Below are positions 1 through 64,000 of a stretch of 64,000 nucleotides of DNA, piece by piece. Made by a program: the position numbers and the translations under genes. The notes under the pieces are model-generated. The model was given only the letters and a program-made list of their open reading frames with translations, made no database searches and had not been told where the DNA came from. The stretch is from contig OZ024743.1 of NCBI GenBank assembly GCA_964016885.1, positions 180,048,001 through 180,112,000 on the forward strand, in the 5' to 3' direction. Within the stretch, counting starts at the first letter, position 1. Each line of letters begins with the position of its first letter. Source of the DNA: Eledone cirrhosa. Lineage: Eukaryota.

Positions 1-416
1 GAATCTAAATTTGGCGGGGTCTGTCCGAGAAATTAAATGTCTATTTATGAGTTTGTCTCCTGAAGAAAATCCTGACTCTGGACAGTCCATATCATTTGGA
101 TGTCCTAAACAAGGAAGGAACATGGTCGAGATATAATTACGGTATGTGCGCATTTCTTCGAAGTTTAATTTTACTACTAATTACGCGCGGTTGACGGTAT
201 GTTTGATCGGATTCTGCATGCGGCCGAAGTATTTGATAAATAATGGAACGGAGTTAACGCGAACTGGCTGCGGTCAATTATTTGTCGGAGATTTCCCACT
301 TAGAAAATTTACTCTTAAAGCTTGCTGGATTTGATTATATATATGGTTAATTATGCTGATTAGAGGAAGAAATAGTATATATTTTAATATCTGATTGATT
401 CTATAGACACGTTTTA

Positions 417-3379
<2,963 letters not shown>

Positions 3380-3759
3380 TATTGTATTATATATTCATCG
3401 GGTTTGTGCGTTTGGGAGAGAATCTAAAATATGAATACCCTCAGCCAGTGTTTGTTGTTTTGATTGAAAACCAAAACATATAAACATTTCCTATTGACAT
3501 TCTCATTTCAAAGCTTGCTTTATAGAATTCATCATTATATATGTGTAAGTCTTTCGTCTAGAGACTTGTGAATACTTGTTTAATCTTCCTGACAACACGA
3601 GTGAAAGTATGTTGTGATGCTACACGACTAACTAATATCTGACATTCTAATACCATTGTTCAAACATACACAATTGCAGCGAACTCTCTTGTCGTTTCTC
3701 ACTTTCCTTATTACTCTTTACAAACATAAGCACTTCCATATATATATATATATATATAT

Positions 3760-5280
3760 CACCATCATCATCATCATCATCATCATCATAATTTTACATA
3801 CACTTTTCCCTGCTTGCAAGGGTTGGACGGGTCCTATTCAGCACAGCATCTCTCCACTTGTCACGGTCCTTCGTCATCTCCTTGGTGAGTTTCAGCGATC
3901 TGAGATGTGCTCTCACCACCTCCGCCCATGTTTTACGTGGTCTACCTGTTCTGCGTCTTCCTTCTACTGGGATTTTTTGGCACATCTTTACCCAGCGGTC
4001 ATCCTCCATGCGCATCACATGCCCATACCATCTCAGCCTTCTCTCCTGCACACCACAACTTATCCATCTTATACACAGTTACCTTATCAACTCGTCCATG
4101 CTTGGTCGTTCACGCACATTGACATTGCACATCCAACGGAGCATACTTCATTTCTCTCCAGCCGTCGCATATCCTCTGCAGTTGCTGCCCATGTCTCACT
4201 ACCATGCAGCATCGCGCATGCCTCACTACCATGCAGCATCGCACATGTCTCACTACCATGCAGCATCGCGCATCTCACTCGGGCATCATATAACCGTCCT
4301 TTCAAAGACGGGTTTCTTCCTGCAAGGAAGAAACCCGTCTTTGTTAACAAAGGATGCAGCTCCCTAAACTTCTTCCAACCCGTCCTTATTCTAGATACTA
4401 TGGCCTCGGACCCCCCCCCCCCCTCCCATGCTAATCTGATCTCCTAGGTACTGGAAGCTATCAACCATTCTATAGAACCGACCTGCATTGGAAAAATGTG
4501 TCTATCACTGCGATTCATGCTGCCAACTTTCCCTGTACATCTACTGCATACAAAGTTTTCCCTACCTGTTAGTTTTCCTGCTATTCCACTACATCTCTTG
4601 TGCACCAAAGATCTGAATTGCGTACATTTTATGGAATTTATGCCAGTTCCTTTCATACATATCGAATATGGCCATTTCCCTGATGGAATCGGAGTATTGT
4701 CCTCTCTTCTACTTATCAACACTTTTGTCTTAACTATGTTCACTCTCAGTTCTCTTGATTCCAACTGCTGTTTCTATAGCCAGAATTTATTCTCTAGTTC
4801 CTCTACTGATTATGCTATAAGAGCTAGATCATTGAGAAGTTCTCATGGGCATCCAATCTTAAACTCCTCTGTTATGGAGAACTATAATGAAAAAGAGAGG
4901 GTTGAGGACCGAACCCTGATGTACACCTACTTGTATCTAGAATTCCTCACTAAACTCTATACCTACTCTCACTTTACTGACAGCACCCCTGTACATAGCT
5001 TGCACTGCCCTCACAAGCCATTCCTCCACACCTAGTTTCCTTAGGAACGAACAGATGACAGATCGGGGTACCCTATCAAAGGCTTTCTCTAGGTCAACAA
5101 AAGCTAAGTATAGTGGCTTATTCTTCTCTAAGAACTTCTCTTGTAGTTGCCTGACTAAGAAGAGAGCATCTGTTGTACTTTTCCCAGGAACAAAACCAAA
5201 CTGCATCTCATCTAATTTGAACCTTTCTCTAATCAGTTGCGCTAATATTCTCTCTGCCACTTTCATAACCTGATCCATGT
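3760..5280 (-). mobile_element. 5'-truncated, frameshifted RTE-clade LINE with (ATG)n tail
   Basis: Minus-strand peptides QFGFVPGKSTTDALF and LAFVDLEKAFDRVPR (RT), a Cys/His-rich PHD-like insert (SIKCTQ..VHKRCSG..FVCSRC), MLHGSETW, and RLRWYGHVMRM..GRPRKTW. (CAT)n tail at 3760-3790. In-frame 27-bp triplication at ~4190-4270. Confidence 0.9.
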
Positions 5281-5298
5281 ATATATATATATATATAT

Positions 5299-6062
5299 TC
5301 AGCCTCACCGCTCTGTCCGGGTCAGTATAAAATCTTTTCCTGGGTCCTGTTTTTTCGTTGCTCTAGTGATGCGGCTGGACTGCCGACCGCTATATCTGAT
5401 TTGCTAAGCTGTCTGAACGTAATATTATTACTCTGGGGTCCTTCCTCATCTGAGTACTAAAGCTACAGCCCGATTATGCATTCGCTAGCTTGGTCGTGTT
5501 CTAAAGCTTCGTCAATGCTGAACTAAAATTTATATTTACTCCTAGAATTAACGATTAACTGATTAATTTAATTAGATGATTCTATTGATTGATTAATTGT
5601 TTATGTTTGTTTGATAACTTCTGGTTGAGTGCTTAATTTGGTTTGTCTAAAGGGATTCATTCCTTTATCTCAAATCGGAATTCACCGCCTAAGCGGGGGT
5701 TACCTCCCTTGGAGAAAACTACGTGTCTGTGGCGACATTTAAAGCTACAACATACCTGCTCAGGCTAAGAACGAAAGACTTGCTGAAGAAGGAAATCCTA
5801 TGTTCGGTCGTCAAAAACCATTATATCGCAGGCTCCTGCAATCGGAATTTGTCGATCTTGAATTTGCAGAAACTTGGCGCTGATATTTTGTTGCTGTATA
5901 TGATGTATATTGTTGATATACGATGTAAGTTATATATTTTGCACTCAGCCTCACCGCTCTGTCCGGGTCAGTATAAAATCTTTTCCTGGGTCCTGTAGTT
6001 TCGTTGCTCTAGTGATGCAGCTGGACTGCCGACCGCTATATCTGATTTGCTAAGCTGTCTGA
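5299..6062. repeat. 764-bp element with ~118-bp direct terminal repeats (5299-5416, 5945-6062), flanked by TA-rich repeats
   Basis: 'tcagcctcaccgctctgtccgggtcag...ctaagctgtctga' occurs twice with only a few mismatches. Confidence 0.85.
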
Positions 6063-6505
6063 TATATACATATAAATACATATATATATATATATATACA
6101 TATACCTACACACATCCATACACAAATTACCCACACACATACATATACACACACATCCATACACTCCCCCCATATATATATATATATACATATATATACA
6201 TCGTGCGAAACCATTTTGCTAGTTTGTGAGCTGATGATGGTGAAGATGTGCCTGTGTAAACTTTTCTTGTAAATCACGTTCCTTTATTTCCTTCTTCCTG
6301 TCACTTCTGAGCACCAACACATACTTCTACATGTCCTCTTCCTCTTTCAATTATTTCTATATTTCCTCTACCTGTCACCCACCTTGTGGATTGTCTCTCT
6401 GTCTCACTGGTCGCTGGTCTTTGTCCCCTCAAGCATTTTGCCCATCAATGTCTTTGACAGCCTTTATCTGTTTTAACGATTGTTCTAGCGATGAGTTTTC
6501 TCATT

Positions 6506-6597
6506 TATATATATATATATATATATGTATATGTGTTTGTGTGTGTGAGCGTGTGTTTGTTTCTGTTTGTGTGTTTGTGTGTGTCTGTTTTGTGTCT

Positions 6598-6672
<75 letters not shown>

Positions 6673-6686
6673 ATTGTGTGTGTGTA
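6506..6686. repeat. (TA)n/(TG)n microsatellite
   Basis: Direct reading. Confidence 0.97.
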
Positions 6687-7669
6687 TGCACTCTGAATAT
6701 GGAGATCGCGAAAATATTAAAACCACCTAAGTCTATTTTCGAGATTTCAAGACCAACATAGTTGAAGCATGGGCGAGACTGTCGCTACTGGTCAAATAAT
6801 TTGTTTAACCTTTCACGATATTTTAGCAAGAGTTTTATGCCAAATTGATGAAAGTAACGGCATATTTTTGATTTCATTGTATATACCCAGTGAATTATAT
6901 TAATTGGCTAAACAAGGTCAAATAAAATCAAATATATATATAGGTGTAATGAGTCATAAACTTCCTAGGTATGTCAACAAAGGGTAAGGGGAAAGGCATG
7001 AAGAGAATACTCGGCATGAAATATATTCATACTTGCTGAATATGGATAGGGGATAACATATTAATTAGCGAAGACTATCCTTGTATTTTCAGGATCAGTA
7101 CTCCCTCTGCAAATAAGGAAGAGCAGTCCTTTACTTTGAGCTGATGTAACATTTTTTTTTTTTTAGATTAGACAGTAGTATATTGAATGCCCCATATAAT
7201 TTTGTTCGATGCTTATTTGATAGTGCCAAATAACGACAAAAATAAATTGACGTAATATAAAGCTTATCCAAAGCCTGCTTCAGGCAAGACCTGTATTCAG
7301 TTGCGTTTCCTGAACACATTTGAGACTTTAAAGACAGAAGAATTAAATATCCTACTATGAGTTAGAATATAGCCAATGACATGAGAGTGTACATGTAAGA
7401 AACTAGATGTAAAGTGTGTTAACGGAATATATAACATTTCTTACATTGCCTGTTAATATCCTGAATTCAAGTGATCAAAACTTCATAGGCATATTGCTAG
7501 ACATTCATTCACACTTATTTTTTACATAGGGTGAATTCTACCTACAAACCAGATACCTAATGTTTATATCTTGGATTTTTGTTCTATTCATTGGATCGTT
7601 TTAAGCCAGATTCAACCCCAGTATCCCTCAGGGGATGTGTTTTCTTGGCCTCCAATTTGCACTGTCTCC

Positions 7670-7850
7670 TTCCTACTGAAATATTTTTCCGTGAATTCGT
7701 AACTTTCAGAATCAGCGACAGGAGAAACTCAGTCTCATTGTCAAGATACATCTGGGTTTTTAAAGACAGGTGATTTCAATATCCTACAATAGCCCCTAAT
7801 GGCGAGATCGTACAATGTAGCATCTGACCATGAAATTTGAAACTATTAAA
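7670..7850 (+). mobile_element. Possible Penelope-like element relic (C-terminal region)
   Basis: Peptides RRNSVSLSRYIWVFKD, ARSYNVAS and LTMKFETIK resemble the 'NSTELSKYIWxLK..AxPYN..LCLxEK' stretch I recall from Penelope ORFs. Heavily degenerate. Confidence 0.4.
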
Positions 7851-8381
7851 AGTGAGACCCATCACGTTTAATTGATTTTACCTCCTTTAAAATGCGAACA
7901 ATTCAAAATTGTTGCGTAGTTTGGTTCCGTACGCCTACGGGAGAATATGAAAGTGCGCATATATCGTTGTATGTGGGTTATTGTCTGTGGAGCAGTCTCC
8001 TCAATGAGGGTCCTGAGAGTCCCAGCCGGATGGCTTGCCAGATGGCAGATGTGATCTTCTTGATGTGTGACAGCTTTAAGTAACATATATTAAACTTAGG
8101 GGCGCGTGTCCCCCTTTTTTAACGTGTTGCTGCCTTGGCATTTCGGCGTTTGTAAACACTAAAGCTAGCTTCGACTCCCGGACAGGGTTGTGTGTTGTGT
8201 ACCAGAAGTAGCTGTGGGGTTAACCTTGCGATGCACTCGCGTCCTGTTTCGGGGGAGTCTCAGTCGCTTAGCGTGAAGGAAACCAAATTTATACATATAA
8301 TGCAACATATTTATGTACGAAGATATACCCAGTCAGATTGCACAATAATACCATTACACAATCAATATCATAAAAGGTCAA

Positions 8382-8585
8382 TATCCTGGCAATAGGGCTG
8401 ACCTCAATCCTATTGATAAATTTGTGGAAATAGAGGAAGATCAAAGCTGCGGACAAAGAACCATCCAATGCGAAAGCATGTTGGCGACAAATGGATTATA
8501 GAAGATTTCCCAAGCACTTGTTTACTAAATGTTTCGTTGTATTCAAGTGGTCCTCAAGACAAAAGATAGACATACCCAATACTAG
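8382..8585 (+). mobile_element. Tc1-family transposase C-terminal relic
   Basis: 8382 YPGNRADLNPID (cf. WPxNSPDLNPIE) and 8529 MFRCIQVVLKTKDRHTQY* (cf. MPRRIQAVIKAKGGHTKY*). Confidence 0.7.
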
Positions 8586-8834
8586 ATTGCAGTGAAGTGA
8601 ATATCTGAAAGCATATCTTCAATATAATTGGTGCTCTAATGTAAGAAATAAAGATTTCTTTTATCATTTTATAAGATGTAACTTTCCATGTACCGGTTAT
8701 ATGGGTTGTATGTTATTAGTCGCATTGAAGAGCGACCTGGCATATACATACATACATACATACATACATACATACATACATACATACAAACATACATACA
8801 TACATACATACATACATACATACATACATACATA

Positions 8835-9190
8835 GTGGCTGCCAACTCGTGTTCGAGTACGGCCACTAGTTTATATCCATGTAGGAGAACCCCTACCGAT
8901 GCACTGAACGAGTGTGACTTTTTAGTCCAGCCAGCGACTTGAAAACTCTGGTACAAACACTACACTTGTGACAATTATTGACACATAGTGCTGGGCCCAT
9001 GGTACCATGTGACGACAAGTGCAGAGAGATCTCCAGATATAAGCAATGCCTGTGCCGTGAAGTTTTTATAGTGAGCAAAGGCACTGCACAAAGCCAGTCC
9101 CACTCTCTTAAGCAAGATGATATTTACCAAAAAGAAGAACAAGTCAACATCATTGGATACCATCAGAGTTGCAGGTGTTATATCAGAGTT
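8835..9190 (-). mobile_element. RTE-derived non-autonomous element, 5'-truncated unit A
   Basis: 356 bp, near-identical to 9292-9647. Encodes an RTE-type C-terminal finger CSVCTRVFKSLAGLKSHTRSVHR*, then a 3' hairpin (ctcgaacacgag) and (TATG)n tail. Confidence 0.75.
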
Positions 9191-9291
9191 ACATACATAC
9201 ATACAAACATACATACATACATACATACATACATACATACATACATACATACATACATACATACATACATACATACATACATACATACATA

Positions 9292-9647
9292 GTGGCTGCC
9301 AACTCGTTTTCGAGTACGGCCACTAGTTTATATCCATGTAGGAGAACCCCTACCGATGCACTGAACGAGTGTGACTTTTTAGTCCAGCCAGCGACTTGAA
9401 AACTCTGGTACAAACACTACACTTGTGACAATTATTGACACATAGTGCTGGGCCCATGGTACCATGTGACGACAAGTGCAGATAGATCTCCAGATATAAG
9501 CAATGCCTGTGCCGTGAAGTTTTTATAGTGAGCAAAGGCACTGCACAAAGCCAGTCCCACTCTCTTAAGCAAGATGATATTTACCAAAAAGAAGAACAAG
9601 TCAACATCATTGGATACCATCAGAGTTGCAGGTGTTATATCAGAGTT
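9292..9647 (-). mobile_element. RTE-derived non-autonomous element, 5'-truncated unit B
   Basis: Same end points as unit A, with about 2 substitutions. Confidence 0.75.
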
Positions 9648-9775
9648 ACATACATACATACAAACATACATACATACATACATACATACATACATACATA
9701 CATACATACATACATGCATACAAACATAATACATTCATACATACATACATACATACGTACGTACATACATACGTA

Positions 9776-9836
9776 TTTATGTTAGAAACCGACTGTCTAT
9801 TGGGAAAAAATTTGTGAAATTATAAAACCAGAAGAA
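9776..9836 (+). mobile_element. 3'-terminal fragment of Dong-like family B
   Basis: Matches ~10996-11059 ('tatgttagaaa..attgggaaaa..gtgaaattataaaaccagaagaa') and is followed by (TACA)n. Confidence 0.75.
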
Positions 9837-9916
9837 CATACATACATACATACATACATACATACATACATACATACATACATACATACATACATAGATA
9901 CATACATACATACATG

Positions 9917-10479
9917 GTGGCTGCCAACTCGTTTTCGTTTACGGCCACTACTTTATATCCATGTAGGAGAACCCCTACCGATGCGCTGAACGAGTGTGAC
10001 ATTTTAGTCCAGCCAGCGACTTGAAAACTCTGGTACAAACACTACACTTGTGACAATTATTGACACATAGTGCTGGGCCCATGGCACCATGTGACGACAA
10101 GTGCAGAGAGATCTCCAGATATAAAGCAATGCCTATGCCGTGAAGCTTTCATAGTGAGCAAAGGCACTGCACAAAGCCAGTCCCACTCTATTAACCAAGA
10201 TGATATTTACCAAAAAGAAGAACATGTCAACATCATTGGATACCATCAGAATTGCAGGTGTTATATCAGAGTTTTCCTTCTCCTAGAATCTGCCTTAACA
10301 AAGGCTAAGGGGTCATCTCTCCCGGTGATTTTGGATGGCAATTGACTCTTAAGAGCTCCTTTGCCCTTTGACAGGTTTTGTTTTTAGTCCTGGAGGATGT
10401 CCAAAGTCACCCTCCTCCCCAAGAAACCTTGGTGGGGTTGCCAGTTTAGTCGCCAACGACCCGACCATGAGACAGGTTG
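9917..10479 (-). mobile_element. Longest RTE-derived bipartite SINE-like unit C (RTE-like 5' UTR joined to RTE-like 3' end, no EN/RT)
   Basis: Extends A/B by ~210 bp that contain the RTE 5' UTR-type motif 'ctaggagaaggaaaactctga'. Flanked by (TATG)n on both sides. Confidence 0.7.
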
Positions 10480-10552
10480 TACATACATACATACATACAT
10501 ACATACATACATACATACATACATACATACATACATACATACATACATACAT

Positions 10553-11059
10553 AGCTTCCCAGCAGATGCCAATATAATATCAAAGATTAGCGAAAAAGAG
10601 AATATTTATGCAGAACTAGAGAAATCTGCAGATACTCCAGCCTGATTACACCTTCAGATTTATGCCTGTGATTATTGAGGCACTGGGGTATGTTAGTAAC
10701 TGCCTCAATACAAATCTTAAGAAGCTAGGCTTCACAGGAACAGAAATAACACAACGAGTTAGGAAATTAGAAATACAATCCATTAATGGAACAGTAAAAA
10801 TATGTAAAACATTCCAAAAATGTTGCATCTAATAACTGCATATACACATATACAGATGCAACGCATATACACATGCACACATACAACTCAAAACACACAC
10901 ATCCACACATACAATAACATCGACAGCTACACATGCATGCATACATAATCTACCTAGTTGATGTTGTGTAAATTCCAATGAGAGAGTCTTGTGTCTATGT
11001 TAGAAAGCGACTCTCTCTTTATTGGGAAAACATTTGTGAAATTATAAAACCAGAAGAAC
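10553..11059 (+). mobile_element. 3' fragment of R4/Dong-like LINE family B (REL C-terminus and 3' UTR)
   Basis: PADANIISKISEKENIYAEL..FRFMPVIIEALGY..GTVKICKTF is homologous to the C-terminus of the 14382 ORF. Ends in (TACA)n. Confidence 0.85.
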
Positions 11060-11135
11060 ATACATACATACATACATACATACATACATACATACATACA
11101 TACATACATACATACATACATACATACATACATAC

Positions 11136-14100
11136 AACCCTTGTAGACAACCACCCCACCTCCATTGACAGACAAAGAGAATGGCCAGCTAAATCTAACA
11201 GTGAACAGCTCACCAACAATTTTGCTGAAATCCATCCCACTTCCACTGAAGAACAGCGAGAAAGGTCAGCTGACTCTAGTAGTAATTGTCACCACATCAA
11301 AAACGAGGCTGCAATTCATGACTCTACTGAACAAACAGAGCACCAAAAACTTGTGGGCACCCTACAAGTGATATGGAACGATATGTTTCAAGAGATACAC
11401 AACCTTAATGTGAGTGACAGACCATACAACACCAGAATCAGTAAAGAACCCACTAAATTGGAATTGGAAGCGGTGAACGAAATAGCTGGCAATTATCTGA
11501 AGGCTATACGATCTAAAGGTGTAGAAACGACATTTGAAACGCTCAATGTTTTGTTATATGTTTCAGCTGTCACATTGCTATCATATAACACACATCTAAA
11601 AGCACGCAATCAAGATACAAACAGAAAGCCTGAACCAGCGTGGATGCGAAATTTAAAAACCAAAATTTTGTCCCTCAGACGAAGTATCTCACACATCGCA
11701 GTCGTTATGAAATGCAACATAGAGAGAAACTTCACACGACACCAGGAAGACCTAAAGAAAAAGTTAGAGAGACGATTTGGAGATACCAAATTTAAAACTT
11801 TGAACTCCAAATTACACCAGTTAAAACAACAACTCACAGCTACAACAGAAAGACTAAAATATAAGTCAACAGCCCATAAACGACAAGTGCTAAATAGATT
11901 GTTTGCCAGAGATCCTAAATCAGTTTATCGCAGCTTCGGTGGCAAAAGCTCAATCCCTGTAAACGACACCCCTTCAAAAGAACAGGTTGAGAACTACTGG
12001 AGATCTGTATGGGAAACGGATGACGGATTCAACAGACAAGCTAATTGGCTAAAACAACTGGAACAGGACTACTGCCAACATGTCCAGACAAAACAATATG
12101 ACATAGATGGGTCAATACTGGAAACAGCTCTACAGAAAATGTCGTATAGGAAATCGCCAGGCCCAGACCTCATTACAGGATACTGGTTGAAGAATTTCAC
12201 TTTCTATCGGCAAGATCTCATACGACTGTTTACAGAAACCATTAAGGGCACACAAGAACTGCCCAGATGGTTATCAACTGCCACTACTCTCCTCATTCCC
12301 CAAAATAGCCAAACCACCCTTGCTAAAAATTACCGCCCAATTGCCTGCCAAAACATCATGTATAAATTATATACTGGGTGCCTTAACCTGTTCTTACAGG
12401 ATCACTGTGCTACCAACAACATCATAACACCTGAGCAAGCTGGTGGAAAGAGGGAGGTGTGGGGTTGCATAGATCACCTACTAACTAACAAAATGATTCA
12501 GGAAAAAACAACAAGGAATCGCAGAAACATGACTGTCGTGTGGCTGGACTATCAAAAAGCATTTGATAGTGTACCTCATGGGTGGATTATTAAGGCTTTA
12601 CAGTTAGCTAAAGTCCCACAACCATTAGTAGCTGCTGTTGAACGCCTGACCAAGAACTGGTACACCAATTTGATCCTTACAGGTGAGAAGGAGCAGGTTA
12701 AGACTGATAGGATACATTACCAGAAGGGCATCTTTCAGGGTGATAGCTTGTCAGTACTACTCTTCGTTCTCTCACTGAATCCACTATCTTACCTACTCAG
12801 GAAACAAGGTGGACAAAGAAGTGGGCCCAGAAGTATCTCCCATCTTTTCTTTGTTGATGACCTGAAGTTGTATGGGCCAAATATCAATGACATCAAGAAA
12901 CAATTGGACCTCATTACACAATTTTCAACCGACATCAAAATGAAATTTGGTGAGTCCAAGTGTGCATATTTGGCAGTAAAACGTGGAAGAGCTGTGCCCT
13001 CCTCTAGAAATCTAGATATGAACGGCCTGACAATACAACCTCTGCAGTCAGGTGACAACTACAGATATCTTGGACAGGATGAGAATGTCAGATATGATGG
13101 ACCCATAAATAAGGAGAGAACCAGAACTGAATACCTCAGAAGAGTAAAAAAAATATGGTCATCAGAACTGTCAGCATACAACAAATACATTGCCCACAAT
13201 ACTTATGCTGTGCCAATTCTAACGCCAACATTTGGCCTACTGAACTGGTCATTGCAAGAACTAAGTGAGATGGATGTTAGAACTCGAAAACTTCTCAGTG
13301 TTACTGGGAACTTTAACATCAATGGTGATGTGGATAGGCTATACTTCTCACGCAAGGAAGGTGGCCGGGGTCTAAAATCAATATTAACAACATATGAGAC
13401 CCGGATAGTAACACTGAAGCAACACCTTCAACAGAGGAAAAAGGTTGGCGACCATCTTGCTCAGGTTTATGAGCATGAAAAAAGAAACATCATTAGAATA
13501 GCGACTGATCTGGAGGACAGATATGGAATAAAGCCTGATATAAATCTCTCACCCAGAGAAATCGGAAGATCCTATTCAATGTTCAAACAAGAAAAAAAAA
13601 TTGACCAATTTACAGAGAAAGTTGTGCATGGATACTTGAGGCGTAAAACACAGACCATAGAGGGGATAAACCACTCAAAAAGCCTGGCATGGAGTTCCGA
13701 CAAGTTTATGACATCACACCTTGAGGGATATCTCTATGCAATACAGGAACAAGAACTCCCTACCAAATATCTGCTGCACAAAAGAGGAGGGCCAGCAGCT
13801 GACAATAAATGTAGGCTATGTAAAACAAAGATCGAGGATGTAAGCCACATTGTTGCCAGCTGCGAAAGAATGTCATCTCGCTACTACCTCCCCATGAGAC
13901 ACGATGGGATAGCTAGAACTATCTGGAACGCACTTCGGAAAACAAAATTAACAACAAACGAGGAAGAATATATTGAGACAGATGGCACTAAGGAATACTG
14001 GTGGAACCTGAAAATAAAAACTGCCACCAAATTAAAGCACAACCGGCCTGATATTGTAGTTTGGGACCACACATTGAAAACGTGTTCTGTTGTGGAGATC

Positions 14101-14382
14101 AGCTGCCCACTTGATGTAAACGTTGTCAGAAAAATACAGGAGAAGGAGGACATCTACGGACCATTGATGAGGAGCTTACAAATCCAGTATCCAAGATACA
14201 CCTTTAGCTTCATACCCATCATTATTGGTGCTACGGGTTATATACCAACCCGCTTGGACCAAAGTATGACCGAACTTGGATTTGCGGACAAAAAGCGCAG
14301 CTCCCTAATTCATAGTCTACAAATGGCTGCGATAGCTGGCACCTTCAAAATATGCAAAACATTCTCGCGATTCAAGGGATGA
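11136..14382 (+). CDS. Reverse transcriptase / zinc knuckle / restriction-like endonuclease polyprotein (uninterrupted, probably 5'-truncated)
   Basis: KSPGPD, NYRPIAC, WLDYQKAFDSVPH, GIFQGDSLS, FFVDDLKL, YRYLG, CRLC..HIVASC, RHD, HNRPDIVV..VEISCP..K. The ORF-track start at 10978 is read-through of upstream repeats. Confidence 0.9.
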
Positions 14383-14462
14383 CAATTTCTTTTCTTTTAC
14401 AACCTTGCCACCAGGAAGGTGGCCGGTCAAAAAAATATACTCGAAATTAAGAGAAAGAGAAA
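11136..14462 (+). mobile_element. R4/Dong-type RLE non-LTR retrotransposon, family A, inserted in (TACA)n
   Basis: Single ORF with RT, CCHC and REL, an 80-bp 3' UTR, and (TACA)n on both sides. Confidence 0.92.
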
Positions 14463-14510
14463 ACATACATACATACATACATACATACATACATACATAC
14501 ATACATACAT

Positions 14511-16113
14511 ACTCAGGAAACAAGGTGAACAAAGAAGTGGGTCCAGAAGTATCTCCCATCTTTTCTTTACTGATGACCTGAAGTTGTATGGGTCAAATAT
14601 CAATGACATCAAGAAACAATTGGACCTCATTACACAATTTTCAACCGACATCAAAATGAAATTTGGTGAGTCCAAGTGTGCATATTTGGCAGTAAAACGT
14701 GGAAGAGCTGTGCCCTCCTCTAGTAATCTAGAGATGAACGGCCTGACAATACAACCTTTACAGTCAGGTGACAACTACAGATATCTTGAACAGGATGAGA
14801 ATGTCAGATATGATGGACCCATAAATAAGGAGAGAACCAGAACTGAATACCTCAGAAGAGTAAAGAAAATATGGTCATCAGAGCTGTCAGCGTACAACAA
14901 ATACATTGCCCACAATACTTATGCTGTGCCAATTCTAATGCCAACATTTAGCCTGCTGAACTGGTCATTGCAAGAACTAAGTGAGATGGATGTTAGAACT
15001 CGCAAAGTTCTCGGTGTTACTGAGAACTTTAACATCAATGGTGATATAGATAGGCTATACTTCTCACGCAAGGAAGGTGGCCGGGGTCTAAAATCAATAT
15101 TAACAACATATGAGACCCGGATAGTAACACTGAAGCAACACCCTCATCAGAGGAAAAAGGTTGGCAACCATATTGCCCAGGTTTATGAGCAGAGAAATCT
15201 CACCCAGAGAAATTGGAAGATCCTATTCAATGTTCAAACAAGATAAAAAATTGACCAATTTACAGAAAAAGTTCTGCATGGATACTTGAGGCGTAAAACA
15301 CAGACCATAGAGGGGATAAACCACTCAAAAAGCCTGGCATGGAGTTCCGACAAGTTTATGACATGACACCTTGAGGGATATCTCTATGCAATACAGGAAC
15401 AAGAACTCCCTACCAAATATCTGCTGCACAAAAGAGGAGGGCCAGCAGCTGACAATAAATGTAGGCTATGTAAAACAAAGATCGAGGATGTAAGCCACAT
15501 TGTTGCCAGCTGCGAAAGAATGTCATCTCGCTACTACCTCCCCATGAGACACGATGGGATAGCTAGAACCATCTGGAACGCCCTTCGGAAAACAAAATTA
15601 ACAACAAACGAGGAAGAATATATTGAGACAGATTGCACTAAGGAATACTGGTGGAACCTGAAAATAAAAACTGCCACCAAATTAAAGCACAACCGGCCTG
15701 ATATTGTTTTTTGGGACCACACATTGAAAACGTGTTCTGTTGTGGAGATCAGCTGCCCACTTGATGTAAACGTTGTTAGAAAAATACAGGAGAAGGAGGA
15801 CATCTACGGACCATTGATGAGGAGTTTACGAATCCAGTATCCAATATACACCTTTAGCTTCATACCCATCATTATTGGAGCTACGGGTTATATACCAACC
15901 CGCTTGGACCAAAGTATGACTGAACTTGGATTAGCGGACAAAAAGCGCAGCTCTTTAATTCATAGTCTACAAATGGCTGCGATAGCTGGCACCTTCAAAA
16001 TTTGCAAAACATTCTTGCGATTCAAGGAATGACAATTTCTTTTCTTTTACAACCTTGCCACCAGGAAGGTGGCCGGTCAAAAAAAATATACTCGAAATTA
16101 AGAAAAAGAGATA
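14511..16113 (+). mobile_element. Second, 5'-truncated and mutated copy of Dong family A
   Basis: Starts at the position equivalent to ~12795 of copy 1. Has a ~75-bp deletion near 15190, a stop at ~15364, and the same 3' UTR followed by TACA. Confidence 0.92.
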
Positions 16114-16125
16114 ACATACATACAT

Positions 16126-16600
16126 CTGCCCAGCAGATGCCAATATAATATCAAAGATTAGCGAAAAAGAGAATATTTATGCAGAATGAGAAATATGCTA
16201 ATACTCCACCCTAACTATATATTCAGATTTATACCTTAATTATTGGTGGAGTGGGATATGTTAGTAACTCCCTCAGTACAAATATTCAGAAGCTGGGCTT
16301 CACAGAAACAGAAAGAACACGACTAGTTAGGATTTTACAAGTACAATCCATTAATGAAACAGTAAAAATATGTAAAACATTCCAAATTTTCTGCATCTAA
16401 TAACTGCATGTACAGATACAAAGCATATGCACATGCACACATATAACTCAAAACATACCCATCCACACATACAACTCAAAGCATCCACATCCACACATAC
16501 AATAACATCCATAGCTGCAAACATACATACATGCAGACATGCAGACATTTCTACCTAGCTGATGTTGTGTAAATTCCAATGAGAGAGTCTTTTATCCAAC
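16126..16600 (+). mobile_element. Second fragment of Dong-like family B
   Basis: Colinear with 10555-10990. Confidence 0.85.
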
Positions 16601-17997
16601 GTTCTAACGACTCTGACAATGCGCCGCCTTACAATCTTGAAATAAGACCTGATAAACCAGGTGATTTAGTCACCTGGTAGGTGATTTAGTCACCTGGTAA
16701 TTCAATAAAACTTCACATTCGGGCAGGGCTAATAAACATGGTGTTAGGTGAGATTGAAATCAGTTCAGTTGATTGATTATGTTAGTAATAATAGCAGTAC
16801 CGGTGGAGCGTCGAACAACATGCTTTGTGACATATTGTTACGTACCTTGAAAGGTTAGCTTTGTCTTTCATCCACCAGCGCCTGGGCTCCCGTTTATTGA
16901 GAGATGAGATGAGCCAGAGAGACGGAGCCAGTGAGTGAAAAAAAGAGAACATCAACGCACACAAGGTTGGTAGGACAATGATAGGTGTTAGATTTCATTA
17001 AATTAACAACTCCTAGATATTTTATATCATGTTGAAATTTTAAGTAGTGATGTTGCTATACTATAAGTTATGAAAGAATCGTAATACAGGAATGACTGAG
17101 TTATTTACAATGACAGTAAACACAAACCAGGTGGCAGGTCATGTTTGGAACAGAGATATAATTCTCATTTCATTCATTTTAATTCTCTATCTCATGTTTT
17201 ATTTGGTTTCTATGTATAGCCAGTAGCTTGAATAGATACGGCTTATATCAGGTTGTATCAGCTTGAGTGCTTCACACATCACAACTGTTGCCCAATGCAT
17301 CAATAACGAATTGTGGAACATTATCGTAAACACAATGTTGAGATGTTGGTATATTCAGGGAGAATATTTGTAGGACTACTGAAAAGTTTAAAGAAATATA
17401 AGATTATTGTGATTATCCATTTATTTGTAAAATTATCAGCGTCACTGCAGTATCTAAACTATAATAAAGTAAAGAGTGCGGGACTGCGTACGGTTTATAA
17501 TTTTGTATCCTATTAGTAAAATAAGTTGGATTACTTTGAATAAATAATGAATGAATATTACATAATTTATCTGCTAAATTTCGTAGCTGTTAATTAAATA
17601 TGTTTTATTATTTATTTAAAGATTCACTTCTTTAAAATTTTCAAATATCAACTTCCGGTTAGTGATCGCTTAAATAAACATTCATATATTTCCGTCACTA
17701 ATTTTCCCCTAATGCAGTTTATATATAATCTCGTCTTTTTTTAATGTATCATGGATTGCGTTACTGATTACATAAGACAGTGTAATCTTCATTCAATTTC
17801 TGTGTATATTGTCAATTACGATGTTATTTGATGTATCATATCTACATGCATATATACTTTCGTATAATATCAATATACACACTACACATGCTAGCAGAAA
17901 ACCACCCGCAGTGTGGTTTTTCTGCTAGTCTATTATAATTATCCTTGACAGAAAAGTTAAGGAATGTATTTCATCTGAAGATGAAATAATTATTCGC

Positions 17998-18465
17998 AGA
18001 GACGGCAAGCGCTCCGACGGAATTATCATCTTCCCTTTCGAAAGAGGTAGATCCCACATCTGCGACGCCACCTTTTGTAACACGTACTCCACCTCCAGCT
18101 TAGTCGCTCGGCCACAAATCCCGGTACTGCGGCCCGCAAACAAATACTGGGGATGGTCTGGCCACTACCTCTCGACGGTCGTAACATCAGGCGTACTCGA
18201 ACCCCGTATTGCCGAGTTCCTCCGCAACATCGAAATCGTGAGGTGTGGTGGCTGTTGCAGTGGATGTCGCTGGCCATTGTCCGCAGAAATGCTTTTGCGG
18301 TCGTGTCCGTGGGGCACAGTCGCAACACCGCTGCGTCTTATGTCCAAAGCCCTTCACCCGATCTCCTTCCCCTCCTTTTCCTCTCATTTATGGCTTACAT
18401 AATCCTTTCCTCTACTTTCCCATACTCCCAGATCTGCCCATCCTATTTTCATAAGTATAATTAAG
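17998..18465 (+). mobile_element. CRE-clade RLE LINE 3' relic
   Basis: RDGKRSDGIIIFPFERGRSHICDAT (cf. DGKRPDG..PW..G....DxT) and LLQWMSLAIVRRNAFAV (cf. QRISIAIQRGNA). Confidence 0.7.
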
Positions 18466-19099
18466 TGACGCTCAGTTTCTAAAAGCCGGAATAAGCCTTC
18501 ATTTAAGCCGGAATAAGCCTTCACTATATGAATCAAATTCTATATTTATAAACTCGGAATATTCATTTCCTTTGCATCATCAGCATCTATGTCCGTGGAA
18601 GCCTTGCATTAATTCACATTCTCTTAGTCTTTCAACTTCAAAATAGTGAACATACATAGGTACAATATATCAGTGAGAGGAACGAAAATAGTATCAAGAA
18701 AACAAAGGTGTCTCCTCGCTTCCTTTAGACTCTTTAATAGAGACACCCATCAAATGTATCTCAAATCACATTACTACTTTATTTTTAAATGAAGGAAACA
18801 TTATATAAGTAGTCCTAGAGGCATCAAGCCTGAAAAACATTGGCATGGTCATGACTCGAATATATTTGAGCATGGTTCTGTCCTAAAGTTGCTGCTCTTC
18901 GCTAAGAAACAGCAATCAAAAGCAATTTATTTCTTAGTGTTTAGTTTTGAATTCAGTTTCCCCCCGAAGACTGGCTAGAACAAGGCAGGCAGTGGCACAG
19001 TTACTCCCAAATATTTCTACAACAAACATTCAAAATATTCACAAGTTCACAAAGTTCACTCTCCTTCTGTTGCATGCAACGATGTTAAGTGATTCAAAA

Positions 19100-19714
19100 C
19101 AGCAATCAGCAGCAGTAGCAATAGCAACAACAACAACACCAACAATGACAACAAAAAAAGACAACAGCACCATCAATAACAACAACACCAACAATAACAA
19201 CAACAATAAAGACAACAGAACAAAACAGTATCAACAATAACAACAACGACAGTAGCATAACAATAAAGACAGTAGCATAAAACAACAACGAACATATAAC
19301 ACGAATTTGCTTCTTTAATGCAACAACCAACTCTGTTTTCATACAATCAATTCTAAAAAAAAAAATGTTCAACTGTGTTAACACATTTATTTTAAGATTT
19401 GATCAGTTAGAATGTATCTCCACATTGATTTTCTTATTAAAAGCATTGATTTCCATAAATTGTTGACAAACTCAAGCTTTTTGACTTAAGAAAGAAAATA
19501 TAACTTCTGAGGCTTCCTAATGGAAGACAATGGAGAGAAATAATATAGTAGTTTATTATTTTGGTTGATATTGATACTGCGGCTGCTACAGATGTTACTG
19601 TTAACTCTACTACTATTAGAGTGCCTACTGTTACATCTACTAATACTAATACTACTATATCTACAGACTCTACCGTTACCTCTATTACTACTACTACATA
19701 CACTACTGTCATAT

Positions 19715-19763
<49 letters not shown>

Positions 19764-19896
19764 ATACACTGCTGTCATATCTACTACTACTAATACTACA
19801 TACACTACTGTCATATCTACTACTACTACATACACTACTGTCATATCTACTACTACTATTACTACTACTACTACTACTACTACTAATAATAATAAT
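19100..19896. repeat. (AAC)n-rich tract (19100-19290) and (ACT)n/(AAT)n compound repeat with four 'tacatacactactgtcatatctac' units (19696-19860)
   Basis: Direct reading. Confidence 0.9.
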
Positions 19897-22800
19897 AAAG
19901 TTTTCTTTATTAACCACAAGGGTTTACATAAAGTAGACATTAAGGACAGTACAGGACAATACAGGACGGTACAAATAGGCAATTCTGCGTGTAAAAAAAA
20001 ACAGAGGATGTAGTAAAATAACAAAGAAAAATTCCCCAATAGGGGGGAGACTTCCGAGGGACATTTGTGGAGAAAGTCCATTAAAAGACCACAGTGACCC
20101 TGACCACCAGGGCAAGTGCCCTCTCCCAGTTTTCCACCTTTAATTTACAGACACATACTCAGAGAAGGCCCATTCATTCGGGCCATACTTGCTTCTCTCA
20201 CCCATCTTTCAACAAAATGCTGGGAAGAGAGCACTTCCCTCTCTACCCTAATTTTCCTTTTCAAATGAAATTTGAAAAAGTTAATCAGGGCATCACCGAA
20301 GAAGTAAGTGCTCGTCTTCAGCCCTTTCAAACGTGTCCACCATACTATCTCTTTCGCCATGGCCACCAGACATATAAAAACTGCCTGCCCTTCCCTGCTA
20401 AAGGAAGGGGGCGGGGCAATCCTCACGATGGACTCAGCTGATAGCTGGATCAGTCCTACACGTGACAGCAGATGTTCGACATAAACCCACAAGTCAGCAA
20501 TGCTCGGACATTGGACGAGTGCGTGCAGGATGGTTTCGTCGCCCTGTGAGCAGCTCGAACATGCGCGGCTGACGGCACCTCCATGCCTGTAGAGTTTATC
20601 CCGAACTGGCAAAGCTCCCCGGTAGCACGGCCAGGCCAGGGATTTCTGGAAGTTGTCCATAGGCCCCGGCCCGAAAGTCCGTCCGAAGATATTGGCTAGT
20701 TGATTTTCGTCGACGCCTAGAGTTTCTCCAAGTACGTCGTCGCTCTTCCCCTCCACTAATCCTTAATAGAACGCCAAGGTGGGGTTTCCACCGATCACAT
20801 TGCCCGATTGGTCGAGGGCTGTGAGCGCCTGAAGACATTCCAGTCTCCAAGCGCTCCCTCTCGGTCTTCGCTTAACCCAGGACTGCAGCTCCGTCAAGTA
20901 GACGAGCTGGGGAAATACGTGTCTAGCAAACGGCGACCACACCTGATCACCGTCGAGGAAGAGGTAGAGATGTCGTAGCCTGAGCGCGTGTCTGCGCATC
21001 ATCAGCCACGGCAAGCCCAGCCCTCCACGTTGCGGGTGTTGACAGCAGATAGACCGCCTGACCATTGGAGCGCGTCCCTTCCACAAAAAGCGAAAGAGCA
21101 AACGCTCCAGCGCAGTCAGGCGGGGCTTAGGACAAGGTACGACGGTCAGGCGGTAGTAGATGACGGACGCGATGTACGCGTTAGCCACCTCCGCTCGACC
21201 TTTCAGGGATAGCTTCCTCTCGGCCCATTTCTGGGTGAGAGAAGCCACCCTGCTCGTGACCTCGTCCCAGTTTCTGTCCGTCTGGAGGTCTGGACCGAAC
21301 CAAACCCCTAGCAATTTAACCGGTCCGTCCGTCCAGCGCCCGACAACGCTGTTGGACGGCATGGACCTGCCTCTCCAGGTGCCGAGCTGCAGGCCCACTG
21401 ACTTTTCCTGTCACCGCTTTGTATTCTCTTAGTGTAGTGCCGATCACCTCGATGTGTTTGGCGTTCGACACCACTACGGTGACATCGTCCGCATATGCTG
21501 ACACGGATCTTCCGTATCCTAGTTCGCGCGGGACCCCCCTCAACGTCTCCAGTATGTGCAGTAATGGCTCGAGAGTCAATACGTACAAGAGGCACGAGAG
21601 GGGACATCCTTGGCGGACCGAGCGCATGATGTTGAACGGTTCCGGAAGGTGACCGTTCACTCTCACTACACAGCAGATGTCGCTGTGCATGGCAGCGATC
21701 CAGCTTCTGAAGACGGGCCCAAAGCCAGCCGCCCTCAGGACTGCCGCTAGGTAACGATGGTCGACCCTATCGAAGGCTTTCGACTGATCTAAATTAATCA
21801 AAGACCCAGCCGTGCCAGGTTCCCTAGCTACCCTCTCTACGATGTATAGCCTTACTAAACCTAATGGACTCTATTCTAATTGTTCTTTTCAGAGCAAACC
21901 ACCACTTATTGTTGACGATGGCCCCCGTCAACGCCCGCTTAACTAGTTCGCTAATCCGGTCTCTGTAGGCCTTGCGCGCTGGTAAGGACGCGTTTAGCTT
22001 CCAGTAGCCGGGTCCTCGTCTATGAAGCCTATCTAAGTCAAGCACACAGATCACGAATTTGTGGTCCGTGTAGCTGACTATCTTGAATTGTGGACAGCCT
22101 ATGCTAGACCTATCTATTTCCCTACAAAATACTCTATCTAGATATGATCTGGATGACCCTATGCGATTTGTCCAAGTCCACATTGGTACATTCGGGAAAT
22201 CCATTCGGTACCTGTCAGACAGATCAAAACGTCTGAGCAGGTTGGTGAGACTCTTGCACCCTCCTTCCCTATCCACTAATCCCACACAATCCCAGCGTGC
22301 ATCTAAGATCCCGTTCCAGTCGCCCACTAACACTAAAGAGCGGGACGTTCCAAGAAAGGTCTCCAGACGCCGGAAGAAATCAGGCCGCCCTGCTCCTGTC
22401 GGGGCATAGACGGCCACTAACCTGAAAGCTTGGCCGTCTCCGCTGGTCACGTCCAGCACCACCAACTTACCTTCTGGGTCCAGGAAGATGGCCCGTATGG
22501 CAAGATCCAAACCTCTCCGAAAAAGCACAGCAACTCCTCCTCCCGATCCCGGACGGCTGGGAGATGCGTACACATCGTAGCCGCCGAAGATCGGTGCGAA
22601 AGCCTGTGCTTCGGAGATTCTGGTCTCGCTGATGGCCACTACATCTATGTTTAGTGACGTGAGGTCGTTGAGCAGGTGGCCCTGGTTCCATGACAACCCC
22701 AAGCCACGCGCATTTATGCTGCCTATTGTGAGTGAGGTCATATTGAAAAGGAGTGTAAAAGATGGGAAAGACCACTTACCTTACTTCTCGTAGGGGAAGG

Positions 22801-24952
22801 ACGGTTTTTCCATCCTTTTCACTGCTTGTGGCCTCCTCAGGAAGGATGTCCTTATAAATCCTCCTGGAGAGTGCTTGTCGGAAGTCTCCGATGTCTTTGG
22901 GGAATTTTTGTTTTAGTGTCATGTACGTTTTCTGTGTGATGCGAGTGATTTGTATGTGTGGAGGTGGTGTGAATTTTTGGGTTGTTGTGTAGTCGTTTTC
23001 TGTGATGCTGGTGTTGTGTTGGATGTAGTGTAATAATTGGTTGTTGTTCAAATTTAATGCTGTGTAGTGTGTATCGTTTTGGTTGTTTTGTTTTGTTTGC
23101 GTTTGTTGTGGGTTTGTTTCTGTTTCGCATTTTGGTGACTTTTGTGCTGTAGGTGATGTTGGTGTTGGGGTTAATGATGGTGATGGTGTTGGTGTTGCTG
23201 GTGTGGATGGTGGCATATCTGTCCTAACTTTTTTGTTTGTTAATTTATTTGTTTCCCTTTGTATTTTGTTTTTGGAGGGGGAAGGAAGAGAATGTTTTCC
23301 TTTTTTGGTTTCTTTTTTTTTCCTGATACCGTTTCCCACTCCTCGTCGTCACAATCTGTCTCCACTTGTGATAGGCCGGGGAGTTGAAAATCCTCCACAG
23401 CCGTTAGTTTTGGTTGTGGCGTGGTGGATGGTGTAGGCGCTGGTGGTAGTTCTGAAGCGTTGGGTGGTGGCGGTGGTGTTGGTTTTGCTGGTGGTGGTGG
23501 TGTTGGTTTTGCTACTTTTGCTGGGGTTGTTGCTGTTATAGTTGCTTCTGTTGTTGCTGCTACAGTTGTTGCTGCCATCTCTGCTACTGGTGGTGCTGAT
23601 GGTTGAGTCACTGGTGTGGGTAGGAGAGGTGGCCTCGACCTTTTAGCCTGAGGGCAGAAAGCCCTTAGGTGGGTTCCTTCACCACAAACGACACACCTGG
23701 GCCTTCTTCCCTCGACAATTACGGTGAGGTAGCTGCGTCAGTGAGGTCTATTACCTCTGGGATCTTCTCAATGCTTTTTTGGTCCGCTTGGATCAGGAGC
23801 TCCATCCCAGAATCGGACCAGTTCTCCTGCTTTTCTTTTGCTATTGCTATTATCTTTGCGTTGGCTTCGATGCCGGCGAGGACGGCCGCTATTAGCCAGG
23901 GAATTTCGATGGCCGGTGGAACGTGGGTCACCCTGATCTTTACGAGTCTCTGGCCACAATAGCTTGGGACGAGTGTTAAGTCGTCACTTCTTAATGGGGC
24001 CATGGAGTGTTCTCTAGCCTCCTCTGGTGTTTCAAAGAACACGTCCACGGTTCCATACTTCTGCCCACGTCTGATGTGGGTTTTTCTTGCCCACACATGT
24101 CCCAAAGCTTTTTGGATTTGGGACTCGGATGCCCGTTCCACTCGGCGTGATTTTACATTTATTGTTCGATACGACACGGTGCAGGCGCCGATGCTCCATT
24201 TTATTAGGTGTGTGTGTGGGGGGGGGGGGGGTTTGATCATGTACCCATCTTTCTTTACCATTTTTTGGCATTTTCTAATTCCTCCTGAGTTACCGTAAAT
24301 GCTTCGCACTGTTTTGTTACTCTGGCAAAACTCAGGGTGATTTTTTTAATGTCATTGTTGTTGTTGTTGCTATCGTTATTTTTGTTATTATTAATTTTAG
24401 TTTCAGTTGTGGTGGTGGTGACGTCAGTGGAGTTCGGTTTGGAAGAGTCCATTTTGGTTGAAAATGTTTCGACATCACGAGTTGATTTATTTTTTCCTTC
24501 TGTTTCTGTTGTCGCGGTGGTGGTGGGGGTGGTGGTTGTCGCGGTGGTGGTGGTGGCTTTAACACCTGCAGTCATTGGTAATGGCGGGAAATGAATGTCT
24601 GCCTGAGACAAATTTAAAATATTGCTAGTGCTTAAATTGTTTGTGTTGGCAAACGTAGTATCATTTACAATGGTGGTGTCGGTGTGAGGTGTTAATTTGT
24701 GAGGAAGGCTCTCAGCTGCTTGGTGCAGAGGTGAATTAGCCATTTTTGTACAAAGAAATGTTTTGATAATCATAAAAGTTTAAATTTTGGGCACAAGGCT
24801 CCAATCTTTTTGGGTGTCCTTTTCGGAAAACAATGTATGTGCGCTTATATATAGTTAACAATAAAAATTTTCCATAAATGGCAATTTTTAACAAACGTAA
24901 ATAACAAACCTTTGCGGAGCTCACGATGATACGATTTACTACGTAGGTCGCC
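19897..24952 (-). mobile_element. Tx1-like (L1-clade) LINE family A, both ends intact, ~0.8-kb internal deletion
   Basis: The 5' end GGCGACCTACGTAG is shared with 44686 and 57753. ORF1 24743-22776 is frameshifted (RRM-like core, CVVCGEGTHLRAFC knuckle). ORF2 22741-20145 has an APE domain (GSINARGL, AISETR, GDWN, SYLDR, TDH) and RT (DQSKAFDRV, QGCPLS, YADD). Deletion junction ~21846. (AAT)n on both sides. Confidence 0.93.
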
Positions 24953-25104
24953 AATAATAATAATAATAATACTCATACTACTACTACTGCTGCTTCTAAA
25001 TAACTAATACAACACTAAACCAAAGCAAAAACAAAACAAACAAAAATAAAGGAATACGGATGGATGTAAGTGACTAGATTTTTTGATTGTATTACAAGTG
25101 TTCA

Positions 25105-28100
25105 TATCAGTAGCGGCAACACCAGTAGCCACACCAGCAACAAAATTGCCGAAGAGCGCTCCACTACCACCACCAACAGCCGTGGAGCACATACCCCTCC
25201 CAGACGCCACAGAATCTGACATGGAGTTTGAGGCGGGCGTGAAGTGGCAAACGGTGCCACAAAAAACAAAAAACAAAAAAACCCTTAGATTTACCCTCCA
25301 AAAGCGAAGGCATACAAAGAGGGGTAAATGCAGCAAGGAAACTTGCAGCAACACCACCACCATCACCACCACAAACACCAACAAGAAGAAAATAGCAACA
25401 AAATCACCCTTCCCCCAAAAAAGTACACAGCCACAAACATGGCAAAAAAAGAACTCATACAATATAAAAAGCAGCACACAGACATCACAGAAAAAAGCTA
25501 CTACACCCACCAACACCAAGAACTCTCCCGACAAACATAAGCATCATCGAAATCTCAATAGAACAGTACAAACCTTTAAAACAAAAATACCCCAACGCAG
25601 TTGGAAACTTCAGAGGGTCGGTTACCAAGAGGGTATACACTGACATCCCCTTGGAAACATCCATGACCAGCGAAAGGGACGGTTCTAATGTCCCTTCACC
25701 ACATGAAAAAGGTAAGTGACCCTTTCTCACTTGTCCCGTTTCTCATCCAACATGTACTCAGAAAAGGAAGTATAAATGCACGTGGCCTGGGGTCATCTTG
25801 GAAGCAGAGTTACCTGCTCAATGACCTCAGGTCACTAAACATAGATGTGGTGGCCATAGATGTGGTGCCCAACCAGAATCTCCGAGGCACAAACCTTCGC
25901 ACCGATCTTCGGCGACTACGATGTATACGCATCTCCCAGCCGTCCAGGATCGGGGTGAGAGGTTGCCGTCCTTTTTCGGAGAAGCTTGGGTCTCGCGATA
26001 CGGGCCATCTTCCTAGACCCAGAAGGTAAGTCGGTGGTGCTGGACGTGACCGGCAGCGAAGGCAATGCTTTCAGGCTAGTAGCCGTCTAGGCCCCAACAG
26101 GGGCAGGACGGCCAGATTTCTTCAGACGTCTAGAGACCTTTCTTGGAACGTCCCGCTCTTTAGTGTTAGTGGGCGACTGGAACGGTATCTTGGATGCACG
26201 CTGGGATCGTGTGTGGCTAGTGGATAGGGGAGGAGTGTGCAAGAGCCTCACCAACCTGCTCAGACGTTTTGAACTGTCTGACGTGTATCGACTGGTTCAC
26301 CCGAATGTGCCAATGTAGACATGGACAAACCGCATCGAGTCATCCAGATCGTATCTCGATAGGGTATTCTGCAGAGAATTAGATAAGGCTAGTATAAGTT
26401 GTCCACAATTTAAAATAGTCGACTACACAGACCACATATTTGTGATCTGTGAGATCGACATAGACAGACTTCATAGACAAGGGCCTGGTTACTGGAAGCT
26501 GAACGCGTCTTTCCCGGTGCGCAAAGCCTACAGAGACCGGATTAGCGTATTAGTTAAGCGGGCGTTGACGCGAGCGGTCCTCAACAACAGGTGGTGGTTC
26601 GCCCTGAAAAGGGCAATTAAAGTAGAGTTGATTAGGTTTAGCAAAGGAGTAGTGATAGAGGAAAATAGAGTAGAGGGAGAGCTAGTCAGAAAGCTAGAAG
26701 AGGCAACCGACGTACTTGCGGCGAGATTGGCACTCGACCAATTCTTCAACGCAAAACACGAAGGCTGCGTTGTCAGAGCTAGAGCGCGTGCTCTGAAACA
26801 CGAGGGGACAAAAGCCATCCAATGGGCCCGGGTGGCAGAGGCGCGACGTGGCAACAAAGCCACAATTCGGTCTTTGTCTGACTAAGAAGGGTGCGTGATG
26901 CTCGAACCCGAGCGGATGTGTGAAGCTTTTCAGCAGCACTTTGCTGAACTGTTCGGGAGCAGCGGCGCCCCGGATCGCGGCATGGACTTCAGTGCATACC
27001 TCGACGGACTGTCTCGGCTCTCGACGACCGCAGCACAGTGTTGCGAAAAGCCAATAACAGCCGGTGAAATAAGGGAAGCGATGGCTAACTGCACAAGGGG
27101 TAAATCGCCAGGTTTAGATGGTCTGCCCTACGAGCTTTATGCATTTATGCCAGACTTGTTCGGTGACCTCTTGGTAGACGTCTACTGCAACTGGCGGCAG
27201 AACGGGAGCATTCTCAGTTTTGTGAGAAGGGGAGCAGTGGTGCTTCTGAGAAAAGACCCGAACAAGGGGGATGTTATCGATAATTTCAGGCCCATAACAA
27301 TGCTAAACGCAGAGTTCAAGATTTTGGCCAAGGTGTTAACAACGAGGTTGGCGCATGTCGTCAAGGGTCTGGTAGGAGAGGCGCAGACATGCGCCATTCC
27401 GGACAGATTCATACACGACAACCTCCACCTCATGCGATACATCATAGAGAGGGTGGTTAAGGAACCTGGCAAGGGTGGGGCCCTGATCAACTTGGATCAA
27501 TCCAAAGCATTCGATAGGGTCGACCATCGGTACCTGGCGGCGGTCCTCGAGGCAGCCGGTTTCGGGCCCGTTTTCAGGGGTTGGATCGCAGCAATGTACA
27601 GCGACATCTGCTCAGTTGTGAGGGTGAACGGTCACCTGTCGCAGCCGTTCAGCATCATGCGCTCAGTCCGCTAGGGTTGTCCCCTCTCGTCCCTCTTGTA
27701 CGTATTGGCTCTCGAGCCGTTACTGCACAAACTGGGGGCGATGAGGGGCGTCCCATGCGAACTAGGATGCGGGAAATCCGAGTCAACTTACGCTAACGAC
27801 GTCACCGTGGTGGTGTCGAGCAACAGACACGTCCAGATGCTCGGCACCGCTCTCAAGCAATACGAAGCGGTGACAGGAGCAAAGATAAACCAGGAAAAGT
27901 CGGTGGGCTTGCAGCTCGGCAACTGGAGAGGCAAGTCCATGCCGTCCGACAGCGTCGTGGAGAGTTGGACGGACGGACCGGTTAAATTGCTCGGGGTCTG
28001 GTTCGGACCGGACCTCCAGATGGAGAAAAACTGGAACGAGGTGACGAGCAGGGTGGCCTCCCTCACCCAGAAATGGGCTGAGAGGAAGCTGTCCCTGAAA

Positions 28101-29457
28101 GGCCGGGCGGAGGTGGCGAATGCGTACATCGCATCCGTCATCTGCTACCGCCTCACCGTCGTCCCTTGCTCCAGCCCAACTCTCACCAAAATGAAGCGCC
28201 TCCTCTTCCGCTTTTTGTGGAAGGGACGCGCTCCCATGGTCAGACGATCCATCTACTTTCAACACCCGTTGCGTGGAGGACTGGGCATGTTATAGCTGAT
28301 GATGCGCAAACATGCGCTGAGGCTGCGACATCTCTGGTGCTTCTTGATGGTGTACGTGTGTGGTTGCCGTCGCCAGGCACGTTTTCCCACAGCTCGTCAC
28401 CTTGATGGAGCTGCAGTTCTGGGTCAGAAAAAGACCGAGGGATAGCGCTTGGAAACTGGAATGTCTCCAGGCGCTCACTGCCCTTTCCCAGCTGGGCACC
28501 AGTATCGGTGGAACATCCACCTCGGCGTTCTATAGAGGACTAGTGGAGGGGAAGAGCGACGACATTCTGGGAGAGATCCTGGGCGTCGAAGAAGATCAGC
28601 TGTTTGCTCTCTTCTGGAGAACTTTCAGCCCGGGGCCTATGGATAACTTCCAAAAATCCCTGACCTGGCAGTGCTACCGGCGAGCGCTGCCGGTTCGAGA
28701 TAAGCTCTACAGGCACGGAAGTGCCGTCAGCCGAACCTGTCCGAGATGCGCGCAGAGCGACGAAACCGTTGTGCACGCACTCGTTCAGTGCCCGAGCATT
28801 GCTGACTTGTGGAACTATGTCGAACAGTTGCTGTCGCGTGTGGGATTGATCCGGTTATCGACTGAGTCCATTGTGCTGATGGTCTCGCCTCTTCCTTCGA
28901 GTAGGAAGGGCAGGCGGTTTTCATCTGCCTGGTAGCCATGGCGAAAGAGATTGTGTGGTGGACAAGGTTAAAAGGGTTAAAGACAGACACTTTCCTCTTC
29001 GGCGAATCCCTAATTAACTTTTTAAACTTCCACTTGAAGAGGAAAATCAGGGTGGAGAAGCAAGAGCTGCTTTATAGCAAGTTTGTTGAAAGGTGGGTGA
29101 ATGTAGCGAGAATGGTCAGAGTGGAAGGGACCACTCTGAATATACGTCTGTAGTTTGAAAGATGGAAAAATTGAGAGAGGGCGCTTGCCCTGGGGGTCAG
29201 GGTGGACGTGGTCTTTTGTGTGGTTTTCGCCACGAGTAACCCTCGGAGGTTTCCCCCCTATTGGGGAATTTTTCATTGTTTCAATTTTCATTTTTATTGT
29301 TTATATATATATATATGTTTCTATGTCCTTTTTTTCTTTTCTTATATAAATAATAAACATATTTACACGCACAAAACCCACATCGTACCGTCCTGTGCCG
29401 TCCTGTGCCGTCTGTAATGTTTTTCTTGATGTCAGCTATTGTGGCCAATAAAGAAAT
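25105..29457 (+). mobile_element. Tx1-like LINE family B, 5'-truncated and decayed
   Basis: ORF1 C-terminus to 25719. APE/RT ORF2 ~25752-29153 with stops (GKSPGLDGLP, NFRPITMLN, CPRC..HALVQC). AATAAA at the 3' end. Confidence 0.92.
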
Positions 29458-30142
29458 CATTATAGTAATAGAGAAAGGATCACATAGTTTCTCGGATGTT
29501 CGGTATTTACACGTAAGGACCGATATGCACAAACACGTATGAATTTAGAAGTACACAGCCAGGTACCCAACAAAAATCATAGCAGTCCAAATGATGGGCC
29601 AGACTTTGCTCCTAAAATACTAAGAATAAATCAAAAAGAGAAGTTAACATTACATGACCAAAAAAAGCATGTTCGGTATAATGATTTGAACTGAGATAAT
29701 TATGTCACTGGATATTGGAGATTTATGACAAGTTTACGTTTGAAATATTGGTTAGAGTACATTAGTAAAATCTGAGCATCTCCAGAAGACAATCTTACTT
29801 TGAACTACGTGAAACCTTAGAAAAGATTCGGTTAAAATGACAAGCGAGAGATGGGGGGAACGAGAGAGAGGGAGTCGTTGATAATGGGAATTTGATTCCA
29901 TTATGTTCAGACCTAATGTGTATATACATATGTATTAATTTACCACACCACGGGAAGGTTTTACTTCCTTTGTTTTAGGGACTCGTGCTGCAAAACAGTC
30001 TAGGAGAATACAGCTTTTTAGAGGCCATCTGCCAGTTTTAACTTGGTTTACTGTTTGTGGAACACTGACTCTTATTAACCTTCTCAAGCGACTTAAGTTG
30101 TGTGAAAAGGTTCAGTAATTGTTTTTTCTAATAATAGCACAA

Positions 30143-30362
30143 GGTAGCGCGGTTGTCTGGCAGTGTAGGAGGAGCTTCAGACAATACGCTTTGTGTCATA
30201 GAGTTGCACCTCTTTGCGATCTGAGTTCGAGTCATGCCGAAGCTGGATTAGCCTTTCATCCTTGTCGGGTCGATAAAGTAGCAATAATGTACTGAGGTTG
30301 ATTTAATCGAATTCCTCCCCAACCCCCTCAAAATTGTTGGCCTTGTGACTAAATTAGAAACC
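30143..30362 (+). mobile_element. tRNA-headed Deu/Nin-domain-like SINE (diverged)
   Basis: B-box-like 'gagttcgagtc', core 'gcctttcatccttgtcgggtcgataaa', tail 'ggccttgtg..tagaaac'. Confidence 0.75.
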
Positions 30363-30535
30363 AGGCCAACAGTTTGGGAGTAGAAGAAAGTCGATTATAT
30401 CGCATCAATACAATTATTTAACGAAGTAAAGAAGGGAAGAGCAAAGTTGACCAAAGTGGGATTTGAATTCAGAATATAAAGGGTTGTAACTAAAGGCCGG
30501 GAAGCATTTTGTCCCATACTCTAACGGTTTGCTAA
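30363..30535 (-). mobile_element. Diverged copy of the same SINE, opposite orientation
   Basis: 'gcaaagttgaccaaagtgggatttgaattcagaa' matches the SINE head reversed. Confidence 0.6.
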
Positions 30536-31176
30536 GACATGATTTGGATAGTTATGACAATTTTCATAGAATAAAAAAAAGAAAACCCTATATACATACA
30601 TATATATATATACATATACATATATATATGGGGGGGGGGGGTTTTAGAAAAATCGAAGCTTTGGCTGTGGGCAAGCAAAGTCGACCTACAATATCAATAA
30701 GTTAGCAAAGCACTCGATTAGGGTAGGTCCTTAGAGTAACAACATACGTTTAAATAGCTTGACAAATTGAACATTGTAGTAGGCGAAACCTAACACACAA
30801 TACCAGAGCAACGAAAGAACTAACAGGTTAAAATATATATATATATATATAAAATACAATATGTTGAAAAGGTAACACACTAGAGAGAGATAGTGTGCCA
30901 TCAATAAAACAGGGAAGCGTTACTTTTTCAACATATTGTATTTTAAAGAGCTAAGGATTGCTTTTCTTTTGAGCACATTTTTGACAGAGAATAATGAGAG
31001 TCTATGGCTCCGTTAATTTATCGTGATATATATATATATATATATAACGAAGGAAGTGTGGTAAGAAGCCAGGTGAACCGTAACGCACCAGAGTACTCGA
31101 TACTTAGGGTAGTAGAGTGGGTAATAGGAAAAGAATCAGGACCCCGACGGCTGAGCTCCGGAGTCCTGACTCTTTT

Positions 31177-31246
<70 letters not shown>

Positions 31247-31283
31247 CATAAATACATACATACATGAATGTATATGCATATGT

Positions 31284-31332
<49 letters not shown>

Positions 31333-31335
<3 letters not shown>

Positions 31336-31502
31336 GTTTCTACTTTTGGCACAAGGCCAGTAATTACTTTATTTCATCCACCCCATAAGGATGATAGGCA
31401 AAGTTAGCCTCGGTGGGATTTGAACTCAGAATGGGAAGGGTCGTAACTCTATGTGTCAATGCATGGTGTCCGACCCTCTACCGATACTGCCAACCCACCG
31501 CT
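31333..31502 (-). mobile_element. Deu/Nin-type SINE
   Basis: Colinear with 39170-39353. Confidence 0.8.
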
Positions 31503-31592
31503 ATATAATAATAAGGGTTTAGATCAATATCCTGTGAATTTGATCTCGTTGTTTACAATTTGTATACATACTCGTATGTATGTATGTATATG

Positions 31593-31631
<39 letters not shown>

Positions 31632-31764
31632 GTGTGTGTCTATATGTGTGTGTGTATGTGTGTGTGTATATATATATGTATATATGGGTATGTATGTGTA
31701 TATGTGTGTGTACATGTGTGTGTGTATATATGTATATATATATATATATATATGTGTGTTGTGA

Positions 31765-31808
<44 letters not shown>

Positions 31809-32564
31809 ATGTATATGTGTCTATGTATTTATATGTGTATATGTATGTGTCTCTGTATATATGTGTGTGTATATATATGTATATATATGTGTATATATAT
31901 ATATATATATGTGTATGTATATGTGTATGTATATATATATGTATATATATCGATGTGTATTTTATATTTTACTTGTTTATATATATATATTTTTTTAATA
32001 TTCTTCTTTTTATTTCTAAATTTATAGATACATTTTTAAATAGGCAGTTTGTCTGACACACGTAAATACTGACCCCCCCCCACCTACTTTCTGTATCTGG
32101 ATCTAAATATATGTGGCAGTGCTTATGTGCGTGCCTTAATGTCCATGTGCTTATGATAATAATATATACACATATATGTGTGTGTGTGTGTGTGGGTGTG
32201 TGTGTGTGTGTATGTTCGTGGTTATGTGTATGTTTATGCGTATATGCGCGTGTGTGTGTGAATGTATGTTTATGTGTGTATATATGAATGTATGTATGTT
32301 TATATACGTATATGTATTTTATCTGTAGATTATAGACATACAGAGACATTAGCCCTGAATTTTTGTATTTACATACATTTTTTCGACATGCGTATGCATG
32401 TGAACATATATTTTTATGCATATATGTGAACGAAGTTACTTACATATATACACACACCTAACTGTATTTTCTGGACATATTTCTGTGTATTTCATTGGTC
32501 AATTTGAACTCTGTTCCCAAACAGACCTGTAATTTTGAATTGTTGTTATTATCAATAAATATAT

Positions 32565-32717
32565 TTCATTATTTCTGAAGACGGCATATATATGTGTTGG
32601 TATGTATATTAAATTTGATAGTTTGTATAATTTTGTATAATTTTGTACATAGATCTGTTGAATATGCATGCCAATTCTAACACATATATGTCCTAGAAAC
32701 GATCGTTAAATAATGAA
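32565..32717 (+). ncRNA. Candidate type-I hammerhead ribozyme (Penelope-type) with long stem II
   Basis: Stem I ttcattattt/aaataatgaa, CTGAAGA at 32575, GAAAC at 32696, palindromic ACGATCGT stem III, GUU site. Confidence 0.6.
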
Positions 32718-32771
32718 CTTTTTTTGTTTAATATAAGGAACTGTTTCATTGTTTTATTCATTATTTTTTTA

Positions 32772-32835
<64 letters not shown>

Positions 32836-32900
32836 TTTCAGAAGATCCCGTTAAGGGTGAAAGCAGCGATTCTTTGCTTAAACTTTAATCTGTTATTTTA

Positions 32901-32941
<41 letters not shown>

Positions 32942-32946
32942 TATGC

Positions 32947-33017
<71 letters not shown>

Positions 33018-33409
33018 GAGAGGGAGAGCGAGAGGGGTGGGGGAGAGAGATGCTCTATTCCGTGTCAACAATTACAAGAATGTGTATCATGTGCGAATTT
33101 TTTGTGAAAATCTGTTGGAAGAAAAGATTTTAAATTACACAATTGATACGAATTCCAATATATTTAAGTACACCATTATATAAACTTGAGCATACACACA
33201 CAAACACGCACACACGCACACGCACATACACACATACACACACATATATATATATTCATATATGTATATATATATATATATATGAATATATATATATGAA
33301 AGGTATAGAAATTATTGTAGCAAGAAGCCAACAGTATTCCATAATATAATATAATATATACATATATACACACAGACACACACACACATACACACACACA
33401 CAGAAACAT

Positions 33410-33461
<52 letters not shown>

Positions 33462-33481
33462 ATATATGTTTGTGTGTGTGC

Positions 33482-33525
<44 letters not shown>

Positions 33526-34037
33526 ATATATGTATATATGTATATATGTATATATATATATGCAGATATGTATGTGTGTATTAATTCTCCTTAGATTAAC
33601 TAAACGCACTGAGAAGGGGAAAAAAGAGGAAAAAGACATGCGATAATACAAGTGTATAATAGAGAGGTGTTGGGGAAGGCCGCTATATGATAAACAGACT
33701 GTTAATTAGGTACGATATAAAGGCGGAAACATCTTTCAATGGAGACGGAGATGAAAAAGACAGTGTAAACAATTGTAAAGAAATGTTTAACAACATGAAA
33801 TTTCTTTGAAGGAAAAGAAATAATATATTTTTTGTGCGTTGATTCTTTCTACTATGAAATAAAAGAAACATTTCAATGGCTTTGTAGATCACACACCAAT
33901 ACTCACATATGTATGTAAGTTATATATATATATATATGTTTATGTGTATGTATGTATGAATGTATATATGTATGTTTGTATGCTTGTGCGTATGTATGTG
34001 AGAGAATTTATAGAGAAATAAATGTGTTTTATGTATA

Positions 34038-34080
<43 letters not shown>

Positions 34081-34228
34081 GAAGTTAGTATGCCCGTGGG
34101 TACTAAGTACCCCTGGAAATACATAGGCGAAACCGATCGGTAAGAGCCATACGAATAGGTAAATATTTAAATTATATTTTTTAATTTATTTTAAAAAAAT
34201 TGGTTGAATTTTGCTTGTTCCGCTTATA

Positions 34229-34279
<51 letters not shown>

Positions 34280-34529
34280 ACGTAAAACCTCACCTCTAGA
34301 ACAGCCCTTAAAACAGCTAAATGCTCTTAGAGTCAGTGATGGCCAATATTCCTCGGAGGACAGATATCATCGGTCAGTGGTCAACAGGGAGACAATCCAC
34401 AAGCTGGATGACAGGCAGATGAAATATAGAAATGATTGAAAAAGGAGGAGGACAAGGAGAAGTGTGTTGTCGCAGAGAAGTGACTGAAGAAGGAAATAAA
34501 GGAAGGCGATGTACAAAAACAAGTTTACA

Positions 34530-34785
34530 CAACTTGCGCAATCCCGAGCAGGTCTATACACGACAACCTCCGCCTCATGCGATAAATTATAAAAAGGGTA
34601 GAGTGTAAACCTGGCTTCGGTGGGGCTCTGATCAATTTAGATCAATCAAAAATTTGCGATAGGGTCGACCATCCATACTCGGTGGCTACCCTTCAATTAG
34701 CTGGCCTCAGTCCCGTCTTCAGAGACGAGATCGCTGCAATGCACAGTGACATCTGCTCGGTGGTCAAAGTTAATGACCAACTTTC
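34530..34785 (+). mobile_element. Diverged Tx1-like RT fragment
   Basis: CAIPSRSIHDNLRLMR..GALINLDQSK..DRVDH. Confidence 0.8.
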
Positions 34786-34924
34786 AGTTCAAATCCCGCC
34801 GAGGTAAGCTTTCTCTTTCAACCTTCCGGGATCAATAAAATAAAGCATCAGTAATGCACCTGGGTCGATTTAATCGACTTTCTCTTTTTCTAAAATTGTT
34901 GGCCTTGTCCGTAAAGCAGAAACC
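34786..34924 (+). mobile_element. Partial Deu/Nin-type SINE
   Basis: 'agttcaaatcccgccgaggt..ggccttgt..gaaacc' followed by (ATT)n. Confidence 0.7.
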
Positions 34925-34957
34925 ATTATTATTACAATTATTATTATTATTATTATT

Positions 34958-37900
34958 AACCATTTATTCAAGTTTTACACTTGATAAAAGTTTAGAAGTG
35001 ACCAACCTAATACAGGGGTTTATTCGTAAATAATATCGGGTGTCATATTATGGAAAAAATTATTTGAAAAAAGTTTCTTTCAACATGGATAACACAAGAA
35101 AGAGGGAGAGCGCTGTCAGACAACACAGAGAGAGGGGTATTTTGTCAACATGTCAACAAGACAGCGTTCTAGCGAAGGTAAGTATAAAAGAAAAAGAAAA
35201 TATTATGAAGGAAAAGAGGAACAATATCATTTTTAATGATATTGTTTCAGATTTAAAATTACCAAATATTACTAACACAAACAACACCAACAATAACACC
35301 AACAACAATACCATCAATAACGACAGCAACAACAAAAATAACACGATAAGATCGAGGAAGAAAATAACAATGACAATAACAACAGCCACAACAACAATAA
35401 CAGTGGGAACAGTATCAACAAAAACAACAATAATGACAACAATAACAGCAACGACTGTACCAACGAAAACATCAACAATGACATCAATACCAGTAACAGC
35501 GATCTCAGCATCACCAGGAAGACCCGTAGCGGCAGCAATAGTGGTGTCGCTGAAAAAGGGGCCACTTCTTTTGCAGGTGTGGCTCAAAATATCCAAACAA
35601 TGCTAGTCACAGAGGAGGAGATGGCAGTCGCAAGGGCCATGGTGACAAGAAACGCCAATAGAGTTTCCCTGAAACCTCCTCCCGATTTTTTCAAGGACCA
35701 GCAGCTACGGACGGTGACTTACCGCACCGTAAACAAAATGTCACATCGGGTGGAGAGAGCCACTGAGGCTCAAATCTAAAAGTCCTTGGGGTGCGTCTGG
35801 GCGCGCAAAAACCCACATCACCCGAGGCAGAAAGTATGTCACAGTAAACGTACTTTTCGCTACCCTGCAAGAGGCGAAGTCTCATTCTTTGGTGCCCTCC
35901 TACTGCGGGCAGAAAATTCTGAGGGTCAAAGTGACTCAGGTCCCACCCGACGTGCCCATACCTTGGCTGGCCGCGTCTGTCCTTGCTGGAATCGTGGACA
36001 GGACGACCATGCTGCAAGTAGAGAAAATATGGAGAGAGAACTGATTCGGCATAGGCATGCAAATGCTAATACAAACTGACCAGGAGTGTATCGAAGCTAT
36101 CCCCGATATCATAAACCTCGAGGAAGGACTCCAACTCCCTATAAGAGTGGATGAAAGACGCCCAAAATGTTATCCCTGTGGGTCAAAGGGTCACCTCAGG
36201 GCCTTTTGCCCGCAGAAGACAGCGAAGAAGAAGGTCCCCTCTCCTTCCAATGACTGGTCCGCTGCTACCAAGAGCAGGGCAGGCAACAAACGCAGAAGAC
36301 CCTTCCACGGTGAGTAGGAGGGCAACTTCCGTGGCACCCATACCAAGGCCACGGACAACTAAAACAGCAGCATCAGTGGCGGTAATACCAGTAGCTACAA
36401 TTGCAGTAGCTGCACAAGTAACAAAATCGCCGGACAGGGCTCCACTACCACCACCAACAGCCGTGGAGCACATACCCCTCCCAGACGCCACGGAATCCGA
36501 CAAGGAGTCTGAGGCGGGAGTGGAGTGGCAAACGGTCTGCCACAAAAAAAAACAAAAAACCAAAAAAACCCTTAGCGTCACCCTCCAAAAACGAAGGCAA
36601 ACAAAGAGGGGTTAAGCTTGCAAGGCGACTCGCAGCAACGCCACCACCATCACCCCAAGAATCACCACACCACCACCACCAGCATCACCACAAATATCAA
36701 CATTCGCAAACACAAGACAAACATACCCAACAGTTACAACCAGAAAACACCAACAAAACTGGGGTCCCCCAGAAAAAAAGCATTACACAGCCATAAACAT
36801 GGCAAATAAAGAACTCTTAGAACATATAAAGCAGCACACAGACATTACGGACAAAATTTACTTCACCCCGCCAACACCAAGAACTTTCCCGAAAAATATA
36901 AACATTATTGAAATTAAAATAGAACATTATAAAAAGTTAAAAGAAAAATTCCCCAACGCAGCTGGAGACTTCAGAGGGTCAGTTACCAAAAGGATATACA
37001 CCGACATCATCTTGGAAACACCCATAACCAGCCAAAGGGACGGTTCAATTGTCCCTTTCCCACACGATCAGGGTAGGTGATCCTTTCTCACTTACTCCAT
37101 TCCTCACCCAACATGGCCTTACTTAGATTAGGCAGTATAAATGTACGTGGCCTGGGGTCATCTTGGAAGCAGGGCTACCTGCTTAACGATCCCAGGTCAC
37201 TAAACATAGATGTGGTGGCCATCAGCGAGACCAGAATTTCCGAAGCACGAGACATCGCACCGATCTTCGGTGGCTACGATGTATACGCATCTGCCAGCCG
37301 TCCGGGGCAGGTGGTGGAGTTGCTGTGCTTTTTCGGATCTCGCCATGCGGATCTCGCCATGCGGGCCTTCTTCGTGGACCCAGAAAGTAAGTCGGTGGTG
37401 GTGGACGTGACCAGCAGCGAAGGCAATGCTTTCAGGCTAGTAGCCGTCTACGCCCCAACAGGGGCAGGACGGCCAGATTTCTCCAGACGTCTAGAGACCT
37501 TTCTTTGAACGTCCCGCTCTTTAGTGTTAGTGGGTGCCTGGAACGGTATCTTAGATGCACACTGGGATTATGTGAGGCTAGGAAGACAGGGCAGGAGGGT
37601 GTAAAAGCCTCAGCAACCTGCTCAGATGTTTTGAACTGTCTGACAGGTATAGACTGTATCCGAATGTGCCAGTGTGGGCATGGGCAAACCGCATCGGGTC
37701 ATCCAGATCGTATTTAGATAGGGTATTCTGTAGGGAAACCGATAAGGCTAGTGTAGGTTGTCCACAATTTAAATTAGTCGACTACGCCGACCACAAATTT
37801 GTGATCTGTGAAGTTGACTTAGATAGTCTCCATAGGCAAGGGCCCGGCTACTGGAAGCTGAACACATCGTTCCCGGTGCGCAAAGCTTACAGAGTCCGGA

Positions 37901-40897
37901 TTAGCGAATTAGTTAAGCGTGCATTGACGGGTGCGATCGTCAACAACAGGTTGTGGTTTACCCTGAAAAGGGCTATTAGAGTAGAATCGATAAGGTTTAG
38001 CAAAGGAGTAGTGATAGAGGAAAATAGAGTAGAGGGAGAGTTAGTTAGAAAGCTAGAAGAGGCGTTTAGGACAGGCATGGGCAACCGACGTGCTTGCGGC
38101 GAGATTGGCACTGGACCAATTCTTCAACGCAAAGCATGAAGGCTGCGTTGTCAGAGCTAGAACGCGTGCTCTAAGACACGAGGGGACGAAAGCCGTTCAA
38201 TGGGCCCGCGTAGTGGAGGCGTGACGTGGTAACGAATCCACAATTCGGTCTTTGCCTGATCAAAACGGGCGCATGTTGCTCGAACCCGAGCAGATGTGAG
38301 CAGCTTTTCCACAGTACTTTGTTCAATTGTTCGGGAGCGGCGACGGGCCGGATCGGAGTATGGACTTCGGTGAAATACGGGACGCGATGTCTGACTGCAC
38401 GAGGGGTAAATCGCCAGGTTTGGATGGTCTGCCCTACGAGCTTTATGCGTACATGCCAGACTTGTTCGGCGACCTTTTTGCAGATGTCTACTGCAACTGG
38501 CAGCAGAACGGATGCATTCCCACTTTTGTGAGCCGGGTAGTGGTGGCGCTGCTGAGAAAAGACCCAAACAAGGGGACGTTATAGACAACTTCAGGCCCAT
38601 AAATCTGCTAAACGCAGAGTTTAAGATTTTGGCAAATGTGTTAGCAAAGAGATTGGCGCTTGTCGTCGGTGATCTGGTGGGATAGCCACAGATATGTGCC
38701 ATCCCGGACAGATCCATCCACGACAACCTCCATCTCATGCGATACATCATAGAGAGGGTGGTTAAGGAACATGGCACGGGTGGAGCCCTGATCAACTTGG
38801 ATCAATCTAAAGCATTTGATAGGGTCGACCATCGGTATCTGGCTGCGGTCCTCGAGGCGGCAGGCTTCGGGCCCGCTTTTAGGGGCTGGATCGCTGCGAT
38901 GGACAGCGACATCTGCTCGATTGTGAGGGTGAATGGTCACCTGTCCCAGCCTCTCAGCATCATACGGTCGGTCCGCCAGGGTTGTCCCCTCTCGTCCCTC
39001 TTGTACGTCTGACCCTAGAGTCGTTACTACACAAATTGGAGACGGGATGCGGGAGATCCATGTCAGCTTACGCCGACGACGTCACCGTGGTGGTGTCGAG
39101 CCCCAAACAAGTCCAGATGCTCGGCACCGCTCTCAAGGATTACGAAGCGGAGACAGGAGCAAAGATAATTGTTTCTACTTTTCGCACAAGGCCAGCAATT
39201 ACCCAGAGTATTACTGGTACTTTATTTTATCGACCCCGTAAGGATGAAAGGCAAAGTCAACCTCGGCGGGATTTGAACTCAGATCGTAAAGGGACGTAAC
39301 TATGCTGGAAAGCATGGTGTCCGACCCTCTATCGATACTGCCAATCCACCGCCACAGGAGCAAAGATAATGCAAGAAAAGTCGGTGGGCTTTTAACTCGG
39401 CACCTGGAGAGGCAAGTCCATGCCGTCCGACAGCGTCGTGGGGCGCTGGACGGAAGAACCGGTTAAATTGCTCCGGTTCTGGTTCGATCCGGACCTCCAG
39501 ATGGAGAAAAACTGGAGAGAGGTTACGAGCAGGGTGGCCTCTCTCACCCAGAAATGGGCCGAGAGGAGGCAGTCTCTGAAAGGTCGGGCGGAGGTGGCGA
39601 ATTCGTACATAGCGTCGGTCATCAGCTACCGCCTGACCGTCGTACCTTGCCTTCGCCCAACTTCGACCAAAATGGAGTGCCTTCTGTTCCGCTTTTTGTT
39701 GAAGGGACGTGCTCCCATGGTCAGACGATCCATCTGCTGTCAACACCCGTTGCGTGGAAGACTAGGCATACCGTGGCTGATGATGCGCAAACATGCGCTG
39801 AGGCTGCGACATCTCTGGTGCTTCCTTGACGCTGAACAGGTGTGTCGCCGTTTGCCAGACGCGCTTTTCCCCAGCTCGTCTCCTTGAGTTAGCTGTAGTC
39901 CTGGATCAGGAAAAGACCGAGGGATAGCGCTTGGAAGTTGGAATGTCTCCAAGCGCTCACCGCCCTCTACCGGCTGGGCACTAGTATCGGTGGAACATCC
40001 ACCTCGGCGTTCTATAGAGGGCTAGTGGAGGGAAAGAGCGACGACATCCTCGGGGATACTTTGGGCGTCAAAGACGATCAGCTGTTCGCTCTCTTCAAGA
40101 GAACTTTCAGCCCGGGGCCTATGGACAACTTCCAGAAATTCCGGGCCTGGCAGTGCTACCGGGGAGCGTTGCCGGTTCGGGATAATCTCTACAGGCACGG
40201 AGGTGCTGTCAGCCGAGCCTTTCCGAGATGCGCGCAGGGCGACGAAACCGTCCTGCATGCACTCGTTCAGTGCCCGAGAATTGCTGACTTGTGGAGCTAT
40301 GTCGAATAGCTGCTGTCGCGTGTAGGACGGATCCGGTTATCGACTGAGTCCATTGCGCAGATATCCCCTCCGTCCTCCTTTAAAGAGGAGAAAGGGAAGG
40401 CTGTTTTCATCTGCCTGGTGGCCATGGCGAAAGAGATTGTGTGGTGGACAAGATTGAAAGGGTTGAAGACAGACACTTTCCTCTCCGGCCAATCCCTGAT
40501 TAACCTTTTCAAGTTTCACTTGAAGAGGAAAATCAGGGAGGAGAGGCAAGTGCTGACTTCTAGTAAGTTTGTTGAAAGGTGGGTAAAAGTGGCGAGTCTG
40601 GTCCGAGTGAACACTCTGAGTATACGCATGTAGACTGAGGTGTGGGAAAAGATAGAAAGGGTTCTTGCCCTGGTGGTCAGGGTGGCCGTGGTCTTTTGTG
40701 TGGTTTTCACCACGAGTGACCCTCGGAAGTTTCCCCCTTCTTGGGGAATTTTTGTTGTTTAAATTTTTTTGGATTTCTAGCTCGATTTTGTTATAACCTG
40801 TTTACACGACCAAAACCCAATTTGTATCGTCCTGTACTGTTCTGTGCCGTCGCTAATGTTTTTCTTCGTGTCAGCCCTTATGGCCAATAAAGAAAAC
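34958..40897 (+). mobile_element. Tx1-like LINE family B, apparently full-length, decayed
   Basis: ORF1 ~35085-37080 (RPKCYPCGSKGHLRAFC knuckle). ORF2 37113-40633 with many frameshifts. (ATT)n on both sides. Confidence 0.9.
39170..39353 (-). mobile_element. SINE inserted in Tx1 ORF2 with 17-bp TSD
   Basis: acaggagcaaagataat at 39153-39169 and 39354-39370. Confidence 0.93.
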
Positions 40898-40923
40898 ATT
40901 ATTATTAGTATTATTATTATTAT

Positions 40924-43900
40924 GCATTTATCTTGCTTTATGTTCATACGAGTTATCACCAAGTCACAACCAGTGACCTCAAGAGACAACAAGGTCCGCC
41001 ATGTTCAAGAAAGAACATACATACTCACACATGCATCTTTAGTGTTTAGACTTGTGATGTACTTATATTGACAGAATCTTCCTTAGTATATGGCAGTTCC
41101 CATTAGTACTATCTTTTGTATTTCTCCTATACGCGGGTTTCCTGGGATTTGCGATAAGTAATCATTAGACCCCTTAGGTATCATTCCTCGAGCGCCTACA
41201 ACCACTGATATTGTTTTATTTCTCAATTTCCACAGTTTTCCAATTTCTATCTCCAGGTCCTTATACTTGTCAATTTTTCAAATGTTTTTATAGATACATT
41301 CTTGTCTATTGGAACGGAAATATCAATTAGCAGGCATACCCTCTTTTTAAAGTCCTTCAATATTACATCAGGTCTATTTGCATCTATTTTTCGGTCTGTT
41401 TGGATGCTAAAGTTCCACAAGATTGAGATGTGATCTTTTTCAAGTATGGGAGGTGGCTGATGCTCCCACCAATTCTTTTGATGGGGCAGGTCAAAATGCT
41501 TACACATTATCCAATGTATGTATTGTGCAGCTCTGTCATGCCTGTTTAGGTATTCGGTTGGAGCTATAGGACTGCACATTGAAATTATATGGTCAATGAT
41601 CTCTGGTTGTTTTTTACATACACGGCATAATGGGCTGCATCCATTTTTTATTACGTTGGCTTGGTAATTTTTTGTTGGCAGACACTGATCTTGTGCTGAT
41701 ATAATCAGTCCTTCAGTCTCCGATTTCAGTCCAGAGGATGCCAACCACTGATGGGTTAAAGTTTTGTCAACATCAGGATTGTTAGCTCGTTCTGGGTATT
41801 TTCCATACAGAGGCTTTTCTTGCCATTTCTAAGCCAGTTTCTGTAGCAGTTCTTTCTTTGCAGTTACTTTTACCTGCTTTGCTTTTTCTGTGTTTTCCAT
41901 TTCAGCAGTAAATGGGACTTCTGAAATCTGTAGTCCATTACTGTATCTTTGTGCATCTTTTGTAATGGAGTATGATCTTTTGATGCTTTCGTGTTTCAAA
42001 CGAGTTTGATCATCCAATCATGTGATTCCCTTAGATATGTAGATAATCCAATTGTTGCAGCTTTCAACGCAATGTCTAACTGGATTAACCCACGTCCTCC
42101 TTCTTTCCTAGGGAGATATATTCTATCTGTATCTGCCTTAGGGTGATGCATTCTGTGCATGGTTAAGAATGTTCGAATTTTTGTATCGAGCCTACGGATC
42201 TCTATGCTTGACCAGTTGATGACATTGTAACTGTAGGTTACAACTGGTATGGCAAGCGTGTTTATGGCATCGATCCTATTCCTTGCATTCAATTCCGTTC
42301 TTAAGATTGCTCTTACTCTGCGGTAACATTCCTTCCTTATCCTTTCCCTCATTGTCGAGTGCTTGATTCCGTCTCCTTCACAAACACCTAGATATTTGTA
42401 AGTTTCCTCTTGATCAAGTTCTCTTATCACATTCCCTAGATAAAGATTAATGTCTGAACTTTTCAGCAGCTTTCCTCTGGTGAACGCTGCTTTGGCGCAT
42501 TTATCCAGTCCAAACTCCATTTTAATGTTATCACTGAACTGCTCCACAGTGGATAATAGCCCTTGCAATTGTTCATCATTTTTTGCAAATAGTTTCAGGT
42601 CATCCATGTAGAACAAGTGATTAATGGTTTTGTCATAGACTTTATATCCATGTTTTGTTTCATTGAGCATTTTACTTAATGGTATAAGTGCGATGCAGAA
42701 TAAAAGCGGTGATAAAGAGTCACCCTGAAAAATTCCATAATTAATATTAACTTCTCCAGCTTCCAGTGATTTTTTTTCACTATTCAAAAGGAGTGTCGTT
42801 TTCCATGTCTTCATACTGAATGACAAAAACCTCCTGACAACGGGGGATATTTTGAAAATCTCTAAACATTTTTCAATCCAACTGTGTGGCAAACCATCGA
42901 ATGCTTTTTTATAATCTATCCAAGTAATTGATAGATATTTGTGTCTATTATGACAATCTTCCAGTATCATTTTGTTAACCAAAAGCTGATCCTTACAGCC
43001 ATATGAGCCTCGTTTACACCCTTTCTGCTCAATGGGAAATAGGTCATTTGTTATCAGGTGGTCATATGTATACTCAGTTAGGACTGATGTTAAAATGTTA
43101 TACATTGTGGTCAAGCAAGTTATCGGTCTGTAATTTTTGGGATTGTTTGTCTCATCATTCTTCGGAAGCAGGAATGTAATGCCGTTAATTAGCCATGATG
43201 GTATCTTTTCTGGCTCCTTAACTATTTCATTGTAAAGTTGGGCTAACAGCTCATGAGACTCTGTGAAGGCATTTATCCAAAAACTTTGTATTTTGTCTTT
43301 TCCTGGGGATTTCCATTTGCTGGTTCTTCTTAGAGCCAAACGCAACTGTTCAACTGTTATATTTTCCCATATTTGTTCCTCAAGGTGAGGTGTATCTTTC
43401 ATTTGTCTGTCTATCCATGGGGCATGTATATTATGAACTTTTTCTTCGGCCCACATGTTTCATTTTCCCTTCGCTGACTTTGTGCCAATAGCTTGATCTG
43501 ATCAAATTCTATATCAGTTAGTAACTTTTTTCTTACAATATTTCTTCGAATATTGGCTAGTGTGTTACTGTCAATATAGCCTCTGTTTTCGGGATGTTTC
43601 TTTTTCCAGTTGATATATGTCTGTTCTGTATTCGATGTATTTGATGGGTAGTACATGGCAGTGTAGAAAGCCTCAAGGACTTCTTTATTATCTTCCCTTG
43701 ACCATTTTTCTCTCTTTTTCTTTGGATTTCTTGGTGGTGAGCATGGAGGGCCAATAGTAGGGGTATTCCGGTTATGGGAGGTCTCCAGTACCGAAGTGAT
43801 GGGAAGGTTTGAACCATTAGCTGATTTTTCGAGCCCAGTCTGGTTCGTCTCTGAGGGACGCGGCCCTTTTTTACCCGGGTGACGGCCGATCCGGTGTGAG

Positions 43901-44158
43901 ATTTTATCATTAGACATTTACTTTATTTTGTCGCGTTTTATCCTTATCCGCCAAGGGTTAATCATTTCGCGTTACCACTTCTAGAACGAGTGTCAACCAA
44001 GACTAGAGGGGTCGTTCTCCCCTAGAGACACGGCTATTCCCCGTCGGCCGCCATCCCGGTATTTGTTGGTCACGGGGTTTTCTTTTTTGTTGTTTTGTTA
44101 AATTGTTATTATCATGAGTGGTTCCTTAATGTGAGCATTGCGTGATTTAAGAATGAAA
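40924..44158 (-). mobile_element. R4/Dong-type RLE LINE family C, copy 1, (TAA)n-flanked, ~750-bp deletion at ~43455
   Basis: ATG 43917 (KKREKWSRED..FY), KSPGKD, DYKKAFD, FQGDSLSP, FYMDDLKL, CRVC..HIISMC, RHD, ANRPDVIL..IDISVP. Confidence 0.92.
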
Positions 44159-44167
44159 TTATTAATA

Positions 44168-44215
44168 ATTGTCTCCACTCCAGGCACAAGGCCAGGAATT
44201 ACCCAGTGCATTACA
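44168..44215 (-). mobile_element. SINE 3' fragment
   Basis: 'gcacaaggccaggaattacccagtgcattac'. Absent at the paralogous site (~56605). Confidence 0.65.
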
Positions 44216-44630
44216 ATAATATAATATACTTTTTGCTGAAGTTGCCTGTTATTGTTGTTGGCTATGTCGGTGGTGGTGCTGGGGCTTTTTATATTGTTGG
44301 TGGGGAAGGGGGGAGCCAGCAGTGCCATAGTTGTTTACTTTTGGCCGGTGGCCGGGTCACTAAGTCAATCTATTTATATCTTTTGCTAACCTCTCCCTTG
44401 TCTAGTGATACCGCCACCTTCCCCTTTCTTAAGTTAACAGAAGGTAATGGAATAGTGGTGGTAGCAATGAAGGATTGGTGGCGGCGGTGATGAGATAGTG
44501 GTAGCAATGATGGATGGAGTGGTGGCGGCGGTGGTGTTGTCGTTACTGAGTTTTGTAGTTTTGTTTGATCTGTAGTATCTATGCGTTTGTGTCGCGTATG
44601 TTTAATATATTTGTTGACATATTCTCTTAA
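44216..44630. repeat. Duplicated spacer; paralog at ~56607-57240
   Basis: Colinear sequence 'atatactttttgctgaagttgcctg...gttgacatatt'. Confidence 0.88.
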
Positions 44631-44631
44631 A

Positions 44632-44681
<50 letters not shown>

Positions 44682-44685
44682 TATT

Positions 44686-47603
44686 GGCGACCTACGTAGT
44701 AAATCGTATCATCGTGAGCTCCGCAAAGGTTTGTTATTTACGTTTGTTAAAAATTGCCATTTATGGAAAATTTTTATTGTTAACTATATATAAGCGCACA
44801 TACATTGTTTTCCGAAAAGGACACCCAAAAAGATTGGGGCCTTGTGCCCAAAATTTAAACTTTTATGATTATCAAAAAATTTCTTTGTAAAAAAATCGCT
44901 AATTCACCTCTACACCAAGCAGCTGAGAGCCTTCCTCACAAATTAACACCTCACACCGACACCACCATTGTAAATGATACTACGTTTGCCAACACAAACA
45001 ATTTAAGCACTAGCAATATTTTTAATTTGTCTCAGGCAGACGTTCATTTCCGGCCATTACCAATGACTGCAGGTGTTAAAGCCGCCACCACCACCACCGC
45101 GCCAATCCCCACCACCACCACCACCGCGACAACAGAAACAAAAGGAAAAATAAATCAACTCGTGATGTCGAAACATTTTCAACCAAAATGAACTCTTCCA
45201 AACCGAACTCCACTGACGTCACCACCACCACAACTGAAACTAAAATTAATAATAACAAAAATAACGATAGCAACAACAACAACAATGACATTAAAAAAAC
45301 CACCCTGAGTTTTGCCAGAGTAGCATTTACGGTAACTCAGGAGGAATTAGAAAATGCCCCCAAAATGGTAAAGAAAGATGGGTACAGGATCAGCCCCCCC
45401 CCCACCTCCACACACACACCTAATAAAATGGAGCATCGGCGCCTATGCACCGTGTTGTATCGAACAATAAATGTAAAATCGCGCCGAGTGGAACGGGCAT
45501 CGGAGTCCCAAATCCAAAAAGCTTTGGGACATGTGTGGGCAAGAAAAACCCACATCAGACGTGGGCAGAAGTATGGAACCGTGGACGTGTTCTTTGAAAC
45601 ACCAGAGGAGGCTAGAGAACACTCCATGGCCCCATTAAGATGTGACGACTTAACACTCGTCCCAAGCTATTGTGGCCAGAGACTCGTAAAGATCAGGGTG
45701 ACCCACGTTCCACCGGCCATCGAAATTCCCTGGCTAATAGCGGCCGTCCTCGCCGGCATCGAAGCCAACGCAAAGATAATAGCAATAGCAAAAGAAAAGC
45801 AGGAGAACTGGTCCGATTCTGGGATGGAGCTCCTGATCCAAGCGGACCAAAAAAGCACTGAGGAGATCCCAGAGGTAATAGACCTCACTGACGCAGCTAC
45901 CTCACCGTAATTGTCGAGGGAAGAAGGCCCAGGTGTGTCGTTTGTGGTGAAGGAACCGACCTAAGGGCTTTCTGCCCTCAGGCTAAAAGGTCGAGGCCAC
46001 CTCTCCTACCCACCCCAGTGACTCAACCATCAGCACCACCAGTAGCAGAGATGGCAGCAACAACTGTAGCAGCAACAACAGAAGCAACTATAACAGCAAC
46101 AACCCCAGCAACAGTAGTAAAACCAACACCGCCACCACCAGCAAAACCAACACCATCACCACCCAACGCTTCAGAACTATCACCAGCGCCTACACCATCC
46201 ACCATGCCACAACCAAAACTAACGGCTGTGGAGGATTTTCCACTCCCCGGCCTATAACAAGTGGAGACAGATTGTGACGACAAGGAGTGGGAAACGGTAT
46301 CAGGAAAAAAAAGAAACCAACAAAGAAACAAATTCTCTTCCTTCCCCCTCCAAAAACAAAATACAGAGGGAAACAAATAAATTAACAAACAAAAAAATTA
46401 GGACAGATATGCCACCATCCACACCAGCATCACCAACCCCATCACCCCAAACACCAACACCATCACCATCATTAACCCCAACACCACCATCACCTACACC
46501 ACAAAAGTCACCAAAATGCGAAACAGAAACAAACCCACAACAAACGCAAACAAAACAAAACAACCAAAACGATACACACTACACAGCATTAAATTTGAAC
46601 AACAACCAATTATTACGCTACATCCAACACAACACCAGCATCACAGAAAAAGACTACACAACAACCCCAAAATTCACACCACCTCCGCACATACAAATCA
46701 ATCGCATCACACAGAAAACGTACATGACACGAAAACAAAAATTACCCAAAGACATCGGAGACTTCCGACAAGCACTCTCCAGGAGGATTTATAAGGACAT
46801 CCTTCCTGAGGAGGCTACAAGCAGTGAAAAGGATGGAAAAACCGTCCTTCCTCTACGAGAAGTAAGGTAAGTGGTCTTTCCCATCGTTTCCACTCCTTTT
46901 CAACATGACCTCACTCAGAAGAGGCAGCATAAATGCGCGTGGCTTGGGGTCGTCATGGAAGCAGGGCCACCTGCTCAACGACCTCAGGTCACTAAACATA
47001 GATGTAGTGGCCATCAGCCTGACCAGAATCTCCGAAGCATGGCCTTCGCACCGATCTACGGCGGCTACGATGTGTACGCATCTCCCAGCCGTCCGGGATC
47101 GGGGGGAGGAGTTGCTGTGCTTTTTCGGAGAGGTTTGGATCTTGCCATACAGGCCATCTTCCTGGACCCAGAAGGTAAGTTGGTGGTGCTGGACGTAACC
47201 AGCGGAGACGGGCAAGCTTTCAGGTTAGTGGCCGTCTATGCCCCGACAGGAGCAGGGCGGCCTGATTTCTTCCGGCGTCTGGAGACCTTTCTTGGAACGT
47301 CCCGCTCTTTAGTGTTAGTGGGCGACTAGAACGAGATCTTAGATGCACGCTGGGATTGCGTGGGATTAGTGGATAGGGGAGGAGGGTGCAAGAGTCTCAC
47401 CAACCTGCTCAGGCGTTTTGAATGGGCTTTCTCCACAAATGTCCCTCGGAAGTCTCCTCCCTATTGGGGAATTTTTCTTTGTTATTTTATTACATCCTCT
47501 GTTTATTTTTACACGCAGAAATGCCTATTTGTACCGTCCTGTATTGTCCTGTACTGTCCTTAATGTCTACTTTATGTAAACCCTTGTGGTTAATGAAGAA
47601 AAC
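44686..47603 (+). mobile_element. Tx1-like family A, RT-less internal-deletion derivative
   Basis: Intact 5' end, ORF1 to 46870, partial APE from 46905, then a jump at ~47421 to the 3' UTR. (ATT)n on both sides. Confidence 0.92.
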
Positions 47604-47621
47604 ATTATTATTATTATTATT

Positions 47622-50600
47622 GAATGCCATGTTTGACGGAGACTCGGCTCTGTAAGGTATAGTAATTTTTAACCGCTATAACAATTGTAAATTGTTTAAA
47701 ACTTTAACCAAATTGTAGATAAAATCACCCTCCTCCTGGTGAGAGGGGTCTTTCTGCTCGTTATTTGGCCGTTCGGGGTTAAATAACCACTTATTGGGGT
47801 TTTGTGCCCAATATTCATTTTAAACCCAAAATAAACATGGCTACAAAAAAAAATTTTAACAAGTCACTCCCACTCATTCCGTCCTCTTCTCCCTCAATCG
47901 TCACTACATCAGAGAGAAAATTGTCTCTCTCTCCCTCCCTTCTCTAAATGTGGTGTCGCCTCTTTCGCAAGCGACGCCATTAAAGAAAAAGTAAAATATA
48001 GTTTCTGATAGCTTTCACCAAGAGCACGTGCATACCGTGGAACATTTCTCCACGACGACGACAACGACGAAAAATGTGTGCGGTAAATATGGAAAGTCAT
48101 TTCATTCGTCTGACGTCATGAAGAATAGCAGTAACAGCCGTAATAACAGCAACAGCAGCAACAATGACAAGGAAAACACTAGTAGCAGCCGCTACAACAT
48201 CAGCAGCAGCATAAACAACAACAGCAGCAGCAGCAACAGCAAACGCAGCAGCAGCAGCAGCAACAGCAACAACATCATCAGCAGCAGCAACAACAACAAC
48301 CACAGCAACAGCGTGGGCGGCGGTCGTAGTACTAGCAGCAACAACAAAATTAACAACAGCTCTGACGACAACAACAACAAGAAAGAAAAACCAATCTGGT
48401 TTGCAGGTATCGCAAAGAACCTGGAAACCATCCTCATAACAAATGAGGAATTACAGTAAGCGAAGAAGATGGTGACGAAAACCGGACACCGAGCAATCTG
48501 CAAGGCAGCTGAAAACATTTTTGAAACCCAACAGCACTGTACGGTCACGGACCGTACAGTAAACACAAAATCACGTAGGGTTGAAAGAGCCACAGAGGCT
48601 CAAATACGATAAGCCTTAGGGTCTGTGTGGCAGCGGAAAACGCATATCACCCGAGGCAAGAAATATGCCACTGTGGACTTGCTTTTTGCCACACCCCAGG
48701 AGGCAAAGGCTCAAGGTTTAGTGACCCTAAGGAGCGAGGAAATGGTGTTGGTGCCCTCCTACTGCGGGCAAAAAATTGTGAGGGTCAAACTGAACCACGT
48801 CCCGGGATGGCCTCTTCTTGCCTGGCCGCGTCTGTCCTCGTCGGAATCGAGGACAAAACAACGGTACTGCAAGTACAGAAAAAAGTACGAGAAGATTGGG
48901 TCGGCACCTCCATTGAGATGTTAATCCAAACCAACCAGGAGTGCATAGAAGCTATCCAGGATGTGATAGACTTCGATAACGGCACTCAACTACCCATAAG
49001 TGCTGAGGGCAAACGCCCGAAATACTTTCGCTGTGGATCGAAGACTCACCTCGGGGCCTTCTGCAATGAGAAGACCATGAGAAAGGAGAAAATCCCCTCC
49101 TTCCGAAACCGGCTCCACTGCTACCAGCAACAGGACAGGCGGCAAGCAGGAAGGATAGGTCCATGGCACCCATACCCAGGCCACGGAAATCAAGAACAGC
49201 AGCAGCAGTGGAAGTAATAACAACAACAACAGTAATAAAAACTGCAGCTGCAACAAAGACTACACTGCAAACATCACCAACAACAACAAGTGAAAGAGTG
49301 GAGCTGGTAACCATCCCAACTCCTGACCTCACAGAATCGGACATGGAGTGTGAGGTGGGAGAGGGATGGCAAAAGGTCGCAAGAAGCACAAACGCAGAAG
49401 CAGCGCATCGTCGCCTTCGAAAAGGGAGGAAAGAAATGAAAAAAGGGTAACGGCTACTACAAAGAGACTTACAGCAGCAACACCACCAACACCATCACCA
49501 CCCACATTAGCACCACCATCACCACCGGCGGCAACCCCACCGCAAACAACAACAACACCTTCAACACCACCACCACAGCACCAACATCGCAAACACAACA
49601 ACAAAACACACACACCCAGCATCAACGACAATAAAATACCAGAACCACACCCCACCCCCAGAAAAACAAATGCACAGCAATAAATACACACAACAAGAAA
49701 CTAATGACTTACATAATTGAACACACAGACATTTCACAGCACGACTACATAATATCAGCACCAATCAAAACACCAACGAACATAAGACTGGTAAGAATAG
49801 CACAGAAACAATACACAAACATTAAAATGAAATTCCCCAACGCAGTTGGTGATTTCAGAGACCTAGGAAGGACACTCGACCGGAGAGTATATTCGGATAT
49901 ACTCACAGAAGAGCCGACGACCAGCTGAAAGGGACGATCCGTTGAAAAGGGATGGAGAAACCATCCTTCCTCTACGAGAAGTAAGGTAAGTGGTCTTTCC
50001 TGTCTTTTCCACTCCATTTCAACATGACCTCACTCAGAATAGGCAGCATAAATGCGCGTGGCTTGGGGTCGTCACGGAAGCAGGGCCTCCAGCTCATCGA
50101 CCTCAGGTCACTAAACATAGATCTAGTGGCTATCAGCCTGACCAGAATCTCCGAAGCACGGGCATTCGCACCGATCTTCGGCGGCTACGATCTGTACGCA
50201 TCTCCCAGCCGTCCTGGATCGGGAGGTGGAGTTGCTGTGCTTTTTCGAAGAGGTTTGAATCTCGCCATACAGGCAATCTTCCTGGACCCAGAAGGTAAGT
50301 TGGTGGTGCTGGACGTGACCAGCGGAGAAGGGCAAGCTTTCAGGTTAGTGGCCGTCTATGCCCCGACAGGAGCTGGGCGGCCTGATTTCTACCGGCGTCT
50401 GGAGAACTTTCTTGGAACGTCCCGCTCTTTAGTGTTAGTGGGCGACTGGAACGGGATCTTAGATGCAAGCTGGGACTGTGTGGGATCAGCGGATAGGGGA
50501 GGAGGGTGCAAGAGCCTCACCAACCTGCTCAGGCGTTTTGAACTGTCTGACAGATACCGATTGGATTTCCCGAATGTGCCAATGTGGACTTGGACAATTC

Positions 50601-53457
50601 GCATAGGGTCATCCAGATCATATCTAGATAGAGTAATTTGTAGGGAAATAGATAGGTCTAGCATAGGCTGTCCACAATTCAAGATAGTCAGCTACACGGA
50701 CCACAAATTCCTGATCTGTGTGCTTGACTTAGATAGGCTTCATAGACGAGGACCCGGCTACTGGAAGCTAAACGCGTCCTTACCAGCGCGCAAGGCCTAC
50801 AGAGACCGGATTAGCGAACTAGTTAAGCGGGCGTTGACGGGGGCCATCGTCAACAACAATTGGTGGTTTGCTCTGAAAAGAGCGATTAGAATAGAGTCTA
50901 TTAGGTTTAGTAAGGCTTTAGCTATAGAGAAAAATAGAGCAGAGGGAAAACTAGTTAGAAAATTAGACGAGGCGCTTAGCAAAGGCATCGCGACCGAAGT
51001 ACTTGCGGCGAAATTGGCCCTTGACCAATTCTTCAATGCAAAGAACGAAGGCTGCGTTGTCAGAGCTAGGGTGCGTGCTCTCAGACACGAGGGTGGAGGC
51101 GCATCGTGGCAACAAAGCCACAATCCGGTCTTTGGTGGACCATGACGGGCGCATGCTACTCGATCCCGGGAAAATGTGTGAAGCTTTTCAGCGACACTTC
51201 GCACAGCTGTTCGGAGGCAGCGGCGGGCCGGATCGAGGGATGGAATTTAGTGTCTACCTCGACGGACTGCCGCGGCTCTCGGCCACTGAGGCGGAGTGTT
51301 GTGAAAATCCGGTAACAGCTGCTGAGGTACGGGAGGCAATGACTGGCCGCACTAGGGGTAAATCGCCTGGTTTGGATGGTCTGCCCTATGAATTTTACGT
51401 ACAAATGTCAGACTTGTTCGGAGGCCTCTTGGCGGACATCTACTGCAACTGGCAACAGAATTCCCAGCTCTGTGAGACGCGGAGTGGAGACCCTGCTGAG
51501 AAAGGAACCGAACAAGGGGGATAACATAGATAATTTAAGTGCTAAACACAGAGTTCAAGATTTTGGCCAAGGTGCTAGCAAAGAGGTTGGCGCGTGTCGT
51601 TGGTAGTCTGGTGGGAAAGGCGCAAACATGCGCTATTCCCGACAGATCCATCCACGAAAACCTCCACCTCATGCGATACATCGTAGAGAGGGTAGCTAGG
51701 GAACCTGGCACGGGTGGGTCTTTGATCAATTTAGATCAGTCGAAAGCTTTCGATAGGGTCGACCATCGTTACCTAGCGGCAGTCCTGAAGACGGCTGGCT
51801 TTGGGCCCGTCTTCAGAGGCTGGATCGCTGCCATGCACAGCGACATCTGCTCTGTGGTGAGAGTGAACGGTCACCTTTCGGAACCGTCCAACATCATGCG
51901 CCTGTTCCACCAAGGATGTCCCCACCAAGTCCCTCTTGTACGTATTGACTCTCGAGCCATTACTGGACAAACTGGAGACGTTGAGGGGGGTCCCGCGCGA
52001 ACTAGGATGCGAAAGAGCCGTGTCAGCATATGCGGACGATGTCACCGTAGTGGTGTCGAACGCCAAACACATCGAGGCGATCGGCACTACACTAAGAGAA
52101 TACGAAGCGGTGACAGGAGCAATGATCAACCAGAAAAAGTCAGTGGGCCTGCAACTCGGCACCTGGAGAGGCAGGTCCATGCCGTCCAACTGCGTCGTCG
52201 GGCGCTGGACGGACGGACCGGTTAAATTGCTAGGGGTCTGGTTCGGTCCGGACCTGCAGACGGACAAAAACTGGAACGAGGTGACGAGCAGGGTGGCTTC
52301 TCTCATCCAGAATTGGGCCGAGAGGAAGCTATCCCTGAAAGGTCAAGCGGAGGTGGCCAACGCGTACATCGCGTCCGTCAACTACTACCGCCTGACCGTC
52401 GTACCTTGTCCTAAGCCCCGCCTGACTGCGCTGGAGCGTTTGCTCTTTCGCTTTTTGTGGAAGAGACGCGCTCCGATGTCAGGCGGTCCATCTGCTGTCA
52501 ACACCCGGTACGTGGAGGGCTGGGCATGCGTGGCTGATGACGCGCAGACACGCGCTCAAGCTACATCTCCACCTCTTCCTCGACGGTGACAGGTGTGGTC
52601 GCCGTTTTCTAGACGCGTCTTTCCCCAGCTCGTCTCCTTGACGGAGCTGCAGTCCTGGATCAAGCGAAGACCGAGAGGGAGCGCTTGGAGACTGGAATGT
52701 CTGCAGGCGCTCACAGCCCTCGACCAATCGGGCAATGTGATCGGTGGAAACTCAACCTCGGCGTTCTATAGTGGATTAGTGGAGGGGAAGAGCGACGACG
52801 TACTTGGGGAAACTCTAGGCGTCGACGAACATCAACTAACCAATCTCTTCATAAGAACTTTCGGGCCGGGGCCTATGGACAACTTCCAGAAATCCCTGGC
52901 CTGGCAGTGCTACCGACCGAGGAGCTTTGCCAGTTCGGGATAAACTCTACAGGCACGGAGGTGCCGTCAGCCGGGAGTGTCCGAGATGCGCGCAGGGCGA
53001 CGAAACCTCCCTACACGCACTCGTCCAATGTCCGAGCATTGCAGACTTGTGGGTTTATGTCGAACACCTGTGTCGCGTATCGGACGGATCCGGCAATCAG
53101 CTGAGTCCATCGTGAGGATTGCTCTCTTCCCAGCATTTTGTTGAAAGATGGGTGAGAGAAGCAAGAATGGCCCGTGTGAATGGGCCTACTCTAAGTATGT
53201 GTCTGTAAATTAAAGGTGGAAAACTGGGAGAAGGCACTTGCCTGGTGGTCAGGGTCACTGTGGCCTTTTAATGGGCTTTCTCCACAAATGTCCCTCGGAA
53301 GTCTCCACTGTATTGGGGAATTTTTCATCGTTATTTTTTTGTTACATCCTCTGTTATTGTTTTTCACACGCAGAAATGCCCATTTGTACCGTCCTATATT
53401 GACCTGTACTGTCCTTAATGTCTACTTTATGTAAACTCTTGTGGTTAATAAAGAAAG
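47622..53457 (+). mobile_element. Tx1-like chimera: divergent 5' UTR/ORF1 joined to family-A ORF2 and 3' UTR
   Basis: ATG at 47837, with an ORF1 only distantly similar to A and B. From ~49944 the sequence follows family A. ORF2 50024-53208 is frameshifted. Confidence 0.88.
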
Positions 53458-53467
53458 TATTATTATC

Positions 53468-53553
53468 CTTTGCCTTTCATCCTTACGGGGTCGATAAAAT
53501 AAAGTACCAGTAATGCACTGGGTAATTGCTGGCCTTGTGCCAAAAGTAGAAAC
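53468..53553 (+). mobile_element. 5'-truncated Deu/Nin-type SINE
   Basis: 'tttgcctttcatccttacggggtcgataaaataaagtaccag..tagaaac' followed by (ATT)n. Confidence 0.85.
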
Positions 53554-53572
53554 AATTATTATTATTATAATT

Positions 53573-56500
53573 GCATTTATCTTGCTTTATGTTCATACGA
53601 GTTATCACCAAGTTACAACCAGTGACCTCAAGAGACAACAAGGTCCACCATGTTCAAGAAAGAACATACATACTCACACATGCAACTTTAGGTGTTTAGA
53701 CATGTGATGTACTTATATTGACAGAATCTTCCTTAGTATATGGCAGTTCCCATTAGTACTATCTTTTGTATTTCTCCTCGGGTTTCCTGGGTTTTGCGAT
53801 AAGTAATCATTAGACCCCTTAGGTATCATTCCTAGAGCGCCTACAACCACTGGTATTGTTTTAGTTCTCAATTTCCACATTTTTCCAATTTCTATCTCCA
53901 GGTCCTTATACTTGCTCAATTTTAGGTTACTACTGGTATGGCAAGCGTGTTTATGGCATCGATCCTATTCCTTGCATTCAATTCCGTTCTTAAGATTGCT
54001 CTTACTCTGCGGTAACATTCCTTCCTTATCCTTTCCTTCATTGTCGAGTGCTTGAATCGGTCTCCTTCACAAACACCTAGATATTTGTAAGTTTCCTCTT
54101 GATCAAGTTCTCTTATCACATTCCCCCGATCAAGATTAATGTCTGAACTTTTCAACAGCTTTCCTCTGGTGAACGTTGCTTTGGCGCATTTATTTAGTCC
54201 AAACTCCATTTTAATATCATCACTGAACTGCTCCACAGTGGATAATAGCCCTTGCAATTGTTCATCATTTTTTGCAAATAGTTTCAGGTCATCCATGTAG
54301 AACAGGTGATTAATGGTTTTGTCATAGACTTTATATCCATGTTTTGTTTCATTGAGCATTTTACTTAATGGTATAAGTGCGATGCAGAATAAAAGCGGTG
54401 ATAAAGAGTCACCCTGAAAAATTCCACAATTAATATTAACTTCTCCAGCTTCCAGTGATTTTGATTCACTATTCAAAAGGAGTGTCGTTTTCCATGTCTT
54501 CATACTGAATGACTGACAAGAACCTCCTCATAACGACAGATATTTTGAAAATCTCTAAACATTTTTCAATACAACTGTGTGGCAAACTATCGAATGCTTT
54601 TTTATAATCTATCCAAGCAATTGATAGATTTTTGTGTCTATTATGGCAATCTTCCAGTATCATTTTGTTAACCAAAAGCTGATCCTTACAGCCATATGAG
54701 CCTCGTTTACACCCTTTCTGCTCAATGGGAAATAGGTCATTTGTTATCAGGTGGTCATATGTATATTCAGTTAGGAGTGATGTTAAAATGTTATGCATTG
54801 TTGTCAAGCAAGTTATCGGTCTCTAATTTTGGGGATTGTTTGTCTCATCATTCTTCGGAAGCAGGAATGTAATGCCGTTAACTAGCCATGATGGTATCTT
54901 TTCTCGCTCTTTAACTATTTCATTGTAAAGTTGAGCTAACAGCTCATGAGACTCTGTGAAAGCATTTATCCAAACATTTGGTACTTTGTTTTTTCCTGGG
55001 AATTTCCATTTGTTGCTTTTTCTTAGAGCCAAACGCAACTGTTCAACTGTTATATTTTCCCACATTTGTTCCTCAAGGTGAGATGTATCTTTCATTTGTC
55101 TGTCTATCCATGGGGCATGTATATTATGAACTTTTTCTTCGGCCCAGATCTTTTCCCAGAATTCTTGCACTTCCTCCTTGGGTGGTATTGATTTAGCAGT
55201 TATCGTTGACTTGCCAATTTTTCTGTAGAAGTTTCTTTCGTTGTTTTTGAACATATTATTGTCCTTATAGAATCTAGATCGTTTTTCAAAGTGCCTTATC
55301 CGAGCAGCTTTGGCCGACACTTTTTGCTCGATTATTTCTATCAGCATGTCTATGTCACTTGTTGATTTTATACTGTATTTTCTTTTCAATTTTCTAAGTT
55401 TAGCTTGTCTAACATTTTGACCTACTTTGTAGTTTGTTAAAATTTCTGTCAGATTGGAGAAGGTTTATTTAGCGATTGATGTTCTCTTGCCAAGTAGATT
55501 TCTTGAGGGAATTCCTTTGTTTTTTTTCATTTTCACTCCACATAAGTGAGTGGTGACTTTAGCCGATGCATAATAGAGATCATTTAAATCAGTAATGTTT
55601 AGTTTGTTTGAGAATTATGTTAGTCTTGTGTATTATCTTTTGGTTCGGTTTGGAGTTCCCCCATGTCAGATTCTTTCATTTTAATCCATTCGATCATAAT
55701 TTCATCCTTCAAGTTGGCAAGTTCATTCTCATTCATTTCTTTATCATTTACTATCTCATTGTTTTCATTTGGAGTTTCATCTTGAGCATGCACTCCCTCC
55801 ACTTTTTCGATCCTTTCTTTAATTTGTTCTGTTGTCAGTGATTCCGCCCCAACCCTGGGATTCGAAGTGTTACAATTTACCTCGTTTTCACTGACGCATG
55901 TTTCATTTTCCCTTCGCTGACTTTGTGCTAATAGCTTGATCTGATCAATTTCTATATCAGTTAGTAACTTTTTTTTAACAATATTTCGTCGTATATTGGC
56001 TAGTTTGTTACTGTCAATATAGCCTCTGTTTTCGGGATGTTTCTTTTTCTAGTTGATATATATCTGTTCTGTATTCGATGTATTTGATGGGTAGTACATG
56101 GCAGTGTAGAAAGCCTCAAGGACTTCTTTATTATCTTCCCTTGACCATTCTTCTCTCATTTTCTTTGGATTTCTTGGTGGTGAGCATGGAGGGCCAACAG
56201 TAGGAGTATTCCGGTTATGGGAGGTCTCCAGCTCCGAAGTGATGGGAAGGTTTGAACCATTAGCTGATTTTACGACCCCAGTCTTGTTCCTCTCTGAGGG
56301 ACGCGGCCCTTTTTGACCCGGGTGACGGCCGATCCGGTATGAGATTTTATCTTTAGACATTTACTTTATTTTGTCGCGTTTTATCCTTATCCGCCAAGGG
56401 GTAATCATTTCGTGTTACCACTTCTAGGACGAGTGTCAACCAAGACTAGAGGGGTCGTCCTCCCCTAGAGACACGGCTATTCCCCGCCTGTCGCCATCCC

Positions 56501-56599
56501 GTATTTCTTGGTGACGGGGTTTTCTTTTTTGTTGTTTTTTAAATTGTTAGTATCATGAGTGGTTCCTTGATCTGAGCATTGCGTGGCTTCAGAATGAAA
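53573..56599 (-). mobile_element. R4/Dong-type family C, copy 2, ~960-bp deletion at ~53922
   Basis: Same termini as 40924-44158. ATG at 56360. RT motifs present, CCHC and most of REL missing. Confidence 0.92.
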
Positions 56600-56838
56600 T
56601 TATTAATAATATAATATACTTTTTGCTGAAGTTGCCTGTTATTGTTGTTGGCTATGTCGGTGGTGGTGCTGGGGCTTTTTCTATTGTTGGTGGGGAAGGG
56701 GGGATCCAGCAGTGCCATAGTCATTGACGTTTGGCCGGTGGCCGGGTCACTATGTCAATCTATTTATATCTTTTGCTAGCCTCTCCCTTGTCTAGTGATA
56801 CCGCCATCTTCCCCTTTCTTAAGTTAACAGAAAATAAT

Positions 56839-57022
56839 TGTTTCTACCTTTGGCACAAGGCCAGCAATTACCCAGTACATTACTGGTACTTTATTTTATC
56901 GACCCCGCAAGGATGAAAGGCAAAGTCAACCTCGGCGGGATTTGAACTCAGATCGTAAAGGGACGTAACTATGCTGGAAAGCATGGCGTCCGACCCTCTA
57001 CCGATACTGCCAATCCACCGCC
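56839..57022 (-). mobile_element. SINE with 15-bp TSD
   Basis: ttaacagaaaataat at 56824-56838 and 57023-57037. Empty site at ~44434-44448. Confidence 0.93.
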
Positions 57023-57699
57023 TTAACAGAAAATAATGGGGGAATAGTGGTGGTAGCAATGAAGGAGTGATGACGGCGGTGATGGGATAGTGGTGGAAAT
57101 GATGGATGGAGTGGTGGCGGCTGTGACTATAGTGATGGCGTTGTCGTTACTGAGTGTTGTTGAATAGACCAGTTTTGTTTGATCTGTGTATCTATGCGTT
57201 TGTCGCGTATGTTTAATATATGTGTTGACATATTTCTTAATATTTGAATTAAACATTTTGTTAAAACTTGAGACAATAATAATAGTAATTATTATTATTA
57301 TGCTGAGATTGGTGGTGGTGGTGGTGAAATTGCCGTTATCTGGCTGTTGTATTTAGTGTACACAGAGAGGTGATGGGGTAGGTGGTGAATCTAGTTTCTG
57401 GTGTTGGTGAACTTGCTGTTATTTGGCTGTTCTATATAGTGTAGACAGAGGGGTTTTCTTCCACTTATAACCATTTTCTTTTTTGAATATAAAATGTATA
57501 ATACAAAATTGAATATTTGAGCGATATAACAATATATTATGGATCCGAATTTTTCTGAGACTTAAGTCGGATTCTTTATGTATCATTTGCACTAAGAATT
57601 GTTATTTCACAATTGATTTAAATATGTTAAAAATCAAAAACTTTCCGGAGCGATTTCATGACCTTCTATCCACCACGTGCGTCCTCTTCTTCCCATATC

Positions 57700-57752
<53 letters not shown>

Positions 57753-60700
57753 GGCGACCTACGTAGTAAATCGTATCATCGTGAGCTCCGCAAAGGTTTG
57801 TTATTTCCGTTTGTTAAAAATTGTCATTTATGGAAAATTTTATTGTTAACTGTTTATAAGCGCACATACATTGTTTTCCGAAAAGGATACCCAAAAAGAT
57901 TGGGGCCTTGTGCCCAAAATTTAAACTTTTATTATTATCAAAAAAATTTCTTTGAAAAAAATGGCTAATTCACCTCTGCACGAAGCAGCTGAAAGCCTTC
58001 CTCACAAATTAACACCTCACACCGACACCACCATTGTAAATGATACTACGTTTGCCAACACAAAAAAAATATAAGCACTAGCAATATTTTAAATTTGTCT
58101 CAGGCAGACATTCATTTCCCGCCATTACCAATGACTGCAGGTGTTAAAGCCTCCACCACCACCACCACCGCGACAACCACCATCACCACCACCACCACCA
58201 CCGCGACAACCACCACCACCACCACCACCGCGACAACAGAAACAAAAGAAGAAAAAAATAAATTAACTCGTGATGTCGAAATGAAATCAAGCAAAATGGA
58301 CTCTTCCCCCCCCCCCCCCAAAGACGACTGACGTCACCACCACCACAACTGAAACTAAAATGAATATTAACGATAGCAACAACAAAAACAATGACATTAT
58401 AAAACCCCCCCTCAGTTTCGCCAGAGTAGCAAAACAGTTCGAAGCATTTACGGTAACTCAGGAGGATTTAGAAAATGCCAAACAAATGGTAAAGAAAGAT
58501 GGGTACAGGATCAGCCTCACCCCCCCCCCACACCTAATAAAAATGGAGCATCGGCGCCTATGCACCGTGTCGTATAGAACAATAAATGTAAAATCGTGCC
58601 GAGTGGAACGGGCATCCGAGTCCCAAATCCAAAAAGCTTTGGGACATGTGTGGGCAAGAAAAACCCACATTAGACGTGGGCAAAAGTATGGACCCGTGGA
58701 CGTGTTCTCTGAAACACCAGAGGAGGCTAGAGAACACTCCATGGCCCCATTAAGAATTGACGACTTCACACTCGTCCCAAGCTATTGTGGCCAGAGACTC
58801 GTAAAGATCAGGGTGACCCACGTTCCACCGGCCATCGAAATTCCCTGGCTAATAGCGGCTGTCCTCGCCGGCATCGAAGCCGACACGAAAATAATAGCAA
58901 TAGCAAAAGAAAAGCAGGAGAACTGGTCCGGATCTGGGATGGAGCTCCTGATCCAAGCGGACCAAAAAAGCATTGAGGAGATCCCAGAGGTAATAGACCT
59001 CACTGACGGCAGCCACCTCACGGTAATTTCGAGGGCAGAAGACCTAGGTGTGTCGTTTGTGGTGAAGGAACCCACCTAAGGGGTTTCTGCCCTCAGGCTA
59101 AAAGGTTGAGGCCACCTCTCCTACCCACCCCAGTGACACAACCATCAACACCACCAGTAGCAGAGATGGCAGCAACAACTGTAGCAGCAACAACAGAAGC
59201 AACTATAACAGCAACAACCCCAGCAACAGTAGCAAAACCAACACCACCACCACCACCACCAGCAAAACCAACACCACCACCACCCAACGCTTCAGAACTA
59301 GCACCAGCGCCTACACCATCCACCACGCCACAACCAAAACTAACGGCTGTGGAGGATTTTCCACTCCCCGGCTTATCACAACTGGAGACAGATTGTGACG
59401 ACAAGGAGTGGGAAACGATATCCGGAAGAAAAAAAAAGAAACCAAAAATAGAAAAAATTCTCTTCCTTCCCCCTCCAAAATCAAAATACAGAGGGAAACA
59501 AATAAATTAAGAAACAAAAAAGTTAGGACAGATATGCCACCATCCACACCAGCATCACCAACCCCATCAACCCAAACACCAACACCATCACCATCATTAA
59601 CCCCAACACCACCATCACCTACACCACAAAAGTCACCAAAATGCGAAACAGAAACAAACCCGCAACAAACGCAAACAAAACAAAACAACCAAAACGATAC
59701 ACACTACACAGCATTATACTACATCCAACACAACACCAGCATCACAGAAAAAGACTACACAACAACCCAACAATTCACACCACCTCCACACATACAAATC
59801 ACTCGCATCACACAGAAAACGTACAGGACACTAAAACAAAAATTACCCAAAGATATCGGAGACTTCCGACAAGCACTCTCCAGGAGGATTTATAAGGACA
59901 TCCTTCCTGAGGAGGCCACAAGCAGTGAAAAGGATGGAAAAACCGTCCTTCCCCTACGAGAAGTAAGGTAAGTGGTATTTCCCATCTTTTACACTCCTTT
60001 TCAACATGACCTCAATCACAATAGGCAGCATAAATGCGCGTGGCTTGGGGTCGTCATGGAACCAGGGCCACCTGCTCAACGACCTCAGGTCACTAAACAT
60101 AGATGTAGTGGCCATCAGCGAGACCAGAATCTCCGAAGCACAGGCTTTCGCACCGATCTTCGGCGGCTACGATGTGTACGCATCTCCCAGCCGTCCGGGA
60201 TCGGGAGGAGGAGTTGCTGTGCTTTTTCGGAGAGGTTTGGATCTTGCCATACGGGCCATCTTCCTGGACCCAGAAGGTAAGTTGGTGGTGCTGGACGTGA
60301 CCAGCGGAGACGGCCAAGCTTTCAGGTTAGTGGCCGTCTATGCCCCGACAGGAGCAGGGCGGCCTGATTTCTTCCGGCGTCTGGAGACCTTTCTTGGAAC
60401 GTCCCGCTCTTTAGTGTTAGTGGGCGACTGGAACGGGATCTTAGATGCACGCTGGGATTGTGTGGGATTAGTGGATAGGGAAGGAGGGTGCAAGAGTCTC
60501 ACCAACCTGCTCAGACGTTTTGATCTGTCTGACAGGTACCGAATGGATTTCCCGAATGTACCAATGTGGACTTGAACAAATCGCATAGGGTCATCCAGAT
60601 CATATCTAGATAGAGTATTTTGTAGGGAAATAGATAGGTCTAGCATAGGCTGTCCACAATTCAAGATAGTCAGCTACACGGACCACAAATTCGTGATCTG

Positions 60701-63655
60701 TGTGCTTGACTTAGATAGGCTTCATAGACGAGGACCCGGCTACTGGAAGCTAAACGCGTCCTTACCAGCGCGCAAGGCCTACAGAGACCGGATTAGCGAA
60801 CTAGTTAAGCGGGCGTTGACGGGGGCCATCGTCAACAACAAGTGGTGGTTTCCTCTGAAAAGAGCAATTAGAATAGAGTCCATTAGGTTTAGTAAGACTT
60901 TAGCAATAGAGAAAAATAGAGCAGAGGGAGAATTAGTTAGAAAATTAGACGAGGCGCTTAGCAAAGGCATCGCGACCGACGTACTTGCGGCGAAATTGGC
61001 CCTTGACGAATTCTTCAATGCAAAGCACGAAGGCTGCGTTGTCAGAGCTAGGGTGCGTGCTCTCAGACACGAGGGGACAAAATCCGTTCAATGGGCTCGA
61101 GTGGCGGAGGCGCGTCGTGGCAACAAAGCCACGATCCGGTCTTTGGTGGACCACGACGGGCGCATGTTACTCGATCCCGGGCAAACGTGTGAAGCTTTCC
61201 AATGACACTTCGCTCAACTGTTCCGGGGCAGTGGCGGGCCGGATCGAGGGATGTACTTTAGTGTTTACCTCGACGGACTGCCGCGGCTCTCGGCCACTGA
61301 GGCGAAGTGTTGCGAAAGACCGATAACAACCGCTGAAGTACGGGATGCAATGACTAGTTGCACAAGGGGTAAATCGCCTGGTTTAGATGGTCTGCCCTAT
61401 GAACTTTACGTACAATTGCCAAACTTGTTCGGAGGCCTCTTGGCGGACGTCTACTGCAACTGGCAACAGAACGGGAGAATTCCCAGCTTTGTGAGCCGAG
61501 GAGCGGTGGCGCTGCTGAGAAAGAATCCGAACAAGGGGGATAACATAGATAATTTTAGGCCCATAACTCTGCTAAACAAAGAGTTCAAGATTTTGGTCAA
61601 GGTGCTAGCAAAGAGGTTGGCGCTTGTCGTTGGTGGTCTGGTGGGAGAGGCACAGACATGTGCCATTCCCGACAGATCCATTCACGACAACCTCCACCTC
61701 ATGCGATACATCGTAGAGAGGGTAGCTAGGGAACCTGGCACGGGTGGGTCTTTGATCAATTAATTCAGTCGAAAGCCTTCGATAGGGTCGACCATCGTTA
61801 CCTAGCGGCAGTCCTGAGGGCGGCTGGCTTTGGGCCCGTCTTCAGAGGCTGGATCGCTGCCATGCACAGCGACATCTGTTCTGTAGTGAGAGTGAACGGT
61901 CACCTTTTGGAACCGTTCAACATCTTGCGCTCGGTTCGCCAAGGATGTCCCCTCTCGTCCCTATTGTACGTATTGACTCTCGAGCCATTACTGCACAAAC
62001 TGGAGACGTTGAGGGGGGTCCCGCGCGAACTAGGATGCGGAAGATCCGTGTCAGCATATGCCGACGATGTCACCGTAGTGGTGTCGAACGCCAAACACAT
62101 CGGCACTACACTAAGAGAATATGAAGCGGTGACAGGAGCAATGATCAACCAGGAAAAGTCAGTGGGCCTGCAGCTCGGCACCTGGAGAGGCAGGTCCATG
62201 CCGTCCAACAGCGTCGCCAGGCGCTGGACGGACGGACCGGTTAAATTGCTAGGGGTCTGGTTCGGTCCAGACCTCCAGACGGACAAAAACTGGGACGAGG
62301 TGACGAGCAGGGTGGCTTCTCTCACCCAGAAATGGGCCGAGAGGAAGCTATCCCTGAAAGGTCGAGCGGAGGTGGCTAACGCGTACATCGCGTCCGTCAT
62401 CTACTACCGGCTGACCGTCGTACCTTGTCCTAAGCCCCGCCTGACTGCGCTGGAGCGTTTGCTCTTTCGCTTCTTGTGGAAGGGACGCGCTCCGATGGTC
62501 AGGCGGTCCATCTGCTGTCAACACCCGCTACGTGGAGGGCTGGGCTTGCCGTGGCTGATGATGCGCAGACACGCGCTCAGGCTACGACATCTCCACCTCT
62601 TCCTCGACGGTGATCAGGTGTGGTCGCCGTTTGCTAGACAAGTTTTTCCCCAGCTCGTCTCCTTGACGGAGCTGCAGTCCTGGGTCAAGCGAAGACCGAG
62701 AGGGAGCGCTTGGAGACTGGAATGTCTTCAGGCGCTCACAGCCCTCGACCAATCGGGCAATGTGATCGGTGGAAACTCCACCTTGGCGTTCTTTAGGGGA
62801 TTAGTGGAGGGGAAGAGCGACGACGTACTTGGAGAAACTCTAGGCGTCGACGAAAATCAACTAGCCAATCTCTTCGGAAGGACTTTCGGGCCGGGGCCTA
62901 TGGACAACTTCCAGAAATCTCTGGCCTGGCAGTGCTACCGGGGTGCTTTGCCAGTCCGGGATAAACTTTACAGGCATGGAGGTGCCGTCAGCCGGGCATG
63001 TCCGAGATGCGCACAGGGCGACGAAACCGTCCTGCACGCACTCGTCCAGTGTCCGAGCATTGCTGACTTGTGGGTTTATGTCGAACACCTGCTGTCACGT
63101 GTAGGACGGATCCAGCTATCAGCTGAGTCCATCGTGAGGATTGCCCCGTCCTCTTCCTTTAGCGGGGAAGGGCAGGCAGTTTTTATCTGTCTGGTGGCCA
63201 TGGCGAAAGAGATAGTATGGTGGACACGTTTGAAAGGGCTGAAGACGAGCACTTACCTCTTCGGTGATGCCCTGATTAACTTTTTTAAATTTCATCTGAA
63301 AAGGAAAATCAGGGTTGAGAGGGAAGTGCTCTCTTCCCAGCATTTTGTTGAAAGATGGGTGAGAGAAGCAAGTACGGCCCGAATGAATGGGCCTTCTCTG
63401 AGTATGTGTCTGTAAATTAAAGGTGGAAAACTGGGAGAGGGCACTTGCCCTGGTGTTCAGGGCCACTGTGGTCTTTTAGTGGTCTTTCTCCACAAATGTC
63501 CCTCGGAAGTCTCCCCCCTATTGGGGAATTTTTCTTTATTTTATTTCATCCTCTGTTTTTTTTACACGCAGAAATGCCCATTTGTACCGTCCTGTATTGT
63601 CCTGTACTGTCCTTAATGTCTACTTTATGTAAACCCTTGTGATTAATAAAGAAAA

Positions 63656-63656
<1 letters not shown>
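57753..63656 (+). mobile_element. Tx1-like family A, full-length (~5.9 kb), lightly mutated
   Basis: ORF1 57961-59971 (frameshifts). ORF2 60006-63415 with stops at ~60575, 61205 and 61763. (ATT)n at 57700-57752 and 63657-63710. Confidence 0.94.
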
Positions 63657-63705
<49 letters not shown>

Positions 63706-63710
63706 TTATT

Positions 63711-64000
63711 GAGTCTGAACGGACGTCTTTTTGCTCGTTCCCGTAAGTTTATTTATTTACCTGTCAAAACTTATTTATTGAATTTTTTGTTATTGTGTAA
63801 GGCATACAAGCCCTTGGACTTTACCCTGTGAAAGGGAAAGAATAATATTTGGGCCTTTTGGCCCAATAATTTAAACTCTTTTACATTTTAAAAAAATTAT
63901 CGAAAAAAAAAAAAACATGGCTAAATACCGATATGTCTGCTGTCATGTTACAACGACGGAAAAGTTGAGAGGAGTGGTACGCCGATATTAACAGAAATTG
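63711..64000 (+). mobile_element. Probable 5' end of a further Tx1-like element, cut by the window edge
   Basis: Begins right after (ATT)n. Has the TTGGGCC..GGCCCAA hairpin and A-rich ATGGCTA (63917) like the other 5' UTRs. Confidence 0.55.

Follow-up and report, generated by a model that had tools for sequence, protein, structure and literature searches.

The window, by which we mean the whole 64,000-nt stretch of Eledone cirrhosa DNA that was analyzed, carries three units of a SINE and two copies of an R4-type LINE; SINE unit C and both LINE copies contain the RNA module that is the subject of this analysis (Table 1).

Table 1. Elements of the window and the modules they carry
Feature	Position	Strand	Description
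SINE unit A	8832..9190	−	5′-truncated SINE copy, begins at SINE nt 251
SINE unit B	9289..9647	−	Tandem duplicate of unit A, identical 5′ junction
SINE unit C	9916..10481	−	Putatively bipartite RTE-like non-autonomous element; sits in (ATGT)n; ~607 nt when whole
Module in unit C	10255..10324	−	S1 3 bp; S2 reduced by wear to 4 consecutive pairs; 5-bp hairpin S3; then RTE-typical purine-rich 3′ half
Dong LINE copy 1	40920..44626	−	R4-type; has RT, restriction-like endonuclease and CCHC finger but not APE; inserted in (TAA)n; deleted internally near 43456; 43917 is the main ATG
Module in Dong copy 1	43954..44024	−	S1 44022-44019 with 44011-44008; S2 44018-44012 with 43989-43983; S3 44003-44001 with 43994-43992
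Dong LINE copy 2	53716..56850 (ends approximate)	−	
Module in Dong copy 2	56398..56467	−	S2 carries an A-U to G-C compensatory change

Retroelements of the window

The 5′ end of unit C falls about 41 nt short of the full SINE, whose 3′ anchor has 24,456 exact matches in the genome. Both the module and a C2H2 finger remnant in the 3′ part (E = 0.006, under the Pfam cut-off) would fit a bipartite architecture, with a 5′ UTR part fused to the 3′ terminus of a parental RTE; the match to an RTE C-terminus is weak (E = 0.012). None of 30 matches to a variant pattern was the autonomous parent: 27 were SINE copies, two an RTE and one another short variant. In some SINE copies (L062, L063 and L336) the 5′ part is inverted, as in twin priming. 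Units A and B share a common 5′ flank and are identical at 352 of 354 positions, and because of this identity and their one shared junction we count them as a single event.

The LINE shows the traits of the R4/Dong clade, namely a single ORF with RT, a CCHC finger and a restriction-like endonuclease but without APE, and insertion in (TAA)n. The protein of an intact relative (L265), 1216 aa long, matches structures of R2 proteins across the RT and the endonuclease. In an RT tree which, like the set of homologs, contains no named R4/Dong reference, the LINE is placed apart from RTE. From its architecture and its target site, we provisionally call the element Dong. Another family of R4/Dong type, with 32% identity to this one across 866 aa and apparently 5′-truncated, lies at 10972-16017 on the plus strand; no module match was found in it.

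The shared module and its predicted fold

An earlier note on this DNA had drawn attention to a motif common to unit C (10283-10323) and Dong (43981-44021). The strings quoted there lie at these positions, the sense strand of both elements being the minus strand, and the features described for them (GGG/CCC stem, second hairpin, UUCUAG) are present. The module as we delimit it is larger than that motif, ~70 nt. Kojima (2018) reported a conserved sequence in the middle of the 5′ UTR of RTE LINEs of many animals, of Ceph-SINEs and of bird SINEs; AviRTE has it in two places, and Ingi-3_AC and R4-1_ADi contain it as well (PMC5786205). Over 18 nt of its 3′ half, the SINE module is identical to the published sequences. 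A covariance model (R1) built from RTE-side copies, with no window sequence included, scored the SINE at 51 bits (E = 2.9e-15), partly by construction as the seed pattern was taken from the SINE 3′ half, and the two Dong copies at 26.6 (copy 1, E = 8.5e-07) and 24.9 bits (copy 2), against ≤9.8 bits for the rest of the window. The Dong matches are independent of the seed pattern because Dong does not carry it. By sequence similarity, the module thus appears to be the published domain. A fourth R1 match, within the SINE at 10372-10421 (9.8 bits, E = 0.54), is background.

The location in the middle of the 5′ UTR also agrees: S1, the first stem of the module, starts at nt 200 of the SINE, the Dong module lies ~1 kb into the 5′ UTR, and other modules are found upstream of APE ORFs (L267, L200, L201, L155, L202 and L204). 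Sampling with the SINE 3′-half pattern yielded autonomous RTE loci, 24 tRNA-headed SINE loci on genome contigs and 120 metagenome loci, and several of the metagenome modules sit upstream of RTE ORFs. The autonomous, APE-bearing RTE of this same genome bears the module (L096, L116 and L267). RTE keeps the 3′ half of the module nearly invariant, whereas that of Dong has diverged. In viral contigs there were 0 matches to the 3′ half and no Dong relative; of five matches to the 5′ half, four were one identical sequence (16.3 bits) picked by the pattern, and these were not counted.

Some RTE 5′ UTRs contain two to four tandem modules of ~71 nt (L200 1863-2149, L216, L166, L165 and L240). By eye, the first unit of these arrays seems expanded, with ~100 nt in the place of S3 and S2 pairing at long range. 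Two tandem modules with intact S2 were also seen on the minus strand of L196 (2856-2931 and 2990-3065), 300-430 nt upstream of a frame with APE and RT. This frame, present in one contig only, resembles L2/CR1 and groups in the tree with neither RTE nor Dong; it may represent a further LINE group that carries the module.

Each unit is laid out as S1a (4 nt), S2a (7 nt), S1b (4 nt), a 3-5-nt linker, the 3-bp hairpin S3, a 2-3-nt linker, S2b (7 nt), AG and a small hairpin S4. The module is thereby predicted to fold as a pseudoknot, in which the 7-nt loop of the 4-bp stem S1 pairs with a downstream strand (S2) across S3, and covariation supports this fold. In an alignment of 36 units (A1), 93.6% of 612 cells were paired and five of the seven S2 pairs had changes on both sides, a result reached by 0 of 500 shuffles; when the strands were slid as controls, pairing dropped to 19-45%. 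The alignment comprised 33 of the 42 non-redundant units with ≥13 of 14 pairs (from 110 contexts; nine were left out) and three others, and S3 is undercounted in it since ~12 rows are off by one column there. As these units had been chosen for pairing, a second set of 60 haplotypes was drawn from 147 contexts by sequence anchors, blind to structure. In this set S2 was paired in 81.4% versus 68.2% with shuffled strands (0 of 5000 shuffles), and the excess of G-U (112) over A-C (20) points to the sense strand; few host genomes are represented in either set, and relatedness among the sequences is not preserved by the shuffling. S4 is nearly invariant and so has no covariation support. By eye, S2 is paired at 7 of 7 positions, with differing letters, in 10 published families (RTE-3_BF, RTE-1_NV, RTE-4_AMi, RTE-6B_HRo, RTE-1_DR, RTE-13_SP, AviRTE_MUni, Ingi-3_AC, SepiaSINE and OegopSINE).

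Within the window, a strict 14-pair descriptor matched both Dong copies only, each with 14 of 14 pairs formed by its own letters, and gave five matches in 20 shuffled windows. In copy 1 the full set of pairs is retained together with a diverged 3′ half. Among the 63 of 90 Dong copies that fitted our parsing pattern, one S2 pair is A-U in 54, G-C in eight and G-G in one; this is one compensatory event and points to selection on the fold in the Dong lineage. The strict descriptor does not fit the SINE module, in which the S2 duplex has an energy of just −0.6 kcal/mol. The weaker loop pairing of this copy, which the earlier note had remarked upon, corresponds to a worn form of the covarying 7-bp pseudoknot helix. 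Single-sequence folding was unremarkable (z from −0.15 to +1.10 in six of six folds). Rfam gave 0 matches in the window at its gathering thresholds, and three modules searched with E values of up to 10 brought up no relevant family.

The proposal that an RNA module is common to APE-type (RTE) and RLE-type (R4/Dong) LINEs is borne out by reciprocal covariance models, both of which scored well above background. The reverse model (R2), built from 12 Dong copies, scored the RTE of this genome at 32.2 bits (E = 1.1e-07) and ranked RTE-side modules first among 23 loci. A Dong-trained model had been named as a check on the proposal; it detects canonical RTE UTRs and misses the worn SINE copy of the window (7.1 bits, E = 7). 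When the SINE and the Dong UTR were aligned directly under three scoring schemes, the score was reached by 17, 8 and 125 of 1000 shuffles with the whole SINE and by 7, 0 and 14 of 1000 with trimmed regions. The direct alignment is only modestly above chance, and homology of the two is established via the canonical RTE module. A 27-bit alignment match near 7000 proved to be unrelated sequence. Outside the module, the Dong UTR showed no similarity to the RTE UTR or to the SINE, and BLASTP gave no significant match of Dong to an RTE RT fragment. From the former and from the patchy published record, we estimate that exchange is fairly probable as the source of the sharing between clades, and common descent correspondingly the less probable.

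The distance to the ORF differs among the elements. The spacing of about 40 nt before an ATG that had been described as common to the two copies is not so: the spacer is 36 nt in the SINE, where a stop follows after two further codons, 63 nt in Dong and about 290 nt, up to the start of the open frame, in the autonomous RTE. In Dong, a 15-codon frame (43918-43965, minus strand) begins in the 3′ end of the module, and its stop directly abuts the main ATG; an ATG was found in 31 of 34 copies. This stop-start layout could serve reinitiation. The module might then be a translation leader for uncapped RNA, IRES-like or acting by reinitiation, and its constant position upstream of an ORF and the RTE frame of L267, which has no ATG ahead of the APE motif, would fit such a role. 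We consider it unlikely, as the module is kept in non-coding SINEs behind tRNA heads, tolerates distances to the ORF from 63 to about 290 nt, and would leave the pile-up of 5′ ends described below unexplained.

5′ ends of genomic copies

To survey SINE 5′ ends, 101 copies were collected by the 3′ anchor, and one was dropped as it was cut by the locus edge. Forty-two of the remaining 100 start at nt 1, at one exact base (absent from the window copy; locus L075), which suggests a processed 5′ end; no HDV fold could be shown for this start. Among the 58 truncated copies, 13 begin at nt 194-206, around the start of S1, a cluster that arose in 1 of 20,000 simulations over the first 240 nt. The rate of truncation per 1000 copy-nt was 12.05 at this edge versus 2.08 upstream and 0.48 downstream. 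Genome-wide, forward-strand junctions with a microsatellite ≤10 nt upstream were most numerous at the edge (1296, nt 192-202), compared with 108 just 3′ of the module (nt 241-251) and 47 further upstream (nt 118-128), and the anchor was retained alike at the three positions; reverse-strand counts were inflated by overlapping matches and were not used. The edge-starting copies are of mixed haplotypes, judged from few diagnostic columns, and a founder sub-family starting at nt 198 is a possible alternative source of the cluster. A smaller cluster of 5′ ends (six of the 58 truncated copies) lies at nt 152-154, corresponding to window position ~10370 on the minus strand.

A short family from metagenomes that lies in (GT)n and is headless (L150, L151, L156, L159, L160 and 20 more loci) begins at the first three bases of S1 in 24 of 25 copies, one of these being a contig edge. 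Dong does not follow this pattern: 0 of 90 copies end ≤6 nt from S1 versus 13 of 84 in the SINE (Fisher p = 1.5e-4). Junction patterns for Dong gave only four loci versus one, and several of its upstream "ends" are alignment breaks, not truncations.

The earlier note had read the 5′ ends of units A and B as a sign that the RT stalls, or that the RNA is cut, just 3′ of the module. The two units do begin there, at SINE nt 251, as one duplicated event rather than as two independent ones. None of the 58 truncated copies starts in nt 241-275, the 35 nt 3′ of the module, and the enrichment of 5′ ends lies instead at the 5′ edge, as the junction counts also indicate. For the SINE, the stall or cut at the 3′ side is therefore almost certainly not the explanation.

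Cleavage just 5′ of S1 by a self-cleaving ribozyme of a new type would account for copies that begin at the front edge of the module in two animals, and 5′ ribozymes are reported in RTE, R4 and Dong. The module resembles the HDV-like ribozymes of R2, R4, Dong, RTE and L1Tc in being a structured 5′ UTR RNA found across LINE clades (PMC3774820, PMC6765202). Those ribozymes lie at the 5′ end and have one cut site, whereas the module is internal, has one pseudoknot and shows ends spread over nt 194-206; the true 5′ end of the SINE, in contrast, is one base. Moreover, sequence upstream of the module survives in 70 of 100 SINE copies, in most Dong copies and in tRNA-headed SINEs. We looked for the HDV fold itself and rejected this identity: there is no nested double pseudoknot with P1.1 and a catalytic C, the covarying S1 is incompatible with P2 in that it takes the strand that P2 needs, no HDV core was seen by eye, and no Rfam ribozyme matched. 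A home-made HDV descriptor was uninformative, with 9 to 788 fits per region. Taken together, a ribozyme is very unlikely.

The 5′ ends might also mark an internal promoter, with the start site at the first bases of the module and the RNA fold as a second role. Ragged ends at a fixed place, a headless family starting there, the tandem arrangement of monomers and, 40-60 nt downstream, a purine-rich box that hardly varies are all compatible with a promoter. Pr77 of L1Tc is described as both promoter and ribozyme, and Kojima (2018) speculated that the domain binds a transcriptional regulator (PMC5786205). A comparable case is the LP head of Nimb-17_LMi, I-3_DR, RTE-9_CPB and mollusc LP-SINEs, a presumed promoter which, like the module, is a 5′ domain of ~70 bp spread across LINE clades and captured by SINEs; it differs in sequence and lies at the very 5′ end (PMC4758252), and two motifs of the module had 0 matches in the four supplement files searched. 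A DNA element would leave the compensatory changes and the G-U bias unexplained, Dong has no pile-up, and for 42 of 100 SINE copies the start lies at a single base 200 nt further upstream. We regard a promoter as decidedly unlikely.

In the text of the openly accessible literature that was searched, we found no structure, pseudoknot, covariation analysis or end pile-up for this domain, and the word pseudoknot occurs 0 times in the text of Kojima (2018; PMC5786205). As an observation on sequence, the sharing across clades is not new, since that paper reported the domain together with one R4 element. What appears to be new here is the pseudoknot with its covariation, the retention of the fold in Dong without the conserved 3′ half, and the pile-up of 5′ ends.

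Possible roles of the module

On the side of the elements, the module is shared between clades, its helices S1 (4 bp), S2 (7 bp) and S3 (3 bp) covary, and the base of S1 is where the 5′ ends of SINE copies accumulate. A portable, xrRNA-like barrier to 5′-to-3′ exonucleases is the role that we favor, with rather less than even confidence. Uncapped or decapped element RNA would be trimmed from its 5′ end until the nuclease reaches the knot; the protected RNA would retain the ORF or the tail and could be copied into DNA, and insertions would then begin at the front edge of the knot. As no element protein would be needed, the module could move between clades by template switching, be retained in SINEs and be stacked in tandem. 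The barrier is favored because it would give one cause for a fold at the RNA level, portability across very distant proteins, retention in non-coding SINEs, tandem copies and ragged ends. Ribozymes at the 5′ end reportedly release the RNAs of RTE and R4, which makes uncapped ends plausible. In R2 systems, template stability has been tied to 5′ truncation, and the HDV fold was proposed to resist 5′-3′ exonucleases in R2 templates (PMC11331408).

The closest known counterparts are the class 3 xrRNAs of plant viruses. Their hairpin loop forms a pseudoknot, for which 3-5 bp can suffice, and Xrn1 is halted where P1 begins, at its base (PMC6299227, PMC11702639, PMC8374639). In both, a hairpin loop pairs with a 3′ strand, as the covariation of S1 and S2 indicates for the module, and a hairpin, optional in class 3, is present just downstream. 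xrRNAs also occur in tandem, as in flaviviruses, and those of class 3 are often upstream of ORFs (PMC6299227, PMC11702639, PMC8374639), and the module shares both habits. Unlike class 3 xrRNAs, the module has a separate hairpin, S3, between S1 and the 3′ strand of S2, lacks stacked P1/P2 with L2B, has no sequence or Rfam match to them and resides in retrotransposons. The 5′ ends at the stem base are RNA ends in class 3, whereas in our case they are ends of DNA copies, found in the SINE and the metagenome family but not in Dong. Judged by its modeled fold, the module is not a member of class 3 and would at best work like an xrRNA.

Several points stand against the barrier, among them these differences from class 3. 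Dong has a perfect knot and no pile-up, the SINE has the weakest knot and the strongest pile-up, and a transcription start site or a protein-linked step of integration predicts the same profile of ends. The latter could arise if the module were a binding site of the RTE protein that gates the end of integration, such that the 5′ junction forms once the RT has copied through it, Dong holding a captured copy that is used otherwise. This would agree with pile-ups in RTE-type elements only and with a 3′ half that is near invariant in RTE and diverged in Dong; the R2 protein is reported to bind a 5′ UTR pseudoknot, and 5′ RNA has been proposed to promote top-strand cleavage by R2Bm. It would not account for the compensatory change that keeps the fold in Dong, nor for the module reported in Ingi-3_AC and R4-1_ADi and seen upstream of an L2/CR1-like ORF in one contig, the proteins of these clades being too distant for a shared specific site, as the BLASTP result for the Dong and RTE RTs illustrates. 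We consider the protein-binding site somewhat unlikely.

The broader proposition, which we put forward tentatively and hold to be less likely than not, is that the module could be a non-viral exoribonuclease-resistant RNA of a new class: a pseudoknot traded among at least three to four retrotransposon clades (RTE, R4/Dong, Ingi and perhaps L2/CR1) and many SINEs, which would protect uncapped RNA and whose stop site would be recorded in thousands of insertions. If the module blocks exonucleases, xrRNAs would extend beyond viruses, and a small stabilizing module would be at hand for inserting genes from RNA templates, a process whose yield is limited by how stable the template is (PMC11331408). 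Should the module instead be an anchor for the protein, it would give a first handle on how RTE proteins complete integration. Kojima (2018) left open what keeps the Ceph-domain and other SINE bodies conserved, and what confines the origin of bipartite elements to certain LINE clades (PMC5786205); with a covarying fold and a mapped pile-up, one such conserved domain becomes a defined 70-nt RNA that is open to biochemical test.

Two further observations were made on the sampled loci. Some contigs of two bacterial MAGs (L121-L144) are full of tRNA-headed animal SINEs, and these MAGs therefore include host DNA. A minimal variant of the module, with S2 of 4 bp, lies in another short element of the Eledone genome (L111 1490-1555, minus strand) and scores 38.3 bits.

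Follow-up and report, generated by a model that had tools for sequence, protein, structure and literature searches.

Two copies of a LINE family in the genome of Eledone cirrhosa raise the question of whether their 5' UTR holds a selected, cis-acting RNA fold and, if so, what such a fold does. The window analyzed here is a stretch of 64,000 nt (contig OZ024743.1, positions 180,048,001 to 180,112,000); all coordinates are window positions, and (-) denotes the minus strand. An initial annotation had described a hairpin whose loop can pair with a downstream segment and had proposed either a ribozyme or a translation-initiation element.

The element and the fold in its leader

Both copies are decayed members of one LINE family and lie on the minus strand. 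In copy 1 the remains of the ORF and the 3' UTR occupy 40923..43917 (-), with a reverse transcriptase domain (RT; PF00078) at 41996-43459 followed downstream by a cysteine-histidine motif and a PD..D-type nuclease motif, both recognized by eye; the ORF is broken, about 740 nt are gone relative to copy 2, and (TAA)n stands at the end. The rest of the 5' UTR of copy 1 (44078..44634, -) is 5'-truncated, since full-length copies extend to 1135 nt before the AUG. The leader of the family contains 11 upstream AUGs in these 1135 nt. L065, a natural copy at another place in the genome, has an intact frame of 1112 aa. A single ORF with an RT and a C-terminal restriction-like nuclease (motifs by eye) fits the R4/Dong clade, and family copies are flanked by (TAA)n on both sides, as expected for a (TAA)n target. 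The family was taken to be R4/Dong-like from these ORF features and from the TAA junction, which it shares with B. mori Dong as described in PMC3774820; the name R4 or Dong is carried by none of the 16 protein matches. The first genome survey returned 1569 candidates.

The window consists mostly of nested LINE remains, among them AP-endonuclease/RT copies at, for example, 19863-24986, 49943-53466 and 57700-63693, together with an RT frame at 10972-14382 and with short repeats that sit within TAA runs. A TATA-like block followed by UGACCCGG lies at 44379-44352 (-), about 430 nt before the AUG in the window family, and both also occur in a second, distant R4-like family of the same genome (L078-L096). 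Elsewhere in this genome (C2:353612555-353642046) a head-to-tail array of at least seven element copies was seen, with a period near 4911 nt and short TAA runs between the copies.

The fold in the leader, termed D2, is a predicted H-type pseudoknot of 42 nt at 43981..44022 (-) in copy 1 and 56424..56465 (-) in copy 2. It is ordered as a 4-bp stem, a 7-nt loop, a 4-nt linker, a 3-bp hairpin with a 6-nt UUG loop, 2 nt, the 7-nt partner of the first loop and AG. In copy 1 the stem is formed by 44022-44019/44011-44008 and its loop (44018-44012) pairs with 43989-43983; the linker and the small hairpin (44003-43992, loop starting in UUG) lie between stem and partner, and the closing AG stands at the end. 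D2 starts at -105 from the AUG and the element has its 5' end at -1135, which gives D2 a mid-5' UTR position.

The four 7-mers on which the initial annotation was built, and the ATG at 43917, lie on the minus strand where it had placed them, and both the loop-partner pairing and the double change from A-U to G-C between the copies are real. In relatives the long stem CUAGGGG/CCCC(U)CUAG that it had drawn shrinks to 4 bp, without conservation of the CUA extension. The CCCCG/CGGGG part of its upstream CCCCGU/(A,G)CGGGG stem belongs to a neighboring fold, D1; the A variant of copy 1 proved to be a rare change, the position reading GG in 45 of 60 copies, GA in one and another change in two, with the search string unmatched in 12. 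The G at this position closes another stem in the family. The most conserved part of D2, the 3-bp hairpin with its UUG-starting 6-nt loop, was absent from that annotation.

The chance of a perfect 7-nt partner within 40 nt is about 0.001 for one given loop. Folding of the whole region gave no signal (z +0.61), an outcome to be expected when pseudoknots are not modelled; the isolated 42-mer of copy 1 folds into the short stem and the small hairpin.

A 34-place pattern in which both covarying sites were left free matched the genome at 997 places, with G-C at 125 or more (counted with a 38-mer), A-U at 840 or fewer (by subtraction), G.U at 18, A.C at 11, U/U at 2 and C/U at 1. The window copies represent two subfamilies, A-U and G-C, copy 2 belonging to the latter. 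Over 420 aligned columns of 120 copies the subfamilies are cleanly split at three substitutions, two of which are the partners of the pair; these two sites had served to define the groups, and four of the 120 copies are mixed. Inside the family the double change is one inherited event; it is suggestive, and being a single event could not alone carry the claim. Since G.U copies are not significantly commoner than A.C copies within the family (18 vs 11, p=0.26), an active G.U intermediate lineage is not shown. In the reads of four contig runs both paired variants occurred as minor letters in two runs, which come from one study.

Covariation across distant elements and the published block

Scanning metagenome contigs yielded 79 related loci, to which a viral search added an eightieth; best-segment identities were 30-64%. 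The same 42-nt layout was found in several distant R4/Dong-like loci. A pattern on the small hairpin matched 92 places in the same genome as the window, against one for the control; 30 of these loci were fetched, and among them three or more families are RTE-like LINEs, judging by eye from their AP-endonuclease-like frames.

Covariation was assessed on a gapless alignment of 18 rows, from which one duplicate, L135 (shifted by 1 nt), L160 (with a longer loop), one locus missing the anchor, and 16 first copies of one RTE-like family in which a TA repeat has replaced the 5' half were excluded. The 14-pair structure was paired in 90.1% of cells against 75.3% in shuffled alignments, and its double-sided cells numbered 34, against 8.8 (0/500). 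Taken by itself, the pseudoknot helix gave over the 18 rows 90.5% against 70.4% and 25 double-sided cells against 6.5 (0/500), and controls in which this helix was slid were 26-37% paired. Several of the 18 rows are old copies of related families, a kinship that the shuffle significance ignores, and the number of pseudoknot-helix pairs with a double change was unexceptional (5 vs 3.7 shuffled; 78/500). Covariation is present in three D2 helices. Among the 252 cells, the non-canonical ones comprised 32 G.U and 8 A.C; the excess of G.U therefore favors the sense RNA.

A model built without the pseudoknot recovered 20 matches in 91 sources, including the window copies and relatives. The new matches outside the training set were L135 and the second copies of L099, L177, L178 and L181; read by eye, none of them has lost more than one of the 7 pairs. 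Over all 16 distinct rows, broken ones included, the pseudoknot helix was 85.9% paired. The 5' half of the first D2 copy has been lost to a TA repeat in 16 of the 30 fetched loci (0-3 of 7 pairs). Tandem D2 pairs about 70 nt apart were seen in L177, L178, L181 and L099; in the tandem of the RTE-like family the TA repeat that replaced half of the first D2 is an expanding one, and the second D2 is intact.

Of the 80 related loci, 73 gave no D2, a 5' end being missing from many of them, and D2 was not found either in the five loci searched of the second R4-like family of the same genome. On an unrooted RT tree of 34 rows, in which some rows scored as D2-absent have short 5' ends, D2 (7 rows; L160 labelled by eye) requires four changes, at least three of them forced, and stands on both sides of a 100/100 branch; gain and loss are indistinguishable because the tree is unrooted. 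The D2 pattern had no match in the viral contigs. A single match in a prokaryote genome, in which the pseudoknot pairing is missing, was taken as chance.

A conserved mid-5' UTR block has been reported in RTE LINEs, Ingi-3_AC, R4-1_ADi, and Ceph- and avian SINEs (Kojima 2018, PMC5786205), with speculation on regulator binding; in the main text of that paper the words 'pseudoknot' and 'stem' do not occur and no structure is proposed. Judged by sequence, D2 is a divergent member of this RTE 5'UTR / Ceph 3'-half block. The two are alike in layout, spacing, mid-UTR position and the YUAG-CC-UUGG..GGCA core of the relatives (PMC5786205). The D2 of L107 lies at 138-179 from the junction, and the block of R4-1_ADi is published at 135-179; the sequence of R4-1_ADi was not found in a search of the supplement (PMC5786205). 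The published core was matched by eye in L099, L147 and L185, and the window copy lies at the diverged end of the range, with GUC/GAC for GCC/GGC and CCCC for GCUC. The window family also lacks the downstream GGAGAAGGAAAAC...AAACC block, of which L099 and L185 have one.

Among the families of the supplement, all seven pairs are kept by eye in 14 of 15 non-avian LINE families, all three Ceph-SINEs and 12 of 13 AviRTE entries (PMC5786205). This amounts to 29 of 31, the remaining two keeping six pairs; two entries that do not span both sides were excluded from the 31. Fifteen different loop 7-mers still pair by eye in the published families, with examples such as AGGUGGA/UCCACCU, AGAUGAU/AUCAUCU and AGACCGG/CCGGUCU (PMC5786205). 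The UUG loop is replaced in the AviRTE sequences of the supplement, and therefore no universal rRNA-pairing motif is visible. The D2 fold was not found in the literature searched, and subscription journals, figures or the rest of the Kojima supplement may hold one; within that literature the sequence block is known, and no description of the pseudoknot fold or of its chain in R4-like elements was found.

The block might instead act as double-stranded DNA, as a transcription-factor site, or the pairing might be due to chance. Regulator binding was raised by Kojima (PMC5786205), and the within-family change, a single event with no significant difference between the numbers of G.U and A.C copies, is compatible with such a reading. 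The covariation in three helices, the G.U bias toward the sense strand and the pairing retained, by eye, by 15 loop 7-mers of the published families argue against it and make it highly improbable. We regard the fold itself as almost certainly real: the selected cis-acting RNA pseudoknot that the initial annotation had suspected in an R4/Dong-like 5' UTR is supported by covariation across distant elements.

Neighboring folds, 5' ends and processing

D2 lies in a chain of further predicted folds. D1 (44031..44077, -) starts at -160 from the AUG and consists of a stem (44077-44073/44043-44039), an A-rich linker and a 4-bp stem (44059-44056/44047-44044); in copy 1 its 8-nt loop pairs with 44034-44031, and the bottom pair of the 4-bp stem is broken. 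By eye, D1 covaries among the window family, L147, L160 and L135 (CCCCG/CGGGG vs CCACG/CGUGG; CCGG/CCGG vs CCAG/CUGG; GGC/GCC vs GGU/ACC).

D2b (43933..43956, -) is a minimal pseudoknot, a 4-bp hairpin with the loop pairing GCG/CGC, that ends 15 nt before the AUG. Its loop pairing changes to GCA/UGC in L097, L104, L160 and L099, and in each of the five lineages 13-16 nt separate its end from the homologous AUG. D2 itself ends 48-71 nt before the AUG in five of six R4-like lineages and 162 nt before it in L099; in the broken copies of the RTE-like families the distance from D2 to the first Met varies between 72 and 614 nt. D2b is overlapped by an upstream ORF of 15 codons (43918..43965, -) whose stop codon abuts the main AUG; this ORF was not seen in the second family, and possibly represents a reinitiation signal or chance.

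D3 (43861..43895, -) is a pseudoknot within the first codons of the ORF. Pairing was complete (100%) over 12 rows, and double-sided cells numbered 15, against 3.7 in shuffled alignments (0/500). D3 is kept at the DNA level and read in different frames across lineages; the conservation of the region as DNA across reading frames accounts for an odd conserved N-terminal peptide. D3 with a second hairpin and pairing at the ORF start spans 43895-43810 (-) in the window, and the region is kept also in L097, L104, L106, L126, L127, L133, L137, L160 and L164.

Other 5' regions were seen to be arranged differently. tRNA-like heads (by eye) stand in place of D1 or D2 at the start of the R4-like elements L120, L126, L127, L157 and L164, and a repeated small hairpin, GGGAG..AACCC followed by GACAGAAAA, occurs in the 5' UTR of L117, L128 and L146 and in the RTE-like L185.

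HDV-like ribozymes of R2, R4, Dong, RTE and L1Tc are likewise pseudoknotted RNAs from the 5' region of non-LTR elements, and an IRES-like role has been proposed there; D2 differs from them in lacking an HDV core or an Rfam match and in lying about 1 kb inside the 5' end. A self-cleaving ribozyme formed by D1 and/or D2 would process the element RNA; in B. mori Dong and in Ascaris R4, HDV-like ribozymes do cut at the 5' junction (PMC3774820). D1 is moreover 5'-terminal in many relatives, several of which have no Rfam ribozyme match.

The copy starts bear on this reading. The 5' ends of 60 of the first 62 of the 997 matches were surveyed, two being skipped as duplicate or adjacent; an earlier survey was discarded as biased, its loci being the top full-length matches. 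Relative to the AUG, 31 of the 60 copies start at -1135 to -1124, 25 are spread from -1095 to -253, and only four start 3' of -200, all at different places (-199, -195, -178 and -120). No start shared by these copies was found at D1 or D2, with an anchor that is blind 3' of about -100. Searches of Rfam at gathering score gave no match in the window, in 20 loci or in 16 loci (twister, twister sister, pistol, hatchet and hammerhead included), and scans by E-value returned one and two matches, at chance level only. An HDV descriptor (P3/L3 core C plus CG, GG after P1, J4/2 C), run without a positive control, matched none of 14 regions. The misfit to the HDV topology noted in the initial annotation was thereby supported, and the Rfam comparison that it had called for yielded no family. 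Its ribozyme branch was not supported: the fold lies about 1 kb inside a defined 5' end, and the same block sits mid-UTR and 3' of tRNA-type SINE heads, where cleavage would remove the promoter (PMC5786205). We consider self-cleavage very unlikely.

Two further HDV-like arrangements were rejected. Pairing GACCAAGA at long range to the hairpin loop of D2 would give an HDV-like helix order; by eye, this pairing is not kept in L147 or L160. D3 does not serve as an HDV core either, since the strand proposed for P1 pairs with sequence downstream and the descriptor gave no match.

All 10 aligned relatives have a D1-type form, related to that of the window, that begins exactly at the (TAA)n junction. 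This terminal form is 96% paired, four of its five helices hardly vary, and both pseudoknot helices are invariant and thus without covariation support. The candidate, a nearly invariant double pseudoknot, occupies the first 80 nt after TAA in L117, L119, L121, L125, L129, L130, L131, L134, L143 and L146. Rfam had no match for these ten loci. The fold may be an exonuclease block or a new ribozyme.

Class 1 xrRNAs are described as a three-way junction with a 5'-end pseudoknot and a second, latching pseudoknot, a 15-16 nt ring and resistance to Xrn1 (PMC8374639). D2, or more probably D1, might likewise be an exonuclease-blocking fold that protects uncapped RNA or sets the 5' end after read-through of (TAA)n. 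Like class 1 and plant-virus xrRNAs these folds are compact pseudoknots, and the predicted helix order of the 5'-terminal D1 of the 10 relatives (5'-end pairing, three-way junction, loop-to-3' pairing) would fit the class 1 description (PMC8374639); structured 5' ends have also been reported to stabilize R2 donor RNA (PMC12222951). By comparison, neither D2 nor the window D1 has the three-way junction and double pseudoknot or an Rfam match, 5' ends do not pile up at D1 or D2 in the window family, and the pseudoknot pairs of the terminal D1 never vary. On this evidence an exonuclease block is quite unlikely.

A possible role in ribosome recruitment

The reading that we tentatively prefer, short of even confidence, is that D2 is a portable, host-facing module that would help to recruit the ribosome near the start codon. 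The evidence on D2 comprises covarying pairs, a sense-strand bias, recurrence in unrelated clades and other covarying pseudoknots nearby. D2 occurs in RLE-type elements and in APE-type RTE-like LINEs of the same genome, and its block also in RTE, Ingi, R4 and SINEs (PMC5786205). Given how far these proteins appear to differ, a single binding site present in all of them is not the most economical reading. A host machine would be the simplest candidate for a partner that serves RLE-type and APE-type LINEs as well as SINEs. Among host machines the ribosome is favored because of the 11 upstream AUGs, the near-constant spacing between D2 and the AUG in five of six R4-like lineages, the fixed spacing of D2b and the precedent of IRES-like initiation proposed for R2 and L1Tc 5' RNAs (PMC6765202).

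D2 would act on the element's own transcript. A long leader with 11 upstream AUGs is poorly suited to scanning, and D1, D2 and D2b may for this reason serve jointly as an internal-entry or reinitiation platform, on which D2b would set the position of the AUG. Going a step further, SINEs might retain the block because contact with the ribosome would let them capture newly made LINE protein, in the way that Alu does by means of SRP9/14. The translation-initiation branch of the initial annotation remains plausible. Several observations weigh against ribosome recruitment: the fixed spacing to the AUG belongs to D2b rather than D2, the spacing of D2 is loose in the RTE-like families, and D2 is absent from the five loci searched of the second R4-like family. 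The sharp 5' end of the family could come from an internal promoter, with a capped start that makes an IRES unnecessary, and the retention of the block by SINEs fits protein binding or stability equally well.

Protein binding would make D2 a docking site for a LINE-encoded protein, in RNP assembly, in completion of reverse transcription or in second-strand cleavage, with SINEs keeping it for mobilization. The R2Bm 5' RNA, which includes a pseudoknot region, binds protein and activates second-strand cleavage (10.1101/2023.04.07.536001), and 5' UTR parts of RTE have been retained by independent SINE families (PMC5786205; PMC4844689). The R2Bm pseudoknot, a protein-binding 'claw', is also a structured 5' RNA near the start of an RLE-type ORF; the likeness is one of structure and position, and D2 differs in crossing clades and entering SINEs. 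D3, at the ORF start, is the closest analogue and a better candidate for docking than D2. The same D2 fold is found in RLE-type and APE-type elements with very different proteins, and D2 is patchy on the R4-like tree; a docking role for D2 is accordingly unlikely. Three-stem H-type pseudoknots such as the preQ1-II riboswitch and the coronavirus frameshift element have a hairpin inserted in loop 3. D2 resembles them in topology only, has no Rfam match and lies outside the main ORF.

Beyond ribosome recruitment by D2, a broader and more doubtful picture may be drawn, in which the LINEs of metazoans draw on a common set of very small, exchangeable pseudoknots that forms a cellular IRES-like platform. 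D2 would be its ribosome-docking part, hence the 'conserved body' of SINEs, and D1, in R4 elements that target microsatellites, a fold not described before that defines the 5' end, either as an exonuclease block or as a new class of ribozyme.

On the conservation of SINE bodies and RTE 5' UTRs across animals only one paper dealing with the block was found, whose guess is DNA-binding regulators (PMC5786205). A predicted 14-pair fold with natural compensatory variants makes the question directly accessible to disrupt-and-restore tests in both LINEs and SINEs. Small parts for gene insertion with retrotransposons could also be derived from D2. Should ribosome recruitment or an exonuclease block prove true, it would account for the translation of retrotransposon RNAs that are uncapped or have long leaders, and for the hijacking of LINE proteins by non-coding elements.
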